DNA of 64,000 nt from Schmidtea polychroa (Eukaryota). Positions 1-64,000 of this stretch are shown piece by piece. Positions within the stretch are counted from its first letter, which is position 1. Every line of letters starts with the position of its first letter. Under the pieces are notes generated by a model. It made no database searches. It had not been told where the DNA came from and saw only the letters and a program-made list of their open reading frames with translations. A program made the translations under genes and the position numbers. The DNA lies in assembly GCA_044892525.1 (NCBI GenBank), contig CM097887.1, positions 121,870,397 through 121,934,396 of the forward strand. Reading direction: 5' to 3'.

Positions 1-139
1 GCATTTAAAATTCCATAAAAATAAACTGCATTATCCAAATGGCTAAATTATTCAATTTATATTCATATATTAATCTTGTTATAAATATAATTAACTGAAT
101 CTTCTGTTCTTTTAATACAATATACAAAAATCAACTAAC

Positions 140-2752
140 TGTTCTGGCCAACACTCCTGTCGAATCATGGTGGAAACTTGCATGAAAACAGATGGAGGAA
201 GAGCCAGATAAAAAATTCGGTTACTATTATTTTTACCAGTAACTTCGTCAATTAAATTATTAAGAGTTTTGAAATCTTCGGGATTATTATATTTTCCAGA
301 TAAATAATAATTGTTCTTGAAGAACGCTTCCACTTTGTCCTGCTCATCGTCTTTTATCTATAAATTCTTTCATTATTATCTTATTTTTTATTAATTGTTT
401 ATTATTATTTATTTTAATTATTTAATTTTAATTTTAATTAATTTTATTTATTATTATCAATTGTTATTTATTAATTTAATAAATTCGAACAACGATCATT
501 TTAATACAAATTCTGTCAGGAAGTTTACAAAGCACATAAAAAGCTCAGGATGCTGGTGCTATTGTGTTGTTATCATCATTTACATCTGTAATAATCACCA
601 TAAATCTTTGGGATTCATCTCATTGTGGTCTATCCGTTCGCATCTGGTGCAAATAGAAAGCAAAGATCAATATTGAACAAACGAAAGTCTTTAATGAAAA
701 AAATATTAAAATTTAAACTTATAAAAAATAAAGCTGTCTCTATCTCAGAGCGATGTGAACAGTTGGGACTAGGAAATGATAAAATACCGGACATTCTCAA
801 TTGAGAATTGTTGTTCCCAGAAAATCTGAGATTGAATGGAAAAAAATAGATTCATACTTAGAACTAATTAGAACTAACTTTTCAAATAGCGTTTTTGCGC
901 AAAAAAAGTATATATTTAAAAAAAAATTTGCGATATAAAATAAGTTAAATACAGTAAATTTTAGTACAGAATTAAAGTTTTAGCTTCGAATTCAAACCAC
1001 ATTATGTAATTGAGCGTTAGTATAAAATAGGCACAAATGTTTTAGTTGTAAACGCTGTATTGGTATTGCTGTAACTAGCACCTTTGTATGTGTCCAAGTT
1101 AAGACAGCACACATGTAGTATAAATACTTGAAAAAAAGCAAATATTCATAAAAACTAAAAAACACTATAAAATTTATTAGAAGACTTTGGAGACATATAA
1201 TTTATTAATATCAAAAAACTGATTATCCCCCCGGAGGAAGTAATTATATTGTAAGTACATACATGCATCAATAATACAATATTACAACTTTGACATTCAA
1301 ACATACATTACATAATAATAATACTCATTGGAGCATCAAATTTCAAAATCCATTTTTTCATTAATAATTATTGCAACTGTCTTTTCATCTTGCTCAGAAA
1401 CTGCACATTCATTACCTTTTATGTAACGAATAGCATCATTTAAATATCTTCCTTAATTTGAAGGTTGTTCGAAGGCTTTTCGGCATCTTTCTGCATAACT
1501 GTCAATTTCTTCATTGATACCTTCATATAATTTAGCCGCTTCGATTGACACGAATGCTCTTATGAACGATTTTGTAATTGAATTGGAATTTGAGTTAAAT
1601 CAAAGAATCTTCTAAACTTTTCTAAGAAAATATCCAGACTGTGTCCTATGGTAAAGATTTTCGGCGTTGGAATAAAGGCATTTAGTGGATTATTTGTCGT
1701 GGTTGCCATATTAGAAGACTTTGGAGACATCATTTATTAATATAAAAAAACTGATTATTCCTCCGGTGGAAGTAATTATATTTAAGTATCTTGAGCAGGA
1801 TACACACACCTTTGACATTCAGACATACATTACATAACAATCATACATACAAATTCAACATGCAATTATGTTATTTCAAACAGGTATTATTTACATTTAT
1901 CCTACAAAATTTAAATATGAAAAGTGAAAAAATAAGTAATAATTCTCAATTCTTCATCAGGCACACAGCCCTCCCGGGCACACATGGAATAGCGCATTTG
2001 ATATTTTTTCTTCTTTTGATACACTATTAGATTTATGATGCAAAATTACTCTGTAGGTAATCTAAGACAAACCTAAGCTACAATTCTCTATATGAAAACG
2101 TGTAAATGAGATGGCTCAAAATCACAGTTAAATAAATGGGAAATATTATATACCAATAAGTTTTGTATAAAAATCCATCATAAGAAATATATGGCAAAAT
2201 CGTATTGAATCATTATGTAATATATTATATTGATAATATTTCCAACCAATTACTGCTTGCAAATTTGTCATATTATCAATAGAATTTGTTTAACGAAGCA
2301 ATATTAAATGTCAATCATTTGAAAGTTTATATATTCTTTCACGTTTATTGTTATTATATTTAAAAATTAAGATAATATAATAAATATTATGTAACATAAA
2401 TCATGATATAAACTTAAAAAAATTATCTAATTTTATTTATTATGCTTAAATTAATAAACATACGTCCATATTTTCGACTGTTGACTTTCTAATTGTGTCA
2501 ATCGTAATTTTCGATCTTGCATAACCAATAAATTTAGTATCAGGAGATACAAAATTTTGACGATACAAAAACCTGAAAATTTAAAAAAGAAAAATACTTT
2601 TATATTAGTTAAATATATATTACCATAGAGTAGGATATATTTTTTTCTTTGATAAATCCCCCTATAATAATAATTTACATGAATTTAACCATAATAAATT
2701 AAATAATTACTGAAGCTCCCAAAATTATAAATACATCGCACTTTCCAGGCAT
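140..2752 (-). CDS. G6PD: Glucose-6-phosphate 1-dehydrogenase, 5' part (exons 2752-2711, 2661-2624, 2572-2464, 357-140; gene continues off the left edge)
   Basis: Manual splicing at GT/AG sites gives MPGKCDVFIILGAS|GDLSKKKIYPTLW|FLYRQNFVSPDTKFIGYARSKITIDTIRKSTVENMD|IKDDEQDKVEAFFKNNYYLSGKY...NRIFYLALPPSVF. This contains the GASGDL(A/S)KKK, GYAR and YLALPP G6PD motifs, with consistent exon phases. Confidence 0.93.
1177..1850 (-). pseudogene. Decayed gag-like fragment (ATG at 1709, frameshift and stop) flanked by ~140-bp imperfect direct repeats (about 1177-1315 and 1711-1850) inside G6PD intron 3
   Basis: Minus strand reads MATTTNNPLNAFIPTPKIFTIGHSLDIFLEKFRRFFDLTQ..., then in a shifted frame SFIRAFVSIEAAKLYEGINEEIDSYAERCRKAFEQPSN*GRYLNDAIRYIKG, resembling a retrotransposon capsid N-terminus. 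Both repeats begin ttagaagactttggagacat. Confidence 0.4.
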
Positions 2753-5187
2753 TTTGAAGTTGAATAATAATTGTTGAAATTAAATTTAGATATTTAAACA
2801 ACAAACTTTAATTTGAATATTGACTAGATTAGATGGTCTATACTATTACTAAACATTTTAGTTTAATTTTACAAAACCATTGAAGCAAAGCAATTTATAA
2901 GAAGTTTTCATATTATGTTGATGGTGATTATTATATTTAATTGAATGAAAATTCTTTGCTCAAAATTTCTAAAGTTTTATGGACAATCAGCCATTAATAG
3001 AAACATGATATTGAGAAATTAAAGATACCATTGGCCACCTCGAAAGCTTTAAAAAATTAGAAACATCTTAAACTTCAAAACCCTATAATAGATATTTGAT
3101 CTGTGGTCAGGGTTAGCAATGGAAGAGATGCTGAACCAATTTACGAGAATTTGAGTTCAGTTTCCTGTGTTTCTTCAATAACATTAATTAGAATGTAGAG
3201 CGGAATTGGTTGTATATCGGTTCCTGAAATGATTCGTGAATTTTTGTACAAATTTATATAAACAGTTTTAAAAGCAGAAATAAAAAATATTTTTAAAATT
3301 CTCATAAAATATAATCATGATAAAAACAATTGGAATCAACTCTTTAGTGCGTTCAGAAAATGATTTCACTTGTTTGCACAAATTTATTAGATTTTTGGAA
3401 AGAATTGTCCGGGCAAGGCCGGATAGACTTGTGTCGGCAGTTAGTGTCAAGAAATGAATAATAAAAAGAACATAAAAAAATTAAATCGAACATTAAAATT
3501 TAATAACTTAAAAATAACTTCATAATAAACAACCTTACGACAAATATATAAATTCATTAGAACCGAAAACTGAGAGCGTTAACAAAAAGTTTAAAAAATG
3601 AATTTTCAATCGGTATAGCAACTTCGTAAGGAAATATGACCAATAATCATTCTTTTATATTAATAATTATTTTTTTTATTCTTTTATTTTCTAGTTGGTA
3701 GATTTTTTCCAAATGCGTTATTTCTCTCTTAACTATTTCAGTAATTGCAAATTCTTGCGTTCCTCAATTTTATTATATGTGTTTTATTAATTCTCAATGT
3801 GTTGTGTACTTTGTATTATTTGATGTATAATCATAGATTTTAATTCAACTTGGTTCGGTTTTTATGCTATGTATTTCCGACTCATTAAAACAAGCTCTCA
3901 TTTCTTTGACTCTGACCCAACACTTGTTTTTGGGGAATTGTAGAATAGACATGGAAAAGGATGGTTTGGTACGGAAGGCCTCAATGGCCGATAGAAACAA
4001 ATGACGAATACTGGGTACAAATTTCTTATTTATTGATCAAGCAGAAAATGAATTTAGGAACATCCAAAGGATAACTCGCAGAAATAAATATAATACTGGC
4101 TAATGGGAGGCGCTCATCCAATAACGAACTATTTTTTCCCGATTTTATTTATTGGCCAATTAAGCAGACGTTCTCCAAGATTTATGGGTTTTCCTTAAAT
4201 ACAAATTAATCATTTTGGTTTGTGGTTCTTGGTCCTTCTAGGAACCTTTCATCAATTTAAAATTATTTTATACGTCTTGAAAACTTCATTCGCCAACGGC
4301 TACCACTCCCCTCTCACATAAAATATTGATTTCTACTTTTTTCAAATTTTAATTCTTTTTAATTTTGATTTGATTATTTTACATTTGTCATTTCTATTTA
4401 ATCTATTTGTATATCCAAAACAATATTTGGAAAGACCTAGTCATCGATCCGTAATATTGACCCAAACAAACATCCACTAACACAATGTTTAAGGTTTCCA
4501 AAATTGCGTCGATTTTTACCCAAGGGAAAAATTATTGTTGTAGAAAGCTTAGGGTTTGTTACATTATTTGCCATTTATTCAATATACTCATTTCATTGTA
4601 ATAAAATCAGAAAAAATTCAAATTCAAAAATTCACCTTACATTATTTTCCCATTATTTACCTAACAATATTGATTTTGCATTTAAATATTTATTTAGTTT
4701 TAGTTTAAAAAAACAAACTAATTAAATTTCAAAGAGCGCCAAAATAATTTATTTATTTATTTTCGAAAGAGAAAAATATACAATTAGCTCTTTAAAACAA
4801 TAAATAATAATTTTATTTAAAATTTTATTTTAATTTATTTCCCACTGAAAACGATTAAAATTTATTAAAAACGGAAGTTGACATCTCTTGCATGCTTATA
4901 ATGAATAATAATGGGCTGAGTGTTGAACACGATCAGCCGCCTCCAATGATTGCCTTGCTACCAACTGTCGGATGCCCACCTACAGCAGCCGAATGCCCAA
5001 CTAAATGTCACATCGACAGTCACTAATAAGTGATGGATACGGGTTTACTGTATCAATTCCATTATGACATTTTTTCAAAAAATCAACAACAAATCGGCAT
5101 TAAATTAGTAAATCAATAATACGAGTTTTCATTGACACTTATTTCTACTATTTTCAGTTGAAAATTTATGAAGAAAAATCAATTGAA

Positions 5188-8100
5188 ATGATCTACAATC
5201 ATACGTTAATGGCACTGAATTCCAGTGGATTTCCTGGATTCCAATTGAGGCATGGGATAATTCATTTCATTCTCACTCTGGTGATTTTGGAAACTTTTAT
5301 TTTGCTAACAATTATAGGAAATATCCTTGTCATTTTGGCTGTACTTTTGGAAAAGAATTTGAGAGTAAGTAATAATTATAATAATAATGGTAATAATAAA
5401 ATATTAATAACAATAATAATCATAATAAAATATTATTCATAATATGGTACGTGGTGCACTCAATAAATACCCGAAATACCTCATAAAAAATAATAGTGCA
5501 TTGTTTTAGTGAAATCATAATATATTATCTATCTTTACAAATTTATATTTTGTTTAATTATTCAATTGCATAGCAGCGTGAGAAACCACGTTTTAAATTT
5601 ATTTGTCAAATCATCCTGTCGAGTAAAGACGTGAAATTAAATTTTTTGTTTTGCGTGGTCATAACAGTCAGAAAATGTGGAATCAGTTACAGGCAATTTA
5701 TTGTAATATATACCCCTGTCGTACCACAATCTACAATTGGATTAGCGAGCTAAACATTGTAGCCAGTCAGTGTTTGGTGATGAGAAATTTGGACGTCCTT
5801 GTGGAATTACCGAAAAAGAAATGAGTTTTTGTAAATTGTGAAAGTAGAACGCCAAATTACTATCAGGGATATTTCGTAGCGGTTAATTGTAAACATGCCA
5901 TTCTCAATGAATCTGACGTATAAAAATTAACATCCGGGGTTCTTCCACAACTAATGAAAATATCCAAGGCTTGTTCTTGAAATCCCAAAAAAATATCCTC
6001 TGTAACAAATCTCAACAGCACATTCACCAACTAAGTTTAGAGAATGGTAGGCATGTGGAACGAAAAATGCAAACGAATTTATTCCTAAAATATTTGCTTT
6101 TTAACCGTTGTATGTAGGCTTACCAACTCTCCGTTTTTGCAGGGAGTCTCCCGGAATCGGCTTTCGTCTCCCGGTTAACTATGACGCTGGAGATGTAAAT
6201 CTCCCATATTTCCGTTTTTACAATATTTTACAATTTTTCAAGAAAAAGGTGCAGTTTTTGAAGTTTTAACTTTTATTTGATTTCTCTAAAATAATGATAG
6301 TCAAAATTTATTTTTGCTCACAGTAACCGGAAGTTTAAGTTGTTTGTTCGCGGTGAGCGATTTTATGTTTTTCTTCTTAACCACGTTATTAGTCTGTCAC
6401 TGTCAGGTGTTTTTCACTTTAAAAATTTTAATGTTTAAAAACTAGTAACATGTGTAAACCAAAAAAGTGAAAAAACACCTGTTATATTATTTCTTAAGCG
6501 TTATACTATTCGCAATTTTATAATCTCCCGGGTTCGAGATTGTGGGAGTTGGCAACCCTAGTTGTAGGCTCCAAACATATTATTGGTATTGTCACAAGAT
6601 TTTCTTCTGCAATTAATTAAATTTAATTTAAAATGATCAAAAAATCTCAAAAAATTACTTCAAATATTTCGTCCGCCTTATGACCAGCATTCAGAAAACC
6701 TTCCACAATTTTACCGCTAGAAATATCTACAAAATTATTATTAATAATTGGTCAATGCCTAAAATATTGGAATTCGAATCAGCAATTATGGAAAATTACT
6801 TTTCTTTCTTCATATCATTGATTATGTTGTTCATAACTCCTATTTCCATTATTTGAATAAATTCATCGCATATAAATTTTGACATTTATGATGTGTTTCC
6901 AGAATCAAGGTTTTCATTTTTCAAAAAAGGGACTTGCCCTACTTTTAAAACAAATGGCTTATATAACCAACTAAATAAATGATTTACATATCAAATAATA
7001 ATACTAAAATTTTTCTTTCATGTTGTTTAAATGTTCTAACACAGGGAGCAATTAAACAAAAAAACATGAATTATTTTGTCACACATTATAAAATATTTGA
7101 TATTGTTAAAAATAATTATTAGTAAATTTTAAATATTGTGACTCGAAATAATTTAATGTGGAAAGCCATTAGCGGAATTATCATAATACAAACAACTTAG
7201 TGTACTGAATAGAAGTAATTCCTTATTTCGACCCTTTCCCCACCCTTTAAGAAACTTTAGTTCATATAGAATTTCGCTTTTATTAACAAAAACAAGAAAG
7301 ACTATTGGTCTATTTATCTGACCAATGACTGCTCAAATATAATTAAAAATGCGATTTCCGCATAGTGAAAAATATTCTAAATCATTGATCAAAATTAATT
7401 ATTTTAACAATCAAATATGATACTTTTATTATTATAATTTAATCTATTTGTAAATTTAACATCAAAAATTTATAATTCAAGAATCTTTCAAATTATCTGA
7501 TCCTAAGTATGGCGATTACAGATTTGATAGTGGCGATATTTGTAATGAATTTCAGCGCTATTTATGAAATTTCGGACCGGTGGTTTTTGGGTTAGTCTTT
7601 TTTATATGATTTTTGTTTTAAATTCATATCACTTCGAAACATTCAATTTTGAATTACTACATGACTAACTTCCTAATTAAGTCAACCTCACAAACAAACA
7701 GAAATTAAAGGAAAAGATACGTGTTTTTATGTAATGTAAGTGTGACTGTGGAATAAAATGCAACTTTGAACGGCATTACAAAAATAATCACGAGGCAGTC
7801 ATTGATAAAGATTATTCTTTAGCTACGCCCGTGAAAAAAAAACAATTGAAATTTAATTTAGTCTTCAACAATCTACTTTTACAAAAATCATGGATAAAAC
7901 CAAGGCATAATTCAAGAATATCGCATATCACAGATAATAGAAAACGAGAAAAATCTTACAAAGACGGTGATAGGATAAAGAAAGTCCTTAGAAAGAAAGA
8001 AAGAAAGAGAGAAAGAAAGTGGGTTCAAAATGGTCAAAACGTTCTTTATGGATGACCCCTTTAATAAGATTATCGACCCCTGATCTAATAGATTATTTAA

Positions 8101-10051
8101 TTAATTATAATTAAGTATAATTAATTAAACATTTTCAAAAAATTATTAAAACACCCAATTTAATTTTAATCATCAATCGATAAATTTTTTAAATTTTAAA
8201 ACTACGGAATTTAATATATCAATTTAATCATTCATCACTTTTTAAAACAACAACAACATGCGAGCAATTTAACATTCAAACAATTTTAACCCTTTCAATA
8301 CGATTTTTTTATTTTAATAATTCATGTAATATTTATAGCACACGTGTCTACTGTTTGTTAGCAACATCTAAACTGACAAAATTTTATAGAAAAGAAAAAA
8401 AGCAGACAGCAAACAGCAACAAAGCAAACACGTTTAGACTTGTTTACGAGCCTATGACCGTACAGTACTAAAATAGACTATAAAATTCTCTGGGACAATA
8501 TGTCACTACAGTATTGAAAGGTTTAAGGCTTGTTTGATTTTTAAATTTTATTAAAAAGCTTTTAGTAATTATTGAGAACATGTAATTTGTGAAGCTTTGC
8601 TGATAATATCAGTGGATCAGAAAATTAATTTCAGAAAGCTGCGAACACTTGTGTTTTGAATGTTTTTAAATAGATTGGATCTTAAATTGAGTATGTGATT
8701 TGTTGTCGAAGTTTTCAAATGAATAGAACTGTTAAATTTATGTTTCAAAGTCTTTGTAAATTATCGATTGATGATTAAAATTATTTTGGGCGTGAATTAA
8801 ATAATATTTTAGAAACGATTTAATAATTTTCAGAAAATAATTTAAAATATTTAATAATGATAATTTTATAAATTCATTAATTAATCTATAATATCGATTA
8901 TTTTTTTCTATCCTATCTGATGATAGCAGCGATGCTGTCGAAATATATCGAAAAACGGATGTTTGATAATAAATGTTTAATTAATTTAAATTTATCTATA
9001 GTTTCGATGAAAGAATGCATAACGAAATATTTTAGGTATAGCATGGTGTGATTTTTGGATATTTACTGATGTTATGAGTTGCTCAGCATCCATCTTCCAT
9101 TTGGTCACAATAGCTCTAGATCGGTACTGGACCGTCACCAGAATCGAGTATAAACACAATCGCACAATGTCACAATTGATTTTCACAATTCTTTCCATCT
9201 GGATGATTTCTCTTATGATTGCAGTTCCTTCTAGATTTCATTTTCACAGACTAGAAAACCAAATGTTCCAGGAAGTCGTAATAAAAGGACGATGTTTAAT
9301 CAACAGCGGTTATTTCTATACTTTGTTATCAACTATGATTGCATTCTACGCTCCAATGATTTTCATGATGGTAATCTATTGGAAAATATATCAGATAGCT
9401 AAACGGCAAATCAGACGGAAACGGAAGTTCAACTATGAAGTTACTTTCGACTCAAAATACAAATCAATCTGCAGATATTTTCACTGCTGTCAGAGGACAA
9501 CCGAGTCAGAATTCTCTACAACTGGAGACCAATACCTTATCAATAGCAGTGTAAAAAGTAAATACACTTGCAGCATGATGGAGAACACTGTCAGGGATAT
9601 GAAATATGCTGATAACATATCTGTCAATTCTATAAATTCCGAAATCAAATACCAACTGAATATCAACGATGTTCATATTGCAAGGATGAGTAGCCTGTCA
9701 TCTTTGAGAACGTTGAAAGTTTCAGTCATGCCTAACAACTTAACGAAAACGATTGAAGAGCAAAGGCACAAAATCGAGGTGAAACGCGAAAGAAAGGCCA
9801 TAATCACAGTCGGCGTAATTACTTGTTGTTTTATTCTCTGTTGGATGCCGTTTTTTACGTTGACGTTAGTCTTACCATTTTGTGGCAATTATTGTATTGT
9901 TCATCCGATTATTTCTTCATTTTTACTTTGGCTTGGTTATTTGAATTGTCTTCTTAATCCTTTCATTTATACAATATTTTCTCAAGAATTTAGATGTGCT
10001 TTTAAAAACATTTTGACTGGTCATTATTGGAAGAGATGTATTGATAGATAA
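5188..10051 (+). CDS. Biogenic amine GPCR, 5-HT1-like serotonin receptor (exons 5188-5364, 7482-7590, 9036-10051)
   Basis: TM1 GNILVILAV; the TM2 exon found by hand (NLSNYLILSMAITDLIVAIFVM...DRWFLG); TM3 aspartate in FTDVMSCSASIFHL; DRY; CWMPFF; WLGYLNCLLNPFIY. Splice sites are canonical and phases (0, 1) match. Subtype inferred from motif similarity only. Confidence 0.88.
5446..6100 (+). mobile_element. Possible decayed Tc1/mariner-like remnant in receptor intron 1
   Basis: TA-cgtggtgcactcaataaatacccg resembles a mariner-type TIR, and FGDEKFGRP resembles the HTH-linker GRP motif. No matching second TIR was found. Confidence 0.25.
6115..6560. mobile_element. Non-autonomous hAT element (MITE), copy 1
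   Basis: Imperfect TIRs taggcttaccaact / agttggcaacccta; 8-bp flanks gttgtatg / gttgtagg (7 of 8 match, an hAT-type TSD length); homologous copy at 48364-48733. Confidence 0.75.
8500..8975 (+). mobile_element. Penelope-like element 3' remnant (GIY-YIG tail plus pseudo-LTR-like end) in receptor intron 2
   Basis: About 8530-8675 aligns by eye to about 16890-17035 (e.g. gaaaattaat...acttgtgttttga.tgtttttaaata) and is followed by the same hammerhead-like motif. Confidence 0.6.
8917..8949 (+). ncRNA. Hammerhead-ribozyme-like core (probably decayed), Penelope-associated
   Basis: CTGATGA-T-AGCAGC-gat-GCTGTC-GAAA-TATAT-C: intact CUGAUGA and GAAA boxes, a stem II hairpin, a palindromic AUAUAU stem III and an AUC cleavage triplet. 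Stem I is poor. Confidence 0.4.
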
Positions 10052-10492
10052 ACTCTAGAAAAGAATTGGTGATCTTATTTATTTCAATTGTTTTAGATGT
10101 CAAGGTGCAATTTATGAAATTTTATAATCCTTTGTGCAGAAGCTCACGAGACTCATAATGGACAGAAAAATGTTATCCGTTAATGGGCTAGTTTTCACCT
10201 CATTTCAAAGAGGTCGACAGAAAATGTATTTTAATGGAAATGAATACTTACACAATTCATTCGTTAAAAGTGAAGCTCAAGGCGAAGGTGACGAACATAA
10301 TTATGAATAGCATCGCAATATGTTGTTATACATATATTGCGAATTAATATTGACAAATTTAAGTGTAAAAGAATACCCTTCAACAACTATAGTTGAGTGG
10401 TTAAAGGTGGACATTATGTTTAAATATTTATTAACAAAATTCAAACTGGAAAATACACTTGAAAAAAAAATTATGTAATATAGAAAAGGAAT

Positions 10493-11460
10493 CAGGGTTT
10501 CGAACCCTGTAAATTTTTGGTTTGGGTTCGGGTTCAAAGCATTAAAATTTAGTAGGTTCGGTTCGGGCGCAAGTGCAGGTTTGGGTTGAATTTTTTTCTC
10601 AGAAAAAAATTATTTTTTAAAAATAAATAAAAATATTGTTATAAAATGTTTTTTCATTTATTTGATAAAAAATTTTCATTCAAACGTACAAAGAGAATAT
10701 TTTTTAAAGATTCTGCAGAGAGATGTACTCTTTGTGTAGCTTAAACAAATTTCAGTGCAGAAAAGGCTCTCTCAACACTGACTTGAGTTGCCGAAACAGC
10801 TAATATAACCTTGCCAGCTTCAAACAATAGAGGTGTATGAATTTTTTTTTGTTGCCAGAATTCTAAAAATTTTTTTCTTTAGAAATTCTAGGATAGGCTT
10901 CATAAACTTCGAATTCATTTTTAATTGCAATATCTACAGTGGATTTGTTGTTAATATTTATTAATGATGATGTTTTTTATTGCTTTTTAACAGCTCGTCT
11001 AGCATGATTGATTCTTCATCTTCGGAACTAGACATTAAATTTGTGATGTTAGCATTTTCAGTTGTGCTTTCTCTAATACTTTGTGATCCCGTTTCTGATT
11101 CCTTATGTAAATATAATAATCTTTTCACGTTTGTTAAAATGTTGTTCTTAGCGTTGGCAATGTTTTCATCATTTGAAAGCAGTCTAAATCTCGAATCTAA
11201 ATACACGGCAGCATTTAAAATCTAAAATCCTATTTTGGAAAATATATATTGACAACATTTTCATTGTCTCCACGATACCTCTCAACATCATCTTATAACA
11301 TGCAAACTCCGCAAACAGAAACATACAATTAGCTCTTGAACTTCATTACTCAGAAGGCAAATTTTATTTTTAGATACCTTGATAAGTTTTCATATTAATA
11401 TTTGTATTTATAAATATTTATATAAGCAGATAGTCATTCATTTGTTTAATATATAACCTC
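10493..11460 (-). pseudogene. Degenerate hAT transposase, C-terminal part, with terminal region
   Basis: Minus strand AAVYLDSRF (compare AxYLDPRF) and the dimerisation-domain-like segment ILAVSATQVSVERAFSALKFV*ATQRVHLSAESLKNILFVRL with an internal stop; GGTTCGG-type subterminal repeats at about 10525-10590. Confidence 0.65.
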
Positions 11461-13866
11461 TTCTAAACAANNNNNNNNNNNNNNNNNNNNNNNNNNNNNN
11501 NNNNNNNNNNNNNNNNNNNNNNNNNNNNNNNNNNNNNNNNNNNNNNNNNNNNNNNNNNNNNNNNNNNNNNNNNNNNNNNNNNNNNNNNNNNNNNNNNNNN
11601 NNNNNNNNNNNNNNNNNNNNNNNNNNNNNNNNNNNNNNNNNNNNNNNNNNNNNNNNNNNNNNNNNNNNNNNNNNNNNNNNNNNNNNNNNNNAATATCATA
11701 AATAATTTTTATTTTTATTTATTACTGCTAATTTGTAAGTAGAACTAAAACTAATAATTTTGCATAATTGTCTCCGATTTGATACTTCTGAGAAAGCAAT
11801 TTAGATAAAACCTGTTTGATGTAACAATTAATCCGAAAAGGTTTTTATTAAGATCTGTAATTAATTGACATTTTAATTGATTATAAACTTTGTAATTCAC
11901 ATATTTTCTATAAATTTATCAGAAAAAATGCAAAAAATTGATTTTTTAGGAAATAATTTATGAATTTGGATTCACTTGAGAAAATTATTTAATCAAACCG
12001 CCAAATTTTCAAGTATAAAATGAAACTAAGATGTCGTAGAAATTCTCCGAAAGGAGAAATCATGAAATTCAATATTATTGCGTCGAATTTTGAGGAGAAA
12101 TTTATATTCACTCTTGGTCAATTTCTTGAAATAAATTTACGCCGTCTCACAGGAATCTATTTCGAGACAATATCATTAAAAGCTGTCTTAAAACTTCATA
12201 ACAGTCTCCAAGAGATTGAAGGGGCATAATTGTGAAAATTATTATGCTAATGCAGCAAGCGATTATTAGAAGAATTTAAATGAAATTTGAAGAGAATTCA
12301 TTTGGCATTTTAATTTAATTTTTTGTTTGTTGAATCAAGTCGAAAGGACTTTGTTAAANNNNNNNNNNNNNNNNNNNNNNNNNNNNNNNNNNNNNNNNNN
12401 NNNNNNNNNNNNNNNNNNNNNNNNNNNNNNNNNNNNNNNNNNNNNNNNNNNNNNNNNNNNNNNNNNNNNNNNNNNNNNNNNNNNNNNNNNNNNNNNNNNN
12501 NNNNNNNNNNNNNNNNNNNNNNNNNNNNNNNNNNNNNNNNNNNNNNNNNNNNNNNNNNNNNNNNNNNNNNNNNNNNNNNNNNNNNNNNNNNNNNNNNNNN
12601 NNNNNNNNNNNNNNNNNNNNNNNNNNNNNNNNNNNNNNNNNNNNNNNNNTCATTTATTAAAACAAAATCTTAATATTTAATAAAAGGTCATTTTTGCTTA
12701 TTTTACATTTTCGTTATTCCTCCTACTATTCAGATAAAATTTCGCAAGCAAAATTTCACAAACATACAAAATGAATTTTAGACATATTTTTAGTGTATCC
12801 AATATGAATACAGAATTTCAAAATATTTCCCGTTTATCAATGGGACAGATTGTACGAGAACGAAATTTTCATTTTCGAAATTTATCTGCTACCTGCTGCA
12901 CTGCATTTGCAACTGGATGTAGACTGATAGGACATCTCGGTCTTGGTAATGGATTCAGTTGTCGTTGTCGTTGTTTTTGTCGACAGTTTTCCCTGTTCTG
13001 TCATCACTTCGATCTTGAATACACAATGGTTCTCGGTGAACTTGCACTGTTTGTTGTGATAATATCAAATCGTTGCTGGCTTGAAAAGAAATTGAAATAA
13101 TTTTTCCAAGACTAATTTAATCATTTCCATTATTAATTTATTGTCCAAATTCGTATTTCTCAACCCAACCATTCATTCATCTTCATTAAATATTAATCGA
13201 GTATTCAAATTTCTTTTTCTTGTAAGATACTTTCGTTTTTTTAATAAATTAATAAATAAATTAATAAATACAGAATATTTATAATAAATTTTAAACTTGT
13301 GAAGCATGAGATTATCAGTTTAGCAATTAAATTTGTCTAGGCTGACCATTTTCCTTGGGCAATATGGAACCGAAAAAATATAATTTAAAATTGTTTTCAC
13401 TAGTAAGTACTGTAATTGTTATTATTAGTTCAACTGTCGAAAAAGATTAATAAATGTTAACTTAACACGTTGTCGATCGATCTGAGAGATCTCCGCATTT
13501 GGTAATATATTGTAACACAGTACTGTATAAATGGTTTTCAGGATATTTCTAATATATTTTTATCCGCTTTGCTCGGTTCGCTCCTTCACTCAAATTAAAT
13601 TATCACAACATTTTTTTATTTATTTTTTTTAAACTTCAAAGAGAAAGACATTATATTCGGCAGATATGAAAAAACACAAACTTGTTCCAATTGTTACCAG
13701 AGTTAAGAAAAAATAAAAAGTTGAAAAATAAAATAAAAAAAGTAGTGGCATACCACCATTGCACAAACTTACATGTTTTCGGCGATATCACACATTCAAA
13801 AAATAATAATTTTTATTTCATTTGACTAAAATACAAGAATATTAATTATCGCATCATTATTTGAAA

Positions 13867-13995
13867 TATTTATTAAGAAAGCTTGACTATGAATCAGTAA
13901 ATATATCGATGTTTTTGATATATTTACTGATTCATGTTGAAGCTTTCTTAATAAATACTATGGAAAAGAAATCAGTGGTGAAATTTGGAAAAAAA
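13867..13995. repeat. Foldback/palindromic dispersed repeat, copy A (~90-bp hairpin plus aaatcagtggtgaaatt tail)
   Basis: tatttattaagaaagctt...tgaatcagtaaatatatc / gatatatttactgattca...aagctttcttaataaata form inverted arms; the family motif is shared with the copies at about 16.0, 19.7, 32.9 and 40.5 kb. Confidence 0.7.
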
Positions 13996-14128
13996 TGTTA
14001 TTATTTGAAATGTTTATAAAAACTTTATTGTTGCCCAAATTTGAGAATGTCACCAGTTGTCGCTTGTAAAAATGCGCAGTAGCTATCATTTTATCTATTA
14101 GTATGATCTTTACATTTAATAGTATTAA

Positions 14129-14783
14129 CCCCTTTACCGTCAACTTCTTTTTCAGAAATCGACCCTTAATTGGCGACTTTATTTGCGGCTATAAAAAAAT
14201 TAATCTTTTAATTATTTTTCAAACATCTTTATCAACAATAACGAACAACTAATAACGAATAACAGTTAACTAATTAATAACAAATAAAGCAGTTTTTAGT
14301 ATTGTTGTAAAGTTTGGCTTCCTAATATGTCTTTCGTGTGTGATAATTTTCAAAGCAAGATACAGGACACAGAGGGACGTCACACTCCTTGCACATGTAT
14401 CTTGTTTCTTTGCAGACTATCTTGTTTGCCCCTGGACTATTGTGTGAGCAGCACACTTTACAGCTACGTTTGGGAAGAGCCTTGACATCGTTCACCAGAA
14501 TAAACTTCGGAAAGTGTCTTTCAGTCAGTCGCAATGGGTTTACAACATCTGCGGATGGTCTCCCTTGTCGTTGACCTTTACATGGAACGTGGAAACTCTC
14601 CAAGATTTTCTCAATAAATTTGATTCTGAATGACCTAGAACGACGTATTTACGTTTAGCAGAGTATACTCGGGTCTACCGTGCTGCAGTACGCTTTCAAA
14701 TATATAAAACGAGTTAACTCGGGTCTACCGGTTATCAGTCGGTTTCGACTTGACGAGTATCCTCGGGTCTATCGGTAAAGGGG
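14129..14783 (-). mobile_element. piggyBac internal-deletion derivative retaining only the C-terminal cysteine-rich domain coding region
   Basis: TTAA on both sides; perfect 11-bp TIR CCCCTTTACCG/CGGTAAAGGGG; three gagt...ctcgggtcta.cg subterminal repeats; ORF 14322-14603 encodes CKVC...CKECDVPLC...CFENYH, typical of the piggyBac CRD. Confidence 0.88.
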
Positions 14784-16012
14784 TTAATAGTTCATTAGTA
14801 ATAATAATTCATCAATTAATAGTGTTTTTTCATTTAATTTCATATTTAATTTATTTATAATTATAATTATAAAAATCTTCTATTAGGCCAACTGAGGCCA
14901 AGCAAAATGGAGCTCTTCAATTTAGTAAATAAGAAAAAAGATACTGNNNNNNNNNNNNNNNNNNNNNNNNNNNNNNNNNNNNNNNNNNNNNNNNNNNNNN
15001 NNNNNNNNNNNNNNNNNNNNNNNNNNNNNNNNNNNNNNNNNNNNNNNNNNNNNNNNNNNNNNNNNNNNNNNNNNNNNNNNNNNNNNNNNNNNNNNNNNNN
15101 NNNNNNNNNNNNNNNNNNNNNNNNNNNNNNNNNNNNNNNNNNNNNNNNNNNNNNNNNNATAATAATAATTGACTCAATCAATTCTTTTGTTTGAAATTTG
15201 ATTTGCCCATGACTTTCCCATTTTTTAAATTTATTTCAAAAACAAATATTTTAGGATTAATCATCATTTACTTTTATCTTTTTGATTACTTAGGGATTTC
15301 TCTCTCCAATGTTTATTAGCGATATATTTATGGGGGAAATGATATGTAAATGATTGAATGGTTTATCTATCATTCCCAAATTGCATGCACATTTTTTTTT
15401 CAATTAGATGAGAAACAAAATCCATTTTTGTGGATCATTTGTATATTTTTGCACTTTTATTTTAAAGATCAACATGTGCTGATCAATTTAAACAACGTAT
15501 ATATTTTATGGGACAATTTTATCTCTTTCTATTGATTGAAAATTTTATTATCAAATTTAGTTATTCCCAATAATTATGTGAAAATAAAGGAAATGTTTTT
15601 TTATATTAATATAAGAATATTTATGATTAATATTTTTAGAGGATTTGGGGAAATTATGAAAATTGGCGATGTCATTGATAAAACTAATTTAATTTATGTT
15701 TTAAAACCAACATAATATAATATTTTTAGCAACGTCTACTAATGTAATACCTGACGGCTTTTGGCCGCCTAGTTTTCCAAAATATAAAGATGAGTATATA
15801 GCTTTTGTCTTTGAGTGAAGTTAGTAAACAAAACGAGATAAACCTCAAGTACGTCAAAATTATTAATAGTTTGAAAAGGAGTGGTTTGAGATTTAATATC
15901 CGTCTTTCCGATTTTTACATCGTTGTACATGAATGTCCAAGAATAGTGAATGGGTTATTTAGATTGTGCTTTATTGGTCCTGGATAACCGGGAAATGTAT
16001 TACCATAATATA

Positions 16013-16222
16013 TATTAAAAAGAGCTTGAAGACTGTAAATAAGACTGTAAATATAAGTTTATATATCGATGTATTTGAGACTCACAAATTTCACTTGAAA
16101 AAGGCAGTGCCGAAAATTCGGGAGTGTAAAAAAACATCGATGTATTACTGATTTATAGTCTTCAAGCTCTCTTTTTAATAAATTCAATGAAAAAGAAAAT
16201 CAGTGGTGAAATTGGAAAAAAA
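16013..16222. repeat. Foldback/palindromic dispersed repeat, copy B
   Basis: Inverted arms (taaaaagagcttgaagact...atcgatgt / acatcgatgtattactgatttatagtcttcaagct...tttttaata) plus an aaatcagtggtgaaattggaaaaaa tail. Confidence 0.7.
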
Positions 16223-16739
16223 AGTTCGTATAATAGAATATATATATCGTCAATAAGTATGGCATTTTCTTTGAAATAGATTAGAACTTCTTCTAATAAT
16301 TTTATATTCTGGTATTTGTGGTTCTGAAAAAAAATAGAAGTTTTGAATTTTGCAGATATATTTGTTTTGTCTTCTGCGTTTTGTTTACTGTAATTTTATT
16401 CTGTCTTGAAAGCCAATTCTGGGAAAAGAATTCTCTGTTAATGTTGCCATTGTAGTGTTTTCTAGTGTTGAGAGATGTAGGAATGGTTTGTGATCGGCGA
16501 AGTTAGTGAGTTTGTTTCTCTCTAGAATGTTCATGAAATATTTCATTGAATCATAGGTAGACAGTAAAACTTTAACATATTCTAAATATTTCTTTTGTGA
16601 GATTTTTATTTTTTGAAAAAGGTTTTGGAGGTCGTACATTGTTTCCATGTATTTGGTACAATAATGCTCCCATAGCAATTGTAGAACTTAGATAGGGTTA
16701 AGTAAATTGAGTGTTACGAGTTCAAAAGATGAACGTTCT

Positions 16740-17340
16740 GTGTCTTTGAACCGATATAACTTTTCACAGCCGACTCAATGAACATTGGAGAGACTTCCCG
16801 TCATCTCTGTATTGGAGCTCGAGAACATTGTAGACCGAAGGCTTTGACCCATATTGGTGAGCACAATAAGGGCTGTAAGATTAAAATAGGTATGCCTGAT
16901 TTTAAAATTTTATTAAAAAATTTCGATAACTATTGGGAACGTGTGATTTGTGAGGCGTTGTTGATAAAATCATTGAATCTGAAAATTAATGTGAAGAAGG
17001 CAGTAAATACTTGTGTTTTGAGTGTTTTTAAATAAGTTTTTAAATAAGTTTTTTTTATATTGTATGTATTGATTGTTGTATTAAATTAAATAATTAATAA
17101 AAGTTTTTAAATTATTAAATTAAATTTTGAATGCTAAAATTTTAAAAAAATAATATATTAATTTAATTATAATTTTTTAAAAATAATTAAATGTTTTTAT
17201 TAAATAAAAAAATTGTTTATATATAATTAATAAATTTGTTTAAAATCCTTAATTTACATAGTTATTATATCCCACCTTATGATGACAGGAAAATTATCGA
17301 AATATATCGTGAAAAGAATGTTTGATTGGCGTTATCTTAT
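16740..17340 (+). mobile_element. Penelope-like retroelement 3' fragment (GIY-YIG endonuclease C-terminal half plus pseudo-LTR-like end)
   Basis: ORF 16778-17035 IGETSRHLCIGAREH...FKILL...ERVICEALLIK...IN fits the PLE GIY-YIG pattern; a hammerhead-like motif lies about 240 bp after the stop. Confidence 0.75.
17273..17311 (+). ncRNA. Type I hammerhead-ribozyme-like motif with a mutated core
   Basis: CAC-CTTATGA-T-GACAG-gaaaa-TTATC-GAAA-TATAT-C-GTG: stem I CAC/GTG, palindromic stem III; the core reads CUUAUGA instead of CUGAUGA, so it is likely inactive. Confidence 0.4.
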
Positions 17341-19653
17341 AATTAAATCATTGCCATGTGTGTTTAACTATTTATTTTAATAACTTAATTTTTTTAATTT
17401 TTTTATTCATTACATTTTAATAATTTAATATTTAATTTATTACATTTAATAATTAGTTATATTACTATTATTAATNNNNNNNNNNNNNNNNNNNNNNNNN
17501 NNNNNNNNNNNNNNNNNNNNNNNNNNNNNNNNNNNNNNNNNNNNNNNNNNNNNNNNNNNNNNNNNNNNNNNNNNNNNNNNNNNNNNNNNNNNNNNNNNNN
17601 NNNNNNNNNNNNNNNNNNNNNNNNNNNNNNNNNNNNNNNTCATTATTATCATATTTTATTATTGTTATTGTAAAATTAATTGGGACATTTCCCCCTTAGG
17701 ATATGCGCCCAATCAAATGTTTATATTTTTGACTTTATGTTTATTGTCTTGGTGTGTACTTTGTGTGTATGTATTTATTTGTGGTCGTCTTAATTCTGGA
17801 CAGTATTTGTTAAGATCGAATTTGGTCAAATTTCGATTAATTAAGACTTCTTGTGTTAAAAGATTAACTCGGTATTATATATTTAAAAATGGAGAAAATG
17901 AAGGAATTTTTTAATTAAATGTTACATGGTTTAATTTGTTAATATCTTATTTTACGAATACAAATATTAAAATGGATGAAATGATTTCAGTAGTGTGGTC
18001 AACAACAAAAGCTAAAGATGGTGCAAATTCTTAAACCATAATTACTTATAGAAATAATGATGAAGGTTCGATGTGTGCAAAGAAATTTTGAGAATCATTA
18101 TAATATTTTTATTATTATTTGTTTAAAGAAAAATAAGCTATTTATTTGAAATTATTTAGTTTTCCTAATTGTAACAATTTTCCAAACAAATTTACTATAG
18201 CTAATGCCAGTCAAATGCCAAATTTTGTGGCATTTTAATTTTTGACTTTTAGAAAATTCGCAAATGTTATATTCATACTTGCAGTACAAAATTAATGCAA
18301 TTTGTAATTGTGGTCATTTGTCATTGTCATCACGAATGATTTCATTATGATTATTACTTTTCTTTTATTAATTAATCATAATATTAAATTTTTTTTAAAT
18401 AATAAAAATTTCTATAATCGATAAATTCTATTAAATTTTTAAATTTTCTAAGAATATTTATCAAGAAAAATAGAATGAAAAAACATCAAATAAATTTGAT
18501 AACAGAGTAAAATATATTTAAAACAAAATTTATAAAATTGATAAAAAAGTTTGGTAGCAATAGTTTACAAATGTTTTTCATTTTAATATTATTATTAAAT
18601 TTTTAAGTTATTGATAAAATTTGAAATTTGATTAATTTGATTAAATAATTTGATTAAACTAGTCTACAGTCTTTTCCGAAAATAATTATTTTTCATATCG
18701 ATTTTGTTTAAATGGATCCAACTTTATTTACAAACAAAATATAGATAAGTAATTATCATTATTTTGTTACATTATGTAAAATATTTTATGAAAATTTTAC
18801 TACTGTAATTTGAATAAAAATTAATTTTCATTTTGTTTCAATGTATTGAAAATAAAATTTCTCCAATTTATTGTCGCTATCTATTATTTAGAAAATGAAA
18901 GATCTGTTTTTTTTGCATAGTATTTTGTGTGAGATATTGTAGGGTAATTATTCTCAATGAGAGTCCAATCTGAGATTTCCCATTGCAACAAGGAAATGAA
19001 AGTGAATAATCGCCTACAATTAGTATCTTCACTTTTGTTAGAAAAGAAAAATAATCGTTTGTTTAAATTTTTAACGAGCAAGAATTGGCAAAATAATTTT
19101 CTAAAAATAATTTTTATCATTTTTATTTTTACTTTAAAATATTTATTTTTGTTTAAATTGATAAAATGCTGACAGTTGTAATTCGTCTGAAAGTTTCTCG
19201 GTAGATTTTTTCAGAGCGTGATGGGCCATGGTATGTTAAAATTTCCGCTCTTAATATTATGACGTATTTTTGTAGTATTCATTTACGTACATAAATATAT
19301 AATATAGTTACCTATTTCCTTAATAAGCAGTAGGTTTAAACCACCATGAACTTAATAAAGATTGGACAATTAGTATTTCTTCACTTAACCATTTTCCACC
19401 TTCAATGCACCCCTTGCACCCCCACTTGGCGTGGCCGTTGATTTTCTAATATCAAAGATTTTGCTTCGGCTGTTTAAATGTCAAAGAAATTTATTAAATT
19501 TATTCAAGTTCTAATTGGAGAATTTTTTCAAAAAATTTTGAAATTTTCAATTTTCTCTAACATTCAAAACCTAATTTTTGATATTTTAAATTTTGATTTT
19601 CATAAATTTTTAATTCAAAATTTATAAATGTGTAAAAATAAATTATAAGAGCA

Positions 19654-19880
19654 TTTTTTTCCAATTTCACCACTGATTATTTTTTCCATTGAATTTAATA
19701 AAAAGAGGTCTCTAAGACTATAAATCAGTAATATATCGATGTTTTTTAATACTCACGAATTTTTGGCTTGAAAAAAAAATTCACTTGAAGAAGGCAGTGC
19801 CGAATATTCGTGAGTATCAACAAATATTGATATATTACTGATTTATAGTCTTCCAACTGTCTTTTTAATAAATCCATTAA
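19654..19880. repeat. Foldback/palindromic dispersed repeat, copy C (opposite orientation to B)
   Basis: ttttttccaatttcaccactgatt head followed by ~65-bp inverted arms (gactataaatcagtaatatatc...atactcacgaat / attcgtgagtat...gatatattactgatttatagtc). Confidence 0.75.
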
Positions 19881-21737
19881 AAATAAATGTTTTTAAATAG
19901 CTTTTTACACGTTATATATATGAATTTTTGTTGTTAAATTAAATAATTATTAAATTTTAATATTTTAAAATCTCCTTTAAATTAAAAATGGTTTATTATT
20001 TAAATAATATATAGTAAAACGAATGTTTGAGTGACGCTGTCTTATTTAAAGAGTCTTTCAAGATTTTAAAATTTTTAATTAAAGAACAAATTTTTAATTA
20101 TATTTTATTTCGTTTTTACAAAAATTCAATAATAATTAGGTTAAATATAAAATTTTTTATAAGTTTCTGCAACAATAATTGACACTTTGATGGTCACAGC
20201 AACCTCTTGTGGTCAGCACTTGTATTCTTATTAAGGTCATGGTGGTCATTCGTAATCAAGGGTAATACATTTTATAGAATGATTGAAACCAGGTATATAT
20301 CATCGACTACATTTTTTTAAAAAATGTAAAAATTATATTTTGTTTTCCAATGCAAAACATATAAAACACGTAACTGCCAACCATGCCTGTAAGGAATTGG
20401 AATGAAGATTATGTAATTTTAAAATGTCATAATGGAATTTTGAGTTTGTTCAAAGAAATGATACTTCTGAAATTAAATGGTAGCTATATAAAACGAGGCA
20501 AAGTTTGATTGAAAGTGATATTTAAATGACGGAGTGGTCTATAATCTTTTCCGGCAATTTAATATGTTACTCGGAGAGAAGACAAATTTGTTCTTGCGGT
20601 TCGTAATGGAATCTGTTCAAATTCAATATGCAATTCTGTAAAAATAACACAAATCCAGGAAAAATAAATAATTATAAAAAATCAGTAAAACTATTATTGA
20701 AAAATTTGGAAACTATTTTCATAATTCTGGCATCATCAAAAGAAAGTTGATATTTTCTAGGATATTTATTTACACAAGCTCGTATCATTTCATAATCTCA
20801 AGATCAAACGCCGCTTTGAAGTATAACTTTAGTAGTGTTTCCTAAATTTAGTTTTTAACAGAAAAAAGCAAACCGACTATTTTTTCACATGTGATTTTCT
20901 TCTTTTCTTTTATCATTGCGCTTAATTTGGGTTGGCAGGGGGAAATATTATTCAAGCAAAATGTGGAGAAATTATTTTTCCGTAAAATCTTTTAACCTCA
21001 AGCGATGTGTTTTTTATTCTTGTGGAGATAAACTGCAGGTAGTTCTAAAAGTTTAAACAATTAAATCAAAAAAAACCCAAGTGTTAATCAGAACATAAGT
21101 TAAAATAATATTTTCCTTGTAATATTATTAGTTTATATTTCAATTATATTCATAATTTGGATCCTTCTCTCAGTAATTCGATTATAAGACGAAATAATAA
21201 TAATCTGACTATATAATTTAACTTATATGAGATTATTTANNNNNNNNNNNNNNNNNNNNNNNNNNNNNNNNNNNNNNNNNNNNNNNNNNNNNNNNNNNNN
21301 NNNNNNNNNNNNNNNNNNNNNNNNNNNNNNNNNNNNNNNNNNNNNNNNNNNNNNNNNNNNNNNNNNNNNNNNNNNNNNNNNNNNNNNNNNNNNNNNNNNN
21401 NNNNNNNNNNNNNNNNNNNNNNNNNNNNNNNNNNNNNNNNNNNNNNNNNNNNNNNNNNNNNNNNNNNNNNNNNNNNNNNNNNNNNNNNNNNNNNNNNNNN
21501 NNNNNNNNNNNNNNNNNNNNNNNNNNNNNNNNNNNNNNNNNNNNNNNNNNNNNNNNNNNNNNNNNNNNNNNNNNNNNNNNNNNNNNNNNNNNNNNNNNNN
21601 NNNNNNNNNNNNNNNNNNNNNNNNNNNNNNNNNNNNNNNNNNNNNNNNNNNNNNNNNNNNNNNNNNNNNNNNNNNNNNNNNNNNNNNNNNNNNNNNNNNN
21701 NNNNNNNNNNNNNNNNNNNNNNNNNNNNNNNNNNNNN

Positions 21738-22583
21738 GGGATTGCCTCTGACTGGCATTTATTCGGTTTCTTTTTCTATCGCGTCTGTGTGCGCGGTCTG
21801 GTTAGACCGAATATTGTTGGTGTGGATTGATATTGTAGGTAATTGTTAATTGTGTTTTTTTTGTGAATTGATTGTTATATTGATATTGTAGAAATTATAG
21901 AATTTGGTTTTTTGTTTGAAATGTGTAAATGTTCGAAAGTGGAGTTTTGGAATCAAAATTTGTAAATTCCTGTTTTTAAAAATGGCTTCAGGTGTGAAAT
22001 GTGATCCTTCAGTTGAAGAAGAAGGATTTGATTACAAATTTATTAAAGCTTATGATGTTCCAAGCCAAGATCTTATTTCTTATTTCGATGAAACCAGTGA
22101 ATTCATTGAAAATGGCAGAAAATTTGGTGGAATATCAAGAAGTGGAATTATTTTGACGGCTTATTTAATGAAACATTTTAAAGTTGGTCCAAACGATGCG
22201 ATTGAGACAATTAAGGAAAAGTCAGTTATATGTCCAAATGATGGATTCAGGAAACAATTAAAGATATATTTCAACATGAATTGCAGTGATGAAATCAACA
22301 AATGCGCAAATACAGTTTCTCAAGCTCAATTTAAGTTATCAGCATCTTCAAAAGATTTAGTTCAATTCAAATTTAGAAATTGTCGATTTTTATTATTCGA
22401 CAATTCAAGTGTTGTTGAGCACAGTAAAATGAAAGCTTCGAAAGCAATAAATGAAAGCACAATTTGCAATGAGGAAATACTTATCGAAGCTCTTCCTTGG
22501 ATTGATAGCAGCAATGCAGACGGGGAAATGAAAATGACAGTGTTAAAGAATAAAATTTTAATGACTTATTTGGATCTTATTCA
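21738..22583 (+). repeat. 5' LTR (about 865 bp; start hidden in a gap)
   Basis: Matches 26141-26988 apart from a 21-bp indel, a 1-nt T-run difference and at least three substitutions; ends in CA just before the PBS; AATAAA near its 3' end. Confidence 0.88.
21982..22530 (+). pseudogene. DUSP12/YVH1-like dual-specificity phosphatase fragment inside the 5' LTR, catalytic HC motif missing
   Basis: [35 protein letters not shown], then remnants of the C-terminal Zn domain (NCRFLLF...[14 protein letters not shown]). The VLVHC segment before GxSRS is absent. No introns. Confidence 0.7.
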
Positions 22584-22601
22584 TGGTAGCAGAGCGTGGT
22601 T
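22584..22601 (+). promoter_or_regulatory. Primer-binding site complementary to initiator tRNA-Met
   Basis: TGGTAGCAGAGCGTGGTT directly after the LTR-terminal CA; complementary to an animal-type tRNAiMet 3' end (...AACCACGCUCUGCUACCA). Confidence 0.85.
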
Positions 22602-22797
22602 CCGGCTAGCCAGCCGGAACAAGGTATTATTTATATTTTTTAAGAATGATATTTGTATTGTATTATATACATGTAATAGGTATCGTATGTTTATTATATT
22701 ATATGTAGATTGGCTGTATTATATTTTTATTATATTTGTTATTTTTGAAACATTTCCCCTAGGGCCTGCCCTCCCTAACCCCATTAGAGGTGGATTG

Positions 22798-23251
22798 GCG
22801 CGGGTATTTGTCAAAACATTAATAGGGAAGACAATTACTCTCGAAGTTGAATCTAGTGACACGATAGGAAATGTAAAAGCGAAAATACAAGATAAAGAAG
22901 GTAGTCCACCTGACCAGCAACGATTAATTTGCGCGGGAAAACAATTAGAAGATGGGCGAACATTATCTGATTATAATATTCAAAAGGAGTCTACTTTGCG
23001 TTTAGTTTTGCGATCGAGGGGTGTAATGCAAATATTCGTGAAGACATTGACAGGAAAAACAATAACTTTGGAAGTAGAATCAAGTGATACTATTGAAAAT
23101 GAAGGCTAAAATTCAAGAAAAAGAAGGGATACCCCCAGGGCGACAAAGACTTAATTTTGCCGGGAAAGTATTAAAAGATGGCCTAACGTTATTAGATTAT
23201 AACGTTAGGAAAGAAGCCACGGTACATCTGGTTTTGGGTCTGGCAGGGGGA
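22798..23251 (+). pseudogene. Two tandem divergent ubiquitin units (22798-23025; 23026-23251 with a 2-nt deletion) fused to the Gag N-terminus
   Basis: [33 protein letters not shown]...[30 protein letters not shown], then [25 protein letters not shown] / [13 protein letters not shown]...HLVLGLAGG. Unit 2 is 226 nt, i.e. 228 minus 2. Confidence 0.92.
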
Positions 23252-25178
23252 AGTCCAGTATCAGATGCGGAGTTCGAGGCAGGTTACAAGAGACGAACCG
23301 GGTGGAAGATTTCGTTAGGGCGTCTACGTAACCGGGCCTTAGGAGATGGATCGGACCCGGGGGAAGATCAAAGGAGAATGGAGGCATACGAAGATAAGTA
23401 TGAGGAAGTGATCAACGAATTGGAGGAGCTGAGGAATAATGCTCGGGAGTTAGGGCGGGAGAAAGAAGAAAAGGAAATTGAGGCAGATCTGAAACGATTA
23501 GAAGCGGATTTCAGCAGAATCGGTGATCTGGTCCTCACGCAGAAGGAAGAGAGTTTTAGAGTGGAGTCGCGGAAGGGCACAGAAAAATCATTTAGGAGCG
23601 AAGAGCCCAATGAGAAACAGAAGTGCATAATGGGTTTGAAACCCTTGCAGTTGCCGGTATTTAATGGGAAGGTAATGGAATATCCTGGATGGAGGGCAAT
23701 TGTGAGAGCCTGCATCGAGGACACGGATGAGCCGAGTGAAAGAAAGTACTTGTACCTGAGACAGTACTTGGAAGGGAAGCCGCTGCAATTAATTGCCTAT
23801 ATTGGATATGGCTCGCAGGCTTTCGAGGCGGCGATGAAATTACTCGATGAAAGGTATGGGGGGACCAGAAAGATCCTATTCCATGATGCTGGATGCGGTG
23901 CAGAGGTTCTTCCCAGTGAGGCTCAACGTCTTGGAGGACCTAGAGCGGTTTGAAGAGCTGCTAGGAAACCTCATCCTAAATTTCAAGGATCAGAAGAGGG
24001 AAGGCGAGTTGAACAACGGAATGTTGTATCACCAACTGCTGAAGAAGCTTCCAGAGACCATGCTGATTCAGTGGTCACGCCATTGTGATTCGGGGAGAGA
24101 GGGAAATGTGCAAACGCTAGCCGAGTGGATCAAAACGGAAGCTAATAGGCATCGGCAAGCAATGAGCATTCTGTTTGGAGAAGGGCGGGCAAAGGGTAGA
24201 ACTGTCGCCCCAACAACTAACTTTGGAAATGCGAAGAAGAGCACGAATTTTACGGATAGTAGGCGCAAGATAGAGGTTAGCAGTGCTCGAAAAAAGGAAC
24301 CAATTTGTGTGAAATGTGGTTCAGAACATTATTTAAATCAATGCTCAGAGTTCCTAAAGCTGACTGTTAAGGAACGAAATGAGTTTGTGACCAAGAAGCG
24401 GCTTTGTTACAATTGTCTTACAACAGCTCACATGGTTAGAGAATGCGAAAAACCGAGCTTTTGTAAGGACAGAGATTGTACTCGAAAGCATCACAATTTG
24501 CTCCATGGCTCAGAGAACAAAGTTGATGGAGATCAAGAGCCGAGCAATGAGAACACATCAATGATGACGGTTCAAGATACACAGAGGAAGAAGATGTATG
24601 TTCCTTTACGAACGATTACAGCAAAGTTGATTAATAAAGGAAAGGAGGTCAAGATCAACGCATTGCTAGACGACGCAAGCAATGTTAGCTATATTAGCGA
24701 TTGGGCGGCGCAAGAACTGGGGTTGGGAGGACAGTGGCAAAGCACTCCAGTTGGCGTGATTGGTGGACAATCACAAATGTTGGAAACGAAGCCGGTGACG
24801 GTATTATTGGCAAGCAACAATAACAATTTAAAGGTAAATTTGAACGTCCTGGTGGTAAAAAAGGTCACTGGAGACCTGGGAATGTGTAACTGGAGGAAGT
24901 TATCGGCGAAATGGAAGCATCTGCGATATATAAACTTCCCGGTTATGAATACAAGGACGCAGATTGATGTATTGATTGGTTCTGATTACCCATATCTACA
25001 TCGATCTATTCGCGAAGTAACAGGAGCAAAGCATGAACCAATTGCAAGGTTGACGCCCCTCGGATGGACATGTCTTGGTAGGATTGCAAGGAATCAAGTT
25101 CCAAGATGTTCGCATTTGGCTCAGAGTTATTTTGCGGTAACGGAAATGTTAAAACGCCGGAGAAATGATTATTCATGA
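23252..25178 (+). pseudogene. Bel/Pao gag-protease region (one +1 frameshift in a G-run near 23860; truncated before RT)
   Basis: [11 protein letters not shown]...YPGW (DUF1759-like); CVKCGSEHYLNQC, CYNCLTTAHMVREC, CKDRDCTRKHHNLLH; protease ALLDDASNVSYI. The two ORFs join if one G is removed from tatgggggg. Confidence 0.88.
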
Positions 25179-26079
25179 TGTAGATAATTCTGAAGAAATG
25201 GATTATATTAAAGAATGGGATGAAAATGATGAAACACATGAAAACAAAAATGCTAGCGAAGATGGAGATAGTGAAAGCAATGAATGTGGGAATTTACAAT
25301 CTAACGATATTATAAATCAAGATGAAATAGAGCAAAATCGAGTCAATGAGAACGAGAATCAGTATTCTGAATTTGTAAAAAATAATACTGAACTATTAGA
25401 CAACGATTTTGATAAAGGAGACCAAGTTACAGCAGATGAATTAGAAAATATTGTCAAAAGTCACAATCAAGAAGAAAATTTTGAAAGTAAATATGATGAA
25501 ACGGAAGTAGATGTGTCAGACAAGAATGAAAATTATAATAGTCATGTAGGCACAGAGGTTGTCGACATTAATGTTATCGAAAGACCGAATTCTTTGGTAG
25601 AAGATAATTTTCAAAACATGGAAGACTTAGTTAATGTTCAAGCGGATTTTGCTTCCTCAGAAAATCATTTAGAAACTGATCGAATTATGCCAGATTCTGA
25701 GACCAATGACAGTGATCTTAGAGTCGATATTGTTAAAGATCATACGTCCGACACAGCTAAAGATTCTGAACAAAATACATTCACTCAACCAACGTCTGCT
25801 TTAGATGATATCATTGAAGACTATTCACCTGGTTCCCCTTCATTAAATGAAATGCAACAGGGAAAAGTGGGGGCTATTGAGTTGGCGAAACATGCAGGAA
25901 GGATAATGGAGATATTGCAGCGAAACAGAATGAAAAGTGGCAGGGGCTTGGCCGAGTATGGCGATGGTGGGAGGAGAATCCACCATGATGTATCCAGAAA
26001 GGTGCGTGGTGCGGCGGCCTATACCATAGCAAGATGGGTGTGTTGGAGAGAGGCAAAAGGAAAGGTTCCCCTGAAGTAA
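25165..26079 (+). CDS. Acidic (D/E/N-rich) ORF of unknown origin occupying the pol position; the last ~70 codons are element-like GC-rich sequence
   Basis: 304-aa ORF; AT-rich acidic block at 25165 to about 25860, with an abrupt compositional switch from the GC-richer Pao sequence on both sides. Confidence 0.5.
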   Translation: MIIHDVDNSEEMDYIKEWDENDETHENKNASEDGDSESNECGNLQSNDIINQDEIEQNRVNENENQYSEFVKNNTELLDNDFDKGDQVTADELENIVKSHNQEENFESKYDETEVDVSDKNENYNSHVGTEVVDINVIERPNSLVEDNFQNMEDLVNVQADFASSENHLETDRIMPDSETNDSDLRVDIVKDHTSDTAKDSEQNTFTQPTSALDDIIEDYSPGSPSLNEMQQGKVGAIELAKHAGRIMEILQRNRMKSGRGLAEYGDGGRRIHHDVSRKVRGAAAYTIARWVCWREAKGKVPLK

Positions 26080-26121
26080 TTGGGTGGTTGATCCGCTAGA
26101 AGGGATCAAGGAGGGGGGAAA

Positions 26122-26989
26122 TGTTTCGACCAGTCAGAGGGGGATTGCCTCTGACTGGCATTTATTCGGTTTCTTTTTCTATCGCGTCTGTGTGCGCGGT
26201 CTGGTTAGACCGAATATTGTTGGTGTGCGCACACAGACGCGAGCAATGGATTGATATTGTAGGTAATTGTTAATTGTGTTTTTTTTTGTGAATTGATTGT
26301 TATATTGATATTGTAGAAATTCTAGAATTTGGTTTTTTGTTTGAAATGTGTAAATGTTCGAAAGTGGAGTTTTGGAATCAAAATTTGTAAATTCCTGTTT
26401 TTAAAAATGGCTTCAGGTGTGAAATGTGATCCTTCAGTTGAAGAAGAAGGATTTGATTACAAATTTATTAAAGCTTATGATGTTCCAAGCCAAGATCTTA
26501 TTTCTTATTTCGATGAAACCAGTGAATTCATTGAAAATGGCAGAAAATTTGGTGGAATATCAAGAAGTGGAATTATTTTGACGGCTTATTTAATGAAACA
26601 TTTTAAAGTTGGTCCAAACGATGCGATTGAGACAATTAAGGAAAAGTTAGTTATATGTCCAAATGATGGATTCAGGAAACAATTAAAGATATATTTCAAC
26701 ATGAATTGCAGTGATGAAATCAACAAATGCGCAAATACAGTTTCTCAAGCTCAATTTAAGTTATCAGCATCTTCAAAAGATTTAGTTCAATTCAAATTTA
26801 GAAATTGTCAATTTTTATTATTCGACAATTCAAGTGTTGTTGAGCACAGTAAAATGAAAGCTTCGAAAGCAATAAATGAAAGCACAATTTGCAATGAGGA
26901 AATACTTATCGAAGCTCTTCCTTGGATTGATAGCAGCAATGCAGACGGGGAAATGAAAATGACAGTGTTAAAGAATAAAATTTTAATGA
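26122..26989 (+). repeat. 3' LTR with the second DUSP12-like copy (ATG 26407); end hidden in a gap
   Basis: Begins TGTTTCG after the PPT; contains the hairpin ccagtcagagg/cctctgactgg; near-identical to the 5' LTR. Confidence 0.88.
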
Positions 26990-27459
26990 NNNNNNNNNNN
27001 NNNNNNNNNNNNNNNNNNNNNNNNNNNNNNNNNNNNNNNNNNNNNNNNNNNNNNNNNNNNNNNNNNNNNNNNNNNNNNNNNNNNNNNNNNNNNNNNNNNN
27101 NNNNNNNNNNNNNNNNNNNNNNNNNNNNNNNNNNNNNNNNNNNNNNNNNNNNNNNNNNNNNNNNNNNNNNNNNNNNNNNNNNNNNNNNNNNNNNNNNNNN
27201 NNNNNNNNNNNNNNNNNNNNNNNNNNNNNNNNNNNNNNGATAAGACGAAAGTGAATATAATACTTTTAAATTGATCGACAGGGGGAGTTCTTCAAACAAT
27301 GTAATTCAGAAAATACAAACCAATTAATTAATTAATGAAAATCAATAAATAATTTCAATTAGAAACAAAATTAGAAACAAAAATTTTTTTCCCACAAATT
27401 CAGTCGAAAATTAAATTAAAGGAGATGACGGACACGGAAGTATTCTATAAAAGAAGCCA

Positions 27460-27860
27460 GTGAATGGAATCGAACCATTATTTCATAAAAAAATTCGACG
27501 GCTGAGAAAAATAAAAGTGCTTCAAAGATTTCTCTCATTACGTAAAGAAATCTTTGAGCATCGAATCCAAATTATTTGTTCTGGAAAACCAGCTCATACT
27601 TCTCATTACCCACGTGCTGCATATTTGCATCTTGAATACCATATTAGTTTTTCATAATAATTTCCCACCAAAATATTTGCAAGAATATTTGTAGAAAAAA
27701 TGAATAACTAAAAGAATTTTTTAGCCAAATTGGCAATTATAATTTTTTTAATATTTTTATCAGTGTTGTGAAGTCATAAAAAATTAATTTTTAAGTGTGG
27801 CGCCTGAAAAAGAGTTTGAACGACATTGGTTTAACCAAAGAATATTTACGTATTTTTCAA
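27460..27860 (+). pseudogene. Small decayed hAT (Buster/SPIN-like) transposase remnant
   Basis: IRRLRKIKVLQRFLSLRKEI resembles VRWLSRGKVLxRFxxLRxEI. Confidence 0.35.
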
Positions 27861-30800
27861 TTGTATTGACACTACAAAAACGGTGGAATCATATGATTAG
27901 TAGATTCATCTTTATTTCTTGCAGAATCTTAAGGTTTTTAAGGAACCCGCTAGCAAGCGCTGAAATAAGGATGCGTGTATGACTGTGGCCTCTTGTGGAC
28001 TGAATATTTCAATGATCCATAACTGAGGTTGACAATGACCTTAAGAGCTGAAAATAGTTATGTTGACCTAAAAATCCAAGATAGAAAGAGTAGTATAAAT
28101 TTTAAGACACCAAAGCGCGAATAGATTTGAACTTTATAGGTAATACGTTGAGTGATCGACTATTCATAAATTTTAATTAAATTATATTAAAAATACCTAT
28201 TCGCAGATAATAGTGAAAATAAAACAACTTTGTTTAAACATCAGAATATGTTTAATTTGATAAATCTTTAAACGATCCTTTATCATTTTATCATTTCTTA
28301 ATCTTTATTCTAATGTGATTTCATTTCAAACATCAATAAGATATAGACTTGAGCCATACCGATTACCTTAATATTTAGTATTTTTACACATTTCATTGGT
28401 ATTGATTCCATAAAATTACCGGGAAAATCAAATTTATCGTCTAGATTGTCTTATGATATGGAAAGGAGCAGCATTAATGAAGGCAAATATGTCAAGAATT
28501 ATGGAGAAAGGTCTAATACTAAACCATGGCCATACTCAGTCAATCAAAATTGTGATCTAGTTATTGATAAACAAATTCTAATGGTAAACAAATATATCAA
28601 TAATATAAAAGTGCCAAAAAATTTATCGATTTTTCTCTAAGAAATTCCACCAATAGATTTTTTACAATTAATTCCCAAATGGTCATTGAAAATTTTAATT
28701 AATATAATTGTGTTAATGAAATTTATCAATGTTTTTAAAAAACTGAAGAGTTGACATGCAGGTTTTGTCGTAATTATCGATTGATGTCGACGATGTTTCG
28801 ACTTGTTAAGCGGAGAATGTCAGAAAGAAAAATATTTTGTATATAATTATTAAATTTTATAAGCATTGAAATTGAATTGAGTTTCCAAAAAAATAAAATT
28901 AAGTCATTTTTTTTTTCATTGAGCCATAATATTTTTCGCAACAGTTTTCATTCCGGTTCACTAAGCAATGATTTATTTACTCATTTTTTATTTTTCTTTT
29001 GGCAAGTCTGAATGAGCCGGTTCAAAGGTTTTATCTCCGTGAAGGCGGATTTAATTCTATCAGTAAAATTCTTAATTTTTTTGTCACCTTTGATCTGAAT
29101 TTTGACAAAAGATCAAAAATTTTTATTACATAAAAGGGCTTAACTTATGTAATGTTTAACCATGTCATAATTAATTTATATAAGGAAAAAATATACTCAC
29201 GAACTTGAAATAAGGACAAAAAATATGATCAATTGGAATAAATTAAAGGCATTGTTAGAGAAAGGCAGAAAAATAAATACACTACACGCAAAGTCCCTAT
29301 AATAAAATATACATCGGTAAACAAATTTTAAGGGCATGAACATTTTTAATTTAGAAATATGCAATCTCAGATTTAAAGAGGTGATTCTCATCGTAGACAA
29401 ACATCCAATAATCCAATAATCAAGACTAAAGAAAAATCCAGTGAAATCGCCTGTCTGATTTGATGCTGTTGACTTTGATCAGATTTAGGTGAGCAAGAAT
29501 TTAGGAATCTTTAGGAATAAAAATAAAAATAAAATTATGTTTAAATTTGAAATTCTATTTAATCACTTACCGCCATTGGATGCTATTACAAACTTTTACT
29601 GTACATACATTTAGTTGGTGACACAATGATGATATGAGTTCATCGTAAACTTAATTTGTGAGATAAAACATGTATTTATATACATATGATAAGAACGGTA
29701 TACAAAATAAATTGTGATATTTTATGTGGTCTGTGGGCGGAGTGATCAAATTTGGAGTCTGGTGACGAAGTTGCTGGGTTTCATCTTTTGCAAGATCAAT
29801 AAGCTCAAAACTAGTTTGCCATTAGCAATCGAAATATCACTTAAAAGACTTAATTTGATTCCATTTATTCATCCGAAAAGCCAACCTTTCATTTTATTAT
29901 TTTTATTATTATTTATTATAATTTAAATTTATTTTTATCAGTTTTTAGAAACATGAATGTTTGATGAGATAAAAATTTTCATACACATGATTTAAGACAG
30001 ACTTAACTCCATGAATGCCATTGTTTCTCTCATAAAGAAATATGTCAAAAATTCTAAAATTTTCAGAGTATTAATAAAAATATTGTGATGTCTCTATGTT
30101 TGAAATCAAAAATAATCTGTTGAGAATATATAATAAATAATTAATTACTCATCAAATTCATAGATCGATTTAAACAAATAATTTAATACATAATGTTTAA
30201 ATTTCCTTTCGTCCCATCCCATTGGACTTTTAAATCACTCTTTCTTCCTGGGAGATGAATGATAAAGAAAAAATTTATAAAACTCATTTAAATAAATAAA
30301 TCCTTTAAAAAAAAATTGAAAATATGTTATAAAATTTATGAAAGATCAATTTTTTCGTCAACATTTCTATTCAGATAAACAAAAAGTATTATCTGATTGT
30401 CAAAATAAAGGGGTCATGATAATGGTGCATCATAATTTGTAAGGGGAAAGCATTTTCTCTAAGAATTCTACTTAATTCTGAGTTGAATTTTTATGACTTC
30501 AGAAAAAATGTGACTTACTTGGAAAAGTTACTTTGAAGTTGTTAAAGAACGTAACATACGTAAGTACAGAAAAGTTTATTATTTTTTCGTTTTAAATAAT
30601 CTTGAGCTGAAGAGTTACCTCAATCGTCCTTCTCATCATTAGTAGGTGACTTCCTATTTATTTGAATCTGTAATTCAATGTTTGTAATAAAAGACTTTGA
30701 AAGATTTTGGTCAAATGTAGCTCCATAATAGGATGTCTCTCTTCATGCAGAGCTTATGTAAATATTTACCTCTAGTTTAATTACATATTATCTTTAATAT

Positions 30801-31139
30801 TATTTGGTAAACAATCAAATAGACAACCCCAATAAATAAATATATAATTTTATGTATTGAATATACAAGAGACTGGTCAGCGATTCGCCCAACAAGACAA
30901 TTGCATGTACAATAAAAATGTTTATAAAAGAAATGAAAATTTATCCATTCTTTCTACAGATAATCTATCTAAATTTTAATAATTCCAGATAAATTACCGA
31001 AAGCAATAAAAAAATAATAATTATATTCGATGTAGATAGTAAAAATGACTGAAACTAACAACATTCAGAGAAAAATTCAGAGATCAAGAGTTCGACATTC
31101 AGAGTGTCTTCTCAAACCTGCTCAATAAACATTGGGATA

Positions 31140-32213
31140 TTATTTTTTCTCAATAGTATCAGCACTGGAATCGGAGAATAGGTTAAGGAAATCAATTGGA
31201 ATCGGAAAAATTATTGTGGAGTTCTTTTCGTCTGAAATGCTTCGTAATGTTTGGAGATATCTTAGCTGTAGGGCAATGGGACAATCACTTATTTGAATTG
31301 CAGCAGCTTTAAGGGCGACAGAAGCTCGTTTCTCTCCTTCAGCAGCTATTACTTTTGCCTTTGCTTCTCGGGCAGCTTCTGCTTCAGCAGCCATGGCTCG
31401 TTGGAGTTGGATTGGTAATCTCACATCCTTTATGTCTACCCTTTCAACTTTTACACCCCAGGTTTCAGTCGCTGTATCTAAACACCCTTGCATGTTTGAA
31501 GCAATTTGTTCTCGTTCTGCTAATAATTGATATAAATCAACTGTTCCTAACACATTTCTCAATGTTGTTTGAGCTAAGAGTCTTGTTGATCTATTGGCAT
31601 CTTCGACATTAACAACAGACATAATGGGATTGAATATTCTGTAATAAACAACAGCGTCAACAGCAACAGTTACGGAGTCTTTTGTTAAAACTTCTTGAGT
31701 CGGTACATTGAATGTGAATGTTCTTAAATCTACGAGTTTCATTGAGTCTAAGCAAGGTAAAACAAATACAAGACCTGGGCCTTTTGGCTGTTTTGATATG
31801 AGCCTACCTAATCGAAAAATTACAGCCCTTTCATATTGGGCGACAACTTTCAAGCAAGCAAACAATGAAAACGGAAACGTTATTGCTGCTGTAAGATACG
31901 ACAAAGCTTGAATGGCCGATTCGCATCCTGACATGGCCGCGTTGTATCCCGCTTCTCCAGTTTGATTTTCAACGTTTTCAAACACCAAAGAAAAACCTCG
32001 ATTGGTCGTTGGCTGCGAAGGCGCTCCGCTATTAGCTGAACTGGATGTGTTTTTGTTGATCGAACTGGAAACTTTTGATTGTTTCGTCGATTTTCCATTG
32101 TTGTTGAAATCTATTTTACTGTTTGTTCCATGCTCCAGCATCGGTTGGCTATCGCTGAGATTTGTGTCTAAGTTTTCGTCGGCCATCTCCTTAGAAAATG
32201 ACACCGTGTGCAT
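31140..32213 (-). CDS. Stomatin/band-7 (SPFH) family protein, mec-2/stomatin-like, intronless
   Basis: Hydrophobic hairpin TFPFSLFACLKVV; QYERAVIFRLGRL; GPGLVFVLPC; DLRT; VLTKDSVTVAVDAVVYYRI; LLAQTTLRNVLG; RAMAAEAEAAREAKAKVIAAEGE; ALQLRYLQTL. Confidence 0.95.
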   Translation of the reverse strand: MHTVSFSKEMADENLDTNLSDSQPMLEHGTNSKIDFNNNGKSTKQSKVSSSINKNTSSSANSGAPSQPTTNRGFSLVFENVENQTGEAGYNAAMSGCESAIQALSYLTAAITFPFSLFACLKVVAQYERAVIFRLGRLISKQPKGPGLVFVLPCLDSMKLVDLRTFTFNVPTQEVLTKDSVTVAVDAVVYYRIFNPIMSVVNVEDANRSTRLLAQTTLRNVLGTVDLYQLLAEREQIASNMQGCLDTATETWGVKVERVDIKDVRLPIQLQRAMAAEAEAAREAKAKVIAAEGEKRASVALKAAAIQISDCPIALQLRYLQTLRSISDEKNSTIIFPIPIDFLNLFSDSSADTIEKK

Positions 32214-32855
32214 TAGATTTTAGCGCTCAGTGAATAAAACCCATCCGATTTTCGTATGTCACTGAAATTTCAAACAAAACAGAGAGATTTTGTTTTAATT
32301 GATGATAATCAGAAAATTTGTGCACTTTTGAAAAATTTTATTGTAATCAATAAGCAAGTCGAATAAGAAGCGATATCTTTTAATTTCACAGTGGAGTAAT
32401 GGGAGAGAGAGCAATTTATTTAGTCGACTAATGAAGTAGAGAAATGCAGATAGGCAAAAACGGTTACTGTATTACTGGGTTTCATTGTCTTTAGAGAGCA
32501 GAAAAGAATTTCTCCTAGTTTTGTCACTGCAATATTACTTTTTTCTGTTTCATCCAGTAGGGCTAGTGAAAATTTGCACCAATACAAATACTGGTATTTG
32601 ACGATAACAATATTTTGTGTATCTAAATTTCTAAACTTTTGCCATTTCAATGGTAAAATAAATATTTTTTTGAAAAACTTTTTTGTTCGCTTTATTGTTT
32701 CAAAAAAAATCTTGTTTTTTGTTTGTTTGAATTAATTTTAAATTTATTTTAACTGGTGAAAAATTTGATTTAGTAATTAAATTTTAAAATTTTCAAATAA
32801 ACGTTTTTAATTTAAATAATAAAAAATAATTTATTATTATAAGAATTTCTTTCGA

Positions 32856-33050
32856 TTTTCACCTCTGATTTCTTTTCAATTGACAATGTATTTATTTCAA
32901 AATTTGGCTATCAACACCAGTAAAGATATCGATGTTTCCTGATGCTCGCGAACTTTCGGCACAGTTTTTTGACAGTGATTTTGAAAAGGATTGTGTCGAA
33001 ATTTTGCCAGTATCAGGATACATCGATATATTTTTACTGATTTATAGTTA
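32856..33050. repeat. Foldback/palindromic dispersed repeat, copy D (diverged)
   Basis: ttttcacctctgatttcttttcaattg head; gatatcgatgtttcctgat / atcaggatacatcgatat arms. Confidence 0.55.
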
Positions 33051-34359
33051 ATTTTTGAAATAAATACAATGATTAATTAGATAAAATTTTTCAAAAATAT
33101 TTTTAAGTAAATTAATTTGTTCAAGTTCTCCAATTTTCAGAAATATTGTAAATGGAAATTTTAATAAGATATCAATAGTAATTTTAAATAAATTTAAATA
33201 ATTAATTAATTATCAAAAGTTTAATGGATAATTTTTAATTTTGTAATTAACGAAAAAGTTTTTATGAATGATGACACAGAAAATTTGTGGTTCTAATGCA
33301 TGACCAAATTTAATATTATGANNNNNNNNNNNNNNNNNNNNNNNNNNNNNNNNNNNNNNNNNNNNNNNNNNNNNNNNNNNNNNNNNNNNNNNNNNNNNNN
33401 NNNNNNNNNNNNNNNNNNNNNNNNNNNNNNNNNNNNNNNNNNNNNNNNNNNNNNNNNNNNNNNNNNNNNNNNNNNNNNNNNNNNNNNNNNNNNNNNNNNN
33501 NNNNNNNNNNNNNNNNNNNNNNNNNNNNCATTAAATTTTTAGTGCGAATGGTGTGGTGGTATAGTTTAGAGGTTCCCAATTTTTTTTGTCATGTGGACCA
33601 CTTGCCATGTTTTGCGGTTTGGTTAGACCCCCTTACCTTATATTGAATTTTTGCAAATTCATCAACTTAAAATGTATTTTTGAAAGAAATGAATGAAATG
33701 AAGCCAAACTTCAAATAATTAACACTGTACTGCCTACATTTATTTTTAGATTCGGACATTTTTAGTATCAGTTATCTAGGGATAAAATTAATCTATTTAA
33801 ATAAGACATAACAATAATAAAAATTTAAATTTAAAGATAGAGAAGTATTATAATACCGATTAATAATATTTAAAAAAGACAAAAAAATATTGTTGTTTTT
33901 AATTTTTAAATTTAAATTTAAAATGCAGCATAAATTCGAAAAAATGTTTAAACAATATTTAATTTATAAATAAGAGTATGAAATAAGGAGTGTTAATAAT
34001 ATTTTATAATTTCTTGCATTAATTTTATTTATGACCAGTTCATAAAGTTTTATTTTATAGGTACTTTTATAATTTATATAGATAGTTACATATCTTTATA
34101 ATATAAGGTAGTGTTATGTAAGTAGATAGGTACTATTTGTGTATGTAGATTATTCCATTCATGGAATGCAAAAATTAATGTCACGACCTCCTTATATGAG
34201 TTCCACTATCTTTGATCTCCATTTTCGTTTCATTGAACCCCAATTTCTTCCCGCTGATATGAACCCTTGCAGGTCATTGTCGACCCCTTGAAGCCGACAT
34301 GTAGCACTTTGGGAATCACTGGTATAGTCGGTGAAATTAAATATTATTGGTGGTGGATT

Positions 34360-35960
34360 TAATAGAAATAAAACTATTGATAAAAATTTATAATCTTTGA
34401 TAGCCCAAGAAAAACACAATTGGAAAAAAGTGCTAGAAAGATTAATAAACATAACATTATTTCTAGCGATAAATAATTTGGCATTTCGTGGGTCTTGTGA
34501 TGTTATTTATTCCACATAATGGATATTTTCTCGGTCTGGTTGAAAGTTAGGGAAAGTTTGATTTAACATTAAATGAGCATTTGCAGAGGGTAGTCTCATA
34601 AGAAATTCGTATTCATTATTGTGAAAAAACTATTCAAAACAAATTAATAAGTACACTTGGAGATATGACAAAAAGCCATATTTTGGATTGTGCTCGTAAA
34701 TCGAAGTGTTTTTCCATTATTTTAGACTACACACCTGATATATGCCATATAGAACAGCTTTTCATAACTTTAAGATTTTATGATGTTCAGGATATGGAGA
34801 TAAAAGAACATTTCTTATCATTCAAACCAGTTTTTGATTCTACTGGATAAGGATTATATGAAAATATTATGGAAAATTAAAAAGAATTTAATTTGGAAAT
34901 AGCAAATTGTAAAGGTCAAGGCTATGATAACGGTGCCTTATGGAAGGTAAAATGAAGGTGTGCAAGCTATGATTTTAAAAGGAAATTCGCGCGCGTTTTT
35001 TATGACTTGCGGATAATTAAATTAATTTTTTCAAATTGTTTTTTATCGAATCGTTTTAGTAACATTATCAGTTTGGCACACCTTTTGTCAAATCCGTGCT
35101 AAAACCTACTTTTGAAATGAGTAACGCTATTCAACTTCTTTAAAATTGTAAAACTTTTTTAGAGGAATATAGGGATTCTGATTTTTCTGATACTCAAGAA
35201 CAGTGATTCCCAGACTTTTTTTGTCGGCGGAACCCCAATACACTTATTTTTAATAAATTCCTAGTGTCAGAGCTCGATGTTCAGGATATGGAGATAAAAG
35301 AACTGCTCTAGAATCATCCAAAACACTTGCTGATCTGTTGAACATCAACTCACAATTTAAAACTATAAGGACCAGACTGCGAAAGAAACAATGATGATGA
35401 AATTCCTGATGCAAATGATCCAGGAAAATATTACAAAAATCACATTTTTAATGTAATGCTTGATCAGTCGTTAGTGTCTATATATGAAAGAGTTCAACAA
35501 ATGAAAGATTTCGAAGAGTCGTGGGGCTTTTTGTTCAAAATTAAAAATAATACAAATCGTAATGAGCTGCTGAAGAATTTTAAAGTCTTACACAGAAGAT
35601 TAAAAAGCAAGCAGTAATATAACTGAAATCGATGTTGTGATAGGAAATCGAATCATTGAAGCAGATGATGCAAATGACCCTTTAAAATGTTTAAACTTTA
35701 TAAATTACAATAACTTGAAGAGCACAGTGCCAAATCTGTAGGTGGCTTTGCGGTTTCTTGTAACAATTCCGGTTAGTGTAAAAGAAGTGACGAAAGAAGT
35801 ATTAGTAAATTAAAATCAATAAAAACTTATTTGCGATCGACTATGACAGAAGATAGGTTGAATAATTTGGTTATTCTTTCAATTGAAAATGAACTTGTAG
35901 CAAACCTCAATCTTGAGACAACAATCGAAAGTTTTGCAGGCATGAAAGCCAGGAAGAAAA
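34360..35960 (+). pseudogene. Degenerate hAT transposase (ZMYM1/Tip100-like), many stops and frameshifts
   Basis: WKKVLERLINITLFLAINNLAFRG; FSIILDYTPDICHIEQL..LRF; GQGYDNGA; RSTMTEDRLNNLVILSIE; FAGMKARK. Confidence 0.8.
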
Positions 35961-36071
35961 TTTTATATAATTTTAGTTATATTATATATTATATTACAGT
36001 TATATTATTTTTACATTTAAAATTATATTATTATATAAAATATTATATAAAATATATCTTACACTAATGAA

Positions 36072-36310
36072 TTAACCCTTTAACGCACAAGCCCGAGCAT
36101 AACTCGGGTAAGTGTTACTAGCAAATTTGTGCATGCGCGAGAGACATTTGGGTATACGAAATATAAAGTTTTGTTTAAGATTCACTAACCATTATATCTC
36201 GGGCAGTGTAATAAATTTATATATATAAAGCGAAATGAATAAAATATATAGAAAAATGACAATAAAAAATACCATTAAATACACATTTTATTAACCCCTT
36301 AACGCACTTT
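36072..36310. mobile_element. piggyBac-like terminal fragments (two same-orientation ends)
   Basis: TTAA-CCCTTTAACGCAC at 36072 and TTAA-CCCCTTAACGCAC at 36291; cccgag/ctcggg subterminal motifs like those of the 14.1-kb element. Confidence 0.45.
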
Positions 36311-36949
36311 TTTTTGATACAACGGCAAAAATAAATCATTTTTTATTATTAGTATTATTTTTATTTTTATTATTTCATAAATTTATTACACTGCCCGAGT
36401 TATCTTTAAAAGTTATCTTTAATTTTTTATTGACTTTTTTATTCTTCTGTCAATTTTTCTATAGCGATAATTTACTATAGTAATGACCAGGCTTCAAAGG
36501 ATCTTGTCCGTTCAGTTTGTGTCGCCAGGATGTTATAAAACTATGACCCTGGGCAAAAGTTCGATAAATTATCGCTATATAGTTTTTTTAAGTTTTTTTA
36601 AAATTTTTCTACACGCAACACGCGACTTTTAAAACTACAATCCTTATTAGACAATAAAAAAAATATAGTATAACAGTTTATTACACCTAGTTTAAAAGAT
36701 ATTATAATTTAAACAAAATTAAATTTAAAAGTATAATTTTGTCAAATTAGTAAATCCTGGGAATGACCAAACTTAACAGAACAATATGTCAAATTAATAA
36801 ATTCTTTGAATGATAAAAATTTGACCCAAAAGGACAATTTCGGCGATTCAATAAATTCTAAGTATAATAAATCTTAATATTAAATGAGAAACATAATATT
36901 AACAAGAAACCAGGCATGAAATTTCCCAAAATTAGGAGAAAAATATGAA

Positions 36950-39900
36950 CTATAGTAAAGCATATGAAGCATAGAATTTTGCCAACACTAGAAATAGCAA
37001 TTAATATGAACCGGCCGCCAAGATTCGTCCGGAAGTTAAAGAATAAATACCTTAATCTCCACGCAATGGTAAACGACCTGCAGCTCATAGTGATCACTAA
37101 GAGGTCGGAATAGCAGACTCGTGATGACAAGGAATGAGGAGTTGAAAGAGTGTCGTTAGCGAAATACTTACATGGGGAGGGAGTAGGGGTAAGCTACGGG
37201 CGAGTAAGCAATAACCAAATACCGAGACAGAGACCCTGAGGTGAAGTGACATCGATGCCGTCCCGACCCAAATTAATCGAAATAAGGCGATGGTTTTGAT
37301 TAATAAACCTTTATTCAGAAAATGTCCAGTATCGCAAGACCCAACAGAGATGCCGCAGCCGGTCCACCCGAAGTGAACCAAGAACAGAGAACCCAAGCCG
37401 GACATGAAGATGCACCCGAAAAAATCGACCACCCGGCTACGAACTGAGTGGATCTGGTACAAGTTCCACTCGTTGAACGACGGATACCATCAAGATCGAG
37501 CTGACCTCATCAGCGGAAAAGCATGACTAGCCAACCCCAAGACGGAGCAATTTCTAAATCCGGCCTTGGAAGCTAATGAGAGGGTCATTCAAGTCGTCCA
37601 GGACGCGATCCGGAGCCTCCTGCTGACGGATCAGGAAATTCGATCAGGCGCCCTGGAAAATCTCAGTGGGAACGCCCGGGTTTGCTTAGATCCAACACTG
37701 CTCGCCGAGCTGAACGCCTGGCACGCCAGGTCCGAGCGAGAAGCCAAAGAGGCGCTCCCTGCTCAGGAGCCTGGTCCTCGAAATTGTGACGGACCCCGGA
37801 AGCTGGCAAGACTCGACAACAACTGAATTGCGAGGTCCAGAAAGGCAATCCACATAGATATTTATTTACCTTATATTCATAAACGTTGTGATTAATTCAG
37901 TTATTATTGTATTTTCTGTTTAATTTTCTACTATTCTTATTTATGTAAGTACGATGCCTGCATGTCACTGGCAGAACGAATAATAAAATTTTTCTTCCTT
38001 ATTGGTGTTGATTAAGAGTGAAAGGAAAGTGAATGGTGAATGGGGATTAACAAAGATCGCGGGGAACTAAACCTTACCTACCGGTACAAATTCATGTGTA
38101 TTGATGAAATTCATAACTTAGACACATACTACCTATGTTTTATCATTTTGTTTTACAGTGATCGAATTACTCTCAAGGATGCGAGAAGACCGGTAGAAGG
38201 CGGAGGGCAAGTGGAGACTCTCCAAAGCAGAGTTACCAAGTTCAAGGGCCGGTGCCGGGAACTAGAGGGCACTAGGTTCTGCCCTGACGAAATGCGAAAA
38301 AGGATGCAACTCGTCCAGCAGTTGCCACTACAAGCCGCGTAGGATCAGGCGGAGATCCGGGCAGAAGCTAGATCGAGATGCGACCCAACAGATCCGCCCT
38401 ATGGTGTTGGGACTTGCGGAGCTTCACCCGCCCGTACCATCTACAAGCTGACACAAGAGGAAGCGCCCGGACGAAATGCCGTCTGAATGCACTTGGTCGA
38501 ACTCGGCATCCAACAACAGAGCTGGCCCGTACCCATTCGTGCTAACTTAATGAAGTTTTTGTGTTAATTCAATGTATTAAGATTTTGTTATAAAATTTCG
38601 GTTAAATTAAATAATTAGAATGGACCTGATTATTCTCCTTTTATTATAATTCCAACGCTAGGTTAGAAAGGGTGAGGCAGGTCGACTCATAAACAAGAGT
38701 GGTTGCCAAGCATGACATACAACTCGGATAATAGAGGGAGAATGAAAGGTGTGCCGTAAGGGATCGGAGCACAATCTATCGACTGGTACCAAGTGGAGCC
38801 AAATGCCATCAACAAGAAAAATATTTTGAAGCAGCTCATCGGCCGATTCGCTTGACCAAGGGACAGCTTAGCATTAGCATTATTGTATTTATTCTTTATC
38901 GTATACACCGTAATTTAAATAGTAACTTATAATTTCTATTTTATGTTTATATATGGTGTCTCAAATCTTCTCATTCAAAGGCCTCCCGACAAGACTACAA
39001 TGACTTCTTTATCCTGCCCACTGAAGGCATAACAATTGTCCACTACATCCTCAAGCAATTTATCACCTGATTGCACCAACGATTCCAGCTGCAATTCCTC
39101 AAGGCCTCAACACGACAATTCATTGATACTTATACAACCACCCCTGAACGACACCAACTTTCAACAGCTATAACAGAGTCCTCTCTGATCCTGCTTCCCG
39201 TCATAAACAATTATCGATTCGGAGGAGTCCCTCTCAAATCAATACCGTCACTGGTTAACCGCTCTCCAGAATCGAATAAAGGATTTGCTATTCTGAACTG
39301 TTGCAGCGCTCAATGTGGTGGGGTTCGCTACGTTATCTAATATCGAACCTGCTTTTGTCTGATGTCTTCGATTTTGTTGACTCTCTGTGTTTATGGTTTT
39401 TACTGTGATCGTTTTCTTTCTACTTGAACCGGTGCTGTTTGTGTGTCTTAATATGGTTAACTACAGCTGTTTCCTATACATGAAGCTCAAATCTGGAAAC
39501 CTGTCTCTTAAACTGGCATCACTCTTGAACCGAACCTCAGAGGCCGACCTTCGAATTGCCAACTCAATCGCAAACCGTGATAAACTGATAACAAGTGGTG
39601 AAATTCTGCTATGTTTTGGTGGTTGTAAAACTCGGTTTTCAAACTCTTGTTTTATGGTTCTCACAGTACTCTATCAATCCATTACCCCGGCTCCTCAACC
39701 ACTCTATCTATACCAATGCAATCATATTCCCAAACCCACAGATGCAGCTCGAATATCACAATGATCCAGTACCAATCCGATGATATCCCCAATCATTTTC
39801 CCATAGCTGGCTATGGAAACAATTTTGAAAAATGTTTGACGCTTGAGTCCTATACTCGGCGCCCTTTGACTGTATTTTTAAAAATCTTTATTAATGAAGG

Positions 39901-40180
39901 CTTGAGAAGTTCTTCCCTTATGCCTTAATTGGCCAGCTGTATTTTGATATTTAAAATAAACTTTTCTCGTACATAATTCTCCCAACGGTAGTCCATGGAC
40001 CCAACTGAGTACTTGACAATTATAGTATAGGGATGTCGCGCTCACTTATTGCTGGCACTTATCCTCTTGACACATCACCAATGTTGATCACTCAACGGGT
40101 GTCAAGTGGTCAAAACCTTTGTATTCTGGGTTACACTGGAAACAGCACGACAATGTAAAATATTTGGTTACCTGTAACCC
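36950..40180. other. GC-elevated, decayed coding-like blocks of unassigned origin (probably an old mobile element)
   Basis: GC-richer blocks (about 37090-37850, 38157-38545, 38640-38910, 38960-39960) separated by AT-rich spacers; only short broken ORFs; no diagnostic motif recognised. Confidence 0.3.
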
Positions 40181-40493
40181 ATCAATATATAAAATTAAAA
40201 TTAAAGGGAAAATATTTGATGAATGAAAATTACTTAAAAATTACATTAAAAATTATGAGAACCCAGTGAAACTATAAAATTTTATTTTTTTTAACATCTT
40301 CTTTTGTGAATAGTTTACAGTGCACAATCCACACGGTAAATAAAGTATTCGTCATATCGGTGCGCCATACGCGAAGAGAGCCGAATTTACCTTACGGATT
40401 ACTTTAATTATAATAAAATTTCCTTCTATGAAAGCAATAAAAATTAATTTATCATATTTGTCCGTTATTATTTACTATAAGAACTTTTTTCTG

Positions 40494-40600
40494 TTTTCAC
40501 CACTGATTTCTTTTCAATTGGCACTGTATTTATTAAAAATCTTGACTATGAATCAGCAAAGATGTCGATGTTTCTTTGATATTCGCGAATTTTCGACACT
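40494..40600. repeat. Foldback repeat family, partial copy E
   Basis: ttttcaccactgatttcttttcaattg...ttgactatgaatcagcaaagatgtcgatgttt matches the family head and left arm. Confidence 0.55.
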
Positions 40601-40887
40601 AGTATTTGAATTTTTATGACTATTATGTATTAATATTAAAATGTAAAATATTATAGTAATGCTTATTTTCTGTTTAACTGTTTTATAGTTTCTAATGTAA
40701 ATATATTGTGTCAATAAATTGCATTGAGGGCACCGAAGCAATTTTTGCATCATGACTGCTAGGACCGGCGCTGGTTATAGCTAATATTAAATATTATCCT
40801 TGCAATGGTCATTTCACTATTAATTTAAAAATATTTTAACCATTATTCAATAAATTTGGTCGATCTGCAATCGTCATGTAATAAAAA

Positions 40888-42369
40888 ATGTCTCAGTTTG
40901 AAGTGAAGCCATACATTTGGAAACCGAAAGATTCTGAGTTAACCGTGACATTAATTAATGATAAATCTAATCCTTTTGGAATTTTTGAAAAGAATCATTT
41001 AGATCGTCCCCCTTCTCAATTAGACAATGAGTCGAATGATTTAATTAGCGACATTCAGTTTGATGAAACATTTAATATCCTCACTTTTGACTGCAATAAT
41101 TTAGAGGTTGAAAGTTGCGTTGACCTACAAACAGAATTCAACGAATGCAGCTCCAAAACTAAACAAGAAAATACAAATTTTATTCGGAATGAAAATGAAA
41201 AATCCTTTTCAATCAGTGATAAGCATTCGACAGAATTCAGGGAGTTTCTCCTCCCGACTGAGGATGTGTCGGTTGAACCGAATATATTAAAGTACGCTCA
41301 TAATATTAGTCAGTCCTATGGCTATGAAGCCAATAATCTTAAAGTTAATGTAACTGATGAAATACTTTTTAATGAATTATTAAAACGGTTTTCTAAACGA
41401 ATATCTAAAGTAGCGATTAAAACGGAAGTAAAAGGTTTCATCAAGCATTTTGCTAAAGGTCTCATCAAAAAATCTACTTTGATAAACCTAAGACTAAGTT
41501 CACTCAAAACCCCTGTAGTAGGATTTCCGGAAAATACTAATAAGACCATTTCATCCGAAGATGTCACATTTCAGTCTTACATAAAATCAAACTATGATGC
41601 TAAAATCATTCCAACCAACAATGAGAATGATGAAATTTTTGTGGTCCAATCAATATTCCATGAAGAACCAAATGAAAAAATTGATTCCGCCTCTCGGGAG
41701 TCGACAAATTTTCGAATTAGGTCTTTGGAATATGAAACAAAAATATTCACAAATCTTCATTGTCCTTCGCCTTTCGATGTTGTGCCGTTTCCCAGTATGC
41801 AGGAATGTGTTTTCGATAATTTGGAAAACGAGTCTCTTTGTTCTAAGACCTCTCCAAAACGTCGGGCAGTAGCGACAAGTCCAATTCAATTTTCTGAATT
41901 CGTAGATGAACCCAACCATAAATTGTTAAATCTTCTCAATTGCATGGCTAAACAAAACCTGAAAAATACTGATCACGTTAGTTTAAATGAAAAACACAAA
42001 AAAGTAAAATCCACCACCTCTTCTCTTTTCAATCGGATTTTTAAAAGAAATAAATCAAAAGAATCCAATTTTGGAAATAGTCCCGAATATTTTTCTTCAT
42101 TATCCAAAGCCAGCTCAATACTATCTTTAGACAAACATCAGAAATTTCCCCATTCAAACAATCGAAAGGAATGTCTTCCGCAGGATAAAGTCAAAACGAA
42201 AAACGATTGGCTGGAGGTTGATCAGTTCTCTGTTCATTGTGAGCCGTCAGAAAGCGCAAATAAAGCTCTGTCCTTTCATGAGAACTCAAAGTTTTCAAGC
42301 TCCAATTTGTCTAATATTTCCTATCCGGATTTATCATCTGGTAACAACGCGGTTTTTATCATAGATTGA
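40888..42369 (+). CDS. Uncharacterised 493-aa S/N/E/K-rich protein (possibly one large exon)
   Basis: Uninterrupted ATG-started 1.48-kb ORF in AT-rich DNA; no motif recognised. Confidence 0.6.
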   Translation: MSQFEVKPYIWKPKDSELTVTLINDKSNPFGIFEKNHLDRPPSQLDNESNDLISDIQFDETFNILTFDCNNLEVESCVDLQTEFNECSSKTKQENTNFIRNENEKSFSISDKHSTEFREFLLPTEDVSVEPNILKYAHNISQSYGYEANNLKVNVTDEILFNELLKRFSKRISKVAIKTEVKGFIKHFAKGLIKKSTLINLRLSSLKTPVVGFPENTNKTISSEDVTFQSYIKSNYDAKIIPTNNENDEIFVVQSIFHEEPNEKIDSASRESTNFRIRSLEYETKIFTNLHCPSPFDVVPFPSMQECVFDNLENESLCSKTSPKRRAVATSPIQFSEFVDEPNHKLLNLLNCMAKQNLKNTDHVSLNEKHKKVKSTTSSLFNRIFKRNKSKESNFGNSPEYFSSLSKASSILSLDKHQKFPHSNNRKECLPQDKVKTKNDWLEVDQFSVHCEPSESANKALSFHENSKFSSSNLSNISYPDLSSGNNAVFIID

Positions 42370-42884
42370 TACGGTTTGTTTTACCGGGAAAAAGTGGATA
42401 AGTTGTTTGTCACAAAAAAAAATAAATATTTTTTCGAATTTAATTAAATGTATCTATGAATTCCTCTAAATAACCAGACTTTTTTAGTAGTTTTTGATTT
42501 TTCATAAAAAATTTTTTTTCTTTTCAATTTTTATGTTGCACAAATCTGACAAAAATGATAATGTTTAAAACTTGGTCGTGTAATATGGTTTTGAGTTAAC
42601 GTCCCAGTCAGTTATAATTGCATTTTTTATTATCTTAATAAACTTTGTTTTCCCATTTGATTATGACTTTGATATATATTTATGATTATAAAGATTTCAA
42701 TTTTATTGTCCAAAGATTGAGTTTAGGTACAATCTGGGTCGCCAAGCGTTTCAATTTGAATGGAACTGTCCTGAGGTTCAACAAACCAATCATGAGTCTA
42801 ATGTTACCCCTCGAAATTCAGATTGAACAAAAACTATTTGTATAAATAATCTTTCTTTAAATATTATATTAAATATCTATTTAA

Positions 42885-43741
42885 GGGAACTTTCGTAAAT
42901 TACGTAACGCTAAAAATAGACTTTTTTGCTCCCCCTCCCCTTGTAACAAATCATAACAAATTCTGAATCCCCTCCCCCTCGGTCGCGTAACGTAACAAAT
43001 AATTTTAAAGTTCGTATTTTGATAAGATAATTTTTTTAAATCAAGTTTAACTTGTTTTCATTTTATTTGTTCTCATCATTTTTCAATATTTTAACTTCAA
43101 AATTATTCATTCTACCATGGACACTAAAATGTTTATCTAAGCTTATTACTGGAATATTTCCTTCCTCGACTGATTGTAAGATTATCGCAATGGCAAGGTC
43201 TAAATAATTTTCGTCGATCCATTCGCATGTTTCAATTCCAACTGATTTTTCAGTTAAAACCATAAATTCATCATTTCATTTATGGAGTACTCTTTTTGGC
43301 TAAATTCTTGTTTTTATCACATCTTTTTCTTTTGTGTGTATGTTGGGGTGATTATGGAGTAACGTTAAGGAAGCAAAATAAATACCACATTTAGCACATT
43401 TAGCACAAATCAAATCTCGGATTTTTTCTTTGAATCTTGGGAAACAGTTATCATAGGGAATGTCAGCAACGCTGAATGCAAGACCTTGAAATAATGATGT
43501 CTATTTGAAATTCTCACTTTCAACTGAAGGTATGTCAATCAATGTGCGGTGGTAAAAATCAAGACTTGAGCACTTTTAGATTTTTCAAAACTTTTAATGA
43601 AATGTAATAAATTGCCTTTGTTATTTAAAAGTTTCTCTGTGTTACGTAACAAAATCTTTAACCCCCTTCCCCCTGTAACTCTCCGTAACAAATTTCAAGA
43701 CCCCCTAGCCCATAAGCGTTACGTAATTTACGAAAGTTCCC
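42885..43741 (-). mobile_element. Non-autonomous DNA transposon with 27-bp TIRs and TAA TSD (Zator-like; PIF/Harbinger not excluded)
   Basis: Perfect TIR GGGAACTTTCGTAAATTACGTAACGCT at both ends; TAA on both flanks; internal minus-strand remnant LFQGLAF...IPYDNCF...CAKCGIYFASL...H resembles a transposase C-terminal Zn-finger region. Confidence 0.75.
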
Positions 43742-44870
43742 TAAAGAGTTCATACTGTATAACTTATACACTAGTGTTAGGTTTTTGATAGTAGTTGTCA
43801 ACACTTTCATAATTTTATGTCTCAATCCAACTTTTTGTAAATCGGCGTGTAGGTGAATTTAAATAGGTAGCGAAATATAGGTTAATAAAAATATATTAAT
43901 TACAATACAAATTGTAATGATTAAAGCAACTAATGTGTGTGTTGCCTTTCTGAAGTAAGAGATCGGTCATTTCAAAACGTCCTGATAGTGTTTATGAGCA
44001 TCAACGTTGGTTCTAACAAATTCCGACAACTATTGAAAAAGGGAATGAAGATTTTCCGTAAATGTAAATGCGATAAGAATGGTCCAGAATTTCATTAATA
44101 TTTTGTCCTGAGTCCCTTTTCTCAGAAATTAGTAAATAAGTTTGGGTAGAACAGTATGAAAATATATAAATAAGATTTTGCTTCATAATACATTTCATGG
44201 AATACGACTCCATTATTTTCGTGTTGTTTGAATATTCGATTTCGATGGAGCAGTCTCCGTTATCTGAGCATAATTATTGGTTTGCTTTTGACATATCCAT
44301 TGACGAGACGTTCTGTGATACGACGAGCAGTAGACATATCAACAGCCACTTTACAAATTTTATCATTTTTAATATACATTTGATATAGAGGTGAAGCGAT
44401 TCATAGTTCCACAAATTATTATGATTCCAGAGTTTTAAATACATTTTATTTTCTTTTTTAAATTTGTAAAAATGAGTAGAAGGATGTGAGCCCGTCAGAT
44501 ACAAGGGGGGGGGGGGGGGTATATCGTTTATGTAATAATGACCGATTACGTAATACATACACTGTTGCAAACTGACCATTCGCGTGGCTATTACTTAATG
44601 AAAAGGTCAGTAGCTAACTAACCTCACGCGTGACCTTTACGTCATACATACATTGTTACTCACTGACCAGTCACGTGCTAATTACGTCATATACAAACCT
44701 GTTTCTAACTGACCACTTATTGATGACTCAATATACTGACCATGGTAATTGTGTCGTCATACTTAGTGGTCACTGGTTGCTAACTGTAACCACACACTTT
44801 CAACTTTTTTTATTATTTAAGTTGAGAAGTTGATGCTCACGCATTATCCGAAGAAGAAGTATGTTCTTCA

Positions 44871-45944
44871 TTGGAGACTTCTCAAAATGTTTGTTTCTCT
44901 TGGTGTTTCTCTGTGTTACGTAACAAAATCTTTAACCCCCTTCCCCCTGTAACTCTCCGTAACAAATTTCAAGACCCCCTAGCCCATAAGTGTTATAATA
45001 ATACTATGATCTTTAAAGAGTACATCGATACAGACACTTCTCTGAGAGCTGATTCAACCAATAATCTAGATAAGAACTACTTTAAGCTTTTAAATAATAG
45101 TCTTTATGGAAAATCAGTGGAAAATCTTAAAAAACGGATGAATTTAAGATTATGTAATTCTGCTGAAAAAATGACTACATATTCTTCAAAGCTGTCTTTT
45201 AGAAAGTGTATCAAAATTGATGATAATCTGATTGCAGCACATCTGAATAAAGATTTGATTTGTTTAGATAGACCTAGTTATATAGGTCAAACAGTTCTAG
45301 ATCTATCGAAATTAAGGATGTATCAGATTCAGTATCTTGAATTAGCTAAATATCGAAATCAATTCAATTGTAGGATTGACATTGTTGCTGGCGACACTGA
45401 CTCTTTCTTCCTTGAAATTAAGAATTGCAAGTTAAGTAGACTTCTACCTGCAATGATTTCAGATAATCTTTTGGATACTTCATATTATGACTCTAACCAT
45501 CCATTGTATTCAAGAAATCTTGACTCAGTAATAGGTAAATTCAAAGATGAGAGTAAGGGACTTGGATATAAAGAATGGGTTTTCTTGAGACCAAAATGCT
45601 ATAGTCTTTTAGGTGAAACTGAAAGTAATAAAGCAAAAGGAATTACTTTGAAAGGAATTGAGATAAAACATCTTTCTTATCTTGACTGTTATGAGAACAA
45701 TAAAATCTTTTCTGTTCCTCAAACTCGAATAGGAACTCGAAATCATCAGTTGTTTACGTTTAAGAATTGTAAAATTGCGTTAAGTAACAACGATGATAAA
45801 CGACACTGGGTTGGTAAAAATAAAAGTTTTGCATACGGGTATAATTTAGATGTCAATCAAGATGATGTAAACCAAGATGATGCCAACTATGAAGATGATC
45901 CAGAATTGATCGAGATTGATTTTAATGATCGAGATTTTATATGA
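44871..45944 (+). pseudogene. Polinton-type family B DNA polymerase, C-terminal half only (homology from about 44995; the 5' codons are foreign sequence)
   Basis: KLLNNSLYGK (motif B), YIGQTVLDLSKLRMY, AGDTDS (motif C; usually YxDTDS), GKFKDE, LRPKCYS, KAKGI. No exonuclease domain or motif A. Confidence 0.85.
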
Positions 45945-46615
45945 AATAAATTTTTGTATTTTGAAAACTGTCTTTTTTATTATTTAATTAAATTAATTTA
46001 AAAATTATAGCTTTGGTTTGAGAATAAATCTGTTTGTTTCAAAAATAATCGTAATAAGTAATGCCAACTATGAAGATGACCCAGAATTGATCGAGATTGA
46101 TTTTAATGATCTAGATTTTATATGAAATAAATTTTTGTATTTTGAAAACTGTCTTTTTATTATTTAATTAAATTAATTTAAAAATTATAGCTTTGGTTTG
46201 AGAATAAATCTATTTGCTTCAAAAGTAATTTTATAAGTAATCGTAATAAGTAATGCCAGCTATGAAGATGATCCAGAATTGATCGAGATTGATTTTAATG
46301 ATCTAGATTTTATATGAAATAAATTATTGTATTTTGAAAACTGTCTTTTTATTATTTAATTAAATTAATTTAAAAATTATAGCTTTGGTTTGAGAATAAA
46401 TCTGTTTGTTTCAAAAATAATCGTAATAAGTAATGCCAACTATGAAGATGACCCAGAATTGATCGAGATTGATTTTAATGATCTAGATTTTATATGAAAT
46501 AAATTTTTGTATTTTGAAAACTGTCTTTTTATTATTTAATTAAATTAATTTAAAAATTATAGCTTTGGTTTGAGAATAAATCTATTTGCTTCAAAAGTAA
46601 TTTTATAAGTAATCA
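45880..46615 (+). repeat. Four tandem ~180-192-bp units (starts 45880, 46061, 46253, 46433), each carrying the PolB stop-codon region and AATAAA
   Basis: Unit begins atgcca(a/g)ctatgaagatga; alternating A/B variants (tgtttgtttc vs tatttgcttc) suggest a duplicated dimer. Confidence 0.92.
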
Positions 46616-46631
46616 TGCTTTGATTTATATA

Positions 46632-46632
46632 A

Positions 46633-46713
<81 letters not shown>

Positions 46714-47070
46714 TTATTATTAATATTATTTTAATATTATTATTTTGTGGACTGATGGCTAAGTGGGAATTTACTTTTTGATTTTTGGTTTTGAAATTAG
46801 GTATGAGGTTCAATTCCAAGTATGGGCGACTTTTTTCGAAAATTAATTTTTACATGTTATTTTTAATCGTGCTTTGATTGATATAGATTATTATTATTAT
46901 TATTACTAAAATTATTACTATTATTTTTTATTATTATTAATATTATTTTAATATTATTATTTTGTGGGACTGATGGCTAAGTGGGAATTTACATTTTGAT
47001 TTTTTGTTTTGAAGTTAGGTATGAGGTTCAATTCCAAGTATTTTTTCAAAAATTAATTTTTACATGTTAT
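46632..47070. repeat. (ATT)n microsatellite followed by a ~220-bp tandem duplication
   Basis: Long att run at about 46635-46715; ttttgtgg(g)actgatggctaagtgggaattt...ggttcaattccaagta occurs at about 46743 and about 46960. Confidence 0.85.
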
Positions 47071-47306
47071 TTTTAATATACATCGAATCAGCATGCTTTA
47101 ATTGCTATAAATTGAAATTTTCATAAAAATCGGTTAATTATTTTTACTTAAAGGTTCATAGTATTTTCTCACCTACTGGTATAAAATGCAGTAAACAATC
47201 ATTAAATAATAATTGTTATTAATTTTCAGACCATTTGGGGATTTATTTTATTATACGGTATTAGTACTATGATTAGTACTAGTATTATTTTATTATACGG
47301 TATACG

Positions 47307-47307
<1 letters not shown>

Positions 47308-47343
<36 letters not shown>

Positions 47344-47392
47344 CTGTCGCTGTAGTCGTAGTCGTGGTCGTGGTTGTGGTCGTGGTCGTGAT
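47308..47392. repeat. (TAG)n and gtcgtg-type simple repeats inside the right arm of the mini-Polinton
   Basis: Directly visible. Confidence 0.85.
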
Positions 47393-48363
47393 AGTACTGG
47401 ATCCTTATATAGACCGCCAGTGTCCTAGAAGTGTGTGTTGTACAGTTAGCAACAGTGTGTTTATTATGTAATCGGTCATTATTATGTAATCGATATACCA
47501 CCCCCCTTTTGTATCTGACGGGCTCACATCCTTCTACTGAAATGCGATCGATATTTCCATCACGTCAACTTTGAACACTGATAGCACAGAAATATATGAA
47601 GAATAAAAAGAGTATAAATATATGAAGAATAAAAAGAGTAATATGTCTGATATAGATGTTAAACGGTTCCATGTCCCACAAATTGCAACAATTCAAGAGT
47701 TTTGAGCACATTTTTTGTGTTGGTTGAATAGTGACTGAAGAACGTAAAACTTAGACATAACATTAAGTTGAGTCAAAATCAAGCACATCCAGGAATAATT
47801 AAACAAATAAATAGAGTTTACTCAACACAAAAAATAATAAACATAAAAATAAACTAATATGAAACAAAAGCAAGTACGACATGAAATCCATTCAAAACAC
47901 AACATAGATGCACAATAATAGTAGACAATTTTGAATTATTGGCGATGAGGATAGATAAGGATTGGAAATTAGAAAGATTTACACAAAATAATGTTAGATA
48001 TAATATAAATTAGGTGAGTGTAAGTATTTAGAATATTTAATCCTTACTTTTAAATTCAAATATAAGATAAAATTAATAATATAATAATTAATTCTAAAGA
48101 GTGCAATTAATATTTCATGTAAAAATTTTTCCTACTAAACGCATTAATGACCATTTTGAACGATTTTAAAATCCCCAATATATTTTATGCTTTTGCTTCA
48201 CTAATCTCTAATAAACATCATTGTGATTTCCATTGTACTGACGTTATTTTAAAAGACAAAAGTATCATTTGTATTTAAGCCAAAGAAGTCATTCAATCTA
48301 ATACGTTATTTTCAAGAATGGTGGCAGACATCATATCACCGGATTTGGATGTTACATAAAAAT

Positions 48364-48733
48364 TAGGCTTGCCAAACCTCCCGTTTTTGTCGGGAGTCTC
48401 CCGGTTAACTATGACAAGGGAGATGTAAATCTCCCGTCTCTCCGTTTTAACTTTCATGAACATTTGCTTAAATCACCAAAGCTATTGGAGTCAGCCCGAT
48501 GACAAGAAAAATACAATTTTAAAAACAAAAAAAAGTAGCATGATTTGTAAACTGTACTATGTAAAAATAATTGTTTTGTTTAAATCTTTATGGTATTAGT
48601 CATCATATAGTTAATATCACTAACATGTGTAAACCAAAAGTGAAAAAACACCTGTTATATTATTTCTTAAGCGTTATACTGTTTGCAATTTTATAATCTC
48701 CCGGGTTCGAGGTTGTGTTAGTTTGCAACCATA
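48364..48733. mobile_element. Non-autonomous hAT element (MITE), copy 2
   Basis: Shares gggagtctcccgg...ttaactatgac...ggagatgtaaatctccc and aacatgtgtaaacc...ataatctcccgggttcgag with 6115-6560; ends taggcttgcca / ttgcaaccata; TSD eroded. Confidence 0.7.
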
Positions 48734-49040
48734 CAAACAATCCAATATTTTCTGGAATCGTAATTTTTCTGTGGTATATTCAATATCACTTGATTTGAGC
48801 AGAAATATCTTTCACAACTTTTTTAACTCATTCATGCTTACGATTGACATGAATATAAAACCAGTAGGAAACATATTGTATTTGTTAGTTTATTAATCAA
48901 ATTAATTAGTTATTCAACTTTGTCCCAAGGAGTGACTCGGTCACACCTGACAATTAATACGAATGTGTTTATATTATATAAAATATTTTCTTAACAAAGC
49001 ACCAATGAAAGGAAAGAAAAATATATGGAATAAATAAAGC

Positions 49041-50903
49041 TCATAATTTCTCAATGACGACAGCCCAATTGCCCGAATCGTACCAGGAATCAACGAGCTT
49101 GACACCGTCAACCGTTCCACAGAGATTCTCCAATTCATCTTGCTGAAACAAATGATAATATCTGATGAGAACTTGTTCAGTCTGGCCGGGATTGTCTGTT
49201 GATTTATTGCACCAGGGCACCAGCATATCATTGGCTGTGAATTCGGTCCTATTCAGGTGGACAGGCAACGGCAAATCTTCATTACTGCCGGCTTCCAATA
49301 CCGCCTTAGGATCAATCGATTTCTTGTTCAGATATTTTGACTTGATGCCGTCCTTGTGTTGCTGTTGCGCCCAAACATAAATCAATCCCGTGCCAGATTT
49401 CCTAAGCAATTTCACCATTTTCTCCACAGCTTCCTTGCGTCGATCGGCAGTGCTGAGATGATGCAGAACAGCAATCGAAATGAAATAATCACAACAGCCG
49501 GCTCGATATGGCAATTGTCGGCAATTCGATTGCAACGTATCGATCCTGTGGGAATCAGCGGCGATCCTGCAAAGATTCCCACTCGAATCCGATCCCAATA
49601 GGAATCCTCGTGCGAGAATTGCCGGGAAATATTTCCCATTGCCACAGCCGATATCAGCACCGATGCTGCCGATTGGCTGGTTGGTGATGAATTGGCGCAC
49701 TTTTGGCCACATCGAGTGCCGGGTGGAACTGAAATGCTCAGCGATTTTCTCATAAACCTGATGGACGAATTGCTGTTCAAGTTGACTCGGTGGTAAATTC
49801 CCGTTGGAATTCCTGTTGATATCGCAATTTTCCGGCCATTGGCAAGTGCAACCTCGAGTCGGTTTGATCTGTCGGAATGTCAGCGAAATTCTCAAATCTC
49901 TTTGGCGTTTTTCAAAATGATTTTCATTGGGGAAATAAATCAAATCGGATTTCCTTGCTGCGATTCCATGCTTCCATAAAAATCGGGATTCTCCGCTCAT
50001 TATGCAAATGGATCTGGATTTGATATCGACGTTGGTGTGTTGATTCGATTTGGAATTAATCCATTCCATTATTATGTCGGAATTGAGACTGAATGAAATG
50101 ATTTCATCGGTAAACACAGAATGAGTATCGGTATGAGATGGGATACCGTCACCGGGTTGATAAATATTTACGGTTAATTGATTAAATGATTGATAAGATT
50201 TATTTCTGAAATTCGACAATCTTTGTAATAAATCTAAACAATTACTAGGAATCGGCTTATCTGAAAGTGGCTTGGAAAAATCTACTAAATTGTTTTCGTA
50301 ATTGAATTCATATCCAAAATGAATAACAGTTCTCTGTTTTAAACTGCTGTTTTTGTTGGGTTCATTGATCTCTGTGAAATATTCAACGAGACTTATTTCC
50401 TCTTCCTCTAAAACAAAATTCATTTTTAACAAAAAATAATTGAATATATATATATATATACTTGAAATAAAATCTTCAACTATTATTAGCCCATCCGGTT
50501 TAAAAGAATTGAATTGCATTATGTCTGGAGTTAAATTTGATGGAAAATGTTTAACGTAAATACAAAAGGCATTAACAGAAGGTCTCGATTTAAAATCAGG
50601 AGTTGGAATATAAAAAGATTGTAGATTATTTAAAATTCTCTCACTCGCTTCACAATCCGTAGAGATAATAAAAGAGAAATTTTGTTGTGGAGGAGTAATA
50701 ATTTCTTTAATAAAATTCTTAAATTTTGATAAACTTAATTCTAACTCTTGTCTTTTTACATCATTGGCCAAGCCGCCATTAGCAATAATAAGTAATTGAG
50801 TAGGTTCTTCAGAAAATAATATACCAAATTTTTCAGTTAATCTCAATTTAATTTTTTCAATTTTCTTAATATATTTTTTTAATTGACATTTAGAAAAAGA
50901 CAT
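49041..50903 (-). CDS. ALKBH8: Alkylated DNA repair protein alkB homolog 8 (tRNA methyltransferase/hydroxylase); likely ATG at 50903 and a probable 54-nt intron at 50408-50461
   Basis: RRM region (IIANGGL); AlkB domain (TVNIYQPGDGIPSHTD, WKHGI, RISLTFR); Cys cluster CTCQWPENCD; SAM methyltransferase (HFSSTRH, DIGCGNGKY, IAVLHH). Confidence 0.95.
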   Translation of the reverse strand: MSFSKCQLKKYIKKIEKIKLRLTEKFGILFSEEPTQLLIIANGGLANDVKRQELELSLSKFKNFIKEIITPPQQNFSFIISTDCEASERILNNLQSFYIPTPDFKSRPSVNAFCIYVKHFPSNLTPDIMQFNSFKPDGLIIVEDFISSIYIYIFNYFLLKMNFVLEEEEISLVEYFTEINEPNKNSSLKQRTVIHFGYEFNYENNLVDFSKPLSDKPIPSNCLDLLQRLSNFRNKSYQSFNQLTVNIYQPGDGIPSHTDTHSVFTDEIISFSLNSDIIMEWINSKSNQHTNVDIKSRSICIMSGESRFLWKHGIAARKSDLIYFPNENHFEKRQRDLRISLTFRQIKPTRGCTCQWPENCDINRNSNGNLPPSQLEQQFVHQVYEKIAEHFSSTRHSMWPKVRQFITNQPIGSIGADIGCGNGKYFPAILARGFLLGSDSSGNLCRIAADSHRIDTLQSNCRQLPYRAGCCDYFISIAVLHHLSTADRRKEAVEKMVKLLRKSGTGLIYVWAQQQHKDGIKSKYLNKKSIDPKAVLEAGSNEDLPLPVHLNRTEFTANDMLVPWCNKSTDNPGQTEQVLIRYYHLFQQDELENLCGTVDGVKLVDSWYDSGNWAVVIEKL

Positions 50904-51116
50904 GCTTGAAAGATTTCTATATTTGAAATTAATATATTGTAAATAGGAATATTTAAACAAACGTCAAGTTCATTAGCAAATTAAAATCACTCATTTAAAT
51001 AATTTGATTCACAAAATAGAATATATTTTAATTTTCAAATGTGAAACATAATTTTGATTAAAAAAATAACTCGTTTTTCAATTTATTTTAAAATTTTAAC
51101 TATTTAATATCTAAAT

Positions 51117-53400
51117 CAGTGGTGTCCAACCGAAATTGGTTACTGGGCCAAAATAAAAAATAAAAATATAATGTGGGCCGCACGTATTTATTTATTATAA
51201 AAAATTTATACAAACTAAATTATATTTTACATATACATACATATTACTTAATGTGAAACTTGTTTTTCAATTTTTTCTGATAATTTTTTTATGTCCACAG
51301 GTATTTTCGAAGTTGAACATCGTAATTGGTCTTTTAAATTTTCATCAGTTAATCTATTACGACTTTTACATTTAACAATCTTTAATTTTGAAAAAAAAGA
51401 TTCGCAAAGATACGTGGTCCCCATTGCAGCTGTAACGCTTATCGCTAGTTTTCTTAGATTAGGAAATTTATCATTGCATTGTATTTTTTTATAAAACTGA
51501 ACTTTATCATTGGCTTCAAACATATATTTTAATTCAGAAGATGACTGGAGATCTATTAACTCCATTTGCAAATTTGTTGGAGCTGATTCCACAACAATGT
51601 CAAATGGACATAGGAAAATATTAAATATATTCTCATATTTCTTAAAATATGAAAATCTCTCCTGAAATTCTTGTAGTAAATTGGTAATTTCTTGTCCATA
51701 TTTAGAAAAATCTTTTTTGTCACAATTAAATATATGTAATAATGGAAAGTGGATAGAATTTTTTGATTTTAATTGACTTTCATAAAGTTTCAGTTTTGTT
51801 ATGAATGCTTTTATATTTCCATAACAGTCTGTGATTAACTTGTTTTCACCTTGAAGCTGCCTATTTAGTTCGTTTAATTTCATAGTAATATCTGTAAGGA
51901 AACATAAATCCAAAAGCCACTGCTCATCATATAATTCAGGGACATTTTGGTCATTTTCATTCATAAAAATTCCAATCTCTTCTCTCAAATTCCAAAATCT
52001 TTCTAAACATTTCCCACGACTTAACCAGCGAATTTTCGCATAAAAAAGCAAATCACTGTACTCAGATTCTAGTTCTTGAAGGTAATCTTGAAACTGACGA
52101 TGTTTTAAGGAATTATTTTTTATTGCTTTAACTGTTTTAATAACGACTGACATCACATGGTTCATATCAAATACTTGCGCACATAAATTCTCAAGGTGTA
52201 AAAAACAGTGACAAATAAAAAGGTCAGGAGATAATGAAGCTTTTTCCATGGCATTTCTATAATCAAGAATTAATTTTACGGCTCCAATATTTTTACCGAT
52301 CATTGAGGCTGCACCATCTCTGGTGATTCCAATTAGGTTTGCTAAATTAAGACCATGATCATGTGTGCATTTTACGACAGCTTCTTGTATATTTTTTCCG
52401 GTAGTTGTGCCTTTCAAACTCATAACATCCAGAAGTTCTTCAGTTACACTCATTTCACTATAAAAACCTCGAATAAAAATAGCAAGTTGTGCAGTGTCTT
52501 TAATATCTGTTGTCTCATCCAAAGCCAGTGAGAAATAAACAAACTCTTTAGAAACCATGTCCAGCGTAGAACAAATATCAGTTGAAATGTTATCAATTCT
52601 TCGTGATACAGTTTGATGTGATAGACTAATTTGACCAAAAATCTTAATTTTTTCTGGAATAATTTCTTCAACTGCAGCAATAAGGCATTCTTTGATGTAT
52701 TGACCATCTGAAAAGGGCTTCATTTTTTTCCCAATAATGTGTGATATTCGCATGCTGGCATTAACGATGGCATTAGATTGAATTGTTTGTTTATGAAATA
52801 TATTTCGTTCTGCATTCAGATTTGCTTTAAGTGTATCTAATTTCACTTTTCGTTCGTCTTTAGTATATTTTTTATAATCATCATGTTTTTGTTCAAAATG
52901 TCGTCTCAAATTATATGATTTTAATATTGAGGTAGATTGACGACAAATTAAACATATAGCGTTTTCCTTCACCTGCGTGTAAAAATATAAATTTTCCCAT
53001 TCAATTTGAAATTGTCTGTTTTCATCTTCAAATTTTCTTTTTTTATTCTTATGTTAGATGATGAGGGTAGGCCCATCACTACATTTACCCTAGACAAATA
53101 CTACAGGACAGGGCCCAAAAAATATAGAGTAAATGTGTACGCCGAAGAGCGCAGATAGATAAATATTCCAACAAACAACCCAATTTTAAGCAAATCAATT
53201 CAACCCAAAGACAACCCAGCAATCTGAAAACTGACTAAATCGTCGAGCAAACTATGCATATTCTATCTTATCAACAATTGTGTAAATATAATTGACTATT
53301 CTATCTTATTAACAATTGTGACAATCCATGTATATTTTATCTTATTTTCGGTCTGAATACTTATATGTATATTTTATCTTATTTTCCGTTTGAATATTTA
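51117..53400 (-). mobile_element. hAT (Buster/SPIN/GTF2IRD2-like) DNA transposon; only one terminus found
   Basis: Terminus CAGTGGTGTCCAACC at 51117, preceded by atcTAaat (central TA, as Buster elements prefer); full transposase ORF; the other TIR is not seen before the gypsy LTR. Confidence 0.8.
51248..53076 (-). CDS. hAT transposase with BED-like Zn finger; intact apart from a 1-nt frameshift in an A7 run near the N-terminus
   Basis: KRKFEDENRQFQIEW...CLIC...NLRRH..H; catalytic FSLALDETTD, TRDGAASM, CFLH, RWLSRG, TYLCESFFS. The upstream ATG (about 53076) joins this frame if the A-run is A8. Confidence 0.85.
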
Positions 53401-54121
53401 TGTAGAAGGTTAATATTTTATCGGGTGTATGTATTTAATAGATTTTATTAGTTAACATCTTAATTATATACAAGGGAAAAATATTCTAATAATTTTAATT
53501 TGATATTTCAAATTAATAATAATAAATTTCAAAAATTCAATTTTTAATTGTAAACTTCAATTAATTGAATCTCTAGATTTTATTTTTTTAGAACAGTTGG
53601 TTTAGAACAGCTGGGAAATTTCAACAGTAATAACAACACTTTAAATAAATAATCAATTTTAGAATAAGAAAATAAAACTAGAAAATAATAATAATCTTAA
53701 GAAAATAATAATCAATTAAATTTTAAGTAGGTAAATTAACAACAGCTGCCCGCAAAAAATAGTATAAATAGCGACAAAAAATTAGTTTTAGTCGCCCAAA
53801 AATAGCGCAAAGATTTTATATTTGAAGGTAAATCCTGAGGATAATTCAATCATTTGAATCAGCACAAAACGATTCACAAATAGTAAAAGCTTACGAAGAT
53901 ACAACACGCACACACAACAAATAACAATATATATACTTCTTTTTGCACGCATTTTAGTTGAAGCAATTGATAAACAAGTACCAACTTTTTCAGAATTGTA
54001 ACTGGATTTTATTTGGTAAATTTTATATTCAATACATTTTATTACATATACATTTGTCTTTGTTTTGATATATATAAGAACCAGTAAGTTGAGTGTTCCC
54101 GATTAACGAGACCTCAACATT

Positions 54122-54139
54122 TGGTGCCGCGAACCGGGA
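54122..54139 (+). promoter_or_regulatory. Primer-binding site (tRNA-Phe-like, inferred)
   Basis: TGGTGCCGCGAACCGGGA two nt after ...CAACA; resembles the complement of eukaryotic tRNA-Phe 3' ends (TGGTGCCGAAACCCGGGA) with several differences. Confidence 0.65.
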
Positions 54140-54359
54140 CTTTAAAATCAATTATTGTTATTCACAATTTGGGGGATAGGAATTGAGATCAGAGGGTATA
54201 GTATTTTATATTGGGAAAATATATTTATAAAAAACAATATCATTGACCAATTTTTAAATAAATAAATTCAGTTTTGAAAATTATTAAATAATTCGAAAAG
54301 ATAAAATAGATAATCAACCCGAAATAGTGTATAATCTCAGAAATAGAATAGTCTATAGG

Positions 54360-57300
54360 ATGAATAATAATAATAATAATTACATAAAAATTTTACCAGT
54401 AGAACCATATAGAGGAGAGCCTGAAAAGTTCGACGATTTTTTCACTGAGATCGCTCAGTATGCAGAAGCTTGCGGGTGGACACCTGATGAGTTAAAAATG
54501 AGAATACCACTATATTTAAAAGGTTATGCGTTACAGGCATACAATAACTTAGAATGTAAAGGAAATAATTTTGAGCAACTCGTAAGATATCTGAGAGCAT
54601 AAATAGTAATCGATAGCGATTTACAAAAGATAAACGTTCAAAAATTTAGAAACAGATATCAGGGTACTAGAGAATCAGTTGGTGAATATGTATATACAAT
54701 TACGGAGTTAGCGAAAAAAGCATTTGGTGCAGGGGAGCACACAGCAAAATTAATTGAGGATCAGTTTTGGAATGGTATACAAAAATATTTATATAAAGCA
54801 CTAATTATGGTAGAATATGGTAATTTAAACGAATTAGTTCATAAAGCTAAGCGTATAGAAGCAATACAACGAGATAGATTTAGTTCACATGTAGATGCAA
54901 TGGAAATCCAAAAACCCATAGAGGTAAAATCTGAGTTGGGTAAGTCAGATGACAACATCCCCTGGGAGGAGATGAAACAACTATATTTGAACTTTGTAAA
55001 AAATAGACGAAGGGTAAGCCCGAGTCCAGATAGAAGTCAATCGCCTGAAAACAGGAGAAGGTTTGACAATGTGAGAAATAGAAATTTTGAGAATAGAAAC
55101 AATAGAAATACTTTCGATAGAGACAATCGTTATGAATATAATAGAAATAATTATACGAGAGATAATAGAGTCGATTTTAGTAGAAATAATTTGAGAAATA
55201 ATAAATATGATAGAAATAATAGACACGATAATAGAGATAATACAAATGAATTGAGACGTAGACAGACAAGTCCATATAGACAGAATTCATACAGAGAAAG
55301 GCGAGGGAGCCCTTATAATAATGATGGTAGAGATAAAGTAAATTTTAATGGACAAATCAAATGTTATAACTGCCAGAAATATGGTCACTTAGCTAAAGTA
55401 TGCAATAATGCGCGAAGCGAATCGCCTAATAGAGTGAGATTTAAAAATGAGCCTGAGATAAAACAGATTAATAGTGCTGAGTTGATATCAGCTAATGATG
55501 AAATAAACAGTTTGAGGGAGGAATTAAAAGAATTTAAAACTCAATATGGGAGACTTATTGAGAGGAAGTTAGAAATGTCATTAAATGAGTTTCAGTGTTT
55601 TACCAATGATGTAGATATAGATAATGATGAGTTTCGTGAAGCAAGAGAAGCGGATGAGAAATTTCTTGCAGAAACAAATAGATGTAAAGAGTTAAAAGAA
55701 GAATTGAAAGAGACATTAGAAAAATGGCCTTATGATGATAATGAGACATTGCGTATAATAAATAGAGTTCAAGTCGAAGGAATTGACTTAGAATATTTGA
55801 GAAATTTGATACCACTAATGGTAAAGAGACAAAATATGACAAGAGTATTTGAATTAGAAATAGAATTGAAAGAAATGATAAAATGCTATGGTGAATTTGT
55901 GAGAAAAAATCAGAAATTACATGAGTCATTAAATATAACTATTGAGGCAAAGGACCTTTCGAGATTACTTATGCGTAGTACAGGGGTACATGTTTGCACA
56001 AAAGTGAATAAAGTGAAACAGATGGCTAGAGCCAATTGGCCCGAGAAATTGGGAGATAATGATAAAGTAAAACTGTATTTTAACGGTGTAGAAATGATGA
56101 ATAATGAATATATAATTGACTATGGGGTAAATGTTATTGATAACAATATTATTTCAGCCGTAATAGAAAGGCAAGAAAGTAAACAAGTGGATACACCAAC
56201 TCCATCAGTAGAATTGAGTATAAACGATGAAAATGACTACGACAAATTATTTAGATTGTGGGATGCTTCTTCAGGAGGGGCAATGAGGTCACCAACAGCT
56301 AGCGAGGAAATCTTGAAACCTATCGATACTAAATATGATAATTTACATGAGACAATAGAAAGAATTGCGAAACAAGCAAATATGCAGGATGCAGATACGA
56401 TGAGACGAGGTAGGGGAAGGCCTCGAAAATCGGAAATAGCCGAAAAGTCAGATGACAGAAAGGCAGCAGAGCGTTTAAGAGATATTGCAAATAATATGAG
56501 ACAGGAAGTTCCAAAAAATCAGGATAATGACAAAGACATAAAAATGATAATGGAGTTAGTTAAAGCAATGAATATGAGACGATTTCCGGAAGCAAAACCA
56601 TCAGCACTAATAGAAAATATAGTTAAAAAGATTAAATTAATGGAAAAAGAGATTAGAGAATTGAGTGCAGAGGAAGCAAATGAAGAGACAGTGTTAAAGA
56701 TACTATTTACAACAGGAGTTAATCGAGATAAAGTGATTACGGCAATGGCATATTTAATAGCAAGATACAAGAAACTTTTGCGATTGAATCCAAAGAATCA
56801 GATAGAAAATATTGCTAAAATGATATATAATAAATTAAAAATAGATGCTATGCCATGGATAAAATTAAAAGGAGGATGGAAAATACTGTATGATGAGAGC
56901 CTAATCGAAGGTGTTAAGGAAAGCGTAGGAGACAATATTAATGTAGAAATAGATGATGCGGAGGAGACAGTAAAAAATCTAGTAAATAAAACAACTACGA
57001 GACCGAGTCAAAAAGAAAGAAAGTCGACAATGTCAATAGTAATTATAGTAATAACGTTATTGTTAGATCTGATAAAAGGAAATAATGCGATCATAGCGTA
57101 TGACTGTCAGAATCCTAAGTGGGGACAGAAATATTCATTATTAGATGTAGAGAATTGCCCAGAGGCTAATCCAACAAAACTAATTGTTGCAGATCCAAAG
57201 ATTTTTCACATATATCAAGAGTCTGACTTCATTCACACTGAGGCAGGAGAGTGTATCGTTAAATATTCAGAGGAAAGTTTTGTATGTAATAAAATAGCGA

Positions 57301-60300
57301 GAACAATATTAACTCCAACATGGGCACCAGAAGCGATAATAATAGCACCAATCGAATGTGAAAATGCATTTAAGACAAAAAAGATAAAAACGCCAGATGG
57401 ATTTGAGTTAAATGCTCAGGTAGGAGCACGAGTAAGGCAATTAGTAAATGTCGTTGGATGGTCATCAACAGGAGGATATTGTGAAGAAGGAACGTATAAA
57501 ATATGGGGACATGTAGCAGACAATATTGTAGTAAGACGACAATATTATATTGAATTAAGGAAATTCAAGGCGTCATTTGATAGTTCATCAAAGAAAATGA
57601 TGACACATAAGTTCTGCACATTAGATGAGACAAGCTGTGATACAGGCGAGTCAATGATCATATACAAAGTAAATAAATATGAATGCCATCTAACTAAACT
57701 AAAGACATTGAAATTCAGAACAATACGAGGTAAACAGTTTACGGATATGGAATCCAAAAACATTAAAGATCAAAAACGACGAGCAACGATAATTCAAGAG
57801 AGAGATACACCAACGATATATATGTCAGATTCTGAAACAGAAGCGATGAGATTCGTGGGGAAAGGTGAAAGTATCAAATGCGGAAAAGCAGTTATACAAA
57901 CAAATTATGAAGGAATTTATATCAGCGGAAGTGAAATTAAAGAGGCAAAATCGAAAATAGATAAATTCGATGTCAAGCTAGCGTCATATTTTAATAATAA
58001 AATCGACTACTTTTATCATCATCAGTTAGTACAATTGGACAAAGTATATCAAGCAACTATTGCAAACGATTGTAAACTTAACAGAGAAATTTTAAGAACA
58101 AAGATGGCGGTTGCAGTCACAAACCCAGATTTGATGGCACCAATTTTATTTGCAGAAAAAGGGACATTTGCAAGAGTCGTCGGTGAAGTGATACAAACAT
58201 TTCAGTGCAAACCGGTTAGCGTATCTTTAGCAACGAATAATAAGTGCACAAACGAACTGCCAGTAGTGTATAAAGGAGAAACTGTGTACCTCCAACCAAT
58301 AACAAGGATATTAACAGATAAAGACTATGTTCCGAGAAAAATTGATAAATGTACTAATCTATTGGATCCATTATACAAAATAAATGATGATATGTGGATT
58401 ACAATGTCAGATAGAAAAGAAGCGACTAAACCACAAAAACTAGAACTAACTGAACTTGAGAAAAAGTTAGAATTTCAGGAAGTCAACGAAATGGATAACA
58501 ATGGGATGTATACGAGAGAGGCGATAGAGAGCGCCAGAAAACATATGTTATTTCCTCATGAAAAAGAAAAAGTTCTTTCTATCATGGTAAACAAAATCAT
58601 CGAAAATAGTTATGGAGGGAATTACAACTTTGATGTATTATTATCAAAAGAGCACTTCAAGAAAGTTGTGTATAGAGTATTATACAGCATATGGGGATAT
58701 TTTGCGATTCTCGGAAATACGTTTTCCACTATATTGGGTATATATTATACAGTAGCACTATTGAAAATGATTTGCTCATCACTAGTTTCGTTAAGACAAC
58801 TGAGACAAGTTTTTGGTAATTCATATAAAATGATAGCATGTTTATGTCCATTCATAGCCAAATATTTGATCACTGCGAGGCACGATAAGGAAATCAAACG
58901 GATGAAAAGTCGAAGGGAAGAGGGTGAAATGATGATCACCAATGAGAAAGAGGACGATACAAACAGATCAGAAAATACTGAGCAACCACAGATTGGGTTA
59001 TATGATAATCAAAGAGAACAATTGACAGAATTGAGAAATAATATTGAAATTAGAATCCCAGGTGAAAATGGTAATTGTCATTGTGTTCCAAGGAAAACTT
59101 ATGGATGTTACGGGTTAGAACTTGACGATATATTAGAAGGGTTAAATGAAGCAAGGCCTAAATTACAAATAGTGATAAATGATACGATAATAAAGGCATT
59201 ATGTGACACAGGAGCAGCAGCTTCTATGATTCGTGAAGATCAGTTAACCGGAAACCAAAAGAAAAATATCGTGAGCACAAGAGATAGAGTAATTTCATTA
59301 TCATCACATTACATACCATTAAAAGGAGATATCGAATTAACAGTCCACTTTTCGGATCAAGTGGTTGAACATGTCTTCAAGGTAGTAGCAGAATGTAAAT
59401 GCGTATGTGTCCTTGGGATGGACATACTCAAAAAGTTAAAAAACTGTGTAATCGATTTAACGGATAGTACAGTCAAACGGAAGGCAATATATCAAGACGC
59501 AAGATTTACTGAGGTAATTGCATTAGAGACATTTGAACTAGAGTATCAAAGTGATCATATAATTCCAGTAAAAGTTAATGTTAAAAGTGAGGACACTTTC
59601 ATTTTCGAGCCTGAAACGGCAATATCACGAGATCATAACGTAATGTTAACAGACGAGTGTGTAATTCCAAATAATGGGATAATTCCAATAAGAATCGCGA
59701 ATTACGAAAGAAATAAAGTAAAAATTCATAAAGGTACAAAATTGGGAAAGTTGTTCAAAGGTGAATTAGAGCAAACATTTGAAGTATGTGAGATGTCGAT
59801 GACGAAGGATGTCAGTGAAAGAATGGTCGAACAGAGTAGAGCGAATAATATCAAATTTTATGATAAAATTAAAATAAATAATAATTATCTAAATGAAACA
59901 CAACAACTACAACTACAAATATTACTTGACGAATACAGTGATGTTTTTGCAAAACACGAATTTGATTTAGGAGATACTGACATTATCAAACATGTAATCG
60001 ATACAGGGAATGCTAGACCAATAAAACAGAGACCCTATAGTGTACCATATAAACTGAGGGAGGAAATAAAACGACAAATTAAAGAATTAAAAGAGACAGT
60101 TAGAAAGAAAGACGGGGAAATTCGAATGTGCATTGATTATCGTAAATTAAATGATGTAACAGTAAAAGACTCATACCCATTCCCAAAAGCACAAGAACAA
60201 TATGATAAACTTAGAGATACTAAATATTTCACAGTAATAGATGCAAATAAAGGCTACATGCAAATTCAAATGGAAGAGGGGGATGCGGAAAAGACAGCTT

Positions 60301-62966
60301 TTGTGATAGAAGACGGTTTATATGAATATAAAAGATTACCTTTTGGGTTAACTAATGCGCCAGCAACATTTCAACGTTTAATGAATACAGTATTAGTAGA
60401 CGTACAACATTGCACAGTATATATGGATGATATATTAATTTCATCAAAAACATTTGAGGAACATCTAAAAGATATAGCTAACGTACTAGAAAGATTAAGA
60501 AAAGCAAAAATCAAAATAAAACCCACTAAGTGTAAATGGGCAGAACCTTCAGCATTATTCTTAGGACATATAGTTACAGTAGATGGTATAATACCTAATC
60601 CCGATAAAATTGAAGTAGTTAAAAAATTCCCAGTTCCAAAAACATTACAACAAGTACAGGGATTTTTAGGTCTCACAGGATATTATCGTAAATTCATACA
60701 AGATTATGCAAAAATAGCAGCACCACTAATTGAGTTAACAAAAGGAGTCAAAACAAAGGGAGAGAGTAAAGGAGTGTTAATAGTACAAGAGATTAACGAT
60801 AAAACTAAAAAGCCACAAAGGAAATGGAAAGATGAACACCAAAAAGCCTTTGATCAACTAAAAGAAAAATTAATAACAGCACCGATACTAAGATACCCAG
60901 ACTTTAAAAAACAGTTCATTGTCATGACAGACGCCAGCGGGAAGGCCGTAGGGGCAGTCTTAGGACAAGAAGAGGAAAAGGGTAAAGATTATGTAATAGC
61001 TTATGCAAGCAAAACATTAAAAGGAGCACAGATTAGGTACTCAACAATTGAGAAAGAATGTTATGCTATAGTTTTTGCATTAAAACAATTTAAACCATAC
61101 ATATATGGAACTGAAGTAGTAATTAGAACAGACCATAAGCCATTAGAAGGGTTATGGAAACATAAAGATACATCCAGTAGACTGTTAAAATGGGCAATGA
61201 AAATACAAGACATGCACATAAAGATTGCATATAAACCAGGTAGAATAAATAGGAATGCAGATGCATTATCACGAATTCCAGAGTTAGGAGCACTAGAAGT
61301 TTTTGCATTAGTAACCGAAAAACCAATAGAAATATATGAGGAACAAATGAAAGATCCAGAACTCTTCAAGATAAGAGAAGAAATAAAAAAGGGAACTAAC
61401 CAAAAGTATAAAATCTGTAAGAAGTTAATTGTTATTGAGGATTTTAGCGGTAAACAATTAATAGTAGTACCACAAAGATTAAGACAAATTCTTCTGTTAC
61501 AATACCACGATGGTGCTTTAGGAGGTCATTTATCAAGTAGGAAAACAGCAAGCAGATTGACGCAAAAATATTATTGGGACGATTTGAAAAAGGATGTCAA
61601 GAGATGGTGTAATGCATGCACAATATGCGCAACTAGAAAAAATACAGGAACAAAAACTAAAGCACCTTTACATCCAATCCCAGCTACAACATCACTAATG
61701 GAATTGTGCGCAATGGATTTTTTGTGTAAACTACTCACAACAATTAAGGGGAATAAGCACATACTAGTTTTTAGCGATTATTTTACAAAATGGGCAGAGG
61801 CATTTCCTACAAAAGATGAAACAGCAGAAACAGTAGCTAAATTACTTGTGGAAAAAATAATCTTTAAAATCGGTACACCGAGAAAATTATTAACAGATAA
61901 AGGGAAAAATTTCATGAGTGAAACTATAAAAAGAGTAGCTAACATATTTAACATGCATAAAATCAACACAACAGCATACCACCCTCAGACCGATGGTTTA
62001 GTAGAGAGATTCAATGGGACATTGCTAAGTAGATTAGCTGTGTTTGTGGGAAAAAACCAAAATGATTGGGATGAATACGTTAATCAATGTACATACATCC
62101 ATAATATCACACCAAATGAGACAACGGGATATTCACCATATTTTCTAATGTTCTTAAGAGAGCCTGCGACACCGATTGATACAATTTTTGAGCCTCGAGT
62201 ATCACAATATTTAGATGCACCAGATTATGTAACATTAATGCAAGAGAGATTACAAGAGGTATACAAGGTTGCAAATTTAAAAGTTAAATTCAGACAAGAA
62301 CAATATAAAGCAGATTACGATAAAAATAGCAAACCTCATAATTTTAAAGTGGGAGATAAGGTTAGACTTATGTCTCCACAAGTAGGAAAAGGCAAAACAA
62401 CTAAATTAGCAAGACCATTTAAAGGACCATACGAGGTAGTAAAAGTAATACATGAAAACCTGCATTTACAAAAACATAAAAATGAGGATCCTATAATAGT
62501 ACATGTTAACAGATGCAAATTAGCAGAAACAGAGTTAGTAGAAAAACCACCTCACAAATATGGATTACGATCACAAAAAGCACTGATGATGGCAGCGACA
62601 TTTTTAACAATTATAGGGTTGGGTAAATCAACTGAAGTAGAAAACGAGAACATACACTCAGTAGAATACATGGCTGAAGATATTTTAATCAACATTTCAC
62701 CATATAAAATTAGAGTATATAACTTAAATAAATCACCAATAAGAGACTTGTATCTGGAAACTAGGGATAATATACCCAAACTTATGAAAAAAATTGAAAA
62801 TAGATCAACTAATGAATTTGAAAGAGGGGATAATGTTGAATTCGTTGAATTAGTTGACACATCACAGATAAGGTGCAAAAGACTAAAAACTACTAAAATA
62901 AACAGACTTAGAATAAAAAAACCAAAAAAGAAAAGGTATCAACATCCAGAAAAACAATTACTATAA
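54360..62966 (+). CDS. Gag-Ubl-AT-hook-glycoprotein-Pol polyprotein (one in-frame TAA at 54600-54602; small in-frame RT deletion)
   Basis: ORFs 54327-54602 and 54807-62966 are in the same frame and the interval between them is open. Motifs: CYNCQKYGHLAKVC (55362), RGRGRPRK (about 56405), AYDC (57096), TM at about 58690-58790, DTG (59205), YMDD (60420), TDASG RNase H, HHCC and DDE integrase, GPY. Confidence 0.9.
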
Positions 62967-63370
62967 ATTCAACACCCACACATCCTATATCACAAACGAT
63001 AACGAATATATATAGGAAAACGACATTTAAAGCGGTTAGACAAATATATAAAAAATTAATAATGAAAAATCCAGGACAGTCTGATAGGAAACTGATAAGA
63101 CTACCTACAGGAAAACCGATAGTTATAAATAACTGGAATGAATTACAAGTATTTCAAAAGAAAGCAAGCAAACCACAATGGCCTTTTTATGTAATAGCTA
63201 CAAGTGTAGTATCATTCGCGATCTTAGCAATTGTCACTAGTGTACAAGTTTATAAAAAGTACAAGTGGAAAAGGCAGCGGTATCGGCACCGACTGGTCAA
63301 AGAAGCACCAGGGCATTTTCACTTGGACAAATATATCCCTGGCCAATATACTCTGTCCACACTGGTATAA
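62912..63370 (+). CDS. Thr/Ser-rich stalk plus transmembrane segment, in the -1 frame relative to the polyprotein
   Basis: Frame open from 62912 (VSTSRKTITINSTPTHPISQTITN...) through ORF 63062-63370; TM WPFYVIATSVVSFAILAIVTSVQVY followed by KKYKWKRQRYR. Confidence 0.55.
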   Translation, partial: NKKTKKEKVSTSRKTITINSTPTHPISQTITNIYRKTTFKAVRQIYKKLIMKNPGQSDRKLIRLPTGKPIVINNWNELQVFQKKASKPQWPFYVIATSVVSFAILAIVTSVQVYKKYKWKRQRYRHRLVKEAPGHFHLDKYIPGQYTLSTLV

Positions 63371-63500
63371 TAACTTAAAAAATTTTAATTACATAAATTG
63401 GTCAATGATATATAATAAAAGTATATATATTACTATTTATATAACTGCGTATAAGGGTAAACCTCAAATGCGCAACAAGCATAATTATTTATTATTTGTT

Positions 63501-64000
63501 TTTAGAATAGTAATAAGAAGTTTATCGAATCAATTCAGTCAAATCAATCCCCAAATAAATCAGTCTAATCAAATCGATCCTCCAATAACCCAAAATCAAA
63601 TCAGCCTATCTAATCAATCCAATCGTCTTCATTCAAACAAATCAATGCACCCACATACGTCAGTTCACATGCATTCTCAAAGAACAAAACCTCAGCGAAA
63701 TCCTGAAACTCAGAAAATAAGGCAATATGTGCCGATGTTACAGAAACACTACCACAGTTTCTATAAAAACCTGCAAAATAAGATCAGCACAGATGGCACT
63801 CCCATTACTATTAGAAGTTTCCCCAACCAAGTATGCATTCCTAATGATATGAAAATTGAGATAGAAGAAAGGGAATTGCATCTCATCAAATTCAACGAAG
63901 CAAGAAGAGTCAAATTAAGAGAATTAATCGGAGCGTATGACAAATTCCCCAACGCAGAGGAGGCTGCAAGAGCTGGAAAGAAAGTGCCTTATAGAATTTT
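63501..64000 (+). CDS. N/Q/S-rich ORF open to the window end (first ATG 63645), putative accessory gene of the gypsy element
   Basis: Translated by hand, no stop from about 63501 to 64000; a candidate splice acceptor (ttgtttttag) ends at 63505. Missing from the ORF track because it is unterminated. Confidence 0.45.

Follow-up and report, generated by a model that had tools for sequence, protein, structure and literature searches.

The stretch of Schmidtea polychroa DNA that we analysed (64,000 nucleotides, hereafter the window) contains, at positions 21738–26989, a non-autonomous derivative of a Bel/Pao retrotransposon, all of whose features lie on the forward strand. In our judgement the element is probably young, with pieces of host mRNAs forming a mosaic within its long terminal repeats (LTRs) and sharing one reading frame with ubiquitin, Gag and protease; this cargo would be carried as a neutral passenger, and the ubiquitin would serve to free Gag. 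Translation through the cargo, as well as cleavage after the ubiquitin, is what we infer from the sequence.

Termini, family copies and class of the element

The visible parts of the 5′ LTR (21738–22583, its first bases lying under N) and of the 3′ LTR (26122–26989, its last bases lying under N) differ by three substitutions and two indels (21 nt and 1 nt), the handful of changes reported by a first-pass annotation of this DNA. The 5′ LTR ends in TTCA and directly abuts an 18-nt primer-binding site (22584–22601), perfectly complementary to the 3′ terminus plus CCA of a tRNA-Met(CAT) encoded in the genome; within the window itself, ARAGORN detected no tRNA. The 3′ LTR begins with TGT and directly adjoins a polypurine tract (26108–26121). 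Since the outer ends of the window copy and its target-site duplication are under N stretches, the evidence for the duplication comes from other family copies. A search for such copies and for solo LTRs, proposed by the first-pass annotation, recovered both: the family comprises more than 100 dispersed LTRs on all four large contigs, with 5-bp target duplications. Identical 5-bp flanks were found in 14 of the 20 two-LTR copies with both ends read, five of these 14 lying outside the ATT microsatellite (L032, L035, L088, L089 and L107), and in 9/10 solo LTRs. Thus, the ~865-bp direct repeats are true LTRs, as originally proposed, and the near-identity of the pair, the cargo in both LTRs and the target duplications of the family uphold the view that the element moved recently with its cargo already in place. 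A collapsed or mis-joined tandem duplication could be suspected from the N stretches adjoining both outer ends and from the tandem or duplicated blocks in which some genome copies occur, but at the level of the family it is refuted by the dispersal of copies having TG..CA ends, primer site, polypurine tract and target duplications, and we consider it extremely improbable.

Two hairpins are predicted at the start of the LTR (26130–26242; fold z −5.8, none of 200 shuffles being equally good). The second of them is common to a pol-bearing partner family (97% over 77 nt to partner LTRs), and its right arm is partly missing in the 5′ LTR of the window copy; the hairpin motif has 490 exact matches genome-wide, the control having 0. 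At the other end, an AATAAA (22549–22554) is found 35 nt before the end of the LTR, and the same hexamer occurs 26–44 nt upstream of this end in 58 of 59 elements. It is likely the poly(A) signal, a position which would place the cargo in a long R region. This 59-element set, partly chosen for long frames, leaves aside L074–L077 and L081, which have the same flanks as L073 and L080, and L041–L050, L091, L092 and L128, which are solo, rearranged or have no usable primer site.

The interior opens with two ubiquitins (see below), followed by a Gag (23252–24560, frame break near 23858 in the window copy) with DUF1759 and three zinc knuckles, the latter read from the translation. The match to PF03564 has an E of 1.5e-5 and 25.5 bits against a cut-off of 25.4 in the window, and reaches 33.9 bits in copy L073. 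This Gag, together with the TG..CA ends, the primer site, the polypurine tract and the short target duplication seen in family copies, supports the earlier assignment to Bel/Pao. The aspartic protease (24561–25090, LDDAS motif at 24666) gives weak Pfam matches (PF13650, E 0.0014; PF05585, E 0.076), and Gag-protease is 38% identical to that of the partner family. Reverse transcriptase, Peptidase_A17/RNase H and integrase had no Pfam match in the interior of the window copy, and pol is replaced by a MAP1B/Futsch-like fragment (25151–25852, frame break near 25151 in the window copy; PF25281, E 3e-6, under the cut-off) from the giant acidic exon of a single-copy host gene (88% with gaps to parent L115). 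These pol domains do occur in the partner family and in a relative whose LTRs contain DUSP12 (L106/L118). Large in-frame deletions are common, giving interiors of about 2.9 and 3.5 kb. The gag tree of 45 copies is star-like and unsettled by bootstrap, with one row (L152) probably mis-anchored, and it shows only the near-identity of gag across cargo types.

Host-derived cargo of the LTRs and its reading frame

The cargo of the window LTRs derives from two host genes. Positions 21982–22020 (39 bp) hold the start codon and first codons of cofilin, 97% identical over 37 nt to the host locus L138, with the ATG joined straight to exon 2. In the host gene, intron 1 sits between the ATG and the next codon; it is absent from the LTR, and in a copy with cofilin cargo (L142) intron 2 is also absent. 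This spliced junction indicates capture at the RNA level, and cofilin thereby displays the intron loss expected of an LTR-mediated retrocopy. Directly 3′ lies a 508-bp fragment of DUSP12 (22021–22528) from which the N-terminus is absent, as is the C-terminal half of the zinc domain, and the 3′ LTR carries the same cofilin-DUSP12 cargo at 26407–26953. The fragment matches Pfam DSPc (E 4e-13) and, in the PDB, DUSP10, DUSP12 and Yvh1; the VLVHCxAG loop is absent. Two in-frame deletions were identified, one of 24 nt (8 codons, the catalytic loop) near 22128 and another of 51 nt (17 codons) near 22288. The candidate microsimilarity at the joints amounts to 5 nt at cofilin/DUSP12, 4 nt at the 24-nt deletion and none clear at the 51-nt deletion.

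The parent of this fragment is a host locus (L097, G000:C2:123292853-123293698) with a single-copy pattern, whose product combines a DSPc domain (E 2e-29) with C-terminal CxxC motifs, including CPKC. We take it to be DUSP12 from this domain layout and from the PDB matches of the LTR cargo to DUSP12 and Yvh1. A protein database search with the host protein returned 13 distant matches (28–36%), none named DUSP12, and searches with cargo peptides gave nothing at E 0.001. The first-pass annotation had described an intronless DUSP12-like segment of ~550 bp in each LTR, with the catalytic VLVHC deleted, and had postulated a spliced parental locus. The DUSP homology, the lack of introns, the loss of the motif in the window and the existence of a parent all stand; however, DUSP12 accounts for only 508 bp, with 39 bp of cofilin in front of it, the 17-codon deletion had been overlooked, and, because the coding region of host DUSP12 is itself intronless rather than spliced, the lack of introns is uninformative on the route of DUSP12 capture. 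Moreover, the loss of the motif is not general: among 26 DUSP12-bearing 5′ LTRs, 13 have the deletion, 10 retain the motif intact and 3 show some other alteration of it. When contigs of four sequencing runs were compared with the element, one run (guessed to be RNA) covered 30/30 bins and two covered mostly the host-derived parts; the run labels are guesses and contigs cannot show expression, and these data were used for loose ends only, where they point to the two parent genes.

The cargo is interchangeable. Sister copies whose gag is 95–98% identical carry, on the same interior, cofilin, a proteasome subunit, Rab (Ras family), LIM or TCP-1 chaperonin sequences, and a DEAD-box piece was found on this interior downstream of the primer site. 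DUSP12 is the commonest cargo in a sample that was seeded with DUSP12. The pol-bearing partner family has the same layout, with a single frame that opens in the LTR and extends for as much as about 2200 aa. Its interior has no blastn match to that of the window family, the proteins being 32–38% identical, and one cargo is 96% identical across the two families (L090/L163 versus L124). For this shared cargo no Pfam match was obtained (tested on L123), and Atlas hits were under 0.9.

One frame runs from the cargo across the primer-binding site into both ubiquitins, Gag and protease. For instance, copy L073 has an uninterrupted frame of 1395 aa from the LTR to the polypurine tract (DSPc-Ub-Ub-DUF1759-protease), and L031 one of 1382 aa. 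Over the 150 codons that immediately precede the primer site, 48 of the 59 elements are open in this frame, compared with 1 and 0 elements in the two alternative frames; with 20 loci chosen without regard to frame, 13 were open before the primer site. The distance from primer site to ubiquitin preserves the frame for 8/9 of the lengths seen in at least two elements, versus 5/12 singleton lengths. Stop-creating changes are 1/326 among shared and 29/612 among private changes (P 5e-5), and 2/298 versus 27/587 with a second reference copy. These counts of stops and indels are filtered, the raw tally having contained misaligned mosaic stretches (L078, L086, L089), and, the copies being related and recombining, they represent non-independent events. 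Broken frames have also been transmitted, with a stop in both LTRs of L039 and a frameshift in both LTRs of L107, and 3/6 shared interior indels are frameshifts.

Between primer site and ubiquitin lies an AT-rich spacer (22620–22797) without stops in the reading frame. It starts with a splice-donor-like AAG/GT, present just 3′ of the primer site in 55/59 elements. An intron at this site was not adopted as a model, since splicing to the nearest AG would leave the frame unjoined to ubiquitin. Ubiquitin 1 (22798–23025; PF00240, PDB ubiquitin) is drifting and ends in RSRGV in the window copy, yet its end is canonical (RLRGG) in 26/43 copies. Ubiquitin 2 (23026–23251, frame break near 23102 in the window copy) ends in GLAGG immediately before Gag. 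Gly-Gly precedes Gag in 39/44 copies and is missing in 5/44, and it is found in 11/12 copies of the partner family, where the end is RLCGG. A ubiquitin fold with Gly-Gly right before the protein to be released is the signal used by pestiviruses, although here the preceding residues are non-canonical. The first-pass annotation had missed the two ubiquitins, the position of the cargo at the front of a single frame, the MAP1B piece in place of pol and the non-autonomy.

The first codon of ubiquitin 2 is an ATG, at which translation of Gag could start. Translation of Gag from this codon, or from an RNA spliced at the donor-like site, would make the open upstream frame a by-product of capture, and it would account for the recurrent AAG/GT and for the transposition of some copies with a broken LTR frame. 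Nevertheless, we judge such a downstream start quite unlikely: the ubiquitin of the partner family has no start Met, no joint from the AAG/GT donor is among the joints listed, and the spacer, which exists in several unrelated versions, is stop-free in the reading frame alone (0 stops in 7/7 multi-locus spacer clusters, 1–17 in the other frames).

Selection and a model for cargo exchange

For changes shared by at least two copies, pN/pS was 0.21–0.27 for Gag plus protease, 0.22–0.35 for ubiquitin 2, 1.0–1.4 for ubiquitin 1, 0.66–0.91 for MAP1B and 1.1–1.6 for DUSP12, whose transmitted changes are 23 nonsynonymous to 5 synonymous. Judged by these ratios, purifying selection acts on Gag-protease and on the ubiquitin next to Gag (pN/pS about 0.2–0.35), and the DUSP12 cargo evolves neutrally. 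A functional STYX-like pseudophosphatase was rejected in view of the truncation, the two internal deletions and the pN/pS of DUSP12. According to the first-pass annotation, the LTR might yield a dead DUSP12 decoy, or small RNAs, acting on the host gene. The motif-deleted form does occur in young copies, DUSP12 prevails in the (DUSP12-seeded) sample, and ~500 nt of 96%-identical sequence in more than 100 LTRs could seed small RNAs. On the other hand, the codons are neutral, the motif is deleted in only half of the DUSP12-bearing LTRs and the same interior carries unrelated cargo. Furthermore, in most DUSP12 copies positions 1–35 of the 133 in the domain are absent, and in many the 17-residue stretch as well, which makes a folded domain doubtful. 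The decoy enzyme thus finds no support, and decoy and small RNAs taken together appear very improbable. Given their neutral evolution, the scraps probably ride along as passengers, which a cut-site at the ubiquitin would remove.

In the model that we prefer, transcription would start near the hairpins at the 5′ end of the LTR and end past the AATAAA, so that the cargo would fall within R. In this long region reverse transcriptase may jump from the element RNA to a host mRNA or partner RNA packaged with it, and the strand transfers would install the new cargo in both LTRs. Only in-frame products would spread well, because each RNA likely needs its own Gag for packaging, while reverse transcriptase and integrase would be supplied in trans, likely by the young pol-bearing family of the same layout. 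On this view, the likely passage of ribosomes through the cargo on their way to Gag would be the sole reason for its open frame, and host deubiquitinases would be able to release Gag at the adjacent ubiquitin; given the non-canonical GLAGG and RLCGG ends, ordinary deubiquitinases may cut poorly. Against this model, the MAP1B piece, which follows the protease, is also mostly open, although translation of Gag alone needs no such frame.

The open MAP1B frame, which can run to the polypurine tract, could instead suggest a role of the cargo at the RNA level, host-like and translated ends helping the element to evade small-RNA silencing or nonsense-mediated decay, irrespective of the protein encoded. 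The purging of stops among shared changes and the frequent replacement of the cargo by pieces of housekeeping genes agree with such a role, but the same set of cargoes would be expected, without any benefit, if abundant mRNAs were simply captured, and large in-frame interior deletions are common; we consider this explanation unlikely. More tentatively than the passenger model itself, we suggest that the captured ubiquitin may have made the LTR an open, translated slot, where in-frame scraps would be loaded, duplicated, traded between distant families and cut from Gag, hundreds of LTRs seeding ready-to-express chimeric genes. If true, the LTRs, including solo ones, each with a start codon and a poly(A) signal, would constitute a route of exon shuffling through the LTR itself.

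Comparison with known systems

The usual view of LTRs is that of control units without coding function, with captured genes carried internally; in the present family the LTR itself serves as a coding cassette of variable content. Selection splits cleanly, with Gag and one ubiquitin conserved, the cargo drifting and the frame kept. This makes the family a natural system in which to examine whether an element that is non-autonomous requires Gag of its own, and whether ubiquitin can act as a processing adaptor in a retrotransposon. More practically, more than 100 near-identical pseudo-copies of DUSP12, cofilin and proteasome genes will confuse annotation, RNAi design and read mapping in the host genome.

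In the literature searched, we found no description of this kind of element. The plant element Cassandra carries 5S RNA in both LTRs, one fixed non-coding RNA, and the plant TR-GAG elements are non-autonomous, with Gag and without reverse transcriptase and integrase. The window element thus resembles Cassandra in having host-derived sequence in both LTRs, and differs from it in that the cargo of Cassandra does not consist of exchangeable coding pieces; with TR-GAG it shares Gag without the two enzymes. We know of no ubiquitin-Gag fusion in either. In yeast Ty1, few codons lie upstream of the primer site and no host cargo is known, whereas here about 200 codons of host-derived mosaic precede this site. 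Cassandra and TR-GAG are both named in PMC13570524, and the account of Ty1 in PMC4974528 describes the feature shared with our element, an initiator tRNA-Met primer-binding site located within the frame of Gag.

LTR-mediated retroposition by template switching has been described by Tan et al. (2016, PMC5131818), who cite maize Bs1. As in that description, partial, spliced, multi-gene chimeras of host mRNAs occur in an LTR element that moves non-autonomously, with short shared sequence at some joints. In the cases presented there the captured pieces replace part of internal ORFs, an arrangement which fits the MAP1B piece alone and not cofilin or DUSP12; most of the cargo here resides within the LTRs themselves, where it is present at both ends, precedes Gag in the same frame and is swapped between copies. 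Cytopathic pestiviruses, as summarised in PMC8310069, acquire an insertion of host ubiquitin which provides a cut-site for cellular hydrolases in the viral polyprotein. In both systems a captured host ubiquitin stands directly before a member of a polyprotein that host hydrolases could release; in the pestiviruses, however, cleavage has been shown and concerns a non-structural protein of an RNA virus, whereas here it is predicted, the unit precedes Gag and the C-terminus is non-canonical. Finally, the planarian Burro/GYPSM1 elements, in the description given in PMC6431247, likewise have host-like domains within a retrotransposon polyprotein, but they are Gypsy-like and carry the extra domains in a giant internal ORF, unlike the neutral LTR mosaics of this Bel/Pao family.

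LTRs of the window copy and its family

The Bel/Pao element (21738–26989, + strand) is bounded by direct repeats of about 865 bp, which the first-pass annotation had taken for true LTRs. This reading is borne out: a purine tract precedes the TGT that opens the 3′ repeat (26122–26989); the TTCA closing the 5′ repeat (21738–22583) is followed by an 18-nt primer site that matches the complement of the 3′ terminus of a genomic tRNA-Met(CAT), which we take to be of the initiator type; and most family copies with readable ends have identical 5-bp flanks. The outer ends of both window LTRs lie under N, and the target duplication was therefore judged from these other copies. As first annotated, the LTRs are nearly identical, their alignment showing 3 substitutions and two indels (21 and 1 nt), and both encode a DUSP segment (Pfam DSPc, E 4e-13) that lacks the catalytic loop when aligned to solved DUSPs. 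The tRNA-Met(CAT) 3′-end pattern has 1227 matches genome-wide, and the primer tRNA of the family forms a long tandem array with a 454-bp unit from G000:C1:79326093 onward (loci L168–L173).

Many dispersed copies and solo LTRs were found genome-wide. The DUSP piece has at least 40 DNA matches at 94–100% identity (40 scored among 275 candidates) and at least 226 at the protein level (from scoring 150 among 220 candidates, with double counting of some copies), located on all four large contigs and often paired, 3.8–4.5 kb apart; a 20-nt LTR hairpin motif gives 490 exact matches and its control 0. Identical 5-bp flanks occur in 14 of the 20 two-LTR loci with both ends readable (29 examined) and in 9 of 10 solo LTRs, a match that is trivial inside the ATT microsatellite, where many insertions sit; 5 two-LTR copies lie outside it. 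Paired LTRs of family copies are 1–16 substitutions apart, which indicates that the family is young. The many copies in (ATT)n/(AAT)n microsatellites may point to a target preference. Such flanks are seen at loci L033, L034, L036, L037, L039, L040, L073, L079, L082, and L086. Tandem elements sharing an LTR, or with an extra interior piece upstream, occur at L108, L150, L159, and L031.

Elsewhere in the window, a Burro-like Gypsy element (54603–62963, +) consists of one 2787-codon frame with hits to Bcl-2-like, viral fusion glycoprotein, protease, RT, RNase H, and integrase; its env lies between gag and pol, the arrangement known for Burro (PMC6431247). Together with an AT-rich genome of 781 Mb and its four large contigs, this element suggests a planarian host. 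Pfam also identifies frames for a rhodopsin-family GPCR (9023–10048, +), a Band 7/SPFH protein (31143–32219, -), a 2OG-Fe(II) oxygenase plus methyltransferase (49044–50963, -), and a hAT transposase (51251–53053, -), while a 494-codon frame (40885–42366, +) has no Pfam match.

Host origin of the captured pieces

Two single-copy host genes, DUSP12 and a MAP1B-like gene, were reached through loose ends of contigs. Host DUSP12 (locus L097) is a complete gene (282 aa) that retains its active site and zinc motifs, and relative to it the window LTR has lost 24 and 51 nt, both without shifting the frame. The DUSP12-like segment had been described as intronless, and it is, with its parent now found; however, the coding region of that parent is itself without an intron. 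On the other hand, the LTR frame opens with 39 bp of cofilin (97% identity), and host cofilin has an intron directly after the ATG, where the LTR carries the spliced joint; this sequence feature shows that the cofilin piece was captured from mRNA. Cofilin-domain matches number 108 in the genome, with sites including G000:C1:41188456-41189007 and C3:80899500-80906600 (L152); those examined (L140, L142, and L146) are LTR cargo, and one host gene was found (L138). The acidic stretch at 25151–25852 derives from a giant exon of the MAP1B-like gene and occupies the position of pol. Within it, about 45 in-frame bases (25371–25415) have no counterpart in the host gene or in matching contigs.

Of 26 DUSP12-bearing 5′ LTRs, 13 have lost the catalytic motif, 10 keep it intact, and 3 carry some other alteration of it. 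Solo LTRs L098 and L099 are among the few retaining nearly the whole DSPc domain, which fits a stepwise in-frame erosion.

A reading frame from LTR to protease and selection on it

The LTR frame continues past the LTR end, crossing the primer site and then an AT-rich spacer before it enters ubiquitin, of which two units lie upstream of Gag in the window element. The window copy has frame breaks near 23102, 23858, and 25151, whereas in copy L073 a single frame of 1395 aa encodes DSPc-Ub-Ub-DUF1759-protease and stops short of the purine tract. The final 150 codons upstream of the primer site are open in 48 of 59 elements (47 of this lineage and 12 of a partner family, some chosen for long frames), the other frames being open in 1 and 0. 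Among the 20 loci picked by interior DNA alone, this stretch is open in 13. Of the spacer lengths that occur in at least two elements, 8 of 9 preserve the frame, compared with 5 of 12 singleton lengths. Against a kept frame, copies L039 and L107 have a stop or frameshift in both LTRs, and of 6 interior indels that copies share, 3 are frameshifts. An in-frame DEAD-box helicase fragment, presumably eIF4A-like, lies between primer site and ubiquitin in L086, L107, and L108.

Selection was estimated from changes common to at least two copies, and the pN/pS results held with two reference copies and with and without transition weighting; the copies are related, hence not independent. The ratio is 0.21–0.27 for Gag plus protease (P about 1e-19 or lower), 0.22–0.35 for ubiquitin 2, 1.0–1.4 for ubiquitin 1, 0.66–0.91 for the MAP1B piece, and 1.1–1.6 for the DUSP12 piece (28 changes). 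Stop-creating changes are 1 of 326 shared versus 29 of 612 private. From these patterns we infer that the pol-less element still needs its own Gag, protease, and Gag-adjacent ubiquitin, while the amino-acid sequence of its cargo is dispensable.

Cargo exchange, proposed mechanism and precedents

Copies with gag about 95–98% alike carry different LTR mosaics (cofilin, proteasome subunit, Ras family, LIM, TCP-1 chaperonin), or the DEAD-box piece in the spacer. The partner family (12 loci examined among 101 Peptidase_A17 matches), a young pol-bearing Bel/Pao, shares with this element its primer site, post-primer motif, and hairpin. It encodes one ubiquitin, ending in LRLCGG in 11 of 12, within a single frame that begins inside the LTR and reaches about 2200 aa at most. 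Its proteins are 32–38% identical to the Gag-protease studied here, and one cargo piece is 96% identical between the two. Since pol of the element's own lineage gives 33 matches (best other copy 96%), and given this likeness, the partner family is likely the helper. One copy that has both pol and DUSP12 LTRs, its catalytic motif intact (L106 and L118, G000:C2:130127309-130141412), is broken and also disrupted by a large insertion that contains a further long ORF.

Of the 59 elements, 58 have an AATAAA 26–44 nt upstream of the LTR end. We propose that transcription would start near the 5′ hairpins, placing the cargo in R, which reverse transcription would copy first; template switching in R would then pick up host pieces, which strand transfer would carry into both LTRs, following a general model (PMC5131818 and PMC13317346). 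Translation from the LTR ATG would give a cargo-Ub-Gag product, from which Gag would be released by cleavage after Gly-Gly, by analogy with pestivirus ubiquitin insertions, where such cleavage is shown (PMC8310069). This step is genuinely weakened by the non-canonical GLAGG end. By analogy with HIV, the 5′ poly(A) signal might be suppressed by a donor-like site that follows the primer site.

We consider the element real, and probably new in combining LTR cargo, in-frame primer site, ubiquitin, and Gag. Full-text literature searches yielded no description of this combination, although supplements and Repbase could hold one; the main text of PMC11410931 contains neither "Pao" nor "ubiquitin". 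Each part has a precedent. Internal mRNA capture by LTR elements is known (PMC5131818), whereas here most cargo lies in the LTRs themselves, and host sequence in LTRs is found in Cassandra. The primer site lies inside gag in Ty1 (PMC4974528), much as it lies in the frame of this element, and ubiquitin serves as a cut-site in pestivirus (PMC8310069), a parallel to the Gag-adjacent ubiquitin.

What the first reader, a model, noticed from the sequence alone, without database searches (positions are those of the whole stretch)
22798..23300. Di-ubiquitin fused to Pao Gag: first junction G76V-like, second junction GG
Seen: Ub1 ends LRSRGV directly before Ub2's Met; Ub2 is more diverged (I44 to N, R72/R74 lost) and ends LAGG directly before Gag. 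A 2-nt deletion in Ub2 and a 1-nt G-run insertion break the frame in this copy. Known: G76V blocks deubiquitinase cleavage, whereas ubiquitin-GG fusions are cleaved co-translationally; some pestiviruses insert ubiquitin as a processing signal. Inference: the ancestral element may have used host DUBs to generate a defined Gag N-terminus or to tune its stability. G76V may simply be decay.
Basis: partly seen in the sequence, partly recalled or inferred. Interest (0 to 1): 0.75.

Follow-up and report, generated by a model that had tools for sequence, protein, structure and literature searches.

The report
Retrotransposon re-captured ubiquitin ahead of Gag
A young, multi-copy jumping-gene family reads through scraps of captured host genes into a conserved ubiquitin unit that likely lets a host enzyme cut its capsid protein free; the second ubiquitin was copied in recently from the host's own polyubiquitin gene, and its Gly-to-Val change is likely a harmless variant, not a switch.

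Summary
Real. The window holds a broken copy of a young BEL/Pao LTR family; 18 of 19 sister copies have Ub1-Ub2-Gag in one open frame. That frame starts inside the 5' LTR, in mosaics of spliced host mRNA, and crosses the tRNA primer site. The two ubiquitins differ in origin and constraint. Ub1 and the front of Ub2 are a recent ~320-nt copy of host polyubiquitin units 2-3, laid into an older single ubiquitin. Ub1 evolves near neutrally (dN/dS ~0.8); V76 is a minority inherited allele (3 of 28 unbiased copies). Gag-proximal Ub2 is constrained like Gag (~0.24). Three lineages with Gags only 31-36% identical, one not found in this genome, keep L-x-L-x-G-G at the Gag junction while residues 72/74 vary. 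Best reading (0.55): that ubiquitin is a processing site that frees Gag from junk leader. Caveat: this family's tail lacks R72 and R74, which resembles a published DUB-resistant mutant. Cleavage and expression are untested. The scan noted this family before in at least six other windows of this genome; the origin of the di-ubiquitin, the selection contrast and the outside lineage were not in the notes I saw.

The parts
21719..22583 (+). 5' LTR (start inferred from the 3' LTR offset); ends ...TTATTCA; AATAAA at 22549, so R is probably long and U5 very short
   Evidence: the LTR pair differs at 3 substitutions plus gaps over the compared 854 columns
21982..22583 (+). LTR-borne cargo ORF: host DUSP12-like phosphatase fragment with in-frame deletions, catalytic VLVHCLAG motif missing in this copy; in frame with Ub1
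   Evidence: Pfam DSPc; host gene L155/L156; motif present in other copies; translation
22584..22601 (+). Primer-binding site, 18/18 complementary to the 3' end (with CCA) of a host tRNA-Met(CAT); translated as part of HGSRAW
22604..22630 (+). Palindrome GGCTAGCC and splice-donor-like AAG|GTATTA, shared by autonomous and non-autonomous families (dimerisation and poly(A)-suppression roles are inference)
   Evidence: AAG|GT site in 86 of 86 chromosome-1 copies
22631..22797 (+). AT-rich leader, variable between copies but stop-free in the element's frame
22798..23025 (+). Ub1: recent copy of host polyubiquitin unit 2; no Met1; L73S and G76V in this copy; weak or no protein-level constraint
23026..23251 (+). 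Ub2: first ~32 codons from host unit 3, remainder the element's older ubiquitin (I44N, R72G, R74A, ends LGLAGG); purifying selection; 2-nt deletion at 23101 in this copy
23252..24587 (+). Pao Gag (DUF1759, three Cys/His knuckles); 1-nt insertion near 23862 in this copy
24588..25073 (+). Aspartic protease
   Evidence: (Asp_protease_2, below curated cut-off)
25151..25852 (+). Acidic tail standing where RT-RH-IN would be; matches part of a 2.2-2.4 kb contig in three RNA-like runs, loose on both sides, so likely another captured host mRNA
   Evidence: tables 7-8; no Pfam hit
26108..26121 (+). Polypurine tract
26122..27008 (+). 3' LTR with the same DUSP cargo (end inferred from the offset to the 5' LTR)

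Best explanation
This is a broken copy of a young non-autonomous BEL/Pao retrotransposon whose single reading frame runs from captured host-gene scraps in its LTR through two ubiquitin units into Gag, and the Gag-proximal ubiquitin likely serves as a cut site where a host ubiquitin-type protease would free Gag from that junk leader. Shown: the anatomy, the frame, the recent origin of Ub1 from host polyubiquitin, and selection on Ub2 but little or none on Ub1. Inferred: RNA start in the LTR and translation from the cargo; template switching onto co-packaged host mRNA as the capture route; cleavage after L-x-L-x-G-G. G76V is a single-codon allele in the spare unit, likely shuffled among copies by recombination and without a dedicated function.
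For: Frame: 18 of 19 sister copies open across Ub1-Ub2-Gag. In all 86 chromosome-1 primer-site hits, 69 have ubiquitin downstream; 49 of those 69 have an in-frame, stop-free leader (mean stops 0.04 versus 8.2 and 11.2 in the other frames, over the 51 in-frame copies); 61 of 86 have 100 or more open codons upstream versus 1 and 0. Cargo is junk kept in frame: dN/dS 0.73, catalytic motif deleted here, at least 8 Pfam families over 26 of the 27 cargo types scanned; one cargo lacks five host introns. Selection on shared alleles: Ub2 0.21-0.25, Gag 0.13-0.18, protease 0.13-0.21, autonomous-family Ub 0.27, Ub1 0.78-0.80 (Ub1 versus Ub2 Fisher p=0.016). Origin: Ub1 95-100% identical in DNA to host unit 2 in most 38-nt windows and Ub2's first 76 nt to unit 3, while host units are 79-86% alike; single-ubiquitin copies L039, L085, L128 exist. 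Junction: LRLCGG, LGLAGG and LSLKGG in lineages with 31-36% Gag identity; rough chance of keeping GG in all three 0.01, of L73+GG 0.001. An R74-only change stays DUB-cleavable (PMC11503651, passages), which fits the autonomous tail.
Against: Ubiquitin with R72A+R74T is DUB-resistant (PMC11503651, passages); this family's Ub2 tail is G72/A74 and the outside lineage's is S72/K74. I44 is lost or changed in all three lineages. No cleavage or protein evidence. Expression is not shown: X1 contigs cover Gag and protease at depth about 13-74, but a single-copy host intron reaches 4-12 in that run and the family is multi-copy. Ub1 may be mildly constrained: pN/pS against the host unit is about 0.45-0.49, the older clade has shared dN/dS 0.48 (not significant), and R72 is invariant in 56 of 56. 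First ATGs of cargo frames show no single context. The chance estimate rests on three lineages and a hand-chosen core set; shared-allele counts can include segmental duplicates.
Confidence: 0.55

Rival explanations
1. The Gag-proximal ubiquitin is not cut. It is a domesticated folded N-terminal domain of Gag (folding aid, or insulator between junk leader and capsid), with I44, R72 and R74 lost so that host ubiquitin machinery ignores it.
For: Purifying selection on the fold with loss of I44 and of tail arginines; double-arginine loss blocks DUBs; V76 copies transposed although, on this reading, neither junction is cut.
Against: A flexible tail with no partner should not keep L73-G75-G76 in three lineages where only 28-64% of non-core sites are kept; autonomous R72 is invariant in 61 of 61.
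Confidence: 0.25
2. Ub1 was selected because it restored an efficient DUB site once Ub2's tail had degraded, and G76V is a functional variant that blocks release or makes a degron.
For: 54 of 59 distinct Gag-anchored copies carry Ub1; R72 and Ub2's Met are invariant; all 12 V76 alleles use one codon and lie in the youngest clade; pN/pS against host about 0.45.
Against: In the young clade Ub1 shared dN/dS is 0.78-0.93 while Ub2, Gag and protease stay at 0.13-0.24; F45C, G53E, H68R, L73S and others also segregate; V76 is not clustered on the Gag tree (11 changes versus 11.2 shuffled).
Confidence: 0.1
3. All ubiquitin here is passenger cargo like the DUSP piece; only the open frame matters.
For: Cargo, leader, tail and Ub1 all keep frame with dN/dS 0.7-1.0; ubiquitin mRNA is abundant.
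Against: Ub2 and the autonomous Ub reject neutrality (p=1e-4 and 1e-5); the position before Gag is fixed in three lineages.
Confidence: 0.05
4. The leader is an intron and Gag is made from a spliced RNA or from Ub2's Met, so the read-through frame is incidental.
For: Donor-like site in 86 of 86 copies; Ub2's ATG is invariant.
Against: The leader is stop-free in one frame across 15 sequence clusters and many lengths (four of these clusters include part of Ub1); the nearest AG sites would shift the frame (read); single-ubiquitin copies lack that Met.
Confidence: 0.05

Closest known systems
BEL/Pao LTR retrotransposons (Belpaoviridae; PMC8742986 whole text; PMC3118150 passages)
   Same: LTRs, 18-nt PBS, PPT, Gag-PR-RT-RH-IN in one frame in the autonomous partner, 5-bp target duplications
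   Different: ORF starts inside the LTR and crosses the PBS; primer is tRNA-Met rather than the Arg/Gly named in the profile; ubiquitin before Gag ('ubiquitin' has 0 hits in PMC3118150's main text)
LTR-mediated retroposition and maize Bs1 (PMC5131818, passages)
   Same: Template-switch capture of spliced host mRNAs, multi-gene mosaics, Pao elements among the vectors
   Different: In the passages read, retrocopies are internal and flanked by LTR-element sequence; here cargo sits inside both LTRs of autonomous and non-autonomous copies and is kept in frame with Gag. 'Ubiquitin' has 0 hits there.
Ubiquitin insertions in cytopathogenic pestiviruses (PMC13517609, passages; the processing role is recalled knowledge)
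   Same: Host ubiquitin mRNA recombined into a polyprotein directly before a functional protein, in one or two copies, repeatedly
   Different: There sporadic and near-identical to host; here fixed, old, diverged to 38-55 of 76 residues, and re-captured once more
Host ubiquitin fusion precursors and the G76V reporter (recalled; G76V stability toward DUBs in PMC11503651 passage)
   Same: Ub-GG-X layout; V76 blocks cleavage
   Different: V76 here is a minority allele of an internal, Met-less unit, not an N-terminal degron
Burro giant gypsy elements of planarians (PMC6431247, passages)
   Same: LTR elements with host-like domains in a long polyprotein
   Different: Gypsy superfamily; the passages name MATH, BIR, ankyrin and others, not ubiquitin itself

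Membership tests
BEL/Pao (Belpaoviridae) | Paired LTRs of 0.2-1.2 kb, TG...CA, target-site duplication | tested here: met
   LTR pairs mostly 98-100% identical; 5-bp duplications in L064, L071, L074, L081; the window's own outer flanks were not examined
BEL/Pao (Belpaoviridae) | 18-nt PBS complementary to a host tRNA, and a PPT | tested here: met
BEL/Pao (Belpaoviridae) | Primer tRNA-Arg or tRNA-Gly (ICTV profile wording) | tested here: not met
   primer is tRNA-Met(CAT); a variant trait, family placement rests on the protein domains
BEL/Pao (Belpaoviridae) | Pao Gag (DUF1759) and PR-RT-RH(Peptidase_A17)-IN order | tested here: met
   window: DUF1759 and protease only; same-Gag lineage L069 has RT, L070 has RT/RH/IN pieces; partner family L056 has all
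Autonomous element | Intact RT, RNase H and integrase in this copy | tested here: not met
   replaced by an acidic tail; three frameshifts
LTR-mediated retrocopy | Host introns absent from the captured piece | tested here: met
   coatomer-like cargo of L039 lacks five introns of host L165; the DUSP and ubiquitin sources have no intron in the captured stretch, so they are uninformative
LTR-mediated retrocopy | Microsimilarity at switch points | tested here: inconclusive
   the ubiquitin tract begins and ends inside homologous ubiquitin sequence; cargo junctions not scored
DUB-cleaved ubiquitin fusion | Full 76-residue fold ending GG in frame before the partner | tested here: met
DUB-cleaved ubiquitin fusion | R72/R74 tail recognised by canonical DUBs | tested here: not met
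   Ub2 has G72/A74; the autonomous family keeps R72 only; Ub1 is canonical in most copies
DUB-cleaved ubiquitin fusion | Cleavage after G76 | not testable with these tools
   needs lysate assay or proteomics
G76V-type degradation signal | Fixed, selected uncleavable ubiquitin at the N-terminus | tested here: not met
   V76 in 3 of 28 unbiased and 12 of 55 distinct copies; the unit is internal and near neutral

The most novel reading that the evidence does not exclude
A clade of BEL/Pao elements, present in more than one animal genome, domesticated ubiquitin long ago as a host-cleaved release site before Gag. This freed the front of the polyprotein from selection, so the LTR became a translated, exchangeable cassette of host mRNA mosaics, and the elements can refresh the ubiquitin from host polyubiquitin mRNA. 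The tail has evolved to be cut but not conjugated, possibly by a host protease that reads only L-x-G-G.
Probability: 0.4. Interest if true: 0.85.

Novelty: new variant of a known kind. Interest (0 to 1): 0.68.

Why it matters
If the Gag-proximal unit is cut, a retrotransposon has relied on the host ubiquitin system for polyprotein processing over deep time, which I could find described only for sporadic pestivirus mutants. It would explain how an element tolerates translated host-gene mosaics ahead of Gag, making it a running exon-shuffling device with many dated natural variants. The three natural tails (LRLCGG, LGLAGG, LSLKGG) also make a direct test of what deubiquitinases need. The G76V contrast itself matters little.

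Tried and rejected
First placed the LTR end near 22752 and read the leader as an intron; rejected after 3' LTR comparison and the tRNA match. A homologue search with ubiquitin in the query was swamped by polyubiquitins. Without it, none of 24 and none of 14 Pao relatives listed PF00240; reading sequences showed a ubiquitin tail in one, P0121, and none in the other 23. The CCT-like and DUSP host sources gave no intron test. No RNA holder on record was listed; no joint from the donor-like site appeared in contigs, which proves nothing. Twenty further ubiquitin loci, picked by hand from the 150 listed, showed Pao copies, host genes and one decayed unit before a different sequence (L187), no second superfamily; that sample favours near-canonical ubiquitin. 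V76 is not one clade on either tree. The 50%-cluster HMMER search never ran; the Atlas gave no usable hit for Ub-Gag and did not answer for the tail. No complex or fold prediction was run. Nine answered paper searches found no report of ubiquitin-Gag in BEL/Pao; subscription papers, Repbase Reports and supplements were not seen.

Full report
Observation. Ub1 (22798-23025) ends LRSRGV before Ub2's Met; Ub2 (23026-23251) has I44N, R72G and R74A and ends LGLAGG before a DUF1759 Gag. Compared with three other copies, this one lacks 2 nt at 23101 and has single extra bases near 23862 and at 25151. It belongs to a multi-copy family: 527 candidates, the 40 scored 96-100% identical. Of 19 sister copies translated, 18 have Ub1, Ub2 and the start of Gag in one open frame; one has a stop in Ub1.

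Anatomy. The element is about 5.3 kb. The 5' LTR ends at 22583 and is followed by an 18-nt site fully complementary to the 3' end of a host tRNA-Met(CAT) found in tandem arrays. After Gag come a protease, an acidic tail, a polypurine tract and the 3' LTR; there is no RT, RNase H or integrase. A partner family shares the primer-site motif and has a 2189-codon frame with one ubiquitin, Gag, RT, Pao RNase H and integrase. Relatives with this window's Gag type also carry RT (L069) or RT, RNase H and integrase pieces (L070). LTR pairs are mostly 98-100% identical, with 5-bp target duplications where they can be read, so the family is young. No call named the organism; a planarian flatworm is my recalled guess, and earlier scan notes guess a flatworm.

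The frame starts in the LTR. In this copy an ATG at 21982 opens a DUSP12-like fragment that runs through the LTR end, the primer site and an AT-rich leader into Ub1. I took all 86 chromosome-1 hits of the exact motif (of 217 genome-wide). Sixty-nine have ubiquitin downstream, 51 in frame, and 49 in frame with a stop-free leader; among the 51, mean stops are 0.04 versus 8.2 and 11.2 in the other frames. Sixty-one of 86 have at least 100 open codons upstream in that frame, versus 1 and 0. Seventy-seven cargo frames from 96 loci fall into 27 types; 26 were scanned and hit DSPc, proteasome, EAP30, TCP-1, Ras, LIM, adaptin and cofilin families. One cargo lacks five introns of its host gene, and the spliced joints also stand in a run that covers the introns evenly, as DNA would. 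AATAAA or ATTAAA lies within 70 nt of the LTR end in 76 of 86 copies, mostly 35-53 nt, versus 5-17 in control windows. I infer that the cargo lies in a long R region, where strand transfer can pick up host mRNA and copy it to both LTRs; this follows the template-switch model in PMC5131818 (passages).

Origin of the di-ubiquitin. The host has a three-unit polyubiquitin gene whose units are 79-86% alike in DNA; a five-unit gene also exists and was not compared. Beyond its first codons Ub1 matches unit 2 at 95-100% in most 38-nt windows (lowest 87%), and the first 76 nt of Ub2 match unit 3 at 95-100%. The rest of Ub2 matches no unit (55-79%) but matches single-ubiquitin copies of the element (76-89%) (nine copies shown). 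Three such copies were found among 59 distinct Gag-anchored sequences, 54 of which are di-ubiquitin. So one tract of about 320 nt of host message was recombined into an older, diverged ubiquitin, and the first junction began as the host's own LRLRGG-M.

G76V. Position 76 is G in 43 and V in 12 of 55 distinct copies, always by the same codon. That set is enriched for copies like the window's; the unbiased chromosome-1 count is 3 of 28. V76 is confined to the youngest clade but scattered within it (11 changes on the Ub2-Gag tree versus 11.2 shuffled), as recombination or recurrence would give.

Selection. I counted alleles shared by two or more distinct copies, which passed through replication. 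dN/dS is 0.80 for Ub1, 0.22-0.25 for Ub2, 0.18 for Gag, 0.21 for protease, 0.73 for DUSP cargo and 0.78 for the tail; in the autonomous family it is 0.27 for ubiquitin and 0.69 for the leader. Ub1 does not differ from neutrality (p=0.49); Ub2 and the autonomous unit do (p=1e-4, 1e-5). The contrast holds within the young clade (Ub1 0.78-0.93, Ub2 0.24, Gag 0.13). Against full neutrality of Ub1: pN/pS against the host unit is about 0.45-0.49, the older clade gives 0.48 (not significant), and R72 never varies.

A third lineage. The nearest database relative, P0121 (43% identity over 1232 residues), has a cluster mate, P0160, a complete Pao polyprotein with about 158 residues of leader, a ubiquitin and Gag. 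Its integrase region found no near-identical match in this genome (top hits 53-54%, at most 60% on partial hits; 106 of 1895 candidates scored). The three Gags are 31-36% identical. Their ubiquitins keep 38-55 of 76 host residues (62 for the re-captured Ub2), and the junctions read LRLCGG, LGLAGG and LSLKGG (one single-ubiquitin copy, L128, has a private G75R). A rough estimate for keeping GG in all three by chance is 0.01. The other 23 relatives show no ubiquitin, and the 14 list none.

Mechanism. Because translation likely starts in junk cargo, Gag needs separating from it, and a conserved ubiquitin fold ending L-x-L-x-G-G at exactly that point is best read as a site for a host ubiquitin-type protease (0.55). 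The difficulty is the tail. A review reports R72A+R74T conjugates resistant to DUBs, an R74N change still cleavable, and G76V stable (PMC11503651, passages). The autonomous tail fits cleavage; this family's Ub2 does not obviously, so an uncut folded domain remains a real rival (0.25). Expression is not shown: X1 and X2 are spliced-RNA-like and X1 contigs cover Gag and protease, but background from many copies could explain that.

What is known. The parts have precedents: BEL/Pao structure (PMC8742986, whole text), mRNA capture by LTR elements (PMC5131818, passages) and one or two ubiquitins inserted in pestivirus polyproteins (PMC13517609, passages). Nine answered searches found no ubiquitin-Gag fusion in BEL/Pao; PMC3118150, PMC5131818 and PMC12440569 have no main-text hit for ubiquitin. 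Supplements, Repbase Reports and subscription papers were not seen. The scan had already noted this family in at least six other windows of this genome; those notes are not independent support, and their claim of a second superfamily was not confirmed here.

Verdict. A real and unusual variant of a known kind of element. The important unit is the Gag-proximal ubiquitin; the V/GG contrast is mostly incidental. Interest 0.68.

Noticed in passing
window 25151-25852: The acidic tail matches a 2.2-2.4 kb contig in three RNA-like runs with loose ends on both sides; likely a captured host mRNA of no Pfam family standing in place of pol.
   Followed up: partly
L080, L081, L128 leaders: An eIF4A-like fragment (label recalled, not scanned) is inserted in frame in the leader between primer site and ubiquitin.
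   Followed up: no
L085 cargo: Ends in a MsrB-like fragment (label recalled, not scanned).
   Followed up: no
L031, L036, L057, L013: The same unidentified cargo occurs in both autonomous and non-autonomous families, implying RNA co-packaging and exchange between them.
   Followed up: partly
G000:C1:79.33-79.39 Mb (L153): Tandem array of tRNA-Met(CAT) genes with a 454-bp period; 1239 pattern hits genome-wide.
   Followed up: partly
L051-L090 flanks: Many copies are inserted in (AAT)n microsatellites, suggesting target preference.
   Followed up: no
L187: A Ub2-like unit ending LGLAGC precedes a different downstream sequence; possibly a further decayed lineage.
   Followed up: no
window 31140-32219 (-): Intronless stomatin/Band 7 ORF of 359 codons.
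   Followed up: partly
window 44475-47538 and 45880-46614: Inverted arms about 3 kb apart enclosing 180-192 bp tandem repeats; possibly a DNA transposon.
   Followed up: no

Follow-up and report, generated by a model that had tools for sequence, protein, structure and literature searches.

The window analyzed in this work, 64,000 nucleotides of the Schmidtea polychroa genome, contains an LTR retrotransposon of about 13.5 kb, whose 3' end lies past the window (Table 1). LTRs with TG...CA ends, a primer-binding site, a PPT, a target-site duplication and the PR-RT-RH-IN order of the Pol domains were all found, which places the element among the Ty3/gypsy LTR retrotransposons, and 4-bp duplications were present at 12 of 12 paired insertion sites. 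As one 37-bp indel is the sole difference between its two LTRs, the insertion is very young; the single mismatch seen in their comparison falls outside them, within the three bases beyond the LTR end. The polyprotein of the window copy is broken within Gag by a stop codon, while the homologous frames of other copies are uninterrupted and comprise approximately 3,050–3,090 codons.

Table 1. Features of the retroelement and of its polyprotein (positions refer to the window, unless L031 is given).
Feature	Position	Strand	Basis or remark
Target-site duplication CTTA, 4 bp	53048..53051	+	second copy after the 3' LTR, past the window (L031:2957-2960)
5' LTR, TG...CA	53052..54119	+	
Primer-binding site (TGG..., tRNA-like)	54122..54139	+	common to family copies
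Gag capsid, N-terminal part	54360..54602	+	stops in frame at 54600-54602
Remainder of the single Gag-Env-Pol frame, 2787 codons	54603..62966	+	
CCHC zinc knuckle	55356..55403	+	PF00098, E=0.0013; Arg/Asn/Ser-rich region before it
Conserved helical block (probable helices), directly 5' of the Ubl	55650..55925	+	helicity judged from sequence
Predicted ubiquitin-fold (beta-grasp) domain (Ubl), integral, without C-terminal GG	55926..56171	+	AlphaFold2, Foldseek, profiles
Acidic variable linker	56172..56402	+	
AT-hook-like motif RRGRGRPRK	56403..56429	+	starts a conserved 20-codon block
Bcl-2-like domain	56610..56879	+	PF00452, E=1.2e-6, 29.4 bits (cut-off 31.4, not reached)
Hydrophobic helix	57024..57080	+	hydropathy scan; closes the Gag extension, opens Env
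Class III (Monjiviricetes/HSV gB-type) fusion glycoprotein	57036..58988	+	PF24664, E=8e-88
Env TM helix (second hydrophobic helix), near the Env end	58731-58787	+	hydropathy scan
Aspartic protease, reverse transcriptase, RNase H, integrase	59148..61985	+	Pfam
3' LTR, TG...CA	L031:1852-2956		past the window end

The search of the same genome with the ubiquitin-like domain (Ubl) of the element yielded 644 candidates. All 150 of those that were scored matched the query, and the best 96 of these 150 were 91–100% identical with it. The fetched loci could be divided into subfamily A (that of the window), subfamily B (about 60% identity in the Ubl), subfamily C (about 42–43%), and the degraded subfamilies D and E. 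The element is also covered by contigs of a sequencing run that is only guessed to derive from RNA, a result that carries no information on expression.

Between the capsid and Env, the polyprotein shows the order: knuckle, helical block, Ubl, acidic linker, RGRP motif, Bcl-2-like domain, hydrophobic helix and Env. The Pfam search gave no convincing match for the helical block. The TFIIS N-terminal domain, which this block was considered to resemble, was not matched by any of eight helical blocks, and the resemblance was rejected. The Bcl-2-like domain and the fusion glycoprotein, located directly 3' in the same frame, had not been mentioned in the earlier description of the Ubl and the motif. 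The Pfam scan recognized the Bcl-2-like domain 3' of the Ubl with an E-value of 7.7e-6 for the region, and its profile matches Bcl-2/Bcl-xL at about 1e-5. A BH2-like W..GGW is retained in this domain and the NWGR of BH1 is replaced; owing to the missing NWGR, its own activity is uncertain. The hydrophobic helix is likely to have a dual role, anchoring the Gag extension by its tail and serving Env as a signal sequence.

A sequence-only reading of the locus had proposed a ubiquitin-like domain within the Gag extension and, about 80 aa further, an AT-hook. The peptides quoted in support of this were found exactly in the translation of 55929-56429, in frame (ORF 54603-62966) and 3' of the zf-CCHC knuckle, and the count from ISAVI to RRGRGRPRK gave 79 residues. 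Taken alone, the Ubl of the window matched the PF11976 profile with E=0.0065 and 16.7 bits, below the cut-off of 23.8. Among 24 aligned relatives, PF11976 was matched by 16 and PF00240 by 13 (E<=1). The AlphaFold2 model obtained from the single Ubl sequence had a pLDDT of 47.5 and was not used; with 24 element-derived sequences, i.e., an alignment from which true ubiquitins were absent, the pLDDT reached 85.8. The predicted order of elements (strand-strand-helix-strand-strand-short helix-strand) is that of a beta-grasp, as the earlier reading had anticipated. The Foldseek search against PDB gave ten matches with E<=0.001 (the best with E=2e-4), and the TM scores of ubiquitin-fold chains, calculated by query, were 0.53–0.72. 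All entries displayed for the top 50 ranks were ubiquitin-fold proteins or their complexes (MUB, ubiquitin, ISG15, SUMO, NEDD8, ATG8, and UBX), with identities of 10–21%, and ubiquitin-like proteins also predominated in the search of a viral library.

The Foldseek results did not discriminate between SUMO and ubiquitin-type folds. When 13 element Ubls were combined into a profile, 338 sequences in PDB were matched with E<=1, and ubiquitin chains, ISG15, NEDD8 and BAG6-type UBLs were at the top of the list; SUMO was absent from the best 60 of these 338 matches, and the assignment to SUMO or Rad60 SUMO-like domains was therefore rejected in favor of the ubiquitin type. Family profiles reached E<=1e-3 against ISG15, NEDD8, and ubiquitin chains. 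Among 1.84 billion representative sequences, the Ubl profile found 11 proteins with E<=0.001, of which nine were multi-ubiquitin-domain proteins. The remaining two were P0010, a true distant homolog of metagenomic origin, and P0003, which was discarded as a repeat artefact. With ubiquitin, NEDD8, ISG15, and type II UBLs the element Ubl shares the predicted beta-grasp and the L-x-F-x-G ... L-x-D-Y-G pattern, but it is only 16% identical with the ubiquitin and NEDD8 of the host. The C-terminal Gly-Gly of conjugatable (type I) modifiers is missing, as had been noted in the sequence-only reading. A tree of 15 Ubl rows, in which one of 12 inner branches was starred, did not point to a particular host source gene. 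The assignment of the Ubl as an integral domain with a predicted ubiquitin fold is well supported by the modelling and profile searches.

The Ubl is under purifying selection. It was unbroken in 30 of 30 close copies, and between subfamilies non-synonymous differences were rarer than synonymous ones. For the A-B pair (60% identity), pN was 0.24 and pS 0.72 (p=1.8e-10), and pN was also lower than pS for A-C (p=2e-5) and B-C (p=2e-6); these values give only rough dN/dS estimates, since synonymous sites are close to saturation. The comparison of the A and B polyproteins revealed identities of 92% for the capsid, 87% for Env, 83% for the Bcl-2-like domain, 78% for the helical block, 60% for the Ubl and 55% for the linker, the last of which is mostly deleted in subfamily C (21% identity). 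Thus, the Ubl diverges faster than the capsid, Env, and the Bcl-2-like domain, and slightly slower than the linker. Every relative examined carries one to three Ubls. The columns invariant in subfamilies A, B, and C and in P0010/P0014 (R60, T64, E72, Y80, N87, H91, H114, and K118 in alignment numbering) fall within the helical block and on the junction side of the Ubl, whereas the position corresponding to I44 of ubiquitin differs between families.

The motif RRGRGRPRK has the RGRP core and basic flanks that define an AT-hook. When residues 1-830 were shuffled, only 23 of 20,000 rounds produced RGRP[RK], so that the motif exceeds chance expectation; the PF02178 (AT_hook) profile gave 14.6 bits, i.e., below its cut-off of 17.4. 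Across the nine codons of the motif, subfamilies A and B differ by four synonymous and no non-synonymous substitutions (p=0.004). The whole 20-codon block has nine synonymous and no non-synonymous differences (p=3e-7), which indicates that selection acts on it at the protein level. An intact RGRP was seen in all but one of the 30 A loci and in all but one of the 14 B loci, and it was not found at the same position in any of eight C loci, six degraded D loci, or eight loci of families F and G. As regards its loss in subfamily C, it should be stressed that PRGRP is present there instead within a Ser/Arg-rich Gag region, in three of seven loci examined. Just 5' of the Bcl-2-like domain, both Burro1-like copies analyzed have RTRGRPK, and RPKGRPRK directly precedes this domain in P0010; this recurrence suggests an ancestral motif that disappeared on several occasions. 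It is therefore a real and selected motif, yet dispensable in several lineages. The HMGA-type AT-hook shares with it the RGRP core and basic flanks, but in the element Gly, not Pro, precedes the core and the motif occurs in a single copy (PMC11354804).

The architecture of the window element is not new in itself. For the Burro elements of planarians, a domain of the Ubi2/SUMO-like type (PF11976) was described between MATH and BCL-2, with Env in frame and Gag and Pol on either side of it (Arkhipova and Yushenova 2019, PMC6431247). The window element follows the same polyprotein plan as Burro/GYPSM1 (Gag, CCHC knuckle(s), PF11976-type Ubl, BCL-2-like domain, Env, and Pol), but it is 13.5 kb and not >30 kb in length, and its codons number about 3,050 as against 4,873 (PMC6431247). 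It contains one knuckle and one Ubl and no MATH in the polyprotein, and a BIR was not noticed, whereas the features of Burro1 proper (>30 kb, MATH, three knuckles, and BIR cargo) were found in a separate family of the same genome. Six Schmidtea errantiviruses with the GAG-ENV-POL order were listed by Chary and Hayashi (PMC13524379). The window element, with its in-frame Env between Gag and Pol and its Ubl and BCL-2-like domain before Env, belongs to this Burro-type group. It shares the Gag-Env-Pol order with Smed_errantivirus_3 (HSV/gB-type, Platyhelminthes), and its Env is about 83% identical with the corresponding segment of that element (by visual count, 42 of 246 residues differ; PMC13524379), from which it nevertheless differs as a distinct subfamily. 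We conclude that it represents a new subfamily within an already described group of planarian enveloped retroelements.

Further relatives were found in the same genome. Family F (with a 3334-codon frame) and family G carry two Ubls each (profile-profile probability of 96%); family F resembles errantivirus_2 (PMC13524379). The Burro1-like giant has three candidate Ubls as well as MATH, TRAF zinc fingers, and BIR cargo. As its three Ubls gave no significant match to the Ubl profile of the window family, their homology rests on position and on weak Pfam UBX/UBL matches. A probable helical block 5' of the Ubl is also present in the F, G, and Burro1-like relatives. The metagenomic P0010 has one Ubl and shows 26% identity over 319 columns (E=1e-17); the homolog search with P0010 returned only itself and one 98% identical copy, and the search with polyprotein residues 400-800 found no homolog among 3062 candidates of 1532-4878 aa.

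In this context, we considered what the Ubl may do. The sequence-only reading had proposed that it recruits ESCRT or proteasome factors, which would mean that it mimics mono-ubiquitin, is bound by ubiquitin receptors, and stands in for a late domain. Such a role has a precedent in engineered Gag-ubiquitin fusions, where the ubiquitin can take over from late domains and drive ESCRT-dependent budding (PMC2958808), and no PTAP/PSAP, PPxY, or YPxL motif was found in polyprotein residues 1-830. Like the engineered fusions, the element has a ubiquitin fold without GG placed C-terminally to Gag, but the L8 and I44 on which their budding depends (PMC2958808) are not kept. L8 is lost within a variable loop, position 44 is occupied by Tyr in subfamilies A-E and by Phe in P0010, H68 and V70 are changed whichever register of the last strand is taken, and K48 and K63 are not retained. 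Compared with ubiquitin, the domain thus lacks not only the GG but also an intact L8-I44-H68-V70 patch. Most Ubls of the sister families have Thr, Lys, Ile, Met, or Gln at position 44, so that polar or charged residues occupy it in families F and G, and the low identity to host ubiquitin given above also speaks against mimicry. Judging from these residues, the element Ubl would not imitate ubiquitin in the customary way, and we consider the proposed recruitment improbable. Since an aromatic residue 44 is invariant within the window family, and hydrophobicity at this position is thereby preserved, the domain has probably kept some sort of binding face (Tyr/Phe44), by which ubiquitin receptors may still be bound to a degree.

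The same reading had suggested that the AT-hook may tether the element to AT-rich chromatin; in this case, the pre-integration complex would be held and insertions would be directed there. The resemblance to the published consensus (PMC11354804), the protein-level selection, and the motif in the same place in the Burro1-like giant, with KGRP in P0010, are in line with this view. The flanks of 17 insertion sites of family A (with the motif), 19 sites of family F (without it), and 20 evenly spaced background stretches were compared, the insertion sites being those of the best-scoring LTR matches and thus a small, non-random sample. Of the 30 LTR loci of family A, two whose ends were not found were excluded, and LTRs with element sequence on both sides or duplicate sites (one in A and one in F) were left out. 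The A flanks were richer in GC than the background, both within +/-200 bp (0.306 vs 0.241, p=0.006) and within +/-1.4 kb (0.322 vs 0.267, p<0.001), and this excess persisted after sites near long open frames had been removed (0.312 vs 0.259). At none of seven window sizes were the A flanks AT-richer than those of family F (one-sided p 0.71-0.97), a comparison in which the integrase also differs and selection after insertion may bias the sites; A-tracts were not enriched beside the insertions. The genome as a whole is about 70% A+T, and many A sites were seen by eye to sit inside other transposons.

The sign of the flank composition is therefore the opposite of that predicted by AT-tethering. 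Moreover, the motif is a lone one, lies on a fragment predicted to be tethered to a membrane, and is absent from this position in C, D, F, and G, which leaves insertion targeting by the hook a very unlikely explanation. In our view, nucleic-acid binding or import is a likelier function of the motif than the selection of target sites. AT-hooks acting through RNA have been described (PMC11354804). The motif is likely an accessory patch binding the RNA or cDNA of the element, or one involved in nuclear import. The sequence-only reading is thus sustained with respect to an integral, conserved Ubl without GG and a selected AT-hook-like motif, and not with respect to the ESCRT/proteasome and AT-rich-chromatin mechanisms.

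The role of the Ubl that we tentatively prefer, although it remains somewhat short of probable, is that of a non-conjugated docking module with surfaces of its own, placed beside the Bcl-2-like domain on a membrane. A host-derived domain with a predicted ubiquitin fold would have become a permanent part of the Gag extension in an enveloped Ty3/gypsy element of the Burro type. The hydrophobic helix would enter the ER as the Env signal and hold the Gag extension, from the capsid through the helical block, Ubl, and hook to the Bcl-2-like domain, on the cytosolic side of the membrane unless these parts are released by the element protease, and the Ubl would come to lie between capsid and membrane. 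There, the helical block and the Ubl may form one unit, whose surfaces other than the I44 patch of ubiquitin would bring host partners to the adjacent Bcl-2-like domain, and the RGRP motif would serve RNA/cDNA binding or nuclear import and not the choice of AT-rich targets. By analogy with the MATH/TRAF and BIR cargo, the partners could be host regulators of the ubiquitin pathway or of cell death. The context speaks for docking, as the giant relatives carry host-signalling cargo of the MATH/BIR type (PMC6431247) and the neighbors of their Ubls are such domains (MATH, TRAF zinc fingers, and BIR). The fast divergence of the Ubl counts against it, as this is also compatible with a fold kept as a spacer.

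The main rival is a structural role. Within the particle, helical block and Ubl may together make up a matrix-like layer, which would attach to Gag or ribonucleoprotein of the element itself and connect the capsid with the membrane anchor, no host partner being involved. Coronavirus nsp3 Ubl1, which binds the nucleocapsid, offers an analogy. The location between knuckle and membrane anchor, the conserved residues at the helix-Ubl junction, and the occurrence in every lineage examined all agree with such a layer, but a number of Ubls varying from one to three and a rapidly diverging sequence would be unusual for a lattice protein, and the host-signalling domains that adjoin the Ubl in relatives point elsewhere, so that we hold this explanation to be rather unlikely. 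It could also be argued that both features are relics, i.e., a captured ubiquitin gene kept as a folding spacer and a basic patch of no specific function. The divergence of the Ubl, the repeated loss of the RGRP motif, and the ease with which retroelements of this genome capture ubiquitin would fit. However, the Ubl was kept or duplicated in all lineages, even though their Env N-termini are only 30–36% identical, it survived in subfamily C, where the adjacent linker was deleted, and the AT-hook block accumulated no non-synonymous change against nine synonymous ones; there is little probability left for this view.

An extension of the docking module may also be proposed, although its probability is low. 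Planarian Gag-Env-Pol errantiviruses may share an ancestral, membrane-tethered 'tegument' cassette composed of the helical block, the ubiquitin fold, the RGRP hook, the Bcl-2-like domain, and the signal-anchor, in which a newly evolved, family-specific Tyr44 surface of the ubiquitin fold would hijack a host regulator of ubiquitin or cell death and the hook would carry the nucleic acid of the element. If true, this would be the first retroelement Gag with a jointly built-in ubiquitin-fold effector and AT-hook.

The Burro-type Ubl has been a one-line annotation since 2019 (PMC6431247), and in the main text of the errantivirus survey (PMC13524379) the terms ubiquitin, Bcl, SUMO, and AT-hook do not occur. 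To this, the present analysis adds the predicted fold, the evidence for selection, the spread of the domain (one to three copies per element), and the loss of the classical receptor patch. The AT-hook-like motif 5' of the Bcl-2-like domain, which appears to be ancestral, was not found in print: the text of PMC6431247 does not mention an AT-hook, and no mention was found for other Burro or errantivirus elements in the literature searched, although Grohme 2018, Lee 2026 (Dev Cell), or supplements may contain one. The anti-apoptotic IAP cargo of Burro1 was reported to protect stem cells (second-hand, via PMC13465017), which makes the question topical. For studies of captured ubiquitin and cell-death modules, the compact, young, and multi-copy family described here is an easier system than the 30-kb Burro1.

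The Burro-type element of the window interrupts a hAT (Spin/GTF2IRD2-like) transposase gene within its first codons, with the start of that gene located beyond the 3' LTR of the element, and an ALKBH8-like gene adjoins this nest of transposons. Many further copies of family A, to which the element belongs, are also located within other transposons. At four other loci (L163 and L179-L181), tandem elements with a common LTR were found, as were two 3' LTRs having the same flank; in L163 the common LTR has a PPT at its left and a PBS at its right.

Downstream of pol, the window element carries a small frame whose product, with its hydrophobic helix and basic tail of cytoplasmic type, may be a small membrane protein. 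It also carries an accessory frame with an acidic tail, which resembles ISG20-type exonucleases (E=1.3e-4).

Features of the insertion site, the frames downstream of pol and the second retroelement (L031, locus holding the 3' end of the window element)
Feature	Position	Strand
ALKBH8-like gene (2OG-Fe(II) oxygenase and methyltransferase)	window 49041-50963	minus
hAT (Spin/GTF2IRD2-like) transposase gene, interrupted	window 51248-53051 and L031 from 2957	minus (window part)
Small frame 3' of pol	window 62912-63370	
Accessory frame 3' of pol, ~500 codons	L031:435-1955, past window end	
BEL/Pao-like element with captured pieces, examples	L091:517-1986; L092:763-2535	L092 minus

In subfamily C (L052-L054), which lacks the AT-hook-like motif downstream, PRGRP occurs in the Ser/Arg-rich Gag region ahead of the knuckle, either as compensation for the missing hook or by chance.

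The genome search for PF00452 gave 909 candidates (150 scored). Multi-copy Bcl-2-family genes, apparently with introns, are spread over many genomic places (L116-L130); they are unlike the Bcl-2-like domain of the Burro-type element and are perhaps cargo of another mobile element.

A distinct multi-copy retroelement (L091-L100), which Gag motifs judged by eye suggest to be BEL/Pao-like, carries in-frame pieces of a Rab-type GTPase and a proteasome alpha-subunit together with di-ubiquitin, fused ahead of Gag. The di-ubiquitin is near-perfect (unit 1 ends in LRLRGG, unit 2 is diverged), and both the GG and the I44 patch are kept. This ubiquitin is a recent capture, independent of the Burro-type Ubl, and its interest possibly exceeds that of the Burro-type Ubl and hook.
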